This document shows, piece after piece, positions 1 through 64,000 of a stretch of DNA of 64,000 nucleotides (positions are counted from its first letter, which is position 1; each line of letters opens with the position of its first letter). The translations under genes and the position numbers were made by a program. The stretch is taken from contig CM102289.1 in the NCBI GenBank assembly GCA_046563655.1, positions 434,001-498,000 on the forward strand, written 5' to 3'. Below the pieces are notes generated by a model that saw only the letters and a program-made list of their open reading frames with translations, had not been told where the DNA came from and ran no database searches. The DNA is from Yuukianura sp. NJ FZ-2021. Taxonomy: Eukaryota.

Positions 1-1769
1 AATTCGGTGGAAAGCCATTCAAGCTTAAGACGTTTGATGAGCTGTGGAAACCAGACATCTTCATTGGTAACCCAGTTTCAACACTATTTTAACATGTTTT
101 AACCACACCTTAGTCTGTTGTAACCATATTTTAACTTATTTTGAGCATATTGTAACTTGTTTTACACATATTTTAACTTGTTGTAACCATATTGTAACTT
201 GCTCTCAACCATATTTTGAAGTATTTTGACCATATTTTAACTTGTTTTAAGCAAGTTTTCACTTGTTTTGAGCATATTTGAACTTGTTTAACCATATTTT
301 AACTTGTTTTAACCATATTTTAAGTTGTAAAAAGCATATTTTAACTTGGTTTTTATTTTAAGAACGAGTTGTGAAAATTCAAAGACCTGAAATTCTATCA
401 AGCGCTGTTTCAGTGAGATACATTAAGCAAACGTCCAGTGTTATTTACACTTCAAGGTGACCAAATTTCGGGAAAAAACGTTTTAATTTTAGTTTTAACG
501 TTTTAATTTTGAAATTTTTCAGAGCCTCGGTGAAAACAGAGTGTGGCATGGACTTTCAGTACTACCCAGCGGATACTCAGCATTGCACTATTGATATACG
601 CAGTTGTAAGGTTTATTTTGGTGTTTTTGAAAATAGTAGCAAATTTTGAAATTTTTTGAAAGATCAAAATGACGAAACAAAAATGAACTTGCGGTGGAAT
701 CCATCGCCTGGAGCATACCTGGTGGACACGGAGTCTGATGACAACTTTGACCTCATGCTAAGCTATGTGAAGCATAAGAGGAAGAAGGTCAAGGACATCA
801 GTTACAATGGTGAATTTTTGTTTTTCAAAATTTTGAAAAAAAATTTTGACTCTCAGTTTTTAATTTTATACTCCAGATGCCGTCTTTGATGTGCTTCAAA
901 TCCAACTGTCAATGCGTCGGCGCCTAACATATCACATTTTACAGGTACAAAAGTTTTGTATCTTGCAAAAAATTATGAAATTTTTAAATTTTCATTTTTT
1001 TTAATTTGAATTTTGCAGACTTACGTTCCTTCCACATTTTTGGTTTTCATCACGTGGTTGAGTTTTCTCATTCCAGAGGAACTCATTGAAGCAAGAATAG
1101 GTTAATTTTTTGAAAACACACAAAATTTGCCTAAAATCTCAACACTGCGTTTAAAAATTTCGACTTTTACAAAATTTCCCAGGAATATCTATGACGACTC
1201 TGTTAACATTGACTGCAATGTTTTCCGCTGTAAGAGAAAATACTCCTGTCGTCAGTTATGTCAAGTACGTCCAGCATTTTTATGTTTGAACAAAATTTTT
1301 TCAAAATCCAAAATTTTGAAAAAATTTTCATTTTTTCAGAGCTATTGACATCTGGATGGCATACTGCATTTTCGTAGTGTTCGGAACGCTACTGGAATTC
1401 GCCTTCTTCGTGTGGCTCCGCAACTACAAAATTGAAAAGCGGCAAAAGAAACTGGAAAATTTGGTTTGCGAAGTGCCGATGCAGGGGAGTGGCAAAAGTG
1501 GCGGCAGAAATTCGTTCAGCGAACCAATCGGAAGAGCTCGTCAGTCAATCAGCGAATTTTCCACAAAAGCTGCTGAAACTTTTGAACGAACCGCCAAACT
1601 CATCAACCAATTTGCATTTGGATTTTTTGTTGTCAATTTCATCATTTTCAACACCATTTATTGGACATGGCTTTTCGTGTTGTCGCAGCACAGTCAATGG
1701 GTTGTCAACCCAACGCTCAACGGACAACCCGAAGGTACCGACGACGATGGGTTTTTGCCCGAACTGTAA
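1..1769 (+). CDS. Cys-loop ligand-gated ion channel subunit (GABA/glycine/GluCl-like clade), 3' portion, multi-exon, 5' end outside window
   Basis: Hand-spliced translation gives ELWKPDIFI (loop A), Cys-loop CGMDFQYYPADTQHC (~543-587), RRLTYHILQTYVPSTFLVFITWLSFLI (TM1), EARIGISMTTLLTLTAMF (TM2), SYVKAIDIWMAYCIFVVFGTLLEFA (TM3) and TM4 FNTIYW; short GT-AG introns; stop at 1769. Confidence 0.9.
85..350. repeat. Intronic minisatellite of ~22-bp TTTTAACTTGTTTTAACCATA-like units
   Basis: Degenerate tandem copies visible directly in the first intron of the channel gene. Confidence 0.7.
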
Positions 1770-2230
1770 AACAATTTGGACTTACGAGGAGAGGCTCTCA
1801 ACCGTTTTTCAAAATATATTATGGGACTAGTCCCAAAAAAGTTCTTATAATTAAAGAAAAATTTTGACACTAGTTTCGTTTCATGAAGCGAAAAAAAAAA
1901 GTTAACCCGAGGTGGATTCGAACGCGGTGAAGCTTCAAGTTAAATGTTTTTTTTTTCTCAATTTTCAAGTTATTACTGGACAAACTTTCCAACTCAACTT
2001 TTTAACAAGCATAATTTAAATCTCACCTCACCTCACAAATCCTTACCACACATATTTAGCTTTACTGTGTATTACAAAATAATATAATCAATAGTGACCA
2101 TGTTAGATTGGTGAAAACCGGAATGAAATCGGTGCAGTAGTTTCCGAGATAATTGAGCTGGACAGACGGACAGACAGACATCAATCCGAACATAAAGTAT
2201 CTTTCGGTAAATAAGTTGAAAAAAATAAGT

Positions 2231-2708
2231 TTATTTTAGACAAACATCGCATGCCCCTACGCATGCCTCTTTGGTCCAGAAAATTCTGTCTTTTTGACTG
2301 TCGAATGGAACGCAGTTCTGCGCAAGCATCCAACTGCGTCGTCGTCCCTCCGTCGTCAGTGCGCAGCGTCGTCCAGTCCAGTTCCAAATTGTGTTGTTCG
2401 TTCCATCAGCATGGTCGGTCCAGTCGCCACAAGTGAATCTGTTAATCTTCTTACAGTTTGCTACACATTTTCAAAAAAAGTGAAAATTTTGAAATTCAAT
2501 TCGAAAAAGAAACGTTTTAACCTGGACATGGGTTTTGGGTGGTGGTGGTGGTGGGTGGGGTGGTAGTTGCACCGGTGTCGGCTGGTGGGGCTGCTGGGGC
2601 CTCAGTGGGTGCTGCTGGTGGTGGGTCTTGAGCCACCGTGGGTAAAAATATTCCTGTGTAGTCGAGTAATAAACAAATACCAATCACGATTAGCGGCAAC
2701 AACTTCAT
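2231..2708 (-). CDS. Small secreted protein: signal peptide, Pro/Ala/Thr linker and a Cys-rich Kunitz-like domain (2 exons)
   Basis: Exon 1 2708-2522 MKLLPLIVIGICLLL...TTTTTQNPCP; intron 2521-2461 (GT..AG); exon 2 2460-2231 open to TAA: ANCKKINRFTCGDW...IWNWTGRRC...QNC...RIFWTKEACVGACDVCLK, ending in a Kunitz-like FxTxxxCxxxC. Confidence 0.65.
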
Positions 2709-3151
2709 TTTTGGAAATAATTTCAAACTTTTGGAAATCCTCTTTTCGAAGTATAAACGTTTTGCAAACGAAAGATGCCGTCTGTTTAAATTTTTTTTTA
2801 CGCCAATTCCGTTTGACTCTGAAACAATGAATAGCACTTATTTTCTTAAAAGAAGTAAAGGTTAAGACTTCTATTGTTAAAAACAATGACGTGACTTCTG
2901 AGGTCACGTCCTTGAAGTCATCAAATTGCTAATTAAATAACTAATTTAATAGTTTTTGATGCCCATTTATGAAGCCAGAGTGACAGTGTTTGTGTGGTAT
3001 CTGTCAGTGAAACCTAAGAAATTAACATGTGAGTTTGAGTTGGCTGAAGGAATATGCATCTATTGTAACCACGGGAGGTATTAGACAAAGAATGTAATAA
3101 CAACAAACAACGCCTTAATTTTCCATTCAGTGGTTAAATAATACTAACCTC

Positions 3152-4258
3152 GGAACTCCTTTTGCAAACTCGCGAAGCTCATTTAATTGAGATAAAAATG
3201 TCAATTAACTCAGTTTTTTACGCTGATTACGAATCTGTAATTAGTTTTGGCCGCTCATTGCCCTAACTTAACCTAACCTAACTTTAACTAAAATGTGCCC
3301 CCATGTATGAGATAGGGAGAAGTGAGATGCCCAGAGCTGTTACTCTGAGTGAAGGTGAAATTCCCTATCTCTCCCATACAACCTTCGCGAGTTTGCAGAA
3401 GATAAGCCCTAACCTCAGTTGCATAATGGTTGCATGGCTATTAAGTGATTTTCAGCGGACAAATAGATAACTCCGCATACAATCAAGTTTTTGGACGAAC
3501 GAAAGTGAGTTTTGTTTGCAAAAAATTTGCAATATTCGGACTATCCACCACTTTCGAAAAAAGTGGATAAAATATTGGAACTCCTTTTGCAAACTCGCGA
3601 AGCTCATTTAATTGAGATAAAAATGTCAATTAACTCAGTTTTTTACGCTGATTACGAATCTGTAATTAGTTTTGGCCGCTCATTGCCCTAACTTAACCTA
3701 ACCTAACTTTAACTAAAATGTGCCCCCATGTATGAGATAGGGAGAAGTGAGATGCCCAGAGCTGTTACTCTGAGTGAAGGTGAAATTCCCTATCTCTCCC
3801 ATACAACCTTCGCGAGTTTGCAGAAGATAAGCCCTAACCTCAGTTGCATAATGGTTGCATGGCTATTAAGTGATTTTCAGCGGACAAATAGATAACTCCG
3901 CATACAATCAAGTTTTTGGACGAACGAAAGTGAGTTTTGTTTGCAAAAAATTTGCAATATTCGGACTATCCACCACTTTCGAAAAAAGTGGATAAAATAT
4001 TGGAACTCCTTTTGCAAACTCGCGAAGCTCATTTAATTGAGATAAAAATGTCAATTAACTCAGTTTTTTACGCTGATTACGAATCTGTAATTAGTTTTGG
4101 CCGCTCATTGCCCTAACTTAACCTAACCTAACTTTAACTAAAATGTGCCCCCATGTATGAGATAGGGAGAAGTGAGATGCCCAGAGCTGTTACTCTGAGT
4201 GAAGGTGAAATTCCCTATCTCTCCCATACAACCTTCGCGAGTTTGCAGAAGATAAGCC
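3152..4258. mobile_element. Three copies of a 257-bp MITE forming a 425-bp-period tandem array
   Basis: Units start at 3152, 3577 and 4002; subterminal inverted repeats TGCAAACTCGCGAAG / CTTCGCGAGTTTGCA; 8-bp flanking duplications CTAACCTC (3144-3151/3409-3416) and AAAATATT (3994-4001/4259-4266). Confidence 0.8.
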
Positions 4259-4845
4259 AAAATATTTCATGCATCCAGCAAAGTTACACATATGCCACAA
4301 GTGGTTGCACTGCTTGGTTACAATGAATGCTATTTAGGATTACTTCAACCCGGTTTGTTTATATAAATCAAATAAATTAAGTTTTTGACACTCGAATCTC
4401 GAATGTCCAGCAAGTTACTGATTCCACCATTCCAGAATCCAGAAGAGACAAAAAAGGTGACCTTGACCACCATACCACGATTGAACAGTGTGATTTTTTA
4501 TGCTTTTTTCTACCGTTGCCATCGTGCCGGATTACAGCAGCAGGACTTTGACATCTCACTTCTCACTTGTTGATCTCTCTCTCTGTAGAGTTTTTTGTAT
4601 ATTCGATAGACGGTAAGCCACATGAAGAAGCTTTTCATAGACAATAATTAATTACTTCATCGGTTGGTATCTTGTCATTTTATTCCAGTGTTCTTCCATT
4701 TATTAGATCCCGAACCCGATCCTGAGTTTCCGTCCGCAGCACTTTCCATTTGCATGTAAGTAAACTTCCTAAAAACTGAAGTTCAGTTAGATTCGTTAAT
4801 CGTTAATTGGGGTTTTCCTTCTGATTTTGTTTGATTTAGTGCACA

Positions 4846-7800
4846 ATGAAGCTGAAGGCGATTGACAATGTGCGGGACGTCCTTACTACGATAATGCAGT
4901 CGAGGATAATGGTAATGGACGGAGCAATGGGAACAATGATACAGAGACATCGGCTGGAAGAAACGGATTTCCGTGGAACACGATTCCAGAATCATCACAA
5001 ACCACTCAAAGGCAACAACGATCTGCTCTCAATTACTCAACCAGAGATCATCATCGGAATTCACAAGGTTCAATTTCGTAGACAAAGTTCGCACATTGAC
5101 ATTATTGATTGAGAAAAGGAAACAACTTTGTGTTACTTTTTAGGAATACCTTGAGGCTGGTGCGGACATTATTGAAACGAATACTTTCAGTGGAACGTCT
5201 ATAGCACAAGGAGACTATGGCACCGAGGATTTGGCATATGAACTTAACTTTGAATCTGCAAAATTAGCTAGAATAGCAGTCCAACGATATGCCGAGGCGG
5301 GAGGTGTGGAGATGAAGTATGTTGCTGGTGCTCTGGGGCCAACAAATCGAACGTTGTCCATTTCTCCCTCAGTGGAGAAGCCCCATTTCCGGAATGTCAG
5401 TAAGTACTGATCAGAACTTTCATGAACATTTTCATTATTTTCATTTTTTTTTCATATTTTTTAGCATTTGATGAGTTGGTGAGTGCCTACAAGGAGCAAG
5501 TGAAGGGACTACTTGATGGCGGAGTGGACATTCTGCTAGTAGAAACCATTTTCGACACTGCCAATGCAAAGGCAGCACTGTTTGCTATCCAACAGCTGAC
5601 AGAGGAGGAAGGATATCCAGAACGTCCAATCATGGTATGAAAATGTTAATTAAATCGTTGCGAAAGTTCGTACCCTATTTATCGGCGTATAACACGCACT
5701 GAAATATCATTTGCTTTCTTCGTAATTTCTTCGGTTCGGTTATGCTTTCTTATTTAGATTTCTGGGACGATTGTTGACAAAAGTGGAAGAACGTTATCGG
5801 GACAGACTGGAGATGCTTTCGTCATCAGCGTATCTCATGCAAATCCTCTCTGGTAAAGTAACACCTTTAACTACTCCTTCGGCAGGTAATCAATTAATCA
5901 ATTAATAACTAAAGTACTTTGTATTTTTGTAGCTTGGGACTCAACTGTGCCCTGGGAGCAGAGGAAATGCGTCCATTCATAGAACGTATCGGACAAATGA
6001 CAAACGCTTTCGTCATTTGCTATCCAAATGCAGGTAAAAGAGCTATAAAATTGTTGTAATAAAATAGTAAGGAAATTATGAAAATCTGAAAAAATCTTGA
6101 AAATCTTTTTGAACTTGAATTTCTAGGTCTTCCGAACACTTTTGGTGAGTATGACCAAAGTCCTGAGTTGATGGCAGCGAAGTTGCGTGAGTTCGCGAAA
6201 GATGGACTCATCAACCTCGTTGGAGGATGCTGCGGAACTACTCCGCAGCACATCAAGGCCATTGCCTCCGCCGTGTCCGATTGTTGTCCAAGACGTCGCA
6301 GTCCACTGCCTTTGTTTCAAGATCATTTGCTCCTGTCTGGTCTCGAACCCATGCGAATCGGAAAAGAAACTAACTTTGTCAACATTGGAGAAAGATGTAA
6401 CGTCGCTGGATCTCGTCTCTTCTGTCGGCTCATCAAAGAAGACAAATACGATGTAAATATTTTCACTTCCTCACTAACATGTCGCAATTTGATTTGTGTT
6501 GTTTGATTGGTTGTTTTCAGGAAGCACTTGCAATTGCTAAAAAGCAAGTTGAAAACGGAGCACAAGTTCTGGATATCAACATGGACGAGGGAATGCTGGA
6601 CGGTGTGACGGCAATGTCGCGATTTGTGAACTTAATTTCCTCGGAACCAGAGATCTGTCGTGTCCCTCTATGCATTGATTCGTCCAATTTTGAAGTGATT
6701 CTGGCAGGACTCAAGTGTAACCAAGGGAAATCAATCGTCAATTCGATTTCACTCAAGGAAGGACAAGACGACTTTGTCAAAAAAGCTACGCTGATCAAGC
6801 GATTCGGTGCAGCAGTTGTCGTGATGGCATTTGATGAAGAAGGACAGGTAAAAATGACGATGCAAAAATTCTTTTTTCAAAAAAGTTTTGAAGTTTTCTG
6901 TTAGTTTTAACTGTATTTTTGTGTTTAGGCGACAGAAGTGGACAGGAAAGTAGAGATTTGTGAAAGATCGTTTAAAATCCTAGTGAATGATGTTGGATTC
7001 AACCCTAATGATGTGATCTTCGACCCGAACATTCTCACACTTGGAACTGGAATGGAAGAACACAATGAATATGGAAAGAACTTCATCATTGCCACTTCGC
7101 TTATTAAAGAAAAGTGTCCAGGATGTCGAATTAGCGGCGGGGTTTCAAATATTTCCTTTTCCTTTCGTGGTAACGAAGCTGTGAGAGAAGCAATGCATTC
7201 CGTCTTCCTGTTTCACGCTATCAAGGTAAGTAAGTAAGCTTGATAAGTTGGAACACGATAGCTCAATGGTTACAGCTCTCCCGTATTGAAGAGATGTGGG
7301 TTCGAGTCCCACTCGGAGCTTTATTGTATTTCTGACCTGCAAGTGTTGCTAAATGTAAAAGTATCTGATTTTTTTTTGTCACACCAAAGGCAGGTATGGA
7401 TATGGGTATCGTCAATGCCGGAAACTTGCTAGTCTACAGTGACATTGAGCCTGAACTTCTCGGTCTCTGCGAATCCATTATCTGGAACACCGATCCGGGA
7501 GTAAGTGTGGCTAGACTAATTATTTTTTGTGATTAATCACTAACTAAAAACTTCTTTAGTAATTCCTCAGTTTCTGTTTTCTGATTTTTTGTTTTTGCGT
7601 TAGGCGACTGAAAAATTGCTTGAATATGCTCAAACTCGTGGCAAAGGAGAGAAGAAAGAAGAAAAAGAAGAGCAGTGGCGATCGCTTGATGTCAAGAAAC
7701 GTTTAGCCTACGCTTTGGTGAAGGTATGACTAAAACTTTTGTGTCTAAAACTTTATAAATGGAGATGGTTGGACGATCAGCTGATTTCGTTTATGTTGAA

Positions 7801-10608
7801 GGGCATTGACAAGTATGTGATTGAAGACACGGAAGAAGCTAGGCAGTTGTTTGATCATCCGCTGAGTGTCATCGAAGGGCCTCTGATGAACGGAATGGGA
7901 GAAGTCGGTGAACTTTTCGGTTCTGGGAAGATGTTTTTGCCGCAAGTGATCAAAAGTGCGCGAGTGATGAAGAAGGCAGTGGCTTACTTGATTCCATTTA
8001 TCGAAGCGGCCAATAAAATACTGGAAGTAGAGGCAGCCGTTCTGCCCACCGTTGTCCTGGCGACGGTCAAAGGAGATGTGCATGACATTGGAAAAAATAT
8101 TGTTGCTGTGGTACTTGGATGCAACAATTACCGAGTCATTGACCTGGGTGTCATGTGCCCAACTGACAAGATTCTCAAAACGGCCATGGAAGAAAAAGCA
8201 GGTAACATCTCCGGCTTTTGACTTTTTACACGACTTTTTACTTTTCACTTTTGACATTTGAAGATTTTAGAAAATTACGTTCTAAAAACGTTTTTTTTTG
8301 TTCAGATATCATTGGATTATCGGGACTGATCACTCCGTCGCTGGAGGAAATGATTCATGTCGCCAAGGAAATGGAGCGACTGGATTTTAAACTCCCGCTT
8401 CTGATTGGTGGAGCTACAACTTCGAAGCAGCATACAGCTGTCAAGATTGCACCGAAGTATAATCAGCCAGTAGTTCATGTGCTGGATGCTTCCAAAAGTG
8501 TGCTGGTGTGTTCTGCTCTACTGGATGAGAAAAACAGACAGACTTTCATGGAAGAAGTGGCAGAGGAGTACGAAGAGATCCGGGAAGATCACTATGACAA
8601 TCTCCGAGATAGGAAGTATCTGTCAATCGAGGAGGCTAGAAAGCAAAGACTGAAGTTGGACTGGACAACTTACATTCCGAGTAACACAAAAAAGTCTTTG
8701 ATTGAAAAAAAAAACATTTTTTTTTCTCATTTGTCATTTGTTTCAAAATTTCGAAATTTGCTTTATTTCAGCTGTTCCGACATTCCTAGGAAAGCGGGTA
8801 TTTAGAAACTTTGATCTAAAAAGGCTTCGAGACAGGATCGACTGGAAGCCATTTTTCGACGTATGGCAGTTGCGTGGCAAGTATCCAAACAGAGGCTATC
8901 CAAAACTGTTCAACGATCCAGCAATTGGTAAGAGTACTTCTCCAGCATCAGTAGTTTTACAAAGGCAGCTGACTAGTGACTCAAAGTGTCAAATACTTGC
9001 TAATGCTTGTCCAATACTAATACTTTTAGGTTCCGAGGCGAAGCGAGTTTTTGACGATGCCCAGAAGATGCTGGATGAAATTATTTGTACTGGAGCTTTA
9101 GAAGCGAGGGAGTCGTTGGATTTTTTCCAGCCAATAGCGATGGAGATGACATCCTGTTGTGGAATCCAGACGCTGGACTTGGAGAAGGACAAAACCCGAA
9201 AGCAGTGCTGCACGGATTGAGACAACAAGTAAGCAACTGTGCTTTAACATAAGCTGAATCTGGTAAGTAATTAAGTAATTACTTTGAATTACTTTGTATT
9301 TGTAATTACTTAGTAATTAAAATTATTTCAACAGGCCGAGAAAGAAATGAAGGAGGAAGCCTACTTGTGTCTCTCAGATTTCGTTCCGCCGGTGAACTCT
9401 GGATTGACTGACTACGTCGGAGTGTTTGCCGTGTCGGCTGGTTTTGGAAGCGACCAATTGGTCAAAAGGTGAAATTTTGAAAAGTTTCGTTTTTCAAAAT
9501 TTTGAAAAAGGGTTTATGAAAAATGTGCGCTGTTGTTGCAGATACGAAGATGAGATAGATGACTACTCCGTGATTATGGCGAAGGCTCTGGCAGATCGTT
9601 TAGCAGAAGCGTTTGCTGAGGAACTGCACTTGGTCGTCCGAAAAGAACTTTGGGCTTACGACAAAAGTGAATTTCTAGCTCCAGAAGATCTTTTTAGCAT
9701 CAAGTATCAAGTAAGGAATTCAACTTTAAAAAAAGTTTACATACACTTTTTAGAAAAAGGAGTTTACTGAAGATTTGTTTTGTGAAAATCAGGGAATTCG
9801 CCCTGCGCCAGGATATCCAAGCCAACCGGACCACACTGAGAAGGAGTTAATGTGGTCACTTTTGGACATCGAAGGAGAGACGGGCATTCGACTCACGGAG
9901 TCATTGGCCATGGACCCTCCAGCATCCGTGTGCGGTCTCTACTTCCAGCATCCCAAATCAGCCTATTTTGCTCTCGGAAAAATACAACGGGATCAAGTAA
10001 CTTTTCATTCAAATTCAAAATCATAGTACTTACGAGGATGCTTTTTCATGTGATCTCGAAATTTCGAATTTGAAAATTACAGTCATATTCTACATGTGAA
10101 TAGAAGATTTTCTGCAGTAGTTTCGGTTGCGAATGCCAAAAAAAAATATACCTCGACCTGGAGTCGAGCCCTTGTCCCAGCTCCAAAATAATGAGAAAAA
10201 ATATTTTTTATATCGAATTCTTCAACACAAAACGTATTTCGAATGTTATATGACATACTGTGGGCGTTTTTTTTTATTGAGGAATTAAGCATAAAAATAT
10301 TCTTTCCCATTATTTTGGAACGGGGACATGGGTTCGAGTCCAGTTCGGGGTATATTTTTTTGGCAACCGAAACTAACTGCGGAAAATCTTCTATTCACAT
10401 GTAGAATATGACTGTAATTTTCAAATTCCAAATTTCGAGATCACACGAAAAAGCATGCCTCGTTAGTTGTTTTTTGGTGGGAGTTTTTGAATTAATGGAT
10501 TCTGATGTTTGTTAGGTCAAAGACTACGCCATGAGGAAGAGTGTGGACGTGGACAAGGTTGAGAAGTGGCTGGCCATCAACTTGGCTTACGAACAAGATC
10601 AACAGTGA
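4846..10608 (+). CDS. MTR: Cobalamin-dependent methionine synthase (about 18 coding exons; apparent 1-bp frameshift at ~9108-9110)
   Basis: [42 protein letters not shown] (Zn-binding), [11 protein letters not shown] (pterin domain), [13 protein letters not shown] (B12-binding DxHxxG), [27 protein letters not shown]; stop TGA at 10606-10608. Confidence 0.97.
7257..7318 (+). other. tRNA-like (A-box/B-box) fragment in an MTR intron, probably SINE- or repeat-derived
   Basis: TAGCTCAATGG ... GGTTCGAGTCCC; no convincing full cloverleaf. Confidence 0.35.
10028..10467. mobile_element. Foldback MITE (~440 bp, ~200-bp imperfect inverted arms) in the last MTR intron
   Basis: ACGAGGATGCTTTTTCATGTGATCTCGAAATTT... 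is the reverse complement of ...AAATTTCGAGATCACACGAAAAGCATGCCTCGT; an arm contains a B-box-like GGTTCGAGTCC. Confidence 0.8.
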
Positions 10609-11223
10609 GAGAAGCCTTAATAAATTAATACTGCCACTAAATTCCAATTGTACTAGCAACAAGAATTTGTAAATTCTAAGAACAATTTGTAAACGCGGGT
10701 AATTTCAGTGTGAAATAAAAGCTAAAACATACATTTTTGAACTGTTTCCATTAAAATCCAAGTGTGATGATAGATTTAAAACTTGAAAGCCGTTGGAAAT
10801 TGGAACTTTACAAACCAAGGTATCAATAGCGGCAACCGGAGTGTCTTCGTTCGGTCAAAGTCAGTTTATTTTTTTTTAACTAAAACTGAATTAATAGTGT
10901 TGACATTTCGTGCAGGACAGACCTTTATCAATAGTGTTTATGAGGGCGTGAAGAAGTAGTGTTAGGTTTTAGCTCATCCAACACGAATGCTTTAAACAAA
11001 TTAGTAATTTTTAGTAAAAGTTCGTGGACTTTTCGTTTCGCATTTTTCTTGTGGAAGCTGGACCGACTCCTACTTCTACTTGTACAATTCTTCGCAATAA
11101 ACACAGAAGGTAAGCTAAACCTTGTTTTAGAGCTAAACCTTGTTTGTTTTAGAGTTTTAAACCTTGTTTCAGGTTTTCTGGATTCGGTTACTATACGATT
11201 CCAAAAACCATCTCATCAGAACC

Positions 11224-13880
11224 ATGTACTACTCTTTTTGGTTAGCACTCTTTTTGAATGTAATTCCCATTTTACAAGTGTCAGGAATTTCAACAAATTT
11301 GAGCAATACGTACGACATTGTGAATCTGCATCAACTGGTAGATCAGTTTTCACACAGTGACAATTTGATAATTGCTGAAAATGAACAGTACCAAATTACT
11401 TCCGGTTTTGCCGCACCCATAAAATTGTACTACATGTGCAACAAAAATGGAACTTATGAACCTCCTTTTGAGGAGTTCCATGTTATAACACGCATGCACA
11501 TTTCTGCTAACAAACTCAACTACTTTCAAATTTTCCTCGTGTTTCCAAAGAGCATTTATCCTCGGAAGTACGCGACGCAAATGGGGTCTACTTATTATGT
11601 ACCTAACTCGAAACCCGATTTCATGAGGACCATTGATATTTCAATTCATTTTGTAGGGCCGATCGCTTCTTACAGTGTTGTAGGCCTACTGCTAGAACAA
11701 CTCCCGTATGCTTCCATATATCGCCATCATCTATCACCATATTCTCAATTTGCACGAAATGGTGACGAATACTTGATTTCACAAATATCCTTGCACTACT
11801 ACAAAATAACAAGAAGGTATAAAAATATTAGACAAGGGCAACATTCCCTTGTGTTCTTCGGTAAGTGGTATGAGATGAACAGAGCACAAGCGTTTACTTT
11901 CAACCGCTTTCGAGAAGTGGCCGCAGCAGTGGAAGCAGAAGCAAGAAATAACATTTTCTTTCAAGAACGAAATGTAACCGGAGGGAAAATTCCGGTGGCT
12001 AAATTTTTAAACCCATTCAAGGCCCATGAATTTGGTCCAACCAAATATGATTTTCATGCCCACATTGACCTAATTTTACAATTTAAGCGGAGACGGAGGG
12101 TTGTGTTGGGGACGAATCCGTTTTATTTTGACCTATTTTGGCGCAAAAGAGGTTATCCGCTGTCTCTAGTCGCCCCGAATTCGAGCAGATATATTTTACA
12201 TTTTTTCCCAACTAAAGGGGAACAAACAACTTTCTTAACTTGTGATGGAACAGCGGAAATAATCAGTTTTAAGATTTATACAAGACCTTATGATGTATTC
12301 TGTTGGTGTGGAGTATTAGCAACCGGAGTTTTGTTCATATGGTTTGCTACTTTGGTAATTCAGGTCCAATCGCCTGCAACTTTTCATCTACAGAGTTTAG
12401 TTTGTTTAGACGTTTTATTTGTGTTTTATGGAAGTATGCTGGAAATTTTTTCCAAAGCGCAACAAAATATTGTGCAAAATCGCATACACCCTGTAATTAG
12501 TTTGTGGATGTTGTTAACTGTAGTCCTTACTAATGGTTACAAGGGAGTAGTTGTGTCGTATTTAACTACGCCAAAACCCATTACACAAACATACCACAAG
12601 TTCAATCAGTTGGAAGACTTTGTGGTGCTAAAAGATGGAGAGAATGCTCTCACACACAACTACGACGTATTGAAATTTCCCAAGCTGTACAGTGTTCGCA
12701 TACGCGAACTAAAGTCCCTATTTTACTGTCAGTGTGAATGTGAACGTTTTGGCGTGGATGAGGCGATCTACCTTAACTCATGCCCAGTTGGGATTTCTAA
12801 AAATGCTGCCCTCAAACGAATAGTGAGTTTCACCAAATCAAGCAACATCCAATGTCTGGAGCCACCAGAAATTTTCATAAGATACCAAGGTAAGTATGTA
12901 GATTGCTCGGATGAGTATACGTTTGTGAAAATGATTGAAAAAGTTCACACCACAGTCATTTAGCAGACTTCAAACTAAGAGGAATATTCCCGTCGGCATT
13001 TATACTTGCAAAAATTAAAATATTATCCACCTTTAAATATTTTCAATACCCAAACACTACACTTTTACGACTTTCGGAAATTCTGTCGCTATGTACCAAA
13101 ATAGCCCTGGTGGGACCAGAGTCAGATTTGAATTTATTTTTAGCCTACTATCAAAATAGAGTACAACAACGCACAGGCTTAGACTCCACTGAGAACAGTG
13201 TAATACACTTCCGAAAAGGAACAGAGCCACTGGGTACATTTGTTCGCGGGTACGAAATAGTTGAGCAGCATCAATACAAAGGATTGCAACAACTCATGCA
13301 ATCTGGAATTTACGTTTTGTGGGAAAAATGGTTTCCCATCACAAGACCTAATACACTAGACAAAATTATGAATCAACACGAAAAAACAAAAACATTCCAA
13401 AGAAAGCCCACAAAATTAAACCTGACGGGAAATATTATCACAAGTTTTTATTTGATTCTGTACTGCTTGGGGCTTTGTATTTTAGTATTCATGTACGAAA
13501 TGCGAACAATAATTTACTTTTCTATGATTCCTGCCGAGAGTGTATACCTACGGTTGCGCCTTACAAGTTCATTAAATAAAATACTTGCAAAAAGAAGTAC
13601 GTTTTCTTCGTCGCCAAAGGAATTAGAATCCGAAGGTTTATCACGAAACGAGCCAACCTCCACGGTGAATGGAGCGCACGACAACCTCAGCTCTTCCAAC
13701 ACCGAAGGAGCTTCTTTTTCAAGTCGTGTTTTCACTTGTTCAATTTGTGGTGTCACTTGTTCATGCCATGTTTTCTTTTTTCAATTTGTATTCTTGCTTT
13801 TACAATCTATAGTATTAGTTTTTAAATTTATGTTCAGTAGTTTGACTAAGTTTGTTACAAATTCTTCCGAAATGGTTTAA
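11224..13880 (+). CDS. Divergent ionotropic-receptor-like membrane protein, copy 1 (intronless; one apparent frameshift at the A5 run 12938-12942)
   Basis: Signal peptide MYYSFWLALFLNV; RPYDVFCW before TM1; WMLLTVVLTNGYKGVVVSYLTTP (IR-type pore-lining helix); SGIYVLW and final TM FYLILYCLGLCILVFMYE; adding one A joins ORFs 11164-12963 and 13110-13880 in frame. Confidence 0.65.
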
Positions 13881-14299
13881 CCAACAGAAAACAAGAAAAG
13901 CGTCTAGGTGAAGGGCAATTGGATCCTGACTGGCATCCATGACACGTTGAATCAATTCTTGTCCACCAAACAAAATTGTTAATACAAGTAATCGTAATTG
14001 AAAAAGTTGTAAAAAAAATGCAGACATAATTTTTTTGTCAACACTTTAGTTTTAACTATCGCCAATTTCAATATTATATTGCTCATCCCTAGATCACTTA
14101 CTGTGTCACAAAAAAACATTAAAAACAATTTTTAATAATTTGCTTAATAGTAGACGTTTTGCCAGACGTGCTGAAGGATGTTAATTTTCGAAGTAAATTT
14201 AAGTAATGTATTAACAATGTTGGCTTATTAATACTTTTGATTTAAACTTGCAGAAATTGACTTATAGTCCATGTTTAAATTTTTTCTGCACCCCAATAA

Positions 14300-14545
14300 C
14301 GGTACACTTTTAAGGCTTTCAGAAATTCTCTCCTTATGTTACAAAGTAGCCCTAGTGGGCCCAGAGTCTGATTTAAATTTTTTGTAAGCCTATTATGAAA
14401 ATAGAGTACAACAACGCACAGGCAAAGACTCTACAGAAGGTAATGCAATACACCTCCGTAAAGGAACGGAACCACTTCGTACATTTGTTCGTGGGTACGA
14501 AATAGTTGAGCAGCATCAATACAAAGGATTACAACAACTCCTTGG
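14300..14545 (+). pseudogene. Fragment of the IR-like gene (duplicate of ~13060-13295)
   Basis: GCCCTAGTGGGCCCAGAGTCTGATTT...GTACGAAATAGTTGAGCAGCATCAATACAAAGGATT matches copy 1; contains an in-frame stop. Confidence 0.75.
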
Positions 14546-15034
14546 CCAAGCACCCAGAAAGTGTTCTCTGTTCTTAATTTCTTCTTTGTACTGCCTTTCT
14601 TTGTTTTTTTAGCCATGTGAACCCTGAATATCCTTCGAGACCAAAAATTTGTAAATTGTAACAAAAATTTGAAAAGGCGGGTAATTTCAGTGTGAAATAA
14701 AAACTAAAACATACATTTTTGAACTGTTTCTACTAGAATCCAAGTGTCATAGATTTACAACTTGAAAGTCGTTGGAAATTGGACCTTTACAAAACAGGGT
14801 TGCAATAGCGGCATCCGGAGTGTCTTCGTTCGGTCAAGGTCAGTTTATTTTTACTAACTAAAACTGAATTAATAATGTTGACATTTCGTGCAGGACAAAC
14901 TTTTGGAAATATTGTTTATGAAGGAGTGAAGAGGGATGAGTGTTCAAAGAATTGTTTTCACCTCACCCAACACGAATGCATTAAACAAATTAGTAATTTT
15001 TAGTAAAAGTTTCGGACTTTTCCCTTGACGCCGC

Positions 15035-15299
15035 CGTAGCATGTCATTAGCGCGAAAACGAAAGGCGCGAATTCACTAGGCGCGAATGCATTAAGCTCGA
15101 ATACAATAAGGGCGTATGAACATAAGCGCGAAGGTAATTAAGCGCTAATGTAGGGGCGCGCCAATTTCATTCGCCCTTATTTACATTCGCGCTTAATTAC
15201 CTTCGCGCCTATTTACGTGCGCCCTTATTGTATTCTCGCTTAATGCATTCGCGCCTAGTGAATTCGCGAATATTGTTTTCGCGCTAATGACCTGGAACC
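15035..15299. mobile_element. 265-bp palindromic MITE with ~15-bp internal repeats and an 8-bp TSD (Mutator- or hAT-type)
   Basis: GTCATTAGCGCGAAAAC ... GTTTTCGCGCTAATGAC; TSD GACGCCGC at 15027-15034 and 15300-15307; the paralogous empty site TTGAAGCCGCACTT is at ~19361. Confidence 0.85.
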
Positions 15300-15970
15300 G
15301 ACGCCGCACTTTATTGTGTGTAAACTGGATCTCCTTGTTACTTTTACTTGCCAATTTTCTTCGCAAAATACACAGAAGCTAAGCTAAACCTTGACTTAAA
15401 ACGAAGTTTTCTTGTTTCGGTTCAGCAGTTCAAGCAACCGTAGCCAGAACCATGTACTCCTTGTGGTTATCACTCTTTTTAAATGTAATTTGCATTTTAC
15501 GAGCGTCAGCATCTTCAGATACATTGAGCAATACGTACAACATTGTGAATTTGCATCAACTGGTAGATCAGTTTCCACATAGTGACAATTTGATAATTGC
15601 TGAAAGCCAACAGTACCGAATTACTTCAAGTTTTGCCGTTCCCATAAAATTGTACTACATGTGCAACAAAAATGGAACGTGTGAACCTCCTTTTGAGGAG
15701 TTCCATTTTATTAAACGCATGCCCATTTCAGGTAACAAACTCAACTACTTTCAAATTTTCCTCCTATTTCCAAGGAGCATTTACCCACGGATGTATGCCA
15801 GCGAAGATCGGTCTACTTTTACAGTACTTTACACCAAACGCGATTTCACGAGAACCCTGGGTGTTTCAATTCATCTTGTAGAGCCGAGTAGCGCTTATAG
15901 CTCTGGTGCTACAGGCCTACTACTAGAACAACTCCCTTATGCATCCATATTTTACCATGGTCTATCATCA

Positions 15971-16240
15971 AGGTTTGTAAATTTATTTTGCCTTATAAGG
16001 TTGCGTACTACCTCATGTATTTCTAAATTTTACGAAAAAGTTCAGTTGCATTTCTGGGTATCGTAACCATGACATTATAAATAATTTTGCACATTAAACC
16101 TGGGAAATTGGTACCAAAAATTTTTATTTTTTCAAATTGTTAACAATGGTACTCAGTTTTTTGTTATTTTCATTTTTTTGATAAACAACGGAAGTAGTAC
16201 GCAACCCCTTAGAGAAGGCTAAATGGTTGTCAAGGAAGCT
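15971..16240. mobile_element. 270-bp insertion flanked by a 13-bp direct repeat, with an internal 13-bp inverted repeat
   Basis: TGGTCTATCATCA at 15958-15970 and 16241-16253; GGTTGCGTACTAC (15999-16011) / GTAGTACGCAACC (16194-16206); absent from copies 1 and 3. Confidence 0.65.
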
Positions 16241-16975
16241 TGGTCTATCATCACATTCTCAATTTGTACGCAGTGTTGACGAATACATGATTTCAAGAAT
16301 ATGGTTACACTACACCAAAAGAGAACTGTACCCTGGTGACGATGATGAAATATATGAAGATCGTCAATTCGCATTGAAGTGGTATGAGATGAACACAACA
16401 CAAGCGCTGTCTTTCAACCGATTTCGAGAAGTGTCCGTAACAGTTGAAGCACACGCAAGGAAGGACATTTTTTCAGAAGAAAATGCAGTTGTGGGAACAC
16501 TTATTCCTGTGGCTCAACTTTTGAACCCGTTCAAGGCACATGAACTTGCACCTCCGGGCTTTGATTTTCACGATCACATTGAGTTCGTGATACATTTTGA
16601 TTGGGGAATTGCTCTGCCGGTGACAGGGCTAAAATTCATCTTAACTTGGAGGAGGCTGTGTTATTAGTCGCCCCAAATTATTAGTCGCCCTGTTATTAGT
16701 CGCCCCAAATCCAAACAGATCTAGTTTACACTTTTTTCCAACTGAAGAGCAGAAAATAACTTTCTTAACTTGTGATGGAACAGCTGAGATGCTCAGTTTT
16801 GAAATTTATACTAGACCTTATGATACTTACTCTTGGGGTACTGTATTAGCAACGGGACTTTTGTTAATATGTTTTGTTACTTTGGTAATTTGGGTTCAAT
16901 CGCCTACTACTTTTGAGTTACAAACTTTAGTTTGCTTAGACGTTATATTTATGTTTTTTGGAAGTGTATTGGAAA

Positions 16976-18523
16976 GGCTACCGTAGTTCGCTTATGGGAC
17001 AGAGGAGATCCGTACGAATTGGCTGAAAATTTAACCACGTGTTCCCGACACCTATAGGAACAACTTTTGTACAGGGTCCAGATGGGGCGTCAAACGGTTT
17101 GACCTCCAGGGGTCACCAAAGGTCAAGGGGTCGTCCTATGACAACCCATGGCGAGTGACATGTCGTTGGAGAGGTATTCACGCCCCGGTTCAGAAAATAT
17201 ATAGGTATCAAAACTTTGGTTCAGCGGTTCAGCAGCTACAGGTCACGAAAAGTCAGCTATGAAAAAAAGTTGCAAAGTACCAAATCTATAATGATTCTAT
17301 GACAACCGGCAAAATGGCCTATACAAAAGTTGTTCCACTCGAAAAGATAAGCAACTTTTCCCTTTACCATTTTTCTCTGCGGTCAACAGCTGTTGAGATA
17401 TGGACTCAAGCTAAAAATAATTTCTTTTTCTCAAAAAGTTGCAAAGTACCAAATCTAAAATAATTCCATGATAAGCGGCAAAATGACCTATACAAAAGTT
17501 GTTCCACTCGAAAAGATAAGCAACTTTTTCCTTTACCATTTTTCTCTGCGGTCAACAGCTGTTGAGATATGAACCCATGCTAAAAATAGATTTCTGTTAT
17601 GAAAAAGTTGCAAAGTACCAAATACAAAATGATTTCTTATGACCGGCACAATGACCTGTACCAAGCTTGTTCCAGACTTCAAAATGAACCCCTCTGGCAG
17701 TTTTGTCCACGTGTAGTGATTCTGGTAGTATAGATATACAAATATTTAAAGAGGAATCTGCACTCAGTATAAGTTATTTTAATTAACGTTATATTGTTGC
17801 CATCTCTGACGCAGACGGCTTTCGCCTCACGGGGGTGGACCCCTTCCCCTACCCTTACCTCATCATCGGGGAGACACTCCCGGAATATTTTCACCAGACT
17901 TGTGTGATTTCGTGTATTTTATATCTGTGTAAGATACTGCTAGAATCACTGAACGTAGACAAAAGTGCCAAAGGAAAAAGTTGTTTATTTTGAAGTGTGT
18001 AACAAGTTTTGTATAAGTCATTTTTTCGCCAAAGAGGGAACCAAACTTGGTCTGTACTTTGAACTTTTTCAGAAAAATCTATTTTTAGCCTAAATCCATA
18101 TCTCAATAGTTGTTGACCGCAGAAAAAAATGGTAAAGGGAAAAGTTGCTTATCTTTTCGAGTGGAACAACTTTTGTATAGGTCATTTTGCCGGTTGTCAT
18201 AGAATCATTATAGATTTGGTACTTTGCAACATTTTTTCATACCTGACCTTTCGTGACCTGTAGCTGCTGAACCGCTCAACCAAAGTTTTGATACCTATAT
18301 ATTTTCTGAACCGGGGCGTAAATACCTTTCCAACGCCATGTCACTCGCCATGGGTTGTCATAGGACGACCCCTTGACCTTTGGTGACCCCTGGAGGTCAA
18401 ACCGTTTGACGCCCCATCTGGACCCTGTACAAAAGTTGTTCCTATAGGTGTCGGGAACACGTGGTTAAATTTTCAGCCAATTCGTACGGATCTCCTCTGT
18501 CCCATAAGCGAACTACGGTAGCC
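16976..18523. mobile_element. Non-autonomous Spy-type DNA transposon, 1548 bp, ~450-bp TIRs, inserted at AAA|TTT with no TSD
   Basis: Ends GGCTACCGTAGTTCGC ... GCGAACTACGGTAGCC; flanks GGAAA and TTTTC rejoin as in copy 1 (GGAAATTTTT at ~12441); ~170-bp tandem subrepeats inside the left arm; no transposase ORF. Confidence 0.85.
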
Positions 18524-19448
18524 TTTTCTGTAAAACACGACAAAATATTGCCCGAAGTCGCATACTGCCTGTAATTAGTTTGTGGATGTTGCTAACTGTA
18601 GTCCTTACTAATGGTTACAAGGGAGTAGTTGTATCATATTTAACTGCGCCAAAACCCATTACACAAACATACCACAAGTTCAGTGAGCTGGAGGACTTTG
18701 TCGTACTAACAGATGGAAAGAGTTTGTTCACATCACATTGTTCACAAAACCGACATTTCGTGTAGAATTGACTTTTATAAGTAAAATTGAAACCTATGGA
18801 ACGCATAGTAAACTCAATTTTGAATTATATATTACCTTTGACATTCATGTTGAATAAAATTTAGAAATAAACTTTCCGCCCCGAAAGCATAGCAAACTCA
18901 ATTTTAAATTATATATTTATAAAGTCGACATTTCGTGTAGAGTTGACTTTCATAAGTAAAAGTTAAGACTTTTGAACATAGATTCTCTAGCACTAGCAAC
19001 AAATAATTTGTAATTTGTAAGAAGAATATGTAAACGCGGGTAATTTCAGTGTGAAATAAACGCAAAAACATACTTCTGTGAACTGGTTCTGTTAGTAAAA
19101 GTCAAATGTCATGGATTTAAAACTTAAAATTAAGTTGCAAATTGAAACTTTAGGGAAGAAGGTAGCCTTAGCGGTACTTGTGAATTAATTGTGAATTAAT
19201 AAGGTTGACGTTTCGTGTAGAACAGACTTTTAGAATTTTTTTTTTATGAGGAGTGAAGTGAAGAAGGACTGTTTAAATTTTTTAAATTGTTTTCATCTCA
19301 TCCAACACGAATGCATTAAACAAATTAGTAATTTTTAGTAAAAGTTCGTCGACTTTTCTTTTGAAGCCGCACTTTTTGTGCGGAAGCTTTACCGCGTGGC
19401 AATCTTACTTGTTTCTTTGAATTAACAGAGGAGTTAAGCTAAACCAAG

Positions 19449-20779
19449 ATTCCTTGACAACGAAAAATGAATTTTCTTTAGCAGGTTGAGTATTACCTCA
19501 CTTGTTGACAACAAAAATGAAGAAAAAAAACAAACAAAACTTGGGACCTACTTTTTTGAACTGTTTCTAAAATTAGTACCAATTTTGGCACCAATCCAAA
19601 AAATTGGTACCAATATTCGTACGTAAAATTTAAATGATTCGGCTGTATTGTTAGGGCTGTCTAACAAGACAATTTTATTTTAAACAAGGTAGGGCAATGC
19701 TCAAGGGTTGAGCATAGGTCTTCTGGAGGGAGTTGACAATTGATACGACATTGAGACCGGCCTGCCGCAAAAATGTGGCCGAACTGAGAAACCGTTTTCA
19801 TGTAGCTGATGCACCAAAACGTCGCTCAAAATTTTCAGTGCAGATGTGGGGCCTTTTTGTGCACAATTGCACCAAAATGTGAAAAAACCGTCTGCATAAG
19901 AATGTAGTTCAGCTTTAGTCCTGAACAGTTTTCACTCTCCTGAAAATTATTTTGATTCACAACATTTTTGCATCAAGTTGTTCTCAAGTATGAACACAGA
20001 ATTCCATTAAATCTGTTCATATAAATGCACAATTATTCTGATGTAATCACCATTCTAAAAGATGTATGTGCAGTTATTCTCCAGAATGGACAAATGTTGA
20101 AATAACAAGGTTCATTACCCAGCGTCAAAATATCTGCGCAATTTGACACTTATGTGCATCTACTTATAAGTGTGCACGAAATTAAACGTTGAGAGGAAGG
20201 TGTCAATTGTAGCTTCTTAAAAATCAAAATACATGCACCATGTGTTAAGTCATGTTCATGAATAACAGAGTCGAATATCATTTGTTTAAGATCAAAATTA
20301 TAAAAATTTCTAGTAAATGCAAATTTGACCCCTGTTATGCACTATTCACATATGACACATTTAAGCCGGATTTTCTACCCTCTAATCAGTCTTAAGTTAA
20401 GAACGTAATTAAACATACTGCCAGAAAATGACCAGATCAAAACTTCGTTGTTTATAAATATTTTGAGTGCAATCGAAACCAAAACAGTTTTGCGGAGCCA
20501 CGATACTGCGGGTACGTAAAGTAGCCGCCAACTTTTACGTTGTTAATTTAACACTTTGAGTGCAATGTAGACCTACTGAAAACTCTTGAGCCATACATAA
20601 CCCCCCGACTGCGATGGGGTAATGTTTCAGTACAATGAGTCCTAAAAAACGTGACAGACAGACGGACGGACAGACGGACAAAGTCGTATCAATAGTCTTC
20701 TTCAGCACGTCGTAGACGTGCGTCTCCAGAAGACTAAAATCAAAAAAAAAACATGAGGTATTAATCAACCTGTTAAAGG
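19449..20779. mobile_element. Non-coding ~1.3-kb insertion upstream of IR-like copy 3 with imperfect terminal inverted repeats
   Basis: AAACCAAG direct repeat at 19441-19448 and 20780-20787; CTTTAGCAGGTTGAGTATTACCTCA (~19476) versus TGAGGTATTAATCAACCTGTTAAAG (~20754); GACA/GGAC microsatellite near the right end; absent from the other two units. Confidence 0.5.
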
Positions 20780-20883
20780 AAACCAAGTTCAACAAACCTT
20801 GTTTAGAGCTAACCATTTGTTGATTCGGTTAGACGTACGTTATTATTGTAGTACGTACAATTCAAATAGCGCTGGTCAGCGTC

Positions 20884-21513
20884 ATGTATTCCTTATTGTT
20901 ACCACTCGTTTTGAATGTAATTCCCGTTTTACGAGTGTCGGCAAATTCAGAAACACTTCGCAATACGTACAACATTGTGAATCTTCATCAACTGGTAGAT
21001 CAGTTTTCCCATAGTGACAATTTGATAATCGCTGAAGATCAGAAGTACCAAATTACTGCAAGTTTCGCCGTTCCGATAAAATTGTATTATATGTGCAACA
21101 AAAATGCAACTTTGGAACCTCCTTTTGAGAAGTTCCATGCTATTAAACGCATGCACATATCAGGTAACAAACTCAGCTACTTTCAAATTTTCCTTGTATT
21201 TCCAAAAAGCATTTATCCACGGAGTTACACGACCGAACGACGACCTTTTTATAGAGTACTTTACTGGAAACGTGATTTCATGCGAACCATAGGTGTTTCA
21301 ATTCATATTGTAGAGCCAGTCAGTGCCATTAGCTCTAGTGCTATAGGCTTAATACTAGAACAACTCCCGTATGCATCCATGTTTTACTATGATATATCAT
21401 CTTCAGCACATTCTCAATTCGCACGAAATGGCCACGAATACATGATTTCAGCAATGTGGTTGCACTTCATCCAAAGGGACGTGTACACTGTAGAATCAAA
21501 CATTGATGAAATA
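20884..21513 (+). pseudogene. IR-like gene copy 3, 5' part, truncated by the BEL/Pao insertion
   Basis: MYSLLLPLVLNV...NTYNIVNLHQLVDQFSHSDNLII is homologous to copies 1 and 2 up to GATGAAATA, then LTR sequence begins. Confidence 0.85.
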
Positions 21514-21840
21514 TGTAAGGATGTTCAACTGCTACCCGCTAGAATGACTGAATCCTTCGTTGTTCGTAGACTGTGTTTACTGAATGATCGATTTATTTAA
21601 CTGAATTGACCAATTAACTCTTTTTACACTTTCTTTTTTGTCCTGTCTCTTGAATATCTAAAATTCGACTCTCTTCTTTTTTTTCTTACTTTTTTCTAAC
21701 TAACAAAAACCTAAAAATAACACACAAAAAACGCTATTTTGAATTTCCCTCTCCCATTCCCTCAAAATCTCAAATTCTAAAAAATACCAAAAGTCAAAAC
21801 CTAAAATTTACAAAAAATAACCTAATTTCAGATCCCAACA
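21514..21840 (-). repeat. 3' LTR of the BEL/Pao element (327 bp, TG...CA)
   Basis: Minus strand TGTTGGGATC...CCTTACA, immediately preceded by the polypurine tract. Confidence 0.9.
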
Positions 21841-21856
21841 TTTTTTCCCACCTTTT
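21841..21856 (-). promoter_or_regulatory. Polypurine tract of the BEL/Pao element
   Basis: AAAAGGTGGGAAAAAA directly 5' of the LTR TG on the minus strand. Confidence 0.8.
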
Positions 21857-21922
21857 AAAAGTGAAACTTTTAAAACTAAATCGTACACTAAAATTTATAC
21901 TCCATGAACTTAACCTAATATC

Positions 21923-23548
21923 CTAATATGTCCATGATCCATATCCATACCGAGTTGGCTTCTTGACCTTACGTCCTGACCTCGTTTCTTTGTAGTCATC
22001 GTCAGGCTCCTCTGATTGGTTCGACTCCGGCTCAACGACTTTAGTCGACCGCTTTTTCAAACTCCGAACTTTGTCTGTAGTGATCTCCGCTGGTGGACTT
22101 GAAATTTCCAGTGGGTAGATCCGCTGGATTGGGCGAGTCAAGATGTGACATCCGAAATCCTTCTTCTCACTGGATGCGTTGGAGACTTTGACCTTGACCA
22201 CCCGAACTTTTCCATCCTTTCCAGGAATGAGTTCCATGATTTTTCCCAAGGGCCATTGGAAACGTTTCTTCCCATCAGCTCCGACGAGAACGACGTCACC
22301 CACCTTGAGAATGGTACTTCCTTCAGATGACTTCTGCACCAGCATAGCTAAGTACTCCTTCCGAAATCTTGCTTGTAGGGTCATTTTCATCGTCTGTAGT
22401 TTGGAGTACGCTTTTCTGTAATTGTCCGCTCCAATTTGCTCTCCTTCTGGGAAACACCCAAGTGGTAAGTCCCGCATGAACATCCTTGGTGTCAGCGGCG
22501 TCAGATCGTTGTAATCTTCTGTGAGAGTCGTCAATGGCCGATCGTTGATTGTTCCAGCGATTGAGTAGATGCAAGTAAGGGACTGCTCGTAGGTTAGCTT
22601 TGCATTACCCATCATTCTTCTGAGTAGTTCCTTGACGGATCTGACCATACGTTCCCAAAATCCTCCCCACCACGGTGCTGCTGGAGGATTGAACGTCCAG
22701 ATGATCTCCTTGACCTTGAATTTTTCTTCCAACGTCTTCCAGTCGAGGTCTTTCATCAGATTCTTAGCGCCAACAAAATTCGTCCCGTTGTCGCTGTAGA
22801 TCCGGTTTGGACGCCCAATGATACTGATGAATCGCTCAATGGATTCTAGAAATGCTTCAGTGGAGAGTGAGGTGACCAAGTCCAAATGTACTCCCCTATA
22901 CACTGCGCATGTGAACAGCACAATCCATGCCTTGGTCCCTCCTTTGAGTATAATCGGTCCCGCTAAGTCCACTCCTGTTGTTTGAAACGCGAATGACGTT
23001 GAGACTCGATCCTTTGGCAGTGGTGCTGATTCACAACTGATTTTCTTTGACGTATGACGGCGACAAATGACACACTGACGAATAACTTTTCCCACCGTCT
23101 TCCTTCCTTGCTGGATCCAGTATCTCTCCCGTAACTTTCCAAGTACGACTTGTGTCCCAGCATGCCCCATGGACCTATGGACATGGTAAATCAGCTGATT
23201 GACTATCGGTTCCCCTCGTGGCAACAAAACCGGTGTCCGGAAGTTCTCTGTGTCATCTTTGTAGAGGAGTCTTGAGGTCACCTTCCATAGTCCGTCGCTC
23301 CTCTTCACGTCCAGATTTTTCCAATCAGCCGACTGCAACTTGTCACCAAATCTTTCTTTCTGAAGTTGACGAATCAAGTCTTCTTCTGCCTTTAACATCT
23401 CTTGTTTGCTAAAATAAGGTGACGTCACTCGATCTTCATTCTTGATCCGCAGATTCTGGGCGAATCTTCTCACGTAGGCAGCTACACGAACATTTTGCAA
23501 GTAAACTCCGAATCGTGGCTCCTTTACTTCTGATTCCTTGGCAGCTAC
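21923..23548 (-). CDS. BEL/Pao pol C-terminal part: integrase (HHCC, DDE) and C-terminal domain
   Basis: HRSMGHAG...CVIC, GVDLAGP, YSDNGTNF, GGFWERMVRSVK, VGDVVLV, WPLGKI. Confidence 0.95.
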   Translation of the reverse strand, partial: VAAKESEVKEPRFGVYLQNVRVAAYVRRFAQNLRIKNEDRVTSPYFSKQEMLKAEEDLIRQLQKERFGDKLQSADWKNLDVKRSDGLWKVTSRLLYKDDTENFRTPVLLPRGEPIVNQLIYHVHRSMGHAGTQVVLGKLRERYWIQQGRKTVGKVIRQCVICRRHTSKKISCESAPLPKDRVSTSFAFQTTGVDLAGPIILKGGTKAWIVLFTCAVYRGVHLDLVTSLSTEAFLESIERFISIIGRPNRIYSDNGTNFVGAKNLMKDLDWKTLEEKFKVKEIIWTFNPPAAPWWGGFWERMVRSVKELLRRMMGNAKLTYEQSLTCIYSIAGTINDRPLTTLTEDYNDLTPLTPRMFMRDLPLGCFPEGEQIGADNYRKAYSKLQTMKMTLQARFRKEYLAMLVQKSSEGSTILKVGDVVLVGADGKKRFQWPLGKIMELIPGKDGKVRVVKVKVSNASSEKKDFGCHILTRPIQRIYPLEISSPPAEITTDKVRSLKKRSTKVVEPESNQSEEPDDDYKETRSGRKVKKPTRYGYGSWTY

Positions 23549-23664
23549 AGTAGGGAGATAGGACGGACATTCGACTCAAAATGACCTTTGGACCCATAAG
23601 CTTTTTCACAGCATGAGTTCTAGCCCCAATCAGCTGTTAATTAAAGCTAATTAAGACTTCCTGT
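23549..23664 (+). repeat. Left TIR of the Maverick
   Basis: Exact reverse complement of 36004-36119, with an imperfect extension to ~23698. Confidence 0.95.
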
Positions 23665-23824
23665 GACCGAGCTTAATTAGTACCTTTGTCCGTTAACACC
23701 TTGGACAAATAGGAATCCAAGGAGTTTTGGTTATCCAATGGGATTCCTGAATACCTCGACCAAGACGCTTAAAAGGAGATGATGAAGCCTAAATAGTCAG
23801 TTACTTTGTCAGCTTCACAGCGTC

Positions 23825-24193
23825 ATGGCCATATTTTTCGATTTAAGGGCGAGCCGGTTTCCTGTCTACCATTTCTTGTCACCAATCTTAAAGAACAAAT
23901 TCCACGAGGCATTGGACAACTTTGTGGACTATACACAACAAATCCGAACCAAGGAAGGCTGCAACAGGATTTTTACCGAATACCCACTTCTCCAAGGATT
24001 TGAAGACGATCAGCATGCTGATTCCATGTGGATGTACATACTTGGAAAATATTCTAATTCTTTATTGGACTCTTACGTGGCTAATATTGTTGAAAACTTT
24101 TCCGTCAATTCAAAGTCGAATCTATTAATTTTTCAAGAAATTTTTGCCATGCAATTCATTGTTGCTGCTGTTACTTTTAAGCCGAATGAATAA
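23825..24193 (+). CDS. Maverick accessory ORF of unknown function (122 aa)
   Basis: ATG-initiated ORF inside the left end, convergent with and overlapping the protease; AATAAA at its stop. Confidence 0.5.
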   Translation: MAIFFDLRASRFPVYHFLSPILKNKFHEALDNFVDYTQQIRTKEGCNRIFTEYPLLQGFEDDQHADSMWMYILGKYSNSLLDSYVANIVENFSVNSKSNLLIFQEIFAMQFIVAAVTFKPNE

Positions 24194-24724
24194 AAGTTCG
24201 TATTGTTCACAAAATTTTTTGCAGCACTGAACAGTGCGTGGAAATACAGAGCCAAGTCTACAAATTCTTTTCTTTACAAAGTTTACAACAATTTTATCAT
24301 TTGCTACAGTATCATTTGTAAAGCTTCTATACATATTTCCAATACATCCATTTTCTCTGAATAGCTTATGAAGAAAGTAAATTGTATAGTGACCACAAAC
24401 ATCACTGGTGATGCTCTGTAGAATTCTATCCGAATCAATAAGTTTTGAAGAATTAATATTCACAAAGTTTCTAAATACTTCATTGTAGCTTTCGATCCCT
24501 CTTCCATAGGAATCTATGAAAATGATAGGACATGATTTTTCCGCCTGGTAAAGTGCAAGCCAGTGTTGCCCTGGTTTAGAGCTAACATCAGAATTACAAA
24601 CTAAATACAATGGGTATTTTTCAATTTTTAAATTTACAAGCAAGTCGCATGGTATTACATTAAATGTACAACTATTGTCTGCCAAGAAGCAGTTTAGGTA
24701 TCCATAAATTTCTTCGGTATTCAT
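24125..24724 (-). CDS. Maverick adenain-like cysteine maturation protease
   Basis: NSDVSSKPGQHWLA (His), FIDSYG (Asp), LQSITSDVCGHY (Gln, Cys). Confidence 0.92.
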   Translation of the reverse strand: MNTEEIYGYLNCFLADNSCTFNVIPCDLLVNLKIEKYPLYLVCNSDVSSKPGQHWLALYQAEKSCPIIFIDSYGRGIESYNEVFRNFVNINSSKLIDSDRILQSITSDVCGHYTIYFLHKLFRENGCIGNMYRSFTNDTVANDKIVVNFVKKRICRLGSVFPRTVQCCKKFCEQYELLFIRLKSNSSNNELHGKNFLKN

Positions 24725-26058
24725 ACTTCAATTATTGGAGAGTTTGGAAAATCTTTGAAGTAGGCGTTCTTGCTTTTATCAATATACAGCACTGATTGAT
24801 ACTCAGCATAGACGATCACGGTAACAGACTCGGTTAGAGCTTCTCTAAATGCCAAATCAATCTTCACGTTTCCGTACTTGGGGAGTGCAAATCCATCTCG
24901 AATGTGTCGAAGGTTGTAAACTAGCAGAGGATGTCTCTTAAATGTTTCCCGTGTGATATCCAAGCCAACGTCTTCATTCGAAACTCCGAGTCCTTCAAAC
25001 AGGTTGTTGTAGAGTTGAATGTATTGATTTTGACTGAAATCCAATTGAAGAGGTAGATACGTTGTGTTGTCTCCATTTATAGCAACTTCCACTCGATTGA
25101 GGTTGAAATCTTGAAATCGAAATGGGTTCCTTTTTATATCTCCACTGTACGCTTTTGAGGAAACTAATCCCACAACAATTCGATCTGGTAGTAGTCCGCT
25201 TAACACAGTGTCATTCACATCGTTGGTAGCTCCCGTAGCAATAGAATAGGCTTTGAGTTCCACACGTTTCATTGGATATGTTGCAGGATTTCCAGCATGG
25301 AGCGCTGAAATTGTTGCATTCAATAGTGTAGGCAGAAGAACATGCTTTTTGACTAAAAGCTTGGCTTCAACAATCCGAACCGTTGCACTTGTCGTTTGTC
25401 CAGTAAACAGGCAAAAGGCAGTTGGCGATCTTGCGAATGATACCCGCATATCAATACCAGGGATCAAGTATTTGTTTTGAAGAAACAAGTCGCAAAACGG
25501 GCGACCAATCATTTCAAACACTTGACTTCCCTTTGTCACTTTGTAGCGTTCACTGAAGCCATCTTCGTCGGTGGTTAGAACAGATGCTGGATCGTTTTCA
25601 CGATAGTACAAGGCGCATTGAGCTTGTGACTTTTTATACTCTCTGTTGTAGGAAAGTAAAGTGTCCAAATAGCTTCTGTATGCATAATGATTTGTTGCTG
25701 GTGTAACCAAGACTTCGTTCAAATAGATGGCTGCTTGTTGAAACATTGAGTGCAAAAAGTTGTTGACTGTTCCCACAACTGTTGCTTCTTCGAATTGACT
25801 TCCATCTGGTTTGACCACTCTGGCTTTGACGTAAAGTTTTGTCTCGCTCAAATCGATAAACTGAACATCGTTTGATTGAATGAAGAATTCCAGGGGTGAT
25901 GTTTGATCACTAATTGACGTGATTGGATAATGCTCTGATGAGTGTGTTGAAACCAAGCTGACATCATAGTGTGGCTCTTGAAACAGTTGTGTCTCTGAAC
26001 GGATGAATGTAAACGGTAGTGTGGATGGTGCACTTGCTAGTTTTACTCGGCGTGGCAT
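24721..26058 (-). CDS. Maverick major capsid protein (double jelly-roll, 445 aa)
   Basis: YPITSISDQTSPLEFFI, FIDLSETKLYVKA, VNNFLHSMFQQ, YAYRSYLDTLL, DLFLQNKYLIPGID, LPDRIVVGLV, NPFRFQDF; true start is probably ATG 26058 (see findings). Confidence 0.9.
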   Translation of the reverse strand: MPRRVKLASAPSTLPFTFIRSETQLFQEPHYDVSLVSTHSSEHYPITSISDQTSPLEFFIQSNDVQFIDLSETKLYVKARVVKPDGSQFEEATVVGTVNNFLHSMFQQAAIYLNEVLVTPATNHYAYRSYLDTLLSYNREYKKSQAQCALYYRENDPASVLTTDEDGFSERYKVTKGSQVFEMIGRPFCDLFLQNKYLIPGIDMRVSFARSPTAFCLFTGQTTSATVRIVEAKLLVKKHVLLPTLLNATISALHAGNPATYPMKRVELKAYSIATGATNDVNDTVLSGLLPDRIVVGLVSSKAYSGDIKRNPFRFQDFNLNRVEVAINGDNTTYLPLQLDFSQNQYIQLYNNLFEGLGVSNEDVGLDITRETFKRHPLLVYNLRHIRDGFALPKYGNVKIDLAFREALTESVTVIVYAEYQSVLYIDKSKNAYFKDFPNSPIIEV

Positions 26059-26059
26059 C

Positions 26060-26406
26060 TTAGAACAGAAACTTCCCGTCAGCTTTCCGCTTCCTTTTCT
26101 GATTGCGCTTCCTTCGCTTTCCAGAACCAGACTGATCCATAATCTGTGATCCAACTCTTTTAAAGCTTCCCGTCCGTGTTCCTTTATGGCAGAGGAAAGT
26201 GGTTGCTTCTTTGCAACCATGTCGGTGGCAATACTGGTAATTGCAGATGTCGCATGTGGTAGAATAAATTTTTTCAAGAATGGTACAAGATAGCGAGCTA
26301 CACTACCAAAGACACCACCAAGACCTCCACCTCGTTGTCTTCGGATGCCGGCAAAATACAGACGTCCGTCGTCAAATGCTCCTCCGTTTTGTAAGTGATA
26401 ATTCAT
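26060..26406 (-). CDS. Maverick small conserved basic/amphipathic protein (frameshift at ~26158-26161)
   Basis: FAGIRRQRGGGLGGVFGSVARYLVPFLKK N-terminus; alternate frame gives QSGSGKRRKRNQKRKRKADGKFLF-stop one base before the MCP ATG. Confidence 0.75.
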
Positions 26407-28242
26407 TCTTTTTCTCGAAACTGTAGTGTCACGGTCACACTTCCAAACTGTAATGGCATTCTTTCACCACTTTCGTTTAATATATACACGTGCACTGTGT
26501 CGAATTCGGATAAGGCAAGCTCCATGAAATGAGGATGTATGAATTCATGATGTTGTTGTTCCCGATTGTTTCCACTGTAGGGTACAACACGAAGACAAGG
26601 GGCTAATCTATCTCCAATATACTGAGGTCTGACCAAATTACAATAAACAAATAATTTGGTATTTCCTGCTGTAAGGAATATAGGGTAAGCCCCTACACCT
26701 TCGCACTTATGAAGACCAGAGACCTTGGCCGGAGATTCCTCTTCATCCTCACTGGGGGAGGACTCTGCTTCAGTTGTCTTGTCAGAAGATTCCGTTGTAA
26801 TTTCTTTGGAGGTTTTTCTCACTGGTTGATTTTCCCCAGGTTTTACCACTGGTTGATTTTCTTCTAAAGACACAGGTTTTGAGACTGGTTCAATTTCCTC
26901 AAGATTAGATTGAACTGGCTTGTCGGGTTTAACTAGTCTAATTTCAGGAATTTTCTCAGATGGAACTGGTTGAACTTCCTCAGCAGTTGGTCGAATTGCA
27001 TTGGAGACTTGTCGAACTGGTTGAACTTCCTCAGTAGTTGGTCGAATTTCATTGGAGACTTGTCGAACTGGTTGAACTTCCTCAGCAGTTGGTCGAATTG
27101 CATTGCTAGTTTGCGAAAGGGCTATTGGTTCTCATGACCACATTGACTTGTATATAGTTCCTTCCGGCAAATTGTAAATGTGGAATTCTTTTGCTTCGTC
27201 GGAAAACCGTAGTTTGTGGAATTCCGAGTAGTCGGTTAATTTCTATTGTGAAGAAGGCTTGCATTTTAGAAGTTCCTTTCCAAAGAATTCTTACGGTGTT
27301 TTGATTGATGAAGATGTAGATTGGAATATCACTACTTCTGCAGATATTGTTTATAGCGTTAACCAAGTCTTCAATGTCGGCCACTGCGGAACTATGGACC
27401 TCGTATTTTTTTGATTTCCTCGGGCTTGAAAACAAGAAAGCGACAGATCCTTCATAATTATTAAAGTCTGTAACGTTGAATTCCCGTTCGGCTGTATAAT
27501 CTTGAGTCAGCAGAAACTCATTTTCTGAGAAACCCAAGAGGTTGGCAAAATCCCTTGGATATATTTCCACCTTTCTGTACTGTTGACTGTACATGCGCAT
27601 GATGATTGTGCCAGTCTTGCTCTCCAGTTGAATGCCATTGTGTAGTAACAATACATTCATCGGGGTGAAAAAGCTAGAGAGCGAATTAGCTCGAACTTTA
27701 TTGTATCCTGTTTTTGTACGTTTTGCTGCCTCAAAGAAGTGAATTCCATTTCCATCACGAATTTGCAGTTGTTGTGGTGCTTGCTCATGTTGTATATATT
27801 GGCGATGTGATCGGCTACTTGTCAACTTCTCACTAGGCAAGCCCAACAAGTCCTTGATTTTTTCGGTCACTATGATGACTTCTTTTGGGTTACTCAACTC
27901 GATGCTATACTCCAATACGTTGTTGTTGATTGAAAATGTCGAATTTGGAAGAGCAGTCCTGAGAACATCGAGCATTTCATCCTGGGTTGTAACATCTGTT
28001 TTGCTTCGCAGATCAGTTTCAGTAACAGAGTTCAGCTCCCATCTTCTCGTAAACAGCAATTCGTCTTTACTTATAATGGCCAAGCCGGCGGTGTAGCTAA
28101 TGTCTGTCATAGCGACCTCCCATCGTCCAGGTGGGAGGGATATAAAAGTCCCAAGTCTATTTTTAAACTCTGGAATTGTATTGTCTTCATAAATCTTTGT
28201 TGACGCGTTTGACTGAAGAGTAACATAAAAGGATTGAACCAT
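26403..28242 (-). CDS. Maverick minor capsid (penton) protein with a large internal insert; frame break at ~27106-27133
   Basis: N-term FYVTLQSNAS...GRWEVAMTDISY; C-term LFVYCNLVRPQYIGDRLAPCLRVV...VTVTLQFR; 51-bp tandem repeats at ~26963-27105. Confidence 0.8.
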
Positions 28243-28288
28243 GTTGACAACTTGAACACGACTGATGATTTATTACAGTGTTTCGTAA

Positions 28289-29026
28289 TTATATAGACAA
28301 CCACCGTCCACCGTCTTGCCGTACTCGTTTCATTGCTGGGGTGTCATCTAGTAAAGCGGCATTCATGTTGAGACTTCGACGTAGTCTTCGCTTCATGTTA
28401 ACATATTGAGAGCGATGAAGTGGTTCTGTAGGTACAGGAGAGAACGAATGTGCCGGTGTAGTGTACTCCTCTGTAGTCGGTGTAGTTTCTCCTTTTTCAA
28501 GTTCCAGATACGCACGCATTTCTCTTGGAATATTCTCCACGGTTGACAGAATAACATCTACAGCATCCTCCATTCCAAAGGGTGTAATGTATTGTGCCCT
28601 GTCTTCAATTTTGATAATGTGTTGTAAGATTTGGATTATGCTCGATCCTGGATATCTCACTCCATCAATGATAATTTCAAACTTCTCGTTGTATTTTATA
28701 CGGGCTAACTTCATAAGATTTAAAATTTTCTCTGTGATATTTCTGTATGATTCTCCAACTTCTTTGAGGATATACGGTTTTGATAGTTCCAGAAAAATGT
28801 CATCTTCGCTCGAACTAGCGCTTGACACCTTTGTTACATCCTTAACAAGAACAGGCTTCTGACTGTCAGCTTTAGCTGTTTGGAGTTGTCGCCGCAATTG
28901 ATCCTGATAAAAAAGATTTTTGATCTCCGTAGGAACATCAGTCGCTAGTATTTCTCCCAGTTTTGTCTTAGGACTTCCTTTCCACTGCAGATATTCAGCC
29001 TCAGGTATTAACCGCATACGACGCAT
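28289..29026 (-). CDS. Maverick conserved hypothetical protein (245 aa)
   Basis: MRRMRLIP start, EIIIDGVRYPGSSIIQIL core and C-terminal QDGGRWLSI, a pattern typical of a recurrent Polinton ORF. Confidence 0.75.
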   Translation of the reverse strand: MRRMRLIPEAEYLQWKGSPKTKLGEILATDVPTEIKNLFYQDQLRRQLQTAKADSQKPVLVKDVTKVSSASSSEDDIFLELSKPYILKEVGESYRNITEKILNLMKLARIKYNEKFEIIIDGVRYPGSSIIQILQHIIKIEDRAQYITPFGMEDAVDVILSTVENIPREMRAYLELEKGETTPTTEEYTTPAHSFSPVPTEPLHRSQYVNMKRRLRRSLNMNAALLDDTPAMKRVRQDGGRWLSI

Positions 29027-29027
29027 A

Positions 29028-29375
29028 TTACTGATTCAGGAGTTTCTTCTTCACGAGCGAGAAAGCTGCCGGTAATAGCGAACCAAGTATGAGAGGTAAT
29101 ATAGCTCCTCCTCTCTGGCTCAAGAGCTTTCGTTTAAGATCCACTGATAAGCTCGGCTTTGTGCCTATCGTCCGTATCGGTCTTTCAAACTTCCTTAATT
29201 TTTCCAGGACAGATGGCGTGACCGGAACGTTCTTTCGATACACGTTGTAGATGAGTTCACAAATGCTGGTAAGTTCCTCTGGGCTAGCGGTTTGTAAAAG
29301 AGCCTTTCGCTGCTTTGGTCCACACTTTGCTAAATATTTTAGAAAGTGTTTATTCGAGAGTATTCGGCTAGGCAT
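29028..29375 (-). CDS. Maverick small basic protein with QRGG plus a hydrophobic tail (115 aa)
   Basis: FLKYLAKCGPKQRKALL...ICELIYNV...KRKLLSQRGGAILPLILGSLL. Confidence 0.8.
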   Translation of the reverse strand: MPSRILSNKHFLKYLAKCGPKQRKALLQTASPEELTSICELIYNVYRKNVPVTPSVLEKLRKFERPIRTIGTKPSLSVDLKRKLLSQRGGAILPLILGSLLPAAFSLVKKKLLNQ

Positions 29376-29454
29376 GGTGACGCATTACCGACCAGATTAC
29401 GACTGACTGTACAATTTAGAAGCTCGAGTATATAAAGAAATTTCTCAGTCTCAC

Positions 29455-29904
29455 TTGGTCAGTCGAATGGGTTGCATTGCTAGCTTTGGATCCTATTTGT
29501 GTTCTCTGCTGAAAAACAACAGTGAGTTTTCGGTTTGTCAAAACTGCTCCTTCAACGTTGAAATAAACAAAATGGAAGACGAAAATGGTCAAGACGCAAT
29601 TGGGGAGGACGTCTATCAGGACTTGTTGGAAATCATGCAAAAGAAGAAGAAGAAGAAAGACATTGTGAGCACGCCAACTGTGCTTCACGTCCAACGCTCT
29701 GCTCGTGGGTCGCCCCCGAAGCCACAAATCCTGATGGAGGGAGGATGGTCAATTTACTTTGGTGATGAAGTGGGGATCGTCTCGTCCAATCCTACCCATA
29801 TTCACATCAGAAATATTGAAGACTCAAGTATTGGAATCGCACTGAAGATTGATTTATTCGGCTGCTTGTTGCATAGTATGTTAGAACTTAAAAAGTACTA
29901 CTAA
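29455..29904 (+). CDS. Maverick accessory ORF of unknown function (ATG may be 29572, MEDENG...)
   Basis: Acidic then poly-Lys segment; stop overlaps the ATPase stop. Confidence 0.45.
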   Translation: MVSRMGCIASFGSYLCSLLKNNSEFSVCQNCSFNVEINKMEDENGQDAIGEDVYQDLLEIMQKKKKKKDIVSTPTVLHVQRSARGSPPKPQILMEGGWSIYFGDEVGIVSSNPTHIHIRNIEDSSIGIALKIDLFGCLLHSMLELKKYY

Positions 29905-30551
29905 TACATTTTCAAAGTTGAATAAACAGTACACAATTCTGGAAATATATTTGAACGGATTCGATGATCGTCATTCTGTTGTTGAGACATGTCCAAATGT
30001 ATGTAGCTGTTAGGGTTATTCCTTGTGAGTTCTTCATAGACCGTCCGCAAAATTCCCTCCTTCCCTCCATTCATCTGACGACTTAGGTGGTTAATTATGC
30101 TCGTGTCTCTCGGATTCCGGAATAGCGTTATGTACTTGCTGTTGAGAGTGAGCGTTCGGCAATTCTTGTAGAAAAAGTTTTGAAGTGTAATTATAATGGA
30201 CATCGATCTATGGCTCGATCCTCTGGTGCACATTGAGCAAACGTCTTTGGATTGTGAGGCCTCCTCCATAAAGTCGTCCAAAATCACTAATGTTGGAATA
30301 GTGTTTCCTTCAGGTACATCAACGAGTAGACCTTTTTGAAGGTGAATTGCATCTCCCAATGCAGACTTTAACTCGTCTGCAAAAGGTGGCTCATCTTCAT
30401 TGTAACAATACAACACTCGTTCAATGCGAGGATAAATTACTTCATCCTTTCTTAGTATCAAGTCCTTTATCAGGGTGCTCTTTCCGCACTGTGTAGGACC
30501 AGCGCAAGTCATTACAAATGGGTGGTGTAGACGATAGTCATATTCCATCAT
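29901..30551 (-). CDS. Maverick A32/FtsK-HerA-type genome packaging ATPase
   Basis: Walker A GPTQCGKS, Walker B LVILDD, SHRSMSIIITLQN, NSKYITLFRNPRD. Confidence 0.93.
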   Translation of the reverse strand: MMEYDYRLHHPFVMTCAGPTQCGKSTLIKDLILRKDEVIYPRIERVLYCYNEDEPPFADELKSALGDAIHLQKGLLVDVPEGNTIPTLVILDDFMEEASQSKDVCSMCTRGSSHRSMSIIITLQNFFYKNCRTLTLNSKYITLFRNPRDTSIINHLSRQMNGGKEGILRTVYEELTRNNPNSYIHLDMSQQQNDDHRIRSNIFPELCTVYSTLKMY

Positions 30552-30611
30552 GAAGGCTGGATGACAACTGAATATAATGGGCGAGACACACTCAATTTAT
30601 TCAGTTTTAAA

Positions 30612-31526
30612 ATGGCAAGCAACATAGCAACACGTTGGACGAGCTTGAAAACTCCTGGCAGCTTTAGCGGCGTGTCAAATTTTAATCCAAAAGGATCTAC
30701 TTCAAAGGTGAGGCGTGAGCTGAAGAAGATTCCTGCATATACTCTACATCATCCAGTTATAAGGCGGTTTCCACGGAGGAAGGTGATGGTTAGCGGGATA
30801 CACGAACAATACTCTATGGATTTAAAGGACATCCGGAAACATTCAACAGCCAACTTTAAGAAAAAATATCTACTGGTTGTTATAGACGTATTTTCAAAGA
30901 AAGCCTGGATTGAAGCCATACCACGGAAAACTGGCGTTATTGTCACCAATGCCTTGAAGAAGATATTTCAACGCAGCGGCTCTCTTCCGAAGAGAATCAG
31001 TGTAGATGAAGGAACAGAATTTCTCAATCAGACTATGAAAAATTATTTGAAGAAGCAAGGAATCGACTTGTTTTGGACACATTCACCTCTCAAAAGTGTT
31101 GTGATAGAACGATTTATTCGAACCCTGTTTTCAAAGATTCAGCGTTACATGACACATAACAAGACAAAAAGATTTGTCAACAGGCTTCATGATTTTGAAA
31201 AGCTATACAATAACACCTATCATAGAAGTATAAAGATGGCACCGAACAATGTTACTAAAGATAATGAGCAACTAGTACATAGTTATTTGTATCCTCAAAA
31301 GCCAGTTGATTACACACCACCTAAATTTTCTGTTGGAGATAGAGTTTTAGCTGCTAGGAAAAAGAAGACATTTGAGAAGGGTTATACACCAAACTATTAT
31401 GATGAAGTTTATACAATTGTAAAAATTCGAGAAACAATTCCTAGAGTTTACATGTTAGAAGATCCTGAAGGCGTGCCAATCTTAGGAGGATGGTATGAAA
31501 ATCAACTTGTGAAAATAAATTATTGA
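30612..31526 (+). CDS. Maverick retroviral-like (rve) integrase with no C-terminal chromodomain
   Basis: PGSFSG, YTLHHP, SMDLKD, IDVFSK, VDEGTEF, IERFIRTL, YNNTYHRSIKMAP, KFSVGDRV, FEKGYTPN; ends at WYENQLVKINY; alternative start 30561. Confidence 0.93.
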   Translation: MASNIATRWTSLKTPGSFSGVSNFNPKGSTSKVRRELKKIPAYTLHHPVIRRFPRRKVMVSGIHEQYSMDLKDIRKHSTANFKKKYLLVVIDVFSKKAWIEAIPRKTGVIVTNALKKIFQRSGSLPKRISVDEGTEFLNQTMKNYLKKQGIDLFWTHSPLKSVVIERFIRTLFSKIQRYMTHNKTKRFVNRLHDFEKLYNNTYHRSIKMAPNNVTKDNEQLVHSYLYPQKPVDYTPPKFSVGDRVLAARKKKTFEKGYTPNYYDEVYTIVKIRETIPRVYMLEDPEGVPILGGWYENQLVKINY

Positions 31527-34500
31527 GAAATGTCTTTATGTCCAAATGCTAATGTGTTAATTCTATCAATACCATATCGTTTAGTATCTAAACCGTTTAG
31601 CGCCCTTTTTAACGTTACTTCTGTGAAAATTCTATGCTCTACACTTCTAAACCCTCTCATACATACACGAGTTTGAACATCTTCCTTGAGGACTTTCTCG
31701 AAATCTTCATAAGCTATTTGGTTGTTGACAGCTATTTTAGTTATCCCTTTGACTTTCTTCGTGTATTCGTCTTTGATGAACCAGCTACCATCAGTCTTCT
31801 TTTGGTAAATATTTTTTCCATCAAATCCTTTGTAAACTTGCAGCTTTAAGGATCTAATGGTGTACATTTTTGGACGTGGACAAACGACATGAGTGACTAC
31901 CGAACCGGCAGCCTCATCTTTGAATTTTCCCAAAACTTTTTTGTTTGTGGGATCGTGAAACTCTCCGAAAATGGGGTGATCGGATTCATATTCGCTCATG
32001 TCATACAAGTCCTTGTCTTGGAGCATGTCTTGATAAACGTCATCAGTTTGGATGTGATAGATGAAGGAATCTGAAATAAAACGTTAGCTTTAGTTTAAAG
32101 TTAAATTGTGGAATAGTACAACATTTACCTGTGTCAGTATAAATAAGGCGACACTTGTCGACGCCGTATTTCGCCTGTATAGTGTAGTGATGGCGATACA
32201 TGATGCTCTTTGCCAGTTCAAGCACTGTTACCCCCGTAAATATCGGTTTGTTCAAAGTAACTTGAAGTCTCTTCATCATAAAGATGCATGTTGACTCGTT
32301 AATTGGGATGACATTCTGTACGGTGGGTTTCTTGTTGTAACGTAGAGCTTCTTCCATTGATGTAACGATACGAACATTCTGACGCTTGCGTACTTGCTCA
32401 ATGGTTTTACCAAACGCAGAGTTGTTGAGGAGTTTCCAATAATCCTTTTCAAAGTCTGACTTTGCCTTTTTTCTCATTTCGGTGTTAAAGTCGATAAAAT
32501 CCTTCATCCATGCTCTCTGAGTGAAGGAAATTCCACGGTGAAGTTTTGTAACTTTAACTCCAAGCTTCAAGTACTCCATCAAAATGGCGTGATGTAGAAT
32601 ATAGTTTTTCTTATTATTCAGATCAGCCACAAGTTTCTTAACTTTGAAGATTCCAGGACCTGTGTCGAGTTTTTCCGTCAATTGTAACTGGTGACTGGAC
32701 AGCTCGCTCTGTGCAACTGTACGGTTAACTGGAGCCGGAGGAAAATCGTTTAACTTGTCATGTAATAAAGGATCAATTTCCAAATCCACTTCAAGCATAT
32801 ATCCTTTTTCATCGTCCATGATAAAATGGTTTTCTTGAAGTTTCATCAACTCATTTTCTGTTAGCCAGCGAAATTGTCCAGTTGGAAGCGGAAGACTCAT
32901 GCTTTTACCCTAGTGAAAAAAATTAAATTTTACATAATAATTTTTCACAGACGTTGCTGAATACTTACATATAAGTTGTTGGCATCGATGTAGATGAGGT
33001 AACTAGATTCCTTTTCTGGATCGTATTCATCTCCCATGTACTTGTTGTTTGCTCTAGCCTCTCGCATTGATCCAACGCTAACGTATCCACCTATAAATAA
33101 AATGAATAAGAGAATATCCAACATTTGTCTTCTAGGTCTTACCTCTAATAGCATGCTCCAGCCAACAATGCATAGTTGGATCTGTAATTAGCTCTAATTC
33201 CACTCCTGATTTCTTGAGAACACAATCCATTGCCATCATAGGTAACGAGAAATAATGGGTCAGGTCCAATTCGTAAGCATGAAGCATTATTTTTCGGATT
33301 CCCTCCATCACATCAGCCAGAAGCGATACATCCAGCCTGACGTATAAGTCATGCCAATCTCCCATATTTTGGATGTTGAAGCTCTTCCACACTCTTTGAG
33401 CGTGTTCATAACTGCCATCATCAATGTGAGACTCTGTCAAGTCATTGTAGAAATCTTCCTTTGGTGGTAGAGTTGTGATTTCGAAATCCTTGCAAGACTT
33501 CATGAGAGAATAAGGGTAAACACCCTTTTCGAAGAGAAGTTCAATGTCATCGTGTCGTGCAAACTCTTGTCGTGTGATTGGAAATCTGGCATTGGGATCA
33601 GCTCGCATCACTTTCACTAATTTGTCTAAGGATTTCAGTGTAAATCCAAGACTGTCTGTAAACCTCAGCTTGAAGGGCTTTTTCTCCAAGGTCCATCATC
33701 CTCATCGAAATCATCGTGGTACGCGGGAACGATACTCATGGACATGTATTTCTCACTGCTTTTTGGGATTACAGTGATATCCTTGATGATTCCATCCTGT
33801 CTGAGTTTTCCAGCGGATTGCACAATGAAGTGAACGTCATAGGATGAAAAGTTGTGCATAAAGACGGGAAACTCCTTCTTGATTCGCGCTTGGAGGTTAC
33901 AGTCTTGATGAGCCATTCCGATGTAGTTGAACGGTGGAAGATGTGAATGGTGTCGCACTTTAGTTCCATCCAATTGCTTCTTGCAGAAACAACAATTTTT
34001 TTCCATGGCAGCAGCACCTCTTTGCGTAGGAGTCAGATTTAGCATGTCTGGTGCAATTTTTTCATAGTACCGAACTTCCTCTTCCAGTGTTTTGGAGTAT
34101 TCAGTAATGCTCTGAATAAATTTGGCAGCAACGTCTTCCTCATCGTTAGTGATATGATAATATTCACCATGTCTTCTCTTTCCGTTGAAGTCGACACAAA
34201 CCCAAGCATATCCACATGGCTTGTGTAGGTGAGTGCAACACTTGTTTACAGGTTGAACTGGTCTTCCACGTATCTCTTCTTTGAGTTGTCGGCGCTCCTC
34301 CTCTTCTAAAGTTGAGGGATTAAACTTTGGGAGGAAAGCTTCAAAGTCTGCATAGAATCGAAAAGGAACTGGTTGAGTTCTTTCCCACTTGTTGAAAGTC
34401 AATTTGTTGTCAGTAGGATACACAACTTTTTGAAGATCCAACGATGCGCAATATTTGATGTGTTCTTGCAGGGTTTGAATTGTTCGAAAATTGGAGAGAC

Positions 34501-35761
34501 AGTTGCGGCAAATATGTTTGACTCTGTGATCATTTGGGGCTCTCATTAAGGCTTCAAGGTTTCGAATTAGAATGAAGTGTGCGTTGTTTCCTTGCATTAG
34601 ACACATCAAGTCCACATGTATTTCCTTAGACTGTTGTGAGTTGTACAGTATTGAAATCTTGCTTTGTATAAAATTGAATGATTCAATTTTGCTCAACTTC
34701 TGAAAAATCATGTCATCACCATCCATGTCGTAACCGAGAACAGTTATAGAAATCCCAGGGTTCAGTTCTTCAAAGTGAGGAATCTGCTCTAAAGTCATCG
34801 GGAAATGGAGTCCTTTAGTGTTCAACTTGTATTCATTTGGCTGGTATGTCTTCACAAGCTTGTTAATACGAGCTCTATTTTTAGTTTCTCTAATTCCTGC
34901 CATTCTGTCATGAGCAAGTACTGACCACACGAAGCACTTGTTGTGGGAATTGTCAACCGACACTTTGCTGTTGTCAACGTTTAGTATCACACGATGGTTT
35001 GAAAGTGGATATGGAGTTGGAATGTAGGTCCCAATTTTGGTGAATTGATACTTTGTGGTGACAAATCCAAATTTCTGAATGGAATCCAGAGTCCAGCCAC
35101 TTCCTTCATTTGTGAAATCTTCAATTTGATCTGACATTTGACTACACATTACTGACCAAACTTTAGGTAGCATGTTTGCATTGAAGACAAGGTGCCGAAA
35201 TGATGTGAATCCAACATCTTTTGATTCAACAGTTCCATCTGCATGTGTTTTGGTGAAGTGACACCCCAAGGTGAAGAATATCCTTAAGTTCTTCCATCTG
35301 GAGATGTCCTCTCGTATGACTTCATAGGATGATTGCTTAACATTTGCGAAAAAGTCTCTCTCATCGACACCTTCACCACATTGAAATGCATCATGGTCTG
35401 CTAAATACTTCCGACTCATTTTCAGAGATTCCAACACTAGTTTCACAGTTATTGGATCTGTTGACACTCCTCCGCCATCTTGAATATTGAAGTCCGGATG
35501 AGTAGTGTAGAAATGCTCTTGGAGCTTATTCCGACAATCAAATGGAAGTCCACATTGCCAGCAGAACAAATGGCGATATTCTTGTAGAATACTCTCGTTC
35601 GTGACATCGTAACCTGGTGGCGCTGGTTCAAGGCAGTTCTTATGGACACTGTCAAAATGTAGTTTTAATAATGGTCGAGAGGTAAATCCATGACCGCACA
35701 GTATGCAGTTAAAGAGTTTCCTGGATGGCCCAACAATTGGTGCTCCTTGGCGCTTCGACAT
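31520..35761 (-). CDS. Maverick protein-primed family B DNA polymerase (~1357 aa after splicing), three introns, one frameshift at ~33679-33683
   Basis: Two N-terminal C2H2 fingers, EGSGW, YADFEA, EndoVII-like CxxC...HHSH...AHQDCN, HNFSSYD, KGVYPY, IRGG, DANNLYG, KLLNNSAFGK, YTDTDS, KFKDE, PKMY, KVKG; introns 33091-33142, 32910-32968, 32071-32128. Confidence 0.95.
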
Positions 35762-36003
35762 TGTTTAGGACAATAAGAGTCTTAGGACAATAGCAACAAG
35801 AGAACTGAACAGAGAGACTGAAAGTCTCCGTAAAAGGTGTGGTATTATATAGACTCTCGACACCTGCCGACCCCCTAAACCTACCCCCTAAAAACGCAAA
35901 TTTTTCTTCCTTTCTGTGGCTCCTCCTCCTCCTCATGGGTTCCTCCTCCTCCTCCTCATATTGTCAACGGACAAAGGTATTTAATTAGTACCTAACCTTA
36001 GAA

Positions 36004-36119
36004 ACAGGAAGTCTTAATTAGCTTTAATTAACAGCTGATTGGGGCTAGAACTCATGCTGTGAAAAAGCTTATGGGTCCAAAGGTCATTTTGAGTCGAATG
36101 TCCGTCCTATCTCCCTACT
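36004..36119 (-). repeat. Right TIR of the Maverick
   Basis: Exact reverse complement of 23549-23664. Confidence 0.95.
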
Positions 36120-37978
36120 GCTACTGTAGTCTTGCGTCTTTCTGAGTTGACGATCTCTTCTTCTGCCTCTGCGCAGATCCTCGGCCAATTTCCTTCTTCG
36201 TCCTTCAGCCAGGAGGGACCTTCCCACCATTTGGATTCCAGTAACTCTCGGGGTGAACATCCCCGTGAAGGAAGATCTGCGGGATTGACACTGCCAGGGA
36301 CATGCTTCCAAGAATCCACGTTGGTCAACTTCCCAATCTCCTTCACCCGATTTCCAACAAAAGTTCCCCAATTCTCCTGACGCTGGATCCAACTTAAAGC
36401 AGTGGTGGAGTCCGTCCAAAAATGAACTGAGTCGATGTTCACTGTCATAGCCGCCTTGACACTAGTGAACAATCTTGCTCCAATGAGACATCCCATCAAC
36501 TCTAATCTTGGGATTGTCACTTTCTTCTTGTTTTCCCTGCTGATTGGGGCGACTCGTGACTTTGCTGCCAACAGCTGAACTGAAACTCCCAAGTCACTCT
36601 CCACCCTCACGAATACGACACCAGCGTAGGCGACTTGACTGGCGTCCGTGAACACATGAAGTTGAACTGATTTCACATTTACTCCAGCAAATGCATGACG
36701 TGGGATCTTGATTTTCTCTAGAAATTCCATTTCTGTACACCAATTACGAAATGGCTCCTTCTGATCTTCATCCCACTCGACATCCCATCCAAGGTCACTT
36801 GCCCATGCCTGCTGCAGCATCGTCTTCGGTTGAATTAAGGCTGGTGCGGTGAAACCGATTGGATCAAAAACTTGGGACACGACAGACAAAACTTCTCTCT
36901 TCGTCACCTTCTTCACGTCTGGCTCCTTGGGTACTTCACAAAAAAGAAGATCTTGACGCTTGTCCCATCTGAGTCCCAGAACATTGGTGACGAATTTGTC
37001 AAAGTCAAATTCGGTTGACTTCTCCCACTGTCGGAGGTCCATCTTCGCTTCTAACAAAATGTCAATAGCCTCCCGTTTGAACTTTTCGTGTTCTTCTTCC
37101 GTGTCGAATGAGATGACGCAGTTGTCGACGTACAGCGACCGGAGTAGAAGCGTAGCGGTGTCTTGGAATTTCTCTTGTACATTCTTCAGATGTAGTTCCA
37201 AGACTGCTGCCAACACGAACGGACTTGACGTCATCCCAAAAACGACACGACAGTGTTCAAAAGCATGAAGGGAGTCTTCTTTCTCTGTATCCCACCATAG
37301 GAACTTCTGATAACTTCTGTCCTCTTCAGCAACACTGATCATCTGAAAAGCTTTGCGGATGTCTGAGATTGCCCCAATTTTCTTTTCTCTAAAACGTAAC
37401 AAAACAGAAGGAATTAGTTCCAGCATGTTAGGACCTTTCTCCAGACACTGATTTAAAGATGGGAATTTTCCAGTACGACAGGAGGCATCAAAAACAGGAC
37501 GAACTGGTGTCGTTGTGCTCTCCATCTTGAACACTGGTCGATGAGGCAGGAAGTGAGATGAACATTTTTCGAGTTGCGTCTTCCTGATGAATCCTTCCTC
37601 TTCCCACCCTCGAAAAATTTCACTGTAGAGATCCAACTTCTGATTCTTCTTTAACTTTTCAGTGGCAAAATTCAGCCGTTTTTCGCAGACTGCCAAGTTG
37701 GTAGGGAGTTGTGACTTGACCTCTTCATTAACCCATGGTAGGTTAACCACGTATCTCCCGTCTTCGTCTCGTTTCACCTTCTTCAGGAATTCCGCTTTGA
37801 CTTGGGCTTGTCTCTCTGCTTCGGTCATCTTTTCTGCCGAATCGTGTACCCCTAGTAGTTCCAGATCCCAAAGTTGTGAAACGTCGCCGGAGAGATAACT
37901 CTGAATGACCATTTCGGATGCGGCGACTTCAGCTCTCTTCACAGGTCCACACAGCATCCAACCGAAAACTGATTCAAC
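36120..37978 (-). CDS. BEL/Pao pol: reverse transcriptase and RNase H
   Basis: FLPHRPV, RPVFDAS, SDIRKAF, FGMTSSP, LYVDN, VLGLRW, HVFTDAS, TIPRLEL, WTDS, NPADLPSRG. Confidence 0.95.
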
Positions 37979-39813
37979 AACGCGAAAACTCCGTCACTCA
38001 AGTCCACTCGTTTTCCCGTCATCAGTTGTTCACGATAGTCACTTCCCACCAACAGGTCAATGTCATGTCTCTCCATTCCACTGCCACTGTGATCCAAAAT
38101 CGTGATGTTCTGCTTCCTCAGTTCACCAATCCTATTCCCAACGTTGGCACTGGGAAGAACACCTCCAATTCTTGGACGTTCTCGTAGGACTAGTGACTTC
38201 GTGTGTCCTCCGTCCAAACTTCTGACAATCAACTTGTGTTTGAAGAAACGGTCACAATTTGAGATTGTTCCATCAATCATCACGTTCCGGACCCGCTCTT
38301 CCCCAATTGGTTGACTTTGAATTCCGGAAGTCACATGAGACGTCACGTAACTGCTCTGACTTCCCTCGTCAAACAGTAGCCTGGCCACCATACTCGTCCC
38401 GTTCCTACCAAAGACACGAACAAAAACAGTTTTTAGTAACACCTCTCCACCACATTTAATTTCACTTAGAGATGCAGTGGCTTCTGATGCTCCCTGTGTC
38501 GTCAGCTGTTTTTGTTTACTTTCTGTCTTCTTATCATTTGAACGATCTGGGCACATGACATCATAGTGCTTCTTCTGACAGACGGTACAACGGATAGAGG
38601 ACTTGCAAAATTTGGCACTGTGGCCCTTCCGAAAACAAACGAAGCATCCCCTGGCGTCTGAAATCTTCTTTCGTTTCTCCTCCAGTGTCATCTTCACTGC
38701 TCTAAAGCAGTCTTGCGAGGAGTGATTCGATTTGTCACAAAATAGGCATTTTTCTTTTTGTTCAAGAAGCCCATACGCAGTAGGAACATCTTCCTGGCTT
38801 CTATCGTGTTGTTTCGGCTTGTTGACCACTTTCCGTTGAGATGTTGCTGCTTCTGGTTTGACCAATTGACGTTGTTCTGCATTTTCAACTTCAATCTTGA
38901 GGAACTCCATGATGTAGAACAAGTCACTTCGCTGTGGGTCTTCTTTACTTCCATCTCTGCCATAATTCGGATGCCTCTGCCAAACAACCAATAATTCTTC
39001 CGGAAGTGCTGACTCAACCATGGGATACAAAAATTCCGTTGCCACTTCTGAAGTCACTCCGAGTGACTCCAATGCTCTAGTGTGACTATCCAGGCTGTAG
39101 TACAATGTTGACACTCCATCCACTCTTCTGGTTGGTGAGTTGATCAACTTCAGCATTTCCCTGACGTACATCTGCTTGAGAAGTTTCTTTTTCCCGTATC
39201 GTGACGTCAGTGCTTCAATTACCTTTGGGTAATTCTCTTCTGACTGTGGATATGCATCAACGATTTCCCGTGCTCGAGATCCTTCCACAGTCGCTTGGTA
39301 CAAATACTGGAACTTGTCGGTGGCATGCAGCGTTTGATCTTCGTGGATCTTCTGGAACTGTGCCCACCAACCAAGCCATTCCTTCAGTTCTCCATTGAAC
39401 TTCTTCAGTTCCGTCTTCGGCAGTTTAAACTTGCGGCTCTGCGCACTGCCTGAGGCGGAAGTGTACACACTGTTCTCTGGAGTGATACTCTTGTGATCAA
39501 TTGACTCTTGTTTCTCCAGGAATTCCTCAATCTTCAACTTTGTCATAGTGAGTTTCTGGAGATACTCTTCATTGGATTCAGCTTCAGTGTTAAACTCTTC
39601 ATCAGTTGTCGATTCGTTGTCTAGTAAGGCATCAAGGATGATTCGGTCCAAACGACAGACTTCGTCATGAAGATGTTCGATTCTTAGCAGTTTAGCCTTG
39701 AGGAGATTAACATTTACTTCGGACGTCTCCTTCTGCAGTTCTGCCTCAACATCCTTCACCGTCTTCGTTGCCGTCATCCTGACTACTCTTCGTTCTTGTT
39801 TGGATCGATCCAT
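37939..39813 (-). CDS. BEL/Pao gag and aspartic protease (frame break to pol at ~37978-37985)
   Basis: KLPKTELKKFNG...DKFQYL gag core, Cys/His knuckles (CLFC...H...C, CFVC...H...C, CTVC...H...C), LLFDEGSQ protease motif. Confidence 0.92.
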   Translation of the reverse strand: MDRSKQERRVVRMTATKTVKDVEAELQKETSEVNVNLLKAKLLRIEHLHDEVCRLDRIILDALLDNESTTDEEFNTEAESNEEYLQKLTMTKLKIEEFLEKQESIDHKSITPENSVYTSASGSAQSRKFKLPKTELKKFNGELKEWLGWWAQFQKIHEDQTLHATDKFQYLYQATVEGSRAREIVDAYPQSEENYPKVIEALTSRYGKKKLLKQMYVREMLKLINSPTRRVDGVSTLYYSLDSHTRALESLGVTSEVATEFLYPMVESALPEELLVVWQRHPNYGRDGSKEDPQRSDLFYIMEFLKIEVENAEQRQLVKPEAATSQRKVVNKPKQHDRSQEDVPTAYGLLEQKEKCLFCDKSNHSSQDCFRAVKMTLEEKRKKISDARGCFVCFRKGHSAKFCKSSIRCTVCQKKHYDVMCPDRSNDKKTESKQKQLTTQGASEATASLSEIKCGGEVLLKTVFVRVFGRNGTSMVARLLFDEGSQSSYVTSHVTSGIQSQPIGEERVRNVMIDGTISNCDRFFKHKLIVRSLDGGHTKSLVLRERPRIGGVLPSANVGNRIGELRKQNITILDHSGSGMERHDIDLLVGSDYREQLMTGKRVDLSDGVFALLNQFSVGCCVDL

Positions 39814-40051
39814 AACTGTGAATTGGTAATTCAACAAAACAAATCCCAATTAGTAAATTCTACAGCTGATATTGATACGGAACGGTATCACCTCAACTAC
39901 CCCTGAATGCTCAGGGTAGGGCCCACAAAGTGGCAGGTTGTTTGTATCAATCGATGATTGGAAGTCCCACTCGGCCCGGATGATCCGTTCTTCTGTTCAG
40001 GATATCGTCTCTCGGTATCCAACGTTGATCTTCAGTGCACAGTTTACACCA

Positions 40052-40060
40052 GGGTCACCA
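40052..40060 (-). promoter_or_regulatory. Primer binding site (tRNA-Trp-like)
   Basis: TGGTGACCC 5 nt downstream of the 5' LTR end on the minus strand. Confidence 0.7.
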
Positions 40061-40065
40061 TAAAA

Positions 40066-40139
40066 TGTAAGGATGTTCAACTGCTACCCGCTAGAATGAC
40101 TGAATCCTTCGTTGTTCGTAGACTGTGTTTACTGAATGA
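40066..40139 (-). repeat. Truncated 5' LTR (74 bp) of the BEL/Pao element
   Basis: Identical to 21514-21587; the match stops abruptly at 40139. Confidence 0.9.
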
Positions 40140-40890
40140 ACCTTACAAAGCATATGAGAAGGGAAGTGTTTCATGGTCTACAATAGATAATAAATAATAA
40201 ATAATAATAGACAATAAATAATAATTTACAGAATACTAATTCTGATCAGTACTGGCAAGGTGATTTCTATTGGACATGCATTCTAAGCGTAGGTTTTCTA
40301 AGCGTACGTTTCTAAACCTTACAAAGCATATGAGAAAGGAAGTGTTTCATGGTCTACAATAGATAATAAATAATAAATAATAATAGACAATAATTATAAT
40401 AATTTACAGAATACTGGAATTCTGATCAGTACTGGCAAGGTGATTTCTATTGGACATGCATTCTAAGCGTAGGTTTTCTAAGCGTACGTTTCTAAACCTT
40501 ACAAAGCATATGAGAAAATTAGGAAGTGTTTCATGGTCTACAATAGATAATAAATAATAAATAATAATAGACAATAAACTAATAATTTACAGAATACTAA
40601 TTCTGATCAGTACTGGCAAGGTGATTTCTATTGGACATGCATTCTAAGCGTAGGTTTTCTAAGCGTACGTTTCTAAACCTTACAAAGCATATGAGAAAGG
40701 AAGTGTTTCATGGTCTACAATAGATAATAAATAATAAATAATAATAGACAATAAATAATAATTTACAGAATACTAATTCTGATCAGTACTGGCAAGGTGA
40801 TTTCTATTGGACATGCATTCTAAGCGTAGGTTTTCTAAGCGTACGTTTCTAAGCGTACGTTTCTAAGCGTACGTTTCTAAGCGTACGTTC
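40140..40890. repeat. Tandem array of four ~180-bp units followed by 14-bp TTTCTAAGCGTACG repeats
   Basis: Units start at ~40140, 40317, 40497 and 40678 (ACCTTACAAAGCATATGAGAA...). Confidence 0.9.
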
Positions 40891-41094
40891 CGTTAACGTA
40901 CGCTTAAGACTTTTCGCGCGTTAAAATTTTTCTGCAATTGAAATTACTGCAATTAAAAAAAGTTTTCGCGCATTAAAGTAATACGCGAAAACGTTAGTTT
41001 TTAATTGGCGGAACATGTTTTAACGCGCGAAACTTAAAAATAATTTTGCCACCAAACTCCCTCCATATTGCAGAGCCAGACATCTTCCAGGATG

Positions 41095-41420
41095 ACTGGA
41101 GCTGACAACAATCTCAGCCATACGAGCGCCAAGGACTTACTTTTCCAATTTGCGTTATCACTTTTTCAACTTGTGTTATTACCTTTGCGTTTCATTTTTG
41201 ACTTTGTATCATTACTCTTTCAACCAGTGGTATTACTTTTTAAATTTGTGTTTTTTAGTATTACTAGTTTGTCGTACAATCTGCAGAAGATGTTTTTGAA
41301 GAAACTGAAAACGAGAAAAGCATCTAAGTAAGTCAATCCTGACTGTCATGACACGTTCGAACAATTGTAGTTGAAATTGTTAATACAACTAATCGTAATT
41401 GTAAAAGTTGTAAAGTAAAT
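41095..41420 (+). pseudogene. 3' remnant and downstream flank of IR-like copy 3
   Basis: GACAACAATCTCAGC, TTTTTAAATTTGTG and AAAACGAGAAAAGCATCTA...CATGACACGTT resemble ~13675-14010 of copy 1. Confidence 0.55.
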
Positions 41421-42336
41421 AGAAATATAGACAACTGTAATGCTGAAACAATTGCCAACAGTTTATTTTGCAATTTCAAAATTACAGTTTTCATCTCCAT
41501 GTACTTAGTTCACTTACACTGTCACAAATATAGTATTAAAAAACAATTTAAATACCTTATACTTTAATAGTCGTCATACTTTAATCATTACTGTATTCTT
41601 TAAATACCTCAACCTGCCAATGGCAGCTGCCTAAGCTGTAAAAAAAATCCTTAAATTTTCAATAGAAGAATAAATAAATTTGTTAACATAAAAAAAAACA
41701 TTTAAATGCCTTCCTTTGTATAGTAGAAGTAGAGGATTGCTTGCAGAAAGTATTTATTTTTTAAGCAATTTAATATTTACAACTTTCGTGACATTTCGTG
41801 TAGAATATTAACTTTCAGAAATAAAAGTTAAGGATTATGAGCATAGCGTGCAACTGTATAACATGCCCTTGCTCCGAATGAATTCCTTCAAAGGGAATTC
41901 CTCCGCCCAATACGAACTAAACTTATTCATTTTTACTCAAAGGTCGGGAGTCGGGTTTGCTGTTGAAGCTAGAAGATATGTTGTTTTAGTTACGGCATAA
42001 CAGCAATAGTTACTCAGCGGAAATATAGTCATGACAACCTTCTTTGCTCTTCGATGTATTCACTAATGTACACATAAAGGAGATTAAGGTAGCGTAAAGG
42101 GGCTTTATACTTACAAAATCCTGGCGTAAATTTCTGCGGGAAATTTAGTTTTTGACATGTTTTTATTGAAACCGATTTTTTATTTGAATATGAAGAATAA
42201 TTTGTTTGAGATTGCAGATAGAATTTAGTATGATAGAGTGCTCAAATTGAGTGTTAAGTAATGAGGTAACAAATATTAGAATAAAATTGAGAATTTGTCA
42301 TGTAATTGATATAAATTTCCGGCACAAGTTCCTATT

Positions 42337-45300
42337 TTAACCCTTGATTTTAACTCCGTATTTCTTACAGGCTTCATGAGATGCAGTTGGTGGAAACTTG
42401 TACACTTGCCGTGCAATCTCCGCGCTCTCAACAAATGTCACCCCCAAACCAGCTTCCAAATGCTATGAATTTAATTAAACAACAATTAATCACTTAAATC
42501 CACAATTACTATTTTGGCGCTAATTTTTTTAAATTTGAATTTTTTACTTACCCAGTCAATGTGGCAGTGGAGGAACCATGTTCCAGGGTTGTCTGTGACA
42601 TACTGAAGGACAAGCCAAGACTTCTCCTTGCTGGACGCCGTGTCTCGTCTCACCCCGTTGAGCCTCAGTTTGGGAGCATCTCTTTCCTCCACGTAAGGAC
42701 CAACATTGTCTTCCCCTTGACCAAGCACCCAGAAAGTGTGGCCATGCAAATGCCATGGATGAGGAGAGTTGAAGAAACCGTTGATCACGAGTCGAACCAC
42801 CTAAACATCAAATTCAAATTGTTAACATTAAACAGAGAATATATACACTAAACAATATTTAAATATTGTAAACATTATTATGGGGAGTATGACTAGGCTA
42901 GTCACACGGAAGATTGCAAACTGCAAAGTCTGGTTGTTGTTGTTGGTCACTAGTGGGCCAGGAGATAAGCATTATGCAATTGATAACGGTGCCAACATTA
43001 CTTTTAGCAATCTCACATTAAAAATTACATAAATGAAGTGAACACTATGTAAGGAAGGTGAATTTGATGTAAATAATGTAAAAATTATGTAAAATTCGCC
43101 ATACCTCATTATGTACCGGCGTGTAGACGGGTCTAGCTGAAGAACCAAGTTCCATTCCATGTGTAACTTGAAACAGGAGTGGTAGTGTATCATAACCCGG
43201 CGCAGTGAACGGTTCTCCATTCATACACATGCGGGCGGGTTGGCCCGGAATCGGGCATTCCGTTGCGTTAAGGACAATCAGCCTATCGTAATGTTCGGAA
43301 GCACTGCCGTCACTTCCATCATCTGTAAAGTGAAATGGCGGAGAATCATTGTCATTGTGCATCGTGGCAACAGTTGGATCCAACGCCTCAGTCGTTGGAA
43401 GTGTCACGGTTTCCAACAACCTCTTATGCGCAACATCCCGCAGAATTTGTTCATCCAGACTAAATGGGGGCGGGTTTTTCGGAAAAAATCTCATCAAAGA
43501 TTCAATAGTTGGAATCGGCAAACCACCGGATTTGATGATGTCGTCCCACGGAACGTCATGAGCATGCGATCTTGACGAAACTGCAGCTTTGTCCGGTTCG
43601 TCTTCGTACGATAAGGGTTTATCAGGCGTACCTCCTGCTGGATCATCTTCGTATCTCAAAATAGCTTTGCCATAGTAACCCTCTGTTACATCCACAGCTT
43701 CTCCCACAGTTCTGATCCAGTACTCATTCAGAGGTTGGTCCATCGTTACTAAAACAGAAAAGCGTTGTCCAGGAACCACAAAGACGACATCAACCAGCGG
43801 CCCTTTGACTGTGTCCACTCCGTCTGTTTCAATCACCCGCATTTTGTGTCCGTCAATGCTGAAATTGTAGCTGTAGGCGCCAGAGTGGCTGATGAGTCGG
43901 AATCTGTACGTCTTGCCCCGTGTGACGTTGACAATGGACGGCCCCTGGAGGTGTTGGTTACAGATTTCACCGGGATCTGCCTTTGCGCAGTCGAATATTC
44001 CACGACCGTTGATGAGTGAAGAATTGCTCTCCGGGAAGACTGCCGTTTTCAAGTAAAAGTGAGCGACGTCTTCAGATTGTCTGTGGATCCAATCCCCGAA
44101 CGTTATAACCCGCTCGTCATGGTACGAATCTTGCCAAATGTCTTTTGGACTATTTTTGATGATGAATGGACCCCAGGCTCCATCGGTGTATTGAGAGGCA
44201 TGGTGAGAGTGGTACCTAATAGAGTTTTATGTTTATTATGAGTTAATAATTTTATTTTGTGTAATCTCAATGCTAGAGATGGCGTACCAGTATGTTCCGG
44301 ACTGAAATAGCTGGAATTGGTAGATCATGGCGGTGGTTCTGGCAATTGGGCATTGACTGATAGCTTGTGGTCCGTCGTAGTAGGGGGATAGCTTCTGTTC
44401 GATCCCGTGCCAGTGGATGGATGTGGGTATATCTTCATCTTCAATGTCGTTTGTAATGCGGACTATCATAGTTTTTCCGGTGGTGCATGTGAGAGTGGGT
44501 CCCGGGAATTGTCCATTGAAACTCGTCATTTTCTTCATAACTCCGTCGGGAAAACCGATAACGTATTGAAACCGCAGATCGTACACGCACACCTCATCAT
44601 TTTCTGCAAAAAATAAATGGATTACTAAATGTTTAATATACATATATTCATATAATATTTATCGTCTTAGAATTTGTAATAATGCTAAGTTAAATTGACG
44701 AATTTGCCTACTAAATTTTTATCGTTGTAAAATTAAAAAAAAACGTTTGATACACGATTGAAACTAGAGCCCACGTAAAATAACGTTTAAACGTTTTCCC
44801 AACTTTCAGAAACGTTTTGTAGTCGTGTCAACGTTCGGGATCGTTTTATGAACGTTTAGAAAAAGTTCTACAAACACTACAAAAGTGTTAACCTATCCAT
44901 ACATATACATCTGACGCCGTTGCTTTTACCGTAACCGCCAGCTTCATTTGCGTACTGCTTAGCATCCTCAGGATCAAAGTCGAATTTATTATGTTCATCC
45001 AAGTCATGTAACCATTCTGACCAGTATTCCGTGTTATGCTTGCTCTCTGAAAAATTATAACATGCAAATTTTCAAAAATCATAAACACTTGCATATTGAA
45101 ACTGCTTTGAATTACTGTGCTTCTTGTCTACTGAGCGAGCATATCTAGAGTTTGCTAGTTGTGACGATGCGTTGGAGCCCGTATTCGGGTAGTGTTGTGT
45201 TGGATGGAGCTAAACGAATCACATCACAGTATTGTATTACATATTATACTACTTTTATATTATTTTTACTTTTATTTTTGAACTCAAATTTAAACTCACC

Positions 45301-45380
45301 GAATGGTCGAGAGGAGTGGCATTCGAAATACCCAGAATTGTGAAGCAGACCAGGAAAGAAGCTATTTCTTTTGCCGCCAT
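42337..45380 (-). CDS. Secreted multicopper oxidase (laccase/Fet3-like), copy A, multi-exon
   Basis: Signal peptide MAAKEIASFLVCFTILG; HWHG, WYHSH, HPWHLHGH, HCHIDWHLEAGL; stop at 42337. Confidence 0.93.
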
Positions 45381-46429
45381 TTTGGCTTAGTGCTGTTGGC
45401 TTGGGCTCCCGGCAGTGTTTGATTTACTTTCTTTAGTGAAAATGGAGTTTTTAGTAACTTTTATGAAACTTGAAAAGTTGTTATGCAAAGTGGAAACCTT
45501 GGCTAACCTTCAAAAAAGAGAGAACACGGCCACTAGTTCCAGACGAAGAACAAGAAGAAGTCTTTTTAGTTGTTTTGTACTCGTAGTCTTTCCATGAATT
45601 TCCATTTACATATCTACATATTTTTGCACCACTATTTCCTGAGCAACTTTAAATTTTTGTTGGGTACGTCAAAAAGTAAACGAGTTTTGGTGACCGGTTT
45701 GCTCTATTCCAACAAATTAGACTTTGAATTCGTATTTACTAAAACTCCAACAACTGGACCTGTTTTAAAGTGTGAAATCAACAAAAAGTTTCTTTTTAAT
45801 TTTTTTTTGACAACTTGAAACTTAAAAAAAACATGTGATCACCCATCTTTTAAATATTTTCTTGATTTAGGCTTTTAAAGAAGGAAATACAATCATCAAG
45901 TTGTTCTGTTGTAGCAAGAAGAATATAAATTGTATTTAAAAAATTTAGTCACTTCTGGATTTCCTTTTAGGTTTTTGTAAATTTTGACTAACTAAGCTTT
46001 TTAACTTGTAATGAAATTTTTTATGCGACATTGTTTTATAATTGTAGCTGTACGCGATGAAATAAGGACATCGGTGTGCCCGCAATGACTAAATTTTGAA
46101 TGTGCTAGTTGCGTAGCCAGTATCTAATATTTAAAATCAAGTTCAAACTGGAAAATTGAAATGTTTGCAACGTTTTATTCACTGTGAAAGTTTGTTTGAG
46201 GAAAAAACTAAGATTTAGGCTGACAGAGTACTCAAATTGTGAAGCTACTAGGTAGTAACAAATGTTACAATAAAATTCATGTAGCTGATGTAATTTGTTA
46301 TGTGATTAATGTTATTTTGTAGTGTGATTGATGTAATTCCAATGTACTTGATCTACTTTGTGATATAATTGATGTAATTTCTAATCAATTCATGTAGGTT
46401 GTCATGTAGTTTTGTGGCACAGCTTCATC

Positions 46430-49400
46430 TTAACCCTGGATTTTAACCCCGTAGGTTTTACAGGCATGCTCGGATGTAGCTGGAGGAAACTTGTACACTT
46501 GCTGCGCAAGCTCCGCGCTCTCAACAAACGTCACTCCCAGACCAGCTTCCAAATGCTATCAGATTAATCAAACAACAATTAACCAACTCCACAAATACTG
46601 TTTTGGCGCTACTTTTTGAATTTGAATTTGGCGCTTTACCCAGTCAATGTGGCAGTGGAGGAACCACGTTCCAGGGTTGTCCGTGACATACTGAAGGACA
46701 AGCCAAGACTTCTCCTTGCTCGAAGCCGTGTCTCGTCTTACCCCGTTGAGTCTCAGTTTGGGAGCATCTCTCTCCTCTACATAAGGACCAACATTGTCCT
46801 CACCCTGACCAAGTACCCAGAAAGTGTGGCCATGCAAATGCCATGGATGCGGAGAGTTGAAGAAACCGTTGATCACGAGACGAACGACCTAAACATTACA
46901 TTCAAATTTTTAACATCAAACAGAAATCATAATAACATTAAACAAACAAATTGTAACTGAAAGAACATCACGGAAGCAAGTAAGATTAAGTAAAAAAAAG
47001 TGAGTATTAGGTATGGAGGTATGATGTATTTATATGACTCCCTCGGTACTCCTTGTACTTGAGCTTATCAATAACTCTTCCAAACGTTAAATCGTGGAAA
47101 GCAAAGTGATACCCCGATAGAATAACGTTATTTTTCTAAGAGAGACTGAAATATGCCAGACAGCGCACCTCATTATGTTTTGGTGTGTAGATGGGTCTTG
47201 CCGAAGAACCGAGTTTTATTCCATGTGTAACTTGAAATAGAAGTGGCAATGTTTGATAACTCGGCGCCGTGAACGGTTCTCCATTCATACACATACGGGC
47301 AGGTTGTCCCGGAAGCGGGCATTCCGTTGCGTTGAGCACAATCAGCCTGTCATACCGCGCAGCCGCACTGCCGTCACTCCCATCGTCCGTAAAATGAAAC
47401 GGCGGAGAATCGTTGTCATTGTGCATTGAGGCAGCGGTGGGAGCCAACGCCTCAGTGGTTGGACGCGTCACGGTTGCCAACAACCTGGCATGCTCAGCAT
47501 CTCGTAGAAGTTGTGCGTCCGGGCTAAACGGAGGTGGTTTTTCTGGAAAGAATCTCAGCAGGGTTTCATATGATGGAATCGGCAGACCGCCATTCTTGAT
47601 GATTTTGTCCCATGGAACGTCGTGAGCATGCGACCTTGACGAAACTGCAGCTTTGTCAGGTTGGTCCTCATACGATAAGGGTTTGTCAGGCGTACCTCCT
47701 GCTGGGTCATCTTCGTATCTCAAAATAGCTTTGCCATAGTAACCCTCTGTTACATCCACAGCTTCTCCCACAGTTCTGATCCAGTACTCATTCAGAGGTT
47801 GGTCCATCGTTACTAAAACAGAAAAGCGTTGTCCAGGAACCACAAAGACAACGTCAACCGGCGGTGCTTTGACTGTGTCCACTCCGTCAGTTTCAATCAC
47901 ACGCATTTTGTGTCCGTCGATGCTGAAATTGTAGCTGTAGGCGCCAGAGTGGCTGATGAGTCGGAATCTGTACGTCTTGCCTCGTGTGACGTTCACTACA
48001 GCCGGCCCCTGGAGGTAGTCGTTGCAGACTTCTCCGGGATCTGCCTTGGCGCAGTTGAATGTTCCCCGACCGTTGATGAGTGAAGAATTGCTCTCTGGGA
48101 AGACAGCAGTTTTCAAGTAAAAGTGAGCCACATCTTCAGATTGTCTGTGGATCCAATCCCCGAAGGTTATAATCCGTTCGTCATGGTAAGAATCTTGCCA
48201 AATATCTTTAGGACTATTTTTGATTATGAATGGTCCCCAAGCTCCGTCGGTGTATTGAGAGGCATGGTGAGAGTGGTACCTAATATGCAATGCACAATTA
48301 TATAGTATATAGTGCATGGTATAGTATATGGTGTATTGTATATTGTCTAGTATCGTTGTAATTTTAGTTTAAATGTGGACTTAAAATCTTATCTTGTTGA
48401 AAGTTAACACAAGAGATGGCGTACCAGTATGTTCCGGATTGAAATAGCTGGAATTGGTAGATCATAGAGGTTGTTCTGGCAATTGGGCATTGGCTGATGG
48501 CTTGTGGACCGTCGTAGTAGGGGGATAGCTTCTGTTCGATCCCGTGCCAGTGAATGGATGTAGGCGTATCTTCATCTTCAATGTCATTTGTAACTCTGAC
48601 TATCATGGTTTTTCCGGTGGTGCATGTGAGGGCGGGTCCCGGGAATTGTCCATTGAAACTCGTCATCTTTTTTAAAACTCCATCGGGAGAACCCAGAACG
48701 TACTGAATCCGCAGATCATATACGCACACCTCATCATTTTCTGCAGAAATTAAATTCAGTATAAGGTAATGTCCTCTCCAAGTGAAATGCAGATTTTCCA
48801 AATGGCCGCCATCCTTATCAGCAATTACATCTCAACCACACATTTCAACCCTGCGTATATCTCCCTTCCAAGTGCTAAAATTGTCATCATTTTTGTTTTC
48901 CAACCTACACATGCGTACACGCCTTCCAAAACCAAGTAAATTTTCTGCCGTTGCTTACCGTAACCACCAGCTTCATTTGCATACTTCTTAGCATCCTCCG
49001 GATCAAAGTCAAATTGATTATGTTCCTCAAAGTTAGTGAACCATTCTGACCAGTAATCCGTGTTATGCTTATTTTCTAAAAAAAATTTAAAATTCACATT
49101 TTCAAAAATTAATAAATTCATATTGGTAGGATATTCAACTGCTTGAATGTAAATATTACTGTGCTTGTTCTGCTTGACTACAGGGGGAAATAGGTCAGAG
49201 TGAGCATTTCTAGAGTTGGCTAGTTGTGACCATATGTTAAGGCCCGAATTCGGATAGTATTTTGGCTTCCAGAATAAATTGAACAGCATTACATTAATAT
49301 ATTATACAATTTTTGTATTCTATATTATATATGTTTTTAGTTTTTTGGTATTTAACTCAAAGTGAACTCACCGAAAGCTTTGCAGGGCTGGCATTCGAAG

Positions 49401-49452
49401 TACTTAAAATTGTAAAACAGACAAGCAAAGAAGCTATTTCCTTTGCAGCCAT
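46430..49452 (-). CDS. Secreted multicopper oxidase (laccase/Fet3-like), copy B, multi-exon
   Basis: Same four copper motifs and same intron positions as copy A; stop at 46430. Confidence 0.93.
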
Positions 49453-51347
49453 TTCGACGTAGTGCTCTTGCCTTGGACTCTGTTCAGCGTCTAATACACT
49501 CCTTTATTGAAAATGGCTTCTTTTTTTAGTAACTCTTTTTTTTTAAATTAAAAAGTTGTTTTACAAGTTGGAAACCTTGACCAACCTTGAAAAGACAAAA
49601 CAAGGCCACTAGTTTCAAATGAAGAAGAACAAGAACAAGTCGTTTTTTAGCTGTTTTTGTACTCGTCTCTTCATTAATTTCTATCTACATATGTTTACAC
49701 GACTGTTTCCTGAGAATGCTCAAATTTTTGTTAGGTACAACTTTTTCGCCAAAAAGTTGAACAAAAGCAAACGAGTTTTGTGATCAGTTGGCTAGATTCC
49801 ACCCGATTTGACGTTGGATTCTTATTAATTAAAAATCCATTAATTGGAGGTAATTACACGTGCGAGACCAACAACGATTTTTTTAATTTTTTTATGACAA
49901 TCTGAAAGCTGAAAGGATGCATGTGATTATTTAACTATCTTTTCATTGTAATCTTTAGGTTTAAGGTTAAAGAAGAAAATAAAAACCAGTTGTTGTCATG
50001 AAGGAAAAAGAATAAAATTTTGAAATTTAAAAAATTTGTTCAAGCGAAGGATTTCTTAGGTTTTTGTGCATTTTGAACAAGGGTTTGACTTCTGACAAAA
50101 TTTTTCTGCAACAATGCTCTCTCATCGTAGCTAAATGCAGGCGAGATGTCATCACTATGCAAGTAATGCCCGGGAGATTGAAAATTTCCGGTTCAAGTTA
50201 TGCCTTATTATATAGTTTATTTATAGATAATATTTATATATAATGTTTATATTTATATAGATATAATTACATTTTTGTTCACAGTGTACGTTGTGTAATA
50301 AGGTAACGTATAAGATTAATACTACTTTGAAACGACTTAAATTTCGTAGTGTCGCCTTTACGAAAAAAATTAAGTTTTTTATTAAGCTTTTAGTTTTTTT
50401 AAATGAAGGTGTGTAAATGCCGAATTTGCTAGGAAATTAAGGTTGATTTAAATAAATTAAAATAGTCGCCTTGATCATCAAAACCTTGAGTTTGTAGAAT
50501 ATTTAAATTTGTTTCTGAAAGCGTCTCTACTAATAAATTCTGGAATTCTTCTATTTTATTGCATAATTTGATGGTTAGTGCTTATTTTGAATGTCATTTG
50601 ATTATACAAGGTCATAAAAAACTAAGCTGTTTAGTGCTAAGTAAAGTGTCAAGTCATGTTTTATACTGACATTGCTTTACTCATTACTCTTGAACCAAAT
50701 GAATTTTATTCAGTATTCTGGAAATTAAAACATTTTCCTTGTCCTGTTGCCACGCGGATACTTCCCAAGGTTTGAGTATGGTTAGAACAAAAATCGTAAG
50801 ATGAAAAATGTTAACACAGCTATAAAATCTGGACTTTCGAAAAAATATTTTAAGTGAAACTGGCCAAACATGATTCAAATTGTCAAGGAATCGACAAGTC
50901 TCATATCGAAGGACAACAGGAGATTTGCGCAACCTGTTTTTGAAATGACTATTCAATCACTTATTTGTCATCCGATGTCGTCAAGGCCATTTGGTTTAAC
51001 TAAAAAAGCCTCCTATGTTGTTATGGAGACAGCACATTTCAGATATTTTTGGTAGTTTTGAAAGCGGTAGCCAGGAATACTTTGAATGAACAATTTCTAC
51101 CTAACTTTGCACACTTTGTGGTTGCAAAAACACAATTATTGACGTTGACAATTTATTATAATTGCATTTTATTTCAATGTTGTTGTATCCAGGGTCAAAT
51201 GATAAAATCTAGGCATTTGTTGATTTATTTAATAAAATGTAGTAGAGCCGATTACTGAAGAAATGTCTTTTATTAAACCAATTCCAGTTAACTCCAACTC
51301 AACCAAAATTTATTTGACAAAGTAGAATGTGAGTGAAGAAGTAGATG

Positions 51348-54300
51348 TTAGAGCTCGTCATGTGGTCCGCATGGGTATTCCACCTTCTCCCAGAATTTGA
51401 GTCGCTCTGTGTATGGCCGAACGTAGGCATGCGGATCTTTCCCAACATTCAAAAACTTCAAAGCGTCTTGGTCAATTTCTCCCTTGAGAACGATAGGCCA
51501 GCGTTGAGAATTTCCAAACGGAACGACTGGTGTCCTGAGTACACAAATTTGATTTGACAATTATCAAATATTATACAAAATATGCACTATACTATATTAT
51601 ACATAATATGCATTATACTATATTGTATATAATATGCACTATACTATATTGCATATAATATGCACTATACTATATTGCATATAATATGCACTATATAATA
51701 TTTAGCTGGATATTTAATAGTAAGGCATACCCTGTCTTAACAAAGCTTCCAATCACGGACACGCATTTCTTGGAGAATTCAACGTCATCAGCCGGAAGTG
51801 GCTGTTTTGAAGGTTTTAAAACATACGAAAGGTCCTCGCACAGAGTTGGAGCTATAACATGATAAAAAACACAAGCGTTTAGCTAAAACACGACGTTAGA
51901 TCAGACGCGTTAGTTAAACAGAAATTTCATAAGCACAAAAAGAGTATACCTGTAGCAGGTAAGCCGTATGTTACACTTATATCATTTTGGTAAGCATGAT
52001 GTTTGCTCAAATTTAAGGTAGATTTTTTAAAAATTCCTGCTTACTAAATTGTATTGCTTACTTGAGTATTACAAGTATCACTTACAGCAGATTTTGTGCT
52101 TGCCTGATTTGCGCTTACCTAATTTTGTTTATCTAATGACAATACCTCACATCTATAGCTGAAATGTTGAAGTTGTGTACTTACGTGAATATTTGTTAGC
52201 AGCATTGTCAGCGTCATCGAGTCTGTATGTGAAGTGGCCCAAGTATGTTTCAGTATGAGCTCCAACAAGTTTAGCAGTTTTGTGGATTCCACGGTAAAAC
52301 CAAGTATCGGTGAACAGATCGGCTAATTTGGCCTCGTCAGTTTTCTGTATCTCGGCAGTAGATTTCCCAAAATAGAACTTGCGCAGTCGTCTGGACGCCT
52401 CCTCCCAGCGGTTCTTGAAGTTCGGGTTTTTTTCAAAGTGGAATGCAATGGCGTCATGCTGCGGCAGATTTTCATTGAACTCCTTCACCATATCGTCACT
52501 ACCAACGATCGCTGGAAAACAACAATATTATATATTTAAGTATTATAATATATTATATAATATATTATAATAAAATGCGTATTATGAAATTATCCTATAA
52601 ACTATAAACTATATTCTAAGTGTGTGGGTTCAATTGTTTGTAGTAAGCTACTTAAATTTATTAATGTAATGAGTTTACTAGAAGCAAAGAGCAAAGTTCC
52701 TTCATCTTGAACATCCGTTAACAAAACGGGCAATTTGCTAAAATTTCCTTGGCGCATGAGCGATTCTGGCGAACTCTCGAGGAATGCTGGGAATTTTTCG
52801 CTAGGAGTTTCCAGTGATGGTCCGAATCGGAAGATATCAAATGCCCATTTCTGAAATTACAAAGTCTATAAAATACTATGGCGAACCAGTATAGTTGAGC
52901 ATGCTTGAGTAATTACTTACAATTCAGTTAATTACTTAGAGTAATTACTTACTATGAACTTAATTACTTGGAGTAATTACTTACTATTCACTTAATTACC
53001 TGGAGTAATTACTTATCAGTAAGTTAACTATATGCAGTATTTACTTACCTTAGTTAAAACTTGAGCTGGAATAAGTCTTTCAAGTGGAACTTTTCGCAAA
53101 CATTCGACGAGTACTGCACTAGTGTACGTGTCGCAATTTAATCTTTCTGCAACTTCATTTAGCGTTGGCTTTTGGTTTCTTGTGTACAACATTGGATTCA
53201 ATGGCGTTCCAGACTGGGCGTAAACACCATGAAGTAACCCTGTAAAAGTTGTATTTTACATTATCTATACCAATTTCATGTTTTTTTATCCATTTCCATA
53301 TATATCTCGATAAGCATTACTTTATCGAGTTTATCGAATTATCCATATCTTCGTTGAAGATAAAAATGGAGTTATTCGAATGTTGTAAAGACACACCTTC
53401 TGCCATTGGAGAAAGAAGCAAGTACAGTGCCGAGGCCCCACCGGCAGCATTCCCGCCAACCGTAACTCGATTCTTATCTCCGCCAAAGAATTCAATGTTG
53501 TCCTGAACCCATTTGAGGCCTTTGCAAAATTTACAATTCAAGATTTACCAAAATTTAAGTGTATATTTTCTATTTCTATAAAGCGTTACCGAGGACTTGA
53601 TCTTTCAATCCGTTATTGGCGCTAAACTCTCCATCTTGTGTGTTTAGGAATCCTGCAAAACAAAGAGTCTCTAAGAGGTTGTAACTTTTTCTAGGGCGTG
53701 CAAACAGTAATGGGGTTGCAATAATTGCAAAAATACTGTAATATTTGTAAAAATATCGAAATATAGTAACATTTGTGCCAAAAAAGAGTAGGCATACCAA
53801 GAATTCCGAGTCGGAAACTCATGGTAACGAGGACGATATCTTCGTCCATCAAAAGTTCTGCTGAGTAAGAAGTAGTTGAGCCAAAGTTGTAACCGCCGTC
53901 ATGCATAAACACAAGAACTGCTCGTTTCTTGTCATCTGCCTGATGTTTAAAATTTATTTTATATTAATACTTTATTATACTTATATTTTATTGGTTATTT
54001 GCTTAACATTAACCAAATCATGGTATTCGCAATTCGCATGGTAAACATATTCTTATTAACGTTCTCATGTTTTCGTTAATGTTCTCATGTTCTCATTAAT
54101 ATTTTCACGTTCTCATTAATGTTCTCATGTTCCCATTAATATTTTCACGTTCTCATTAATGTTCTCATGTTGTAATGTTGTAGTTTCTGCAGTTACCTTT
54201 GGTGTGTACACATTTAAGAAGAGACAGTCTTCAACTCCTGTGAACGGTTCGTCTGTGAAAGTGAGTTGCGCACAATGTGGTCCAAACTCTGCCGCATTCT

Positions 54301-54643
54301 TATATCCTCCCCACCTCGTACTCTTAACCGAAGGCTGGCAACATTTGAATCAAAAATTACTTATATTCAAAAATTTCAAAAAAAAACTTTTTTTTTTTAA
54401 TTATAAGATGTGTTAGTTATTAAGATTTTTTTCTAATGTGCTAAAAATTCCAACTTTTACCTCAAATCTGTCAGACACATCGCCATAGCGGATACCGAGG
54501 TACTGTTCAAAGCGTTGCCCACCTCGTGACGTTGCGTACCTCCCAATGAGACCACCATTCTCAGTGTCAACTTGTGGATTCGGTTCTACTTCCCCTGCTC
54601 TGGACAGGGCAAAGCAACAGACAAGGAATACTGCCGACAACAT
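51348..54643 (-). CDS. Carboxyl/cholinesterase-family protein, catalytically inactive, with C-terminal HDEL
   Basis: Signal peptide, YLGIRY, EDCLFLNVYTP, FRLGILGFL, NNGLKDQV, FGGDKNRVTVGGNAAGGAS, ends PCGPHDEL. Confidence 0.9.
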
Positions 54644-55547
54644 CTTGGATACTGACAATTGTTCCAAAAATTTCGATGGACCTAACTCTTCGTCTCACAA
54701 GGTCCTGGGCAACTAAATTTATAAATTTCCAACCTACCTTGAGACATCTTCATTTTTACTAAAACCATACTCGTTTGTCACCACCTTCTCCAAAAAAAAC
54801 AAGAAAAAATGTAAAACATTGAATCACAAATCGACCTTGGAACCACTCAAGTTTTTGCAACCATATTGTAGCAAATAACAATTTTTCAAACATGTACTAA
54901 AAATGAAAAATGGTTGAAAAGAAGTGGAAAAACTCGAAAAAGAGACGAAAACGAAAAAACTGAAATTTATTTCCCTTGTTCACTTAATTGACAGAAAATT
55001 TGCATACATTTCTGGAAACCGGCTGCCAATTAATTGTTGGTCACCAGTTTCAATCGACGACAGGTTTTTCAAGGTCACAAATTAAAATTCGATTTTACTT
55101 TTTAGTTGTAAGTTTCCGTGATTTCAGTTTGAGTTGTTGGTTTTGTAAACAGGAAAGGCATGGATTTTGAATCGACCAATCACAGCAGCCGTTACAAAAG
55201 ACGGACCAATAAGGAGGCCACAGTTCCATAAATTCCATAATTTCTATAATTTTTATGCTATATTATAACTATATTCATAATAATTTCTGTAATTCATGGC
55301 GCAAGTTTTGTATTATGGACGCTAATTCATAAAAAAAAAATTTATGAAATGTTTTCATATTTTGTACAAAATACTCAAAAACTTCCAAATTGTCACCCAG
55401 ACAACGATTAAATAGAGTCAGTTTCTAAAAAAATGTTTGAAACAAAAATTACGTGAGTCACTTGGAAAATTAAAAATTAAGGCCAAATCTTCAAATCTGC
55501 ATCTTTTCAGCGATTGATTTTGAAAAACTTTAAATTTTGTCTTTATC

Positions 55548-57458
55548 ATGGCCGATTCAGGATTGCCGTTGTACCCCACTGGGCCGACGACGCTTGAGCC
55601 ACGACCGGAAGGCGTCAACTCCCAAGATGTTCGCAGAGTTCGGCGTGGACGGCACGAAATCGACCGTGCAGTCGTCTGGAGCTCCATTTTACACCGCATG
55701 CATGGAAGCATCGTCAACGAAGCACTGCACTACAAACTCCAAAAAGCCAAACATCATGGGCCAACGACTCCGGAGGGACAGAATTCGTCGGGAGTACCGA
55801 TTCACCCGGAACGAAACGGTACCGACGCAAAACGGCCGTCCAAGTTTGATTGGTGGTGCTGTGCAGTTTGCAAGAGAAAAGCTCCGCCCCCTCCTGAAGA
55901 TCCCAGTTTTATCGTGTTTCCACAACTGCCGCTCCAACCGGAAGTTCCGGCAACACGAAAACAACGAATCCTCGCCTGTGTTTCAGCGATCGTCGCTTCG
56001 GCATTGTTCGGTATTTCCATCTTTCTGGCACAGACGCTGATCGGAACTTTTGGAAACTCCATCGAACTGGTCCTGTGGTACCTGTTTACCGGTAAGCCAA
56101 AATTTCTAAAAATTTTCAAGATTTTTAACAATTTTCAAAATTTTAGGAGTAATTTTGACGTCAATTCCGCCATACCTTTTTTTCCGATACGTTTCCGACC
56201 GTCGTCGGAAAATTTGGGGAAGATTGCTAGGAGATGAGCAGTACATCAACTACAAGCGTGGAGCCATGTGCTCTGTAACTTTAACACAAAATTTCAAATT
56301 AAAAAAAAAAGTTGTTTTTTTTTTGAAAAATTACGAATTTTGGTTTTCAGGTACGCTCACTTTGTGGAATTGTTGGTCTGGTATCTGAATACTACGCAAT
56401 GAGCTTCATGGCTCCTGGAGACACGGCGATGGTCATCTGTGCAGCACCGATTTTCGGTGCCATCGGAGCAATGATTTTCAAAAAACGAAAATTCGAGTAA
56501 ACTTTGACCTTTTTTTAAAAAAAACTCAAAGTTTAAAAAAGTTGTACTTGTAGGTGGTATCTTCTCTGTTTTGCGTTTCTTCCATTAATTGGTAATTTTT
56601 CTGCTTAAATCTGCTGAAACTGCAAAAACTAAAAAAAAAAACTAAAATTCCGTTTTTTCTAGGTTTTGGTTTCATTATGCTGGCAAACACACATGCTTGG
56701 GAAATTTTTGTAAAAGTTGACCCAAGATACGTAAGAAAATACTTCCAAACGTTTAAAAACTTCAAAATTTTGCTGAAAAAAATGAAAACCGTTTTTGTGC
56801 CAATTTGGAAAATTTCTAGGCTGGCGTGGGACTTGGATTGGTAGCAATGCTGTCAATGGCTGTGAATCAATACATTCTGCGTTTCCTGCGTTACGTCCAT
56901 CCGTCAATTACGCAATTTGTTTTCGGCGTCACTGGATTCATCATGGCCGTGATTTTCTGCGTCTGCAATCACGTGACGTTCTCTGTTCCTATTGGCTTAG
57001 AAGTCTACTACTTTGGAATATACACTCTGACTTCAATTCTAGCAGAACTATTGTGGCAATATGCGCACAAGGTAGAAAATTTTGTTAAAATTTTTCAAAT
57101 TTCAAAATTTGTTTTGAAAACTTTTCAAAAATTTGTTTTTATAAACAGTACGAGTCCCTGGCTACACTTGGACTCATTCGGTTTGTGGTTGAAGTTCCGA
57201 TCATCTACACTTTTCAACTCTTCTTTCACAAATGGAAGCCTGACGTCTATGTTGGAGGTGACAAAATCCAGAAATGCCAAAATTTCAAAGTTTTTCAAAA
57301 TTTCGGAAAAAATCAGCTTAAAAATTTTGTTTGTGATTGAAATTTTAGTTGGTGGTGCCATTTTAGCTTGTGCAGTACTACTTTGGGCATTGAAGGAATG
57401 CTTTGCTTCTAGTCAGAAGAAAAAACAAACAATAATTCAGAGTTTGGCACAACAATAA
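55548..57458 (+). CDS. EamA/DMT-superfamily (SLC35G-like) membrane transporter, multi-exon
   Basis: Multiple TM segments; RSLCGIVGLVSEYYAMSFMAPGDTAMVICAAPIFG is EamA-like; C-terminal GGAILACAVLL. Confidence 0.7.
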
Positions 57459-57894
57459 AAAAGAAAGTGAAAAAGTACGCCGTACGATTAAAAACACAAA
57501 GTTTTAAACGAAGGTTTTCTCCAAAATTTTGAAAAGTTGATGAGAAAATGTTTAGAGCGTCTGGTGGATATTAAACTTTGCGGGCATTTACACAGCCTTT
57601 GTCTTTGAACTTTTTTTTTCGTCATGCGACAGACTAAATTTTTGTGCAAAGTAAGACAAAGTGTGGTGCTCTTCGCCTGGAACAAAATGTAATGATTGTG
57701 TTAGGAACTTTTGTGTCTCGTGAAATGTCTCCAGGCCAAAGGAGGGATGAAACAGAAGCATCTCCAGATTTAGTGAAATGTCGCTTACAAATTTATATTA
57801 GATTGACAATCGGATGTTCAAAAGTGTCATTTTGGAAGAAAGTTACTGTCAATAGCTTCGGGGAGACACGCGCTTACTCTCACTCTTCAGACAA

Positions 57895-58280
57895 AATAGT
57901 TACTCCCTCCACTTTGTCTCGACGACAGAAAAAAAAAGAAATAGTTACTCCCTCCAGTTCCTCTCAACGAGAGAAAAAACAGTTGCTGCTTTCTCAAATT
58001 TCTGTTGAGAAAAAAGTGTAGTTACTCCCTCCACTTTCTCAAAAGCATAATAGTTACTCCCGCCATTTTTTCAGGGTCAAAATGTGTACTGCATTCCCTT
58101 TGTCTCAAGACCAGAAAATGAACAAAAAAGAAAAGTAGTTACTCGCTCCACTTTGTAAAAAACGAAGTAGTTTACTATATCTTATAAAAATGAAAATAGT
58201 TACTCCCTCCATTTTTGCAGAATCAAATTGTTTACTTCAATCCCTTCAAGAACTTAAATATGAATAGTTACTCCCTCCAC
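57895..58280. repeat. Irregularly spaced TAGTTACTCCCTCC motif cluster (about 7 copies)
   Basis: Copies at ~57898, 57942, 58019, 58051, 58136, 58197 and 58265. Confidence 0.7.
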
Positions 58281-61200
58281 ATTCTCTTTTTACATCACGA
58301 GCTGAGTTTTTCAAAATGTAAGTTTAATAACCTTGTTGAAATTTTCTACTATTTGAAAAAAGTACAAGTGGATTTTATCGACTCTAAAAAATTGTCCTCT
58401 GGAAATTGAATTTGTGTCGAAAATGTTTTCTCCTCTGGATCCAAATTTGGAACTAAAGTTAAAATTGAGTTTGGATTTTGAAGAATAGATTTCCCTCTTG
58501 AATCTCTTTTTCCAAAAACTCTTGAAACCTAATGACATGAACTATGTGAAGACTAAAGTTGTAGAATGGGGGAAAGTGTCGTTTTGGAGTCAGTTTCTTT
58601 TCAGTTGGAGAGAAGTGTAATTTGATCTTGTATTTTTATCCCCTCGTTATTCACTATCCAAAAAGTGATAGGCTTTTATTAAATTTTGGCTCCGATTCCC
58701 CTAAAGATTCTTTCTTGTTTAGTACAGAAGATTAAATTGGAGGATTTAGGTGTTAGACACTTCATTCCTTCCCTCACTCCACAAAAGGAGTGAATTATTA
58801 CCAACTCCAACACAATGGCAACCAACAAAGCACGAACAGGGCCGTCACGCACGGAATTTTACGCACCGGTATTCCAAATGGAATTTCAATCTCACGTAAC
58901 TAAGCACATTTTAGCAAAATTTTACCTGAAAACTCAATGTTTACCAGTTTTGCTGGCTATCCACTTTTCTTGACATTTCGTCCAGTGGATAATATATTTC
59001 ATCCGGTTTTACCCGGCAGAAATGCCTAGATAAATGGATGAAAATGGAAAATATCCACATGTATCTATTTATCCATTCGACAACACTAATTTTTACTGGC
59101 CAAAACTGAAACTTTAGAAATTTCCAGTAAGTTGAACTTTGACGCTCCGTGAAAATTGGACGGAATTTTGTGGACCGCTGTTTTCACTAACTTTTTATTT
59201 TCTGTGACTGTGGTGGCATTGTATATATAGGACGGAATGGACTGATAGACGGACACTTTATTCCGTCCACAATTGATGAACGTCTGAAAAAATCCGTCCA
59301 TGAGAGTTATGTGACCGGAGAAAGTAAGAAGCTAGGAGAGCAGTCGAAGGTTTTTGGGCGGTTGGACAGTTCCATTGTGTTTTGGCATTTCTTTGTACAA
59401 TTCCAGGAATTCAGACACCTCAACCTCTGCAGTTGCTCTCTTTTGAAGCAATTACACCAAAAGAAGAAAAAGTTGCAGTGATGATGAAAATATTTTCAAA
59501 AAAGCCAATCTTTTGTTAGTTTAAGCTTCAGTTGACTTTATTAAATTATACCTCCATCTTTCTCCAAATTTTTCCAAAATTTTGAAAATACATCCACCAA
59601 AATTTTGAAAACGACCTCCCACCAAACTCTCTGTTTATGAAAATATGACCAGTGGTCATAACCATTAATTTTATAATCATTGAGGCTACTGTGGTCCTTT
59701 GTTGTCAAGGGCTCAGAGCCCTTAATTTGAGGAGTCCAAGGGCCCTCCCTTGAAATCGGGAGATCGTTAAGGGCGGTTGCCACAATTGGATTCCTAGTGT
59801 GTTCCTGTCAACATCGTTAAACTTAATGGTTTCTATTCGATTGGATTCTGGAGGGAGAAACTACTTTTCTCTCCCAACAAAAGAGACGAGTTGACTTTTG
59901 GCTCCAATTTTCAAAAAAAGAGAAAGTTAATAAATTTCTCTCCCTAACTCCTTAACTCCATTATTCAAAAAACGAAAGTGAGCTGGTGGGGGGAACTTTG
60001 AATTTGGCTTGAATTACCCGGGTTTTTGAATTTCCCGGGTTTTCCCCCCTGATCCCACCGAACCAGAAAATGGGAGAAACTAATTGATTTGATTCTCCGC
60101 TTTTCAAAGATTTTAAGCTTCCCACTTCATCAGTTCGGCACGGCTTAACCACATTGTCTCCCTTCCATAAATCCCAAAAAACCGAATTTGTCAAAACGAA
60201 TATCAACTGCAACTCTAAATGTCTTCTGTATATTAAACTCATGATTAGGTTAAACATTAGGTTTAGATTAGGTTGCAGCGACGTTTAGGTTATGATGGCA
60301 GATGTACAGTGTGATTCAAAAATTAATCCGCCGTGCTTACAGTTTCCTACGTTTCTTGTTTATTAACAAAACTAAAAAAAAGGATAAAACCAGTTAGACA
60401 ACTGGGCACGGGGAAAAAACATGAAAAGAAAATTCAATATTTAGACTTCAAAATTTAAAAAATGAGAAGGAAAATTTAAATTTTAAGAGTTAAATTGATT
60501 TTTTTTTTGTCAAAAAATTTAACTTTTGGACGAAATGAGTTTGTGCCACCCTTGGAAGTGTCACTTTATGACTCATTTCATCACAATTTGAACTATGTGT
60601 CTCAATTAAACCCTTTGAAAATTTCAGACGTCTGCACACAAAATCCCCCCATAGTTACTCTTTTGTTTACTGTACTAAAAAGTGAGCAAAAGTGAAAGCG
60701 GGAAAGTGAAAGTGCGATTCAAGAATTCAAAAACTCGAAACTCAAAATTTCTCACGTTGCCCCAAAAAATTGAAAAATGGATGGCAAATTGACCAAGTCA
60801 AGTCAAAATTTCCTGCTGCTTCCTAGATTTCTGTAGTCAACTTTATATGTTTATGAAAAAGACAAACTTGAAAAAACTTAAAAAACGCGAAGTTTAAGTT
60901 GGAAAAATTTGATTTAGAACATGTAAAGTTCGAATGTTAAAAACTTTAGAGTACTTCTGACGGTGGACTGAGGTTGTTGGTCGTGTAACATAAATTAAGT
61001 AGTGTATTAGTCCATTGGAGTGTAATTTAGCGTAAAAGCGGAGGATGTGGGATCATCTAAAGAGGCGGGAGGGATCAGGATTTGATGAGACTTTCAAACA
61101 GCAAAACCTTTGAACAGTTCAACTTGGCGGGGAGCGGGAGATTTCAAAAAGAGAGGCAAAACGCTACTAACTTTTTTTTCGAACAGAGTTTGATCCTGCA

Positions 61201-64000
61201 GCATCTGATTTTTTGTTTGAATTCTCATCAAATCTGTCAATGAATAACAATTTTCCAAGGGTTTGCTTTTGTGTTCGTTCACCTGAAGGGACATCATGTC
61301 CAAGTCCCCCCTTCTGTACTTAAACCTACGTTATTAAATGGGCACCCTTAAGGGACCCCAAATGTTAGTTCAGTCGAGCACTCAATCAAATCTAACTCTC
61401 AGAAGTTAGTCCAAACCCAAGCCCGTCTTTGAAAATTTTCATGAATTGTTTCAAAAATTTTGGATCTTCAAAGAAGTCAAATGCTTGACCAGCGCCAGTC
61501 AAATTTTGTGCAAAAACATGAAATTCTGCTTATAAAACTTTTTGAATGGGTCAACAATGAGAAATCAAAACCTTGAAAATGAGAAACAGAGCAGCAAAAG
61601 AAGCGAAAAGTATAACGTGGAGAAACTGTGGAAAATAGAGAATACGGAAAAATTTCATCTTTTTACTTCAAAAAGTTGGAAATTGTGTTGAAATTGTTGA
61701 AGTGGAAAGAATCTAAAATTAAACGATTCTTTTCCTGTGCTTTTACTTTGTTACGTATGTGATTCCTTTTTGAAAAGGAGGAGAATGATGAAGGCGGGAT
61801 TAAGTTGAGGTTTACCGACGTTTGAATTCTGAAAGTGAGGGAGTTTTCAAACTGATTTTGTGTGTGTATTTACACAGAGAGCCCTTTATTGCTTCCTTTT
61901 CTTTTGTTTGACCTTTGGGTTTTGTTTGACCTCTGGAGGTTTCAACGGAAAGTGACCCCATCATCTTTGTGTTCAGCTCATAAGATCCGGATTTAAATTT
62001 TGGCGGTTTTTCATTGTAACAAAAACTCAAATAATTGAACAAACTCAATTCAAGACATGGAGAGTCTAATCGTCTGGAAACACAAATCCTCCTACTTTCC
62101 CAAAATATCTAACAATCTCAACATTTTGTTTAAAAAAAGATTCTTTTTAAGGAGTTTCGAAAAAAAAAGTTCTTTTTAGAATTCTAAAAACGAAAACCTT
62201 AATCTAAAACATTAAATCTGTTTTAACTGTCGCTACTCAAGTGAAACTGATTTGAAAATTGTAGCTTTTTCTATTTGCGGCGAAACCTCAAATCTCAAAA
62301 CTTCTTCTCCTTTTTTCGCTTTCCTACTGTAGTTTTTTTTACCAAACTATTTTAGGCTAATAAATTTTAAATTTTAAAAACTGAATTTTTAAAACATCAC
62401 AAGAAGCACGTGTCCATGATAAAATTTTGATTGGTCAAATCTGAAAAGCGAAAAATTAAATCCTTTTTGTAAGAATCAAAAACTTGTTTCTCCCAAACTT
62501 TCAGACCAAATTGATGGAGTTATTTGTTGTTGAGATTTCAAAAAAAGTTTAATCTTTTTCCAATTGAAGTTAGACTACGTTCATGTTAGCTTATGGTCCA
62601 ATCTGCCCTATATGAAAGAGGGATAAACAAATAAATATTCAAAACGAAGAAGACAAAGGAGCGGGAGATTTAAAACTTCTTTTGTGCTGTGGATCTGAAG
62701 GGGTTTTGGTTCTTATAACATTTAGTTTAGCACCCATGTGCTCCCATTTGTTAAAATGAGAACTCATAATAACCTAATCTCTCCATCAAACCTAACTGGG
62801 AGCCCTTAACCAGGAGCCCTTAGCCTAGCATAACTAGGAGCCCTTAGCCTTACTGGGAGCCCTTAGCCTAACCTAACTGGAAGTAAGCCCTCGCTACTTT
62901 GTCAATCACTCTCAATTCACTCCATTCACAACACAAAATAGAACAGAGTCGTTTAAACACTTTTTCAAAAAAGGCATTTTCAAAAAAACTTTTTCTAAAA
63001 CGGTTTCATTCAAAATCTGATCCCCTTTGTACTTCATTTCTTATTCATTGCACAGAGTGTTGTTTGAAAACACGAGGGACAACCTGGAGCTAAATAACGA
63101 ACACATTAACACGAAACTCAAATGTCATTTTTAAAAAAAAACTCACAATTTTCAAAATTTTGAATTTCGGAAGATTTCTAGTTCAAATCACTAAAATTTG
63201 CTTAAAATCGGAAAAAAGCAAACAGAAAGTTAGAACAAGAACTTTATTGTTGTTTATTAAAGTTTTAATTTTTTGGAGAATTTTACATTTCCTTTGTAAA
63301 TTTTGTTTAAAATTCGTGAGAATTTTGAGAGGACTTGGAGTAAAACCACTATCATGAAAATCGTTTCTTGAAAATCTCAAAAGTACACATTCGAAAATCT
63401 CGCGGTTTAGAAAAAGAAAAACCTTTTCAGAAAAGCTGTTCTAGTTTTCTATCAACTTGAAAATCAAAAATACAAAAACCATGAGTGTGTCCTTCAGTTT
63501 TCAAATGAAAAGCAAAGCCCAAGTTTACATTTTGGCTTAAGAATTTTGTTCAAAAACGAATTTGGGCCACTCGTGAATTTAAAAAAAAATGAAAGAACAA
63601 AATTTTGAACATGTTGAAATGGGAAGAAGTTGCAATTTTCTGATTTGGAGAAAACTATTTTCTGTTTTTTATTGTCGTTGGATAGAAATTATTTGTTTTA
63701 CCGCTTGGATTGAGCGTGAAGTGTTTGCTCATGCGCAGAGCCTTCGTCCGTGGTTTGTAGCGTGTCAAATTTTTGAAGTGCCCCAAATTCAAATTCTTGT
63801 GCCACAATATTAAAAAAGGAGCGGGAAAAGCTGTTCTTCTTGTTTGAAAATTACGTTTTGAAATTTCAATCACATTTTTGGAAGTGCTGTTTCCCTCTGT
63901 ACTGTTTACCATTGGAGTGCTAAACATGTTCACTTTATTTACATTCTGAGTCGGCCTGATTTCATGCCCAAGTGAGCACACTCCGTTTGATCTCCGCTTT

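Follow-up and report, generated by a model that had tools for sequence, protein, structure and literature searches.

What is the DNA that splits the pol gene of a BEL/Pao retrotransposon in the genome of Yuukianura sp. NJ FZ-2021, is it complete, and could it, or its relatives in the same genome, be active? The locus lies in the window analysed here, a 64,000-nucleotide stretch (contig CM102289.1, positions 434,001 to 498,000 of the forward strand) whose own numbering is used throughout. A previous sequence-only reading had described a complete, young, compact and possibly virion-competent Maverick/adintovirus-like element. Maverick elements are common, and finding a young one inside a retrotransposon is nothing unusual. 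The element is very probably an endogenous Maverick/Polinton, i.e., a virus-like self-synthesizing DNA transposon related to adintoviruses, which has the full conserved gene set and was inserted in a BEL/Pao pol gene, with this copy being interrupted and the family being the candidate for activity.

Termini and integration site

The element is 12,571 bp long (23549-36119) and its tips read 5'-AGTAGGG...CCCTACT-3'. The right terminal inverted repeat (TIR; 36004..36119, minus strand) is the exact reverse complement of the left one (23549..23664, plus strand): 116 of 116 nucleotides are matched, the earliest mismatch is at position 117 and the repeat extends, at 94%, as far as 135 nt. When the TIR was compared with the window by BLAST, these two places alone were returned (E 2.8e-57). 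The element is flanked by two copies of GCTAC (23544..23548 and 36120..36124), which constitute a 5-bp target site duplication (TSD). TIRs with a TSD of 5-6 bp are expected of Mavericks/Polintons; this TSD size for rve-mediated integration is the figure given in the available text of PMC8547959, and vertebrate Mavericks have TIRs of 46-1,447 bp in that of PMC8097293. The exact 116-nt match and the flanking copies bear out the earlier claim of mismatch-free TIRs and of the TSD GCTAC, respectively. The absence of differences between the TIRs agrees with a young insertion, although weakly, as it bounds the divergence of the arms to less than ~2.6% (our own arithmetic from 0 differences in 116 bp). 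Among relatives, TIRs were found neither in L001 nor in L008, and L006 has three short local inverted repeats, none of them terminal.

The BEL/Pao host element (21923..39849, minus strand) was identified by the Pfam domains DUF1759, Peptidase_A17, RVT_1, Integrase_H2C2 and DUF5641, so that the Pao gag, aspartic peptidase A17, reverse transcriptase and integrase expected of BEL/Pao are all represented. Its coding part consists of gag (37939-39849) and of pol (36107-37993 and 21923-23575), which the Maverick splits into an upstream half containing Peptidase_A17 (E 2.8e-48) and RVT_1 and a downstream half containing Integrase_H2C2 and DUF5641. A search for Pao LTRs gave just one 78-bp repeat at 98.7%. 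In silico deletion of the element and of one TSD copy restores a single Pao pol frame of 1,164 aa on the minus strand, reading ...RKTTVAAKESEVKEPRFGVYLQNVRV..., which supports the earlier proposal that the element is nested in pol and that the Pao element came first. Insertion in the pol of this resident BEL/Pao would have been carried out by the rve integrase of the element, with the 5-bp duplication left behind. In one contig from the DNA run X1, positions 23551 and 36129 are separated by a single letter; given its empty-site length and its two substitutions, this contig is a diverged Pao copy devoid of the insert.

Conserved genes and virion proteins

The nine genes kept in relatives have all been found, namely integrase, polymerase B, protease, major capsid protein (MCP), penton, ATPase and three small genes whose order is conserved among relatives, with zero in-frame stops across ~11 kb of coding sequence. 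The TIRs, the TSD and this gene set sustain the Maverick/adintovirus-like assignment. All the genes listed in the sequence-only reading are present, but it did not report that the polymerase occupies five frames and the penton two.

The integrase (321 aa; 30561..31526, plus strand) is an rve (DDE) integrase, which matches Pfam rve with an E value of 7.5e-13 (49.1 bits vs a cut-off of 32.6) and the PFV integrase core with an E value of 3e-4. For the ATPase, a polymerase piece and the MCP of the window, which score below the Pfam cut-offs, the assignments were made from relatives, folds and motifs. The putative packaging ATPase (216 aa; 29901..30551, minus strand), which may be of the FtsK/A32 or IVa2 type, has a Walker A motif (GPTQCGKS) and a Walker B motif, and its matches to AAA_14 (E 2e-4) and Adeno_IVa2 (E 0.0056) are under the cut-offs. 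Among the 12 aligned ATPase sequences, the window's included, 8/12 match Pox_A32 and 5/12 Adeno_IVa2; the ATPase profile retrieved generic P-loop matches only from the PDB (E > 0.1). The protease (199 aa; 24125..24724, minus strand) is an adenain-like (clan CE) cysteine protease. Its 13-sequence profile matches, among solved structures, ASFV S273R (E 2.9e-8) and adenain (E 7.8e-6), and residues H54, W55, Q103, C110 and G111 are invariant.

Two other conserved proteins are encoded on the minus strand: a 245-aa protein (28289..29026) with homologues at the same position in L001 (E 1.4e-11) and L027 (E 4e-7), and a 115-aa protein at the 'PZ' position (29028..29375) with matches in 12 loci and 48% identity to that of L001. 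No relatives were found for a 145-aa ORF starting with MGCIAS (29467..29904, plus strand) or for a 75-aa ORF overlapping the polymerase start (35709..35936, minus strand). Similarly, no family or relative was found for a 122-aa ORF (23825..24193, plus strand), whose two inter-copy differences among the best-supported 40 of 1,233 entries are both non-synonymous. Pfam searches with the capsid, penton and protease genes of the window and with six small ORFs gave nothing at E <= 0.01.

The MCP (437 aa; 24721..26034, minus strand), whose relatives start at the same ATG, is predicted to adopt the double-jelly-roll fold of Maverick capsids. Its AF2 model (pLDDT 80.4, pTM 0.81) matches, in Foldseek, the Sputnik MCP (E 4.4e-15) followed by PBCV-1 Vp54, mavirus MCP, PRD1 P3 and hexon, with SGIV also matched. 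In BFVD, the best match (25% identity, E 4.3e-26) is to an uncharacterised Cotesia sesamiae Mombasa bracovirus protein, and proteins of 'Adintovirus sp.' and 'MELD virus sp.' are also retrieved. A total of 369 MCP relatives was found. The Pfam match to DJR-like_dom is under the cut-off (E 0.041), and the nearest atlas clusters, among which is 'F54H12.2-like', carry PF21738 in 15-30% of their members. A sequence search of the MCP profile against solved structures gave a chance match alone, and an IMG/VR scan with the capsid alignment gave 154 pattern matches, of which 0 were confirmed.

The penton gene is located one gene away from the capsid gene, a proximity described in the available text of PMC4028283. 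It is found as an N-terminal part of 378 aa (27106..28242, minus strand), whose residues 1-148 match the N-terminal half of pentons of 250-260 aa and whose residues ~175-376 form an inserted domain, and as a C-terminal part of 242 aa lacking an ATG (26403..27131, minus strand), in which a P/E/Q/V-rich region precedes the final jelly-roll strands. These parts have 38% and 56% identity, respectively, to the penton of L001, and in 13 loci as well as in P0138 and P0140 the penton is one ORF of 254-283 aa. In Foldseek, the model of the intact L001 penton (pLDDT 88.9), used instead of the split gene of the window, matches the penton of mavirus (E 7.8e-9), that of Sputnik and the adenovirus penton base, which points to a single-jelly-roll penton as in Mavericks. 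The sequence-only reading had missed the insertion of ~367 aa, which is lineage-specific, is situated in a surface loop and is composed of a domain and of a low-complexity stretch bearing a tandem repeat (26963..27105, minus strand; period of 51 nt or 17 aa, 2.8 copies, 95% matches). An atlas search with the penton tail gave a weak and doubtful lead only, the Sputnik V18/19 family (0.94, check 5/10).

The small basic protein gene (26060..26406, minus strand) occupies the 'PW' position of vertebrate Mavericks. In the window, its N-terminal 83 codons continue in the frame of the capsid gene. Since the MCPs of relatives begin at an internal MPRR, and since the L001 homologue of the small protein continues in another frame of the window, the gene is interrupted, within a homopolymer run near 26157-26161. 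The basic C-terminal tail of the relatives' small protein may, in our own reading, recall the pX-like domains of adintoviruses described in the available text of PMC8502044.

Predicted polymerase introns, frame interruptions and copy family

Polymerase B is spread over five frames on the minus strand, three of the junctions being canonical GT-AG introns of 52-59 nt. The first part (698 aa; 33679..35761) contains C2H2-like fingers, the DxE motif (YADFEAF) and an HNH/endonuclease-VII-like stretch. It is followed by exon 2 (33143..33679), the exonuclease part, with 46% identity to the metagenomic relative L027, by exon 3 (32969..33090), by exon 4 (32129..32909), the palm, with 43% identity (E 3e-68), and by exon 5 (31520..32070), exons 3 and 5 having been placed by alignment to L027. 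Intron B (52 nt; 33091..33142, GTAAGA...TTTTATTTATAG, GC 0.27) separates HAIRG from GYVS, intron C (59 nt; 32910..32968, GTAAGT...TTTTTTCACTAG, GC 0.24) DANNLY from GKSM, and intron D (58 nt; 32071..32128, GTAAAT...TTTATTTCAG, GC 0.26) YTDT from DS, all on the minus strand. Their acceptors are T-rich ...YAG, and their GC content of 0.24-0.27 compares with 0.40 for the polymerase gene. The five pieces are collinear, in one frame, with the unbroken 891-aa ORF of L027 (E 1e-15, 4e-49, 1e-8, 3e-68 and 1e-24), on which the exon ends at the intron sites adjoin or overlap (residues 429/429, 469/470 and ~729-733). Furthermore, DANNLYG can be read only across intron C and YTDTDS only across intron D. 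The gene is thus predicted to carry three short spliceosomal introns, which the earlier reading did not detect, and its expression would need the host spliceosome. In the host multicopper oxidase gene, two introns of ~150 and ~270 nt were seen by eye, longer than those of the element; host genes do not uniformly have introns as short as these, and no inference is drawn.

The collinearity with L027, the DxE, DANNLYG and YTDTDS motifs and a Pfam match of the closest polymerase relative, P0121, to DNA_pol_B_2 (PF03175; 28.3 bits vs a cut-off of 25.8) point to a Maverick polymerase B, which would be protein-primed; the exon 2 piece itself matches DNA_pol_B_2 under the cut-off (E 2.3e-4). A sequence search of the L027 polymerase against solved structures gave zero matches. 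As the search for polymerase homologues found none above 32% identity, the first junction was judged against P0121 and L027 only.

Copies were compared using the contigs of four DNA runs (X1-X4) with at least 90% likeness to a stretch including ~2 kb of Pao flank. These contigs, 665 in X1, 1,093 in X2, 272 in X3 and 403 in X4, give neither the copy number nor which copy has which state; they are spread over the bands of at least 99, 95-99 and 90-95%, and 233 of the 665 X1 contigs are at least 99% like the window. Differences between copies were counted among the best-supported 40 of 1,233 entries, to which all the following counts are limited. In the conserved genes, 17/25 coding differences are synonymous and 8/25 non-synonymous, the expected synonymous share being 0.24 (p 5e-6). 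In the polymerase region, 6/25 differences are within 169 intron bases (binomial p 3.7e-4), the density in introns being 7.6-fold that in the polymerase exons, and intron B holds four of the differences counted. Intron C shows a 2-nt length difference, with contig depth shares of 701.7/1004.3 in X1, 706/2019.7 in X2, 12.6/12.6 in X3 and none in X4. Collectively, these data indicate that the element belongs to a multi-copy family (90-100% identity) whose copies appear to have diverged under purifying selection.

In the assembly, the reading frames of this copy are broken at three places, in the polymerase (~33678), the penton (~27131) and the small basic protein (~26157), and because of these interruptions it could not, as assembled, replicate or build capsids alone. 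The element was hence not complete as first described, and virion competence is unsupported for this copy by reason of the same interruptions. The candidate for activity is the family, not this copy. The polymerase frame is broken at the 3' end of the first part, in a homopolymer run near 33678-33683. The penton frame switches near 27131, where a search for a canonical intron found none. Perfect TIRs and the lack of in-frame stops are unexpected in a decaying copy.

It is unlikely, yet conceivable, that the copy is truly intact and that the three breaks are assembly errors in a repeated, hard-to-polish element. Two of them (26157 and 33678) are within homopolymer runs and could be such errors. 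At 26157, none of the contig depth of X1, X2 and X4 has the length found in the window, a mismatch equally compatible with an assembly error and with a real lesion. In addition, no exon contains a stop codon, the TIRs are identical over 116/116 nt, and there are contigs without a single difference from the window across hundreds of bases (e.g., 684 nt in X3 and 255 nt in X2). However, the state of the window at the polymerase break is matched by 84-100% of the contig depth (~87% in X1, ~85% in X2, ~100% in X3 and ~84% in X4), the penton break is outside any homopolymer, at a place where copies show several length changes, and the flanking Pao gag and pol frames (~5.4 kb) have no breaks, which by our own arithmetic argues weakly against a high error rate. 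Such majority agreement in depth at the polymerase break is odd for a simple defect.

Alternatively, the first polymerase junction could be a fourth intron with weak signals, leaving the polymerase whole in this copy. GT...AG candidates are present whose length (47-62 nt) is similar to that of introns B, C and D, only two residues separate the flanking blocks in the intronless L027, and the state of the window is common to most copies. This proposal is nevertheless quite improbable: no canonical intron was found at this junction, the sole donor within range is GTTCCC, a T-rich tract is absent, and the GC content of the segment is 0.53 vs 0.24-0.27 in the three clear introns. Moreover, P0121 encodes there, in a single frame, a homologous 18-aa acidic-then-basic loop resembling the read-through of the window.

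That the whole family is inactive and decaying, and the element an ordinary dead fossil, would fit a copy with three interruptions and the many contigs diverged by 5-10%. It is very improbable in view of the excess of synonymous differences and of the higher density of differences in introns, both among the best-supported 40 of 1,233 entries, of the perfect TIRs, of the absence of stop codons and of the share of X1 contigs nearly identical to the window. Finally, an assembly chimera, in which a free viral genome was fused to a Pao element without integration, has a negligible probability: among the contigs listed none spans the whole stretch, but neither the 5-bp direct duplication nor the exact in-frame restoration of pol would arise from a chimera.

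Known relatives and significance of the predicted polymerase introns

The interrupted endogenous Maverick shares with the vertebrate Mavericks described in the available text of Barreat and Katzourakis (2021; PMC8097293) the TIRs with a short TSD, the same conserved genes and purifying selection on core genes. These elements are organized in two modules, polymerase-ATPase-PZ and integrase-minor capsid-PW-major capsid-protease, an order which is complete in L027 (polymerase, ATPase, 126 aa, 247 aa, integrase, penton, 145 aa, capsid and protease). With 12,571 bp, the element is at the low end of the 12,723-24,620 bp given there for intact vertebrate Mavericks, and L027 is equally tight; its size is not unusual, and the 'compact lineage' of the earlier reading is marginal. 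According to the same text, it differs from vertebrate Mavericks by its TSD of 5 bp instead of 6, by the three introns of a polymerase which is 'intronless' in theirs, by an integrase gene that lies, in opposite orientation, between those of the polymerase and the ATPase, and by a penton ~2.4 times longer.

Nematode Mavericks/Polintons, in the available text of Widen et al. (10.1101/2022.07.12.499685) and Jeong et al. (2023; PMC10748475), also have the core genes, multi-copy families and a capsid model with a double jelly roll matching Sputnik and PBCV-1. In contrast to the present polymerase, their core genes are intronless, with introns in cargo only. They encode an 866-aa fusogen, whereas here, judged by ORF length, only the polymerase nears such a size, and the element has no evident cargo region. 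Adintoviruses (Starrett et al., 2021; PMC8502044, available text) similarly associate adenovirus-like virion genes, an rve integrase and a polymerase B in animals. The present element differs in being integrated, with a TSD, and the contigs of the DNA runs gave no molecule ends and no sign of free linear genomes or particles; none of the adintovirus accessory genes PLA2, gasdermin and cupiennin was recognised in it by Pfam.

The virophages mavirus and Sputnik provide the best solved-structure matches for both MCP and penton, but their sequence identity to the element is ~10% and nothing in the element points to a helper virus. Virophages depend on giant viruses, and to our knowledge they have no introns. 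Integration by an rve integrase, with TSDs of 5-6 bp, is common to them and to the element (PMC8547959, available text). The Maverick-derived genes of the bracovirus loci of braconid wasps (PMC2646287, available text), to which the best BFVD match of the MCP model relates the element, are remnants without terminal repeats, whereas the element keeps both ends.

The three canonical polymerase introns depart from the usual description, which is not a definition, of the core genes of Mavericks, and of endogenous viruses, as intronless (PMC8097293; 10.1101/2022.07.12.499685; PMC10120064, in their available text). A limited literature search found no prior Maverick polymerase introns, and an earlier report may exist. 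As far as the available text of these surveys indicates, a minimum polymerase ORF of 900 aa was required in PMC10748475, a prokaryotic gene caller was used in PMC10120064, and 'introns' called by Genewise were treated as damage in PMC8097293; if the polymerase introns are true, these three surveys would thus score the lineage as fragmented.

It is tentatively proposed, as a reading with a little less than an even chance of being right, that an animal Maverick lineage gained spliceosomal introns in its replication gene and kept them, one site being apparently shared with a relative of 32-45% identity, and that it still evolves as a functional, virus-like multi-copy entity relying on host splicing, the penton insertion being maybe a fast-evolving host-contact module. 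By analogy with the family, the element would be transcribed in the nucleus, replicate from its TIRs by protein priming, be packaged in an icosahedral capsid and integrate. The predicted polymerase introns would point, as in adenoviruses, to transcripts made and spliced in the nucleus. The gene structure of the element matters more than its young nested insertion; if the proposed lineage is real, surveys built on intronless genes have counted such lineages as degraded.

Insertion into a BEL/Pao retrotransposon

The element (23549-36119; 12,571 bp; GC 0.40) is bounded by terminal inverted repeats (TIRs) which are exact over 116 nt, the first mismatch occurring at position 117 (135 nt at 94% in a longer alignment), and GCTAC is present at both flanks, bearing out the perfect 116-bp TIRs and target-site duplication claimed in the sequence-only reading. 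Elsewhere in the window the TIR does not recur, and the rest of the element has no repeated part there. Once the element and one GCTAC are excised, the minus strand reads as a single open frame of 1,164 aa, running through ...RKTTVAAKESEVKEPRFGVYLQNVRV..., with Peptidase_A17 and RVT_1 in one half and Integrase_H2C2 and DUF5641 in the other, and a gag ORF with DUF1759 lies upstream. The domains of the rejoined frame and this gag ORF therefore identify the host as a BEL/Pao retrotransposon (21923-39849, minus strand) present before the element, and the proposed order of events was correct. Among the four DNA runs (X1-X4) whose contigs were compared with the window at ≥90% identity, X1 contains one contig in which a single letter separates 23551 from 36129; its empty-site length and two substitutions indicate a diverged Pao paralogue without insert.

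A normal LTR pair for the Pao element was not found in the window. The only repeat bracketing it is a 78-bp direct repeat (21510-21587 and 40062-40139; 98.7% identity), whose upstream copy adjoins a satellite of 176-184 bp (40139-40933). On the other side, three tandem units of ~4-5.4 kb (10660-21600, plus strand; pieces 68-91% identical) have ORFs of up to 600 aa matching no Pfam family, and the last unit stops ~320 bp from the Pao pol frame end (21923). The window also contains a 21-bp satellite (59-371), a 425-bp tandem unit in three copies, two of them identical (3152-4301) and two tandem multicopper oxidase gene copies (42300-49500, minus strand; ~4.1 kb apart, repeats 76-90% identical), whose introns interrupt conserved motifs such as GTYW|YHSH.

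Gene content and gene order

From the right end, the genes are, on the minus strand unless stated, polymerase B (35761-31520, in five frames), integrase (30561-31526, plus), ATPase, a 145-aa ORF (29467-29904, plus), a 115-aa gene, a 245-aa gene, penton, a small basic-protein gene, major capsid protein, protease and a 122-aa ORF (plus). All genes previously listed (pPolB, integrase, ATPase, protease, major and minor capsid) are present, and the identification as a Maverick/adintovirus-like endogenous virus was right. The integrase scores above the Pfam rve cut-off and also matches the foamy-virus integrase core. The ATPase has Walker A and B motifs, its Pfam matches all being sub-threshold, and 8 of the 12 aligned ATPase sequences match Pox_A32. 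A profile built from 13 protease sequences, in which His, Gln and Cys are invariant, picks up ASFV S273R and adenain. For the capsid protein, 369 relatives were obtained among 8,000 candidates scored, the close ones all being 430-456 aa. Its AF2 model (pLDDT 80.4, pTM 0.81) matches, by Foldseek, the double-jelly-roll capsid proteins of Sputnik, SGIV, PBCV-1, mavirus, PRD1 and adenovirus and, in BFVD, a bracovirus-borne Maverick-like protein, adomavirus LO7, and 'Adintovirus sp.' and 'MELD virus' proteins.

For the 115-aa, 245-aa and small basic proteins, homologues occupy equivalent positions in metagenomic relatives. The 145-aa ORF, for which no search returned relatives, contains a K-rich run and begins with MGCIAS, which we take to resemble an N-myristoylation signal. 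In the metagenomic locus L027, the genes run polymerase, ATPase, 126 aa, 247 aa, integrase, penton, 145 aa, capsid and protease, which is the arrangement in two modules reported for vertebrate Mavericks (PMC8097293). As to compactness, the element is slightly under the smallest intact vertebrate Maverick reported in that study (12,723 bp), and its relatives are equally compact.

Frame breaks and other copies of the family

The earlier descriptions 'complete' and 'possibly virion-competent' do not hold for this copy as assembled, since the polymerase, penton and small basic-protein frames are broken. Near 26157, a frame shift inside a homopolymer run makes the first 83 codons of the small basic protein run on in the frame of the capsid gene. 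Capsid proteins of relatives begin at an internal MPRR, and the small basic-protein homologue of the related locus L001 continues in a different frame of the window. All contig depth at 26157 in X1, X2 and X4 differs in length from the window.

In relatives, penton is a single ORF of 254-283 aa. Alignment to two of them (P0138 and P0140) indicates that N-part residue 148 should abut C-part residue 138, points separated by ~367 aa in the window. The first piece of this insert is a domain also found in longer pentons (e.g., P0186), and the second, rich in P, E, Q and V, contains a 51-nt repeat. In the model of the intact L001 penton, the insertion site is the sole low-confidence loop (residues 138-150). 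A frame shift near 27131 lies within the insert; the C-part lacks an ATG, and no canonical intron was found at the break.

The polymerase frame shift near 33678, also inside a homopolymer run, is very probably a break, an intron being rather unlikely, because GT...AG candidates are weak, the segment has a GC of 0.53 and in the closest polymerase relative, the metagenomic fragment P0121, a similar loop, first acidic and then basic, is encoded without a change of frame. Here, length differences affect 13-16% of contig depth in X1, X2 and X4 and are absent from X3. Copies show length differences at or beside all three breaks, and homopolymer errors could account for two of the breaks.

The element is present in all four runs (two studies, two organism labels), with 32-64% of its sampled words found. 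Contigs match in every identity band from 90 to 100%, indicating a multi-copy family with older and younger members. In the best 40 of 1,233 rows, copies differ at 34 element sites; coding differences in conserved genes are 17 synonymous versus 8 non-synonymous (17/25, where a synonymous share of 0.24 would be expected; p 5e-6), and the 122-aa ORF shows two differences, both of them non-synonymous. This pattern points to copies having diverged under selection for function rather than by decay in place. Just where the 122-aa ORF begins (23821-23883), ~60 nt are swapped for 5-6 other letters in one contig each from X3 and X4.

Predicted introns in the polymerase gene

Two points go beyond the sequence-only reading: three predicted polymerase introns and the enlarged penton. 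Introns with canonical ends are predicted at three junctions between polymerase frames, on the minus strand: B (33142..33091, 52 nt, GTAAGA...TATAG), C (32968..32910, 59 nt, GTAAGT...ACTAG) and D (32128..32071, 58 nt, GTAAAT...TTCAG). Their GC is 0.24-0.27 versus 0.40 for the gene. Splicing would rejoin HAIRG|GYVS, DANNLY|GKSM and YTDT|DSFIY, the latter two (introns C and D) being classical polymerase motifs, and exon ends map to the same or adjacent residues of L027's uninterrupted 891-aa polymerase frame. Intron C has a 2-nt length difference in other copies, and introns B and D hold 6 of the 25 polymerase-region differences in the best 40 of 1,233 rows (p 3.7e-4, for an intron share of 169 of 4,242 bases).

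In the first polymerase part (33665-35761, minus strand), a stretch (VRHHSHLPP...AHQDCNLQ, residues ~590-625) is situated between the exonuclease motifs DxE and N..YD and aligns to the region in which Pfam Endonuclease_7 is found in more distant relatives (P0123 and others). In the literature, an HNH domain is reported as a peculiarity of one nematode/oomycete class of polymerases (PMC10748475).

Such introns would set the element apart from Mavericks of vertebrates (PMC8097293) and nematodes (10.1101/2022.07.12.499685), whose core genes are described as intronless; endogenous viruses of protists are likewise described without introns (PMC10120064). Homology to P0121 stops directly after DANNL, at the start of intron C, which, judging from the protein alone, would fit P0121 having an intron there too. 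P0121 also has ~37 extra residues (~197-233) between HN and SYD, absent from the window and L027, which possibly represent an in-frame, unspliced intron at another site. If so, intron positions would vary within this lineage.

Follow-up and report, generated by a model that had tools for sequence, protein, structure and literature searches.

Putative spliceosomal introns interrupting the catalytic domain of a Maverick/Polinton DNA polymerase

Results

An integrated Maverick/Polinton element probably has, in its polymerase gene, three genuine U2-type (GT-AG) introns that are spliced by the host, as judged from the sequence anatomy of the interruptions and from comparison with homologues and sister copies. 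The Maverick would be transcribed in the host nucleus, the host spliceosome would cut out introns of 52, 59 and 58 nt, and only the spliced message would encode the palm and fingers with motifs A, B and C. Because the element multiplies as DNA, the introns would be copied into every daughter copy and so persist in the family. Constitutive splicing is most simply assumed.

The gene lies in a 12.6-kb element (23549–36119; 12,571 bp) within the window (the whole 64-kb stretch of DNA analysed). Its limits are given by terminal inverted repeats (TIRs), AG ends and gene content, the last comprising an rve integrase, the polymerase and two ORFs that resemble an ATPase and a capsid gene. The left TIR (23549–23698, plus strand) and the right TIR (35962–36119, minus strand) pair as 135-nt arms with 94% complementarity; the extended alignment of the left arm with 36119–35962 spans 158 nt at 90.5%, and AG forms the first letters of both arms. 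A 5-bp target site duplication abuts the element, reading GCTAC on the plus strand at 23544–23548 with the same five letters at 36120–36124. Maverick/Polinton elements are recognized by a target site duplication of 5–6 bp together with AG...CT termini, and here a 5-bp duplication and AG ends accompany TIRs, an rve integrase and a protein-primed family B polymerase. The insertion splits a Pao/BEL retrotransposon into an upstream part (36107–39849, minus strand) with gag-like DUF1759, Peptidase_A17 and RVT_1, and a downstream pol part (21923–23575, minus strand) with an integrase zinc domain and DUF5641; a 78-nt direct repeat, 99% identical, flanks the retrotransposon at 21510–21587 and 40062–40139.

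The integrase ORF (30531–31526, plus strand) is convergent with the polymerase gene, and its rve core matches Pfam PF00665 with an E value of 7.9e-13 and 49 bits (cut-off 32.6). The P-loop ATPase ORF (29901–30596, minus strand) is probably a packaging ATPase, with sub-threshold Pfam matches to AAA_14 (2.6e-4), Adeno_IVa2 (0.006) and Pox_A32 (0.012). The 580-aa ORF at 24721–26463 (minus strand) probably encodes the major capsid protein, of double jelly-roll type; feature-based look-alikes and weak Pfam similarity serve as leads only, namely an atlas feature score of 0.97 to 'F54H12.2-like' clusters, a score of 0.94 to a cluster with 51% MCP_V20_C and 39% Sputnik_MCP_1st, and a Pfam match to DJR-like_dom at E 0.075. 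A Pfam scan of the nine other ORFs gave no match to an adenovirus-like cysteine protease up to E 5. Stop-to-stop reading agrees with the initial annotation that no other long ORF in the element needs joining.

The polymerase gene occupies 31520–35761 on the minus strand, from an ATG at 35761 to a stop at 31522–31520, and comprises approximately 1,360 codons with the introns removed and a frame break (see below) read through. The initial annotation as a viral DNA polymerase of Maverick type is supported, the gene belonging to the protein-primed family B: exonuclease and polymerase motifs are readable, and there are 41 polymerase homologues at E<=1e-5, several of which carry PF03175. The Pfam match of exon 1b to DNA_pol_B_2 is weak (E 2.3e-4, 20.6 bits, below the cut-off of 25.8).

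All three minus-strand introns that the initial annotation had placed in this gene are found at the same positions. Intron 1 (33142–33091; 52 nt, phase 1, GTAAGA..TTTATAG, GC 0.269) lies behind base 1 of the first Gly codon in I-R-G-G, intron 2 (32968–32910; 59 nt, phase 0, GTAAGT..TTCACTAG, ending CTAG, GC 0.237) separates DANNLY from G, and intron 3 (32128–32071; 58 nt, phase 1, GTAAAT..TTTCAG, GC 0.259) lies behind base 1 of the Asp codon next to YTDT. Each runs from GT to AG and is AT-rich (GC 0.24–0.27 versus 0.405 in the exons), and each interrupts the frame, with unspliced reading hitting a stop after 3, 8 and 29 codons in introns 1, 2 and 3 respectively. Further U2-type features are the consensus-like donors (GTAAG or GTAAA), the pyrimidine-rich 3’ ends and a branch site, with CTAAC located 12 nt from the 3’ end of intron 3. 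The open exons are 184, 40, 260 and 182 codons long, and all of the catalytic motifs are intact. It had been claimed that splicing all three introns restores a continuous frame; this holds only from 33695 to the stop at 31520, and an additional one-base break further upstream had been missed.

The exon translations were aligned one by one to the 41 homologues, and the gap between neighbouring exons was counted. The exons adjoin in 28/41 homologues at site 1, 34/41 at site 2 and 32/41 at site 3. Between exons 2 and 3 the gap in these homologues is 0 residues (the other seven are not aligned end to end), and between exons 3 and 4 it is exactly 1 residue (nine not aligned end to end). At the junction of exons 1b and 2 the gap is 1 residue in five homologues, the four closest among them, and 0 residues in 23 that are one residue shorter after GG, with 13 not aligned end to end. 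For three segments that can be cut out to give gapless collinearity, the chance that all six ends carry the GT or AG required is about (1/256)^3.

In sequence the interruptions match spliceosomal introns in every property, so a full-length polymerase would require host splicing, as the initial annotation reasoned. Its comparison with host introns is apt for their style and not for their size: at 52–59 nt the Maverick introns are shorter than all nine definable introns inferred in the adjacent host methionine synthase gene (65–164 nt, median 82, GC 0.22–0.40), a single gene with too few introns to set a minimum. Group I and group II self-splicing introns are ruled out, as no Rfam family matches at E<=1 across 23000–36500 and 52–59 nt is far too short.

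The one-base frame break is located at approximately 33679–33688 on the minus strand, ahead of intron 1 by some 450 nt, between the frames of ORF 35764–33665 and ORF 33695–33132. These two ORFs overlap by 28 nt only, in a segment containing a run of five A, and homology ends at codon 33733–33731 and picks up again at 33668–33666. A one-letter length variant is present at 33678 in a minority of the contig depth. Given the break, this copy could specify an N-terminal part of about 690 residues at best; the full enzyme is not encodable by this copy alone, which probably relies on intact sister copies. With its frame broken, selection on this particular copy should not be assumed.

The polymerase family is multi-copy in DNA runs from two studies, and the introns are kept in diverged sister DNA copies. 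Contigs 2–10% diverged from the window span every one of the three introns, with intron 1 covered by X3 record 17 and X1 record 3, intron 2 by X3 record 17, and intron 3 by X4 record 24; none of the 12 joints listed in the DNA runs removes an intron. The 169 intron bases make up 3.8% of the stretch and contain 13 of the best-supported 40 base differences (741 further ones lie beyond these), as well as four of the best-supported 12 indels (11 further), each of 1 or 2 nt. Among these best-supported 40 base differences and 12 indels, variants and out-of-frame indels thus concentrate in the introns, and no change falls at any GT or AG.

The polymerase belongs to a clade of related polymerases (95/94 support), with the named relatives, from Folsomia candida, showing 48% identity. 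As judged from protein ends only, P0001, P0042, P0043, P0046 and P0061 drop homology directly behind YTDT (site 3), with tails that open G-K or G-N as in the reading of a GTAA donor, and P0072 and P0211 show the downstream side of the same site, opening with a short pyrimidine-coded head followed by DS.IY. Likewise from protein ends only, P0042, P0044 and P0045 start a few residues ahead of GGYVSVG at site 1. For P0042 and P0046 the scripted call at site 3 was 'contiguous', but visual inspection of the alignment shows homology lost past YTDT, and they were counted accordingly; the ambiguous P0206 was left out of the count. At site 2 a clear break is so far seen in this element only. P0046, P0049, P0062 and P0065 begin at a conserved Met just past site 2 and were also left out of the count; such starts may be an intron or a gene-caller effect. 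The P0046 and P0061 sequences point to a putative further interruption inside motif B, which is absent here.

Sites 1 (R-G|G) and 3 (YTDT|DS) thus appear common to elements only about 54% identical and, being shared in the clade, would be older than this family or recurrent. The closest relative found, P0048 (74% identity, measured on the latter half of exon 3), is uninterrupted at site 3, as are P0047, P0052, P0055 and P0002; read-through of the P0048 type is either a loss, a parallel gain or a transcript-derived record. On a tree of 141 columns the site-3 label needs two changes, of which well-supported branches force one, and the order of gain and loss is not resolved inside the clade. A search of more distant loci with a 6-sequence alignment yielded 80 (<=43% identity), a set that does not include the contigs of the close relatives; 73 of them give a single uninterrupted match over all three sites, six end before site 3 (five at a contig end, and L069 short of its contig end), and L026 has a small frame change. 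A scan of viral contigs with exon 3 gave no relative. The survey of relatives proposed in the initial annotation thereby shows that sites 1 and 3 are not unique to this element, with most distant loci uninterrupted.

Discussion

It is very unlikely that the three interruptions go unspliced, as mere intron lookalikes formed by short AT-rich insertions into a family of decaying pseudogenes. The frameshift does break this copy, and 1-nt exon indels occur at 34176 and 33678 in some sister contigs; however, three independent insertions would all need exact GT..AG ends and removal that restores both frame and collinearity, and would also need to fall where other elements break, in a gene whose exons between the interruptions have stayed open with their catalytic motifs intact. 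A source of the introns in an intron-generating transposon is the least probable proposal, and we consider it extremely unlikely. Introners are reported inside Maverick-Polinton-like proviruses of dinoflagellates (PMC11957031). Here, however, the three introns have no significant similarity to one another or to anything else in the window (matches reach 8–17 nt at best, with E 0.04 or worse), and 52–59 nt leaves no space for terminal repeats.

We also judge it unlikely that the upstream frame break is something other than a defect, whether a fourth intron or -1 slippage on the five A, by the ribosome or during transcription. A candidate intron of 62 nt can be drawn from a GT at 33730 to an AG at 33670–33669, and cutting 33730–33669 places codon 33733–33731 next to 33668–33666 in frame; the short overlap of the two frames, with the A run inside it, suits slippage. 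Against these readings, the candidate intron has a GC of 0.50, lacks a pyrimidine tract and opens with GTTCCC, which makes a poor donor, and a run of five A is short for slippage. Moreover, a sister subfamily (loose ends at 33685 in X1, X2 and X3) has a diverged acidic version of the segment, which by hand translation keeps a single frame, varies largely in steps of complete codons and continues into the downstream frame, as coding sequence would. The initial annotation further proposed a possible tissue-specific or latency switch by intron retention, as in the P element, with a polymerase-dead N-terminal product. In such a scheme introns would be kept according to tissue or state, and the product, an exonuclease part devoid of polymerase motifs, would limit or delay replication. 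Keeping any one intron would close the frame ahead of motif A, B or C, and introns this short relative to those of the host could be spliced inefficiently; no other observation speaks for it. However, the donors GTAAGT, GTAAGA and GTAAAT are near consensus, unlike a deliberately weak regulated site, and retention would put stops far from the 3’ end, where nonsense-mediated decay is expected; an unspliced message, with its early stop codon, would more readily be degraded than give a truncated protein that is stable. We consider such a switch quite improbable, and find no better odds for its clade-wide form, in which Mavericks of springtail-like soil animals would have long held polymerase-core introns and retained them on purpose to gate replication by splicing.

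The reading that we prefer, three U2-type introns removed by the host, bears on the nature of these elements. Mavericks/Polintons stand at the border of transposon and virus, and a given lineage may live as a nuclear resident or as a particle-forming virus. With introns in the polymerase core, the replicase of this lineage would be expressible solely by transcription in the nucleus followed by host splicing. This speaks for a lineage that has long lived in the nucleus and adapted to its host, and against one that is expressed in virus factories of the cytoplasm. Surveys of ORFs that are blind to splicing, or definitions that equate intact with intronless, would split or drop such elements, and the shared intron sites offer a marker with which to trace this polymerase clade. 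The impact on the field is modest, as many DNA transposons, and many DNA viruses of the nucleus, use splicing.

Two well-known systems invite comparison. In the P element, retention of intron 3 is tissue-specific, and the unspliced message yields a truncated but working repressor; the Maverick resembles it as a DNA transposon whose key enzyme would need splicing, and differs in that the P element is defined by that tissue-specific retention and working repressor protein. Adenovirus, a relative among the protein-primed nuclear DNA viruses, makes its polymerase mRNA through host splicing, but there a short leader from upstream is spliced onto a frame that is otherwise uninterrupted, whereas here the catalytic domain itself is cut by introns.

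Among virus-like elements, the dinoflagellate Maverick-Polinton-like proviruses carry introner-family introns (PMC11957031) and share with this element spliceosomal introns alongside polymerase and integrase genes; those are mobile introner copies in protists, whereas the introns here are unique, very short, without copies in the window, and in an animal. Closer to hand, the related polymerases P0001, P0042–P0046, P0061, P0072 and P0211 fall in the same clade and break at the same site-3 residue and phase as judged from protein ends, three of them also breaking at site 1, and differ in having no clear break at site 2. The Mavericks of vertebrates and nematodes are alike in their TIRs, short target duplication, protein-primed family B polymerase and rve integrase, and probably also in their ATPase and jelly-roll capsid-like gene. 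The literature consulted treats the core genes of these elements as intronless, and one source applies 'intronless genes' to the core set and places introns in cargo genes only (10.1101/2022.07.12.499685). No earlier report of introns in a Maverick polymerase core was found in the main texts of the literature consulted. In contrast to those intronless core genes, the element described here has three introns in its polymerase core, and these are real and unusual for Mavericks.

The polymerase gene and its predicted introns

The Maverick polymerase gene (minus strand, 35761-31520) is a single long gene in five open pieces separated by four gaps, three of which are the introns proposed in the initial annotation; their coordinates and GT..AG ends are confirmed. 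All are on the minus strand. Intron 1 (33142-33091, 52 nt, GTAAGA..TTTATAG) is in phase 1 and splits the first Gly codon of I-R-G-G, intron 2 (32968-32910, 59 nt, GTAAGT..TTCACTAG) is in phase 0 at the DANNLY/G boundary, and intron 3 (32128-32071, 58 nt, GTAAAT..TTTCAG) is in phase 1 within the Asp codon following YTDT. For introns 1, 2 and 3, unspliced reading meets a stop after 3, 8 and 29 codons, and their GC contents are 0.269, 0.237 and 0.259, compared with 0.405 in the exons. Intron 3 contains CTAAC 12 nt upstream of its 3' end.

The exons, translated separately and each aligned to 41 polymerases (456-2000 residues) retrieved with exon 3, are collinear with their homologues. No residues lie between the ends of exons 2 and 3 in 34 of the 41, and exactly one, the split Asp, lies between exons 3 and 4 in 32; the other seven and nine, respectively, are not aligned end-to-end. 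Between exon 1b (the open piece preceding intron 1) and exon 2 there is one residue in five of the 41, the four closest among them, and none in 23, which are one residue shorter past GG; 13 are not aligned end-to-end. Alternative nearby GT..AG pairs have an equal effect on the frame, but they would remove or add conserved residues.

Two C-x2-C-x12-H-x4-H patterns resembling C2H2 zinc fingers are present in the first ~90 residues of the polymerase (35590-35710, minus), and Pfam gives only faint matches to them (E 0.099 and 4.1). The interval from the right terminal repeat to the polymerase ATG has GAG-rich simple repeats at 35900-35960 (minus); they open a frame of 84 codons (35963-35709), which overlaps the polymerase start in a different frame.

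The element and its surroundings

The polymerase gene is part of a 12,571-bp Maverick/Polinton (23549-36119) with inverted terminal repeats of 135 nt at 94%, or 158 nt at 90.5% by a longer alignment; both ends start with AG and are flanked by a 5-bp duplication, GCTAC. It encodes an rve integrase (Pfam E 7.9e-13), an ATPase-like ORF whose Pfam matches are all sub-threshold, and a 580-aa ORF whose only likeness to the major capsid proteins of Mavericks and virophages comes from a feature search; a Pfam scan of nine other ORFs, up to E 5, recognised no protease. Apart from the unusual structure of its polymerase gene, it is a typical Maverick/Polinton. Four tandem 51-nt units (26882-27115, 61-100% alike) lie within its 242-aa ORF (26403-27131).

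The Maverick (23544-36124 with the duplications) interrupts the pol frame of a Pao/BEL retrotransposon, dividing it into halves at 39849-36107 and 23575-21923, and is therefore the younger of the two. The retrotransposon has a 78-nt direct repeat (21510-21587 and 40062-40139, 99% identical), and just beyond its upstream repeat is a tandem array of ~180-nt units (40139-40933, 66-100% alike). The window's host genes are a plus-strand methionine synthase at about 4.9-10.6 kb and, at 43-49 kb on the minus strand, two neighbouring laccase-like multicopper oxidases (43045-44658 and 47136-49301), apparently a tandem duplicate. The best named match of the methionine synthase is from a springtail (73%), and those of the Maverick polymerase are from another springtail (48%). 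As a lead, these matches suggest that the host is a springtail-like hexapod.

Sister copies and the upstream frame break

The listed runs that contain the stretch, none of them RNA, are four DNA contig sets (X1-X4) of two studies; sister copies were taken from these, with contigs placed at a likeness of at least 85%. Between 138 and 739 contigs per run match the polymerase stretch, and the Maverick family is therefore multi-copy. Introns 1 and 2 are spanned whole by X3 record 17 (32878-33164; 17 differences, 2 gaps), intron 1 by X1 record 3 (32972-33272; 30 differences, 11 gaps), and intron 3 by X4 record 24 (31964-32174; 5 differences). None of the 12 joints listed removes an intron, so among these no intron-less DNA form is seen. 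Among the best-supported 40 base differences (741 further), 13 are located within the introns, whose 169 bases make up 3.8% of the stretch, and none changes an intron GT or AG. The best-supported 12 indels (11 further) comprise four within introns (1, 2, 2 and 1 nt), four upstream of the ATG and four in exons (3, 3, 1 and 1 nt). These best-supported differences and indels give an indicative enrichment of variants within introns.

The initial annotation held that splicing restores a continuous frame, which is so across the three introns but overlooks a one-base break upstream. The ORF ending at 33665 and that starting at 33695 are offset by one base, in or beside a run of five As at 33683-33679 (break at 33679-33688). 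A fourth intron of 62 nt (GT at 33730, AG at 33670-33669) would allow this break to be bridged; homology to other polymerases ends at codon 33733-33731 and restarts at 33668-33666, and the acidic stretch between these limits is peculiar to this lineage. However, the candidate has a GC content of 0.50 and a poor donor, and lacks a pyrimidine tract. Sister-subfamily contigs extend past 33685 with a diverged version of the acidic stretch that, translated by hand, is in a single frame leading into the downstream one. At 33678, a minority of the contig depth differs in length by one letter (X1 241/1924, X2 319/2116, X3 0/23, X4 28/170); this depth includes diverged contigs, such that these fractions do not give the share of broken copies. 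We read the break as a probable frameshift of this copy or its sub-lineage, and this copy alone would therefore give no full polymerase.

Putative intron sites in related polymerases

The related polymerase proteins in public sets (P-numbers) come mostly from non-splicing gene callers, so an intron appears as a protein ending or starting at its site. Breaks at the positions of introns 1 and 3 (sites 1 and 3) are found in some relatives, but most read through. At site 3, homology is lost directly past YTDT in P0001, P0042, P0043, P0046 and P0061, whose tails start G-K or G-N, the reading of a G/GTAA donor; on the downstream side, P0072 and P0211 open with a short head, encoded by a stretch of pyrimidines, and continue with DS.IY. 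Of 65 proteins, five break here, 47 read through and 13 are not covered or unclear, and among the 150 exon 4 matches listed, motif C is uninterrupted by pattern in 104, and two have a clear head signature. At site 1, P0042, P0044 and P0045 start 3-5 residues upstream of GGYVSVG; 42 of the 65 proteins are continuous here. Site 2 is read through in 48 of 65, and four start at a conserved Met just downstream, an ambiguous sign. One of the P0046 and P0061 records has 34 additional in-frame residues between LLNN and SAFGKT (motif B), and the other starts exactly at that point; both indicate a probable additional intron site in relatives, absent from this element.

None of 80 more distant metagenome loci shows an intron at sites 1-3, and a single uninterrupted match covers all three in 73. 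The closest relative found is P0048 (74%), in which site 3 is uninterrupted; intron 3 may be absent from it, or its record may be a transcript. A 141-column tree unites the window's polymerase, P0048 and the intron-bearing relatives in a clade with 95/94 support. Its branching within this clade is compatible with a single old gain followed by losses as well as with gains in parallel. To judge from these protein sequences, the unusual gene structure is partly common to a clade of relatives.

Predicted splicing and comparison with known systems

Nuclear transcription and predicted splicing of the polymerase message is the most likely reading: the integrated Maverick would be transcribed in the nucleus, and once the spliceosome had removed its three short introns, the message would code for a polymerase with a length of about 1,360 residues. 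As this element replicates as DNA, all copies would inherit the introns. Nine inferred introns of the host methionine synthase are 65-164 nt long (median 82) with GC contents of 0.22-0.40, and their donors and 3' ends are similar to those of the Maverick introns; the proposed match with host introns holds for style, but at 52-59 nt the Maverick introns are shorter than all nine. The further suggestion that regulated retention of these introns acts as a switch is very improbable: retained introns would put early stops in the message, messages with early stops are usually degraded, and the intron donors are near consensus.

Splicing also occurs in adenoviruses and in other DNA transposons. In a full-text search covering main texts other than those of the two founding papers and a major review, no animal Maverick was reported to have spliceosomal introns in its polymerase core. 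Endogenous mavirus-like elements are without introns (PMC8547959), and introner-type introns are present in Maverick-like proviruses of dinoflagellates (PMC11957031). A nematode study describes Maverick core genes as intronless, with introns only in cargo genes (preprint 10.1101/2022.07.12.499685), whereas the element described here has three predicted introns in its polymerase core.
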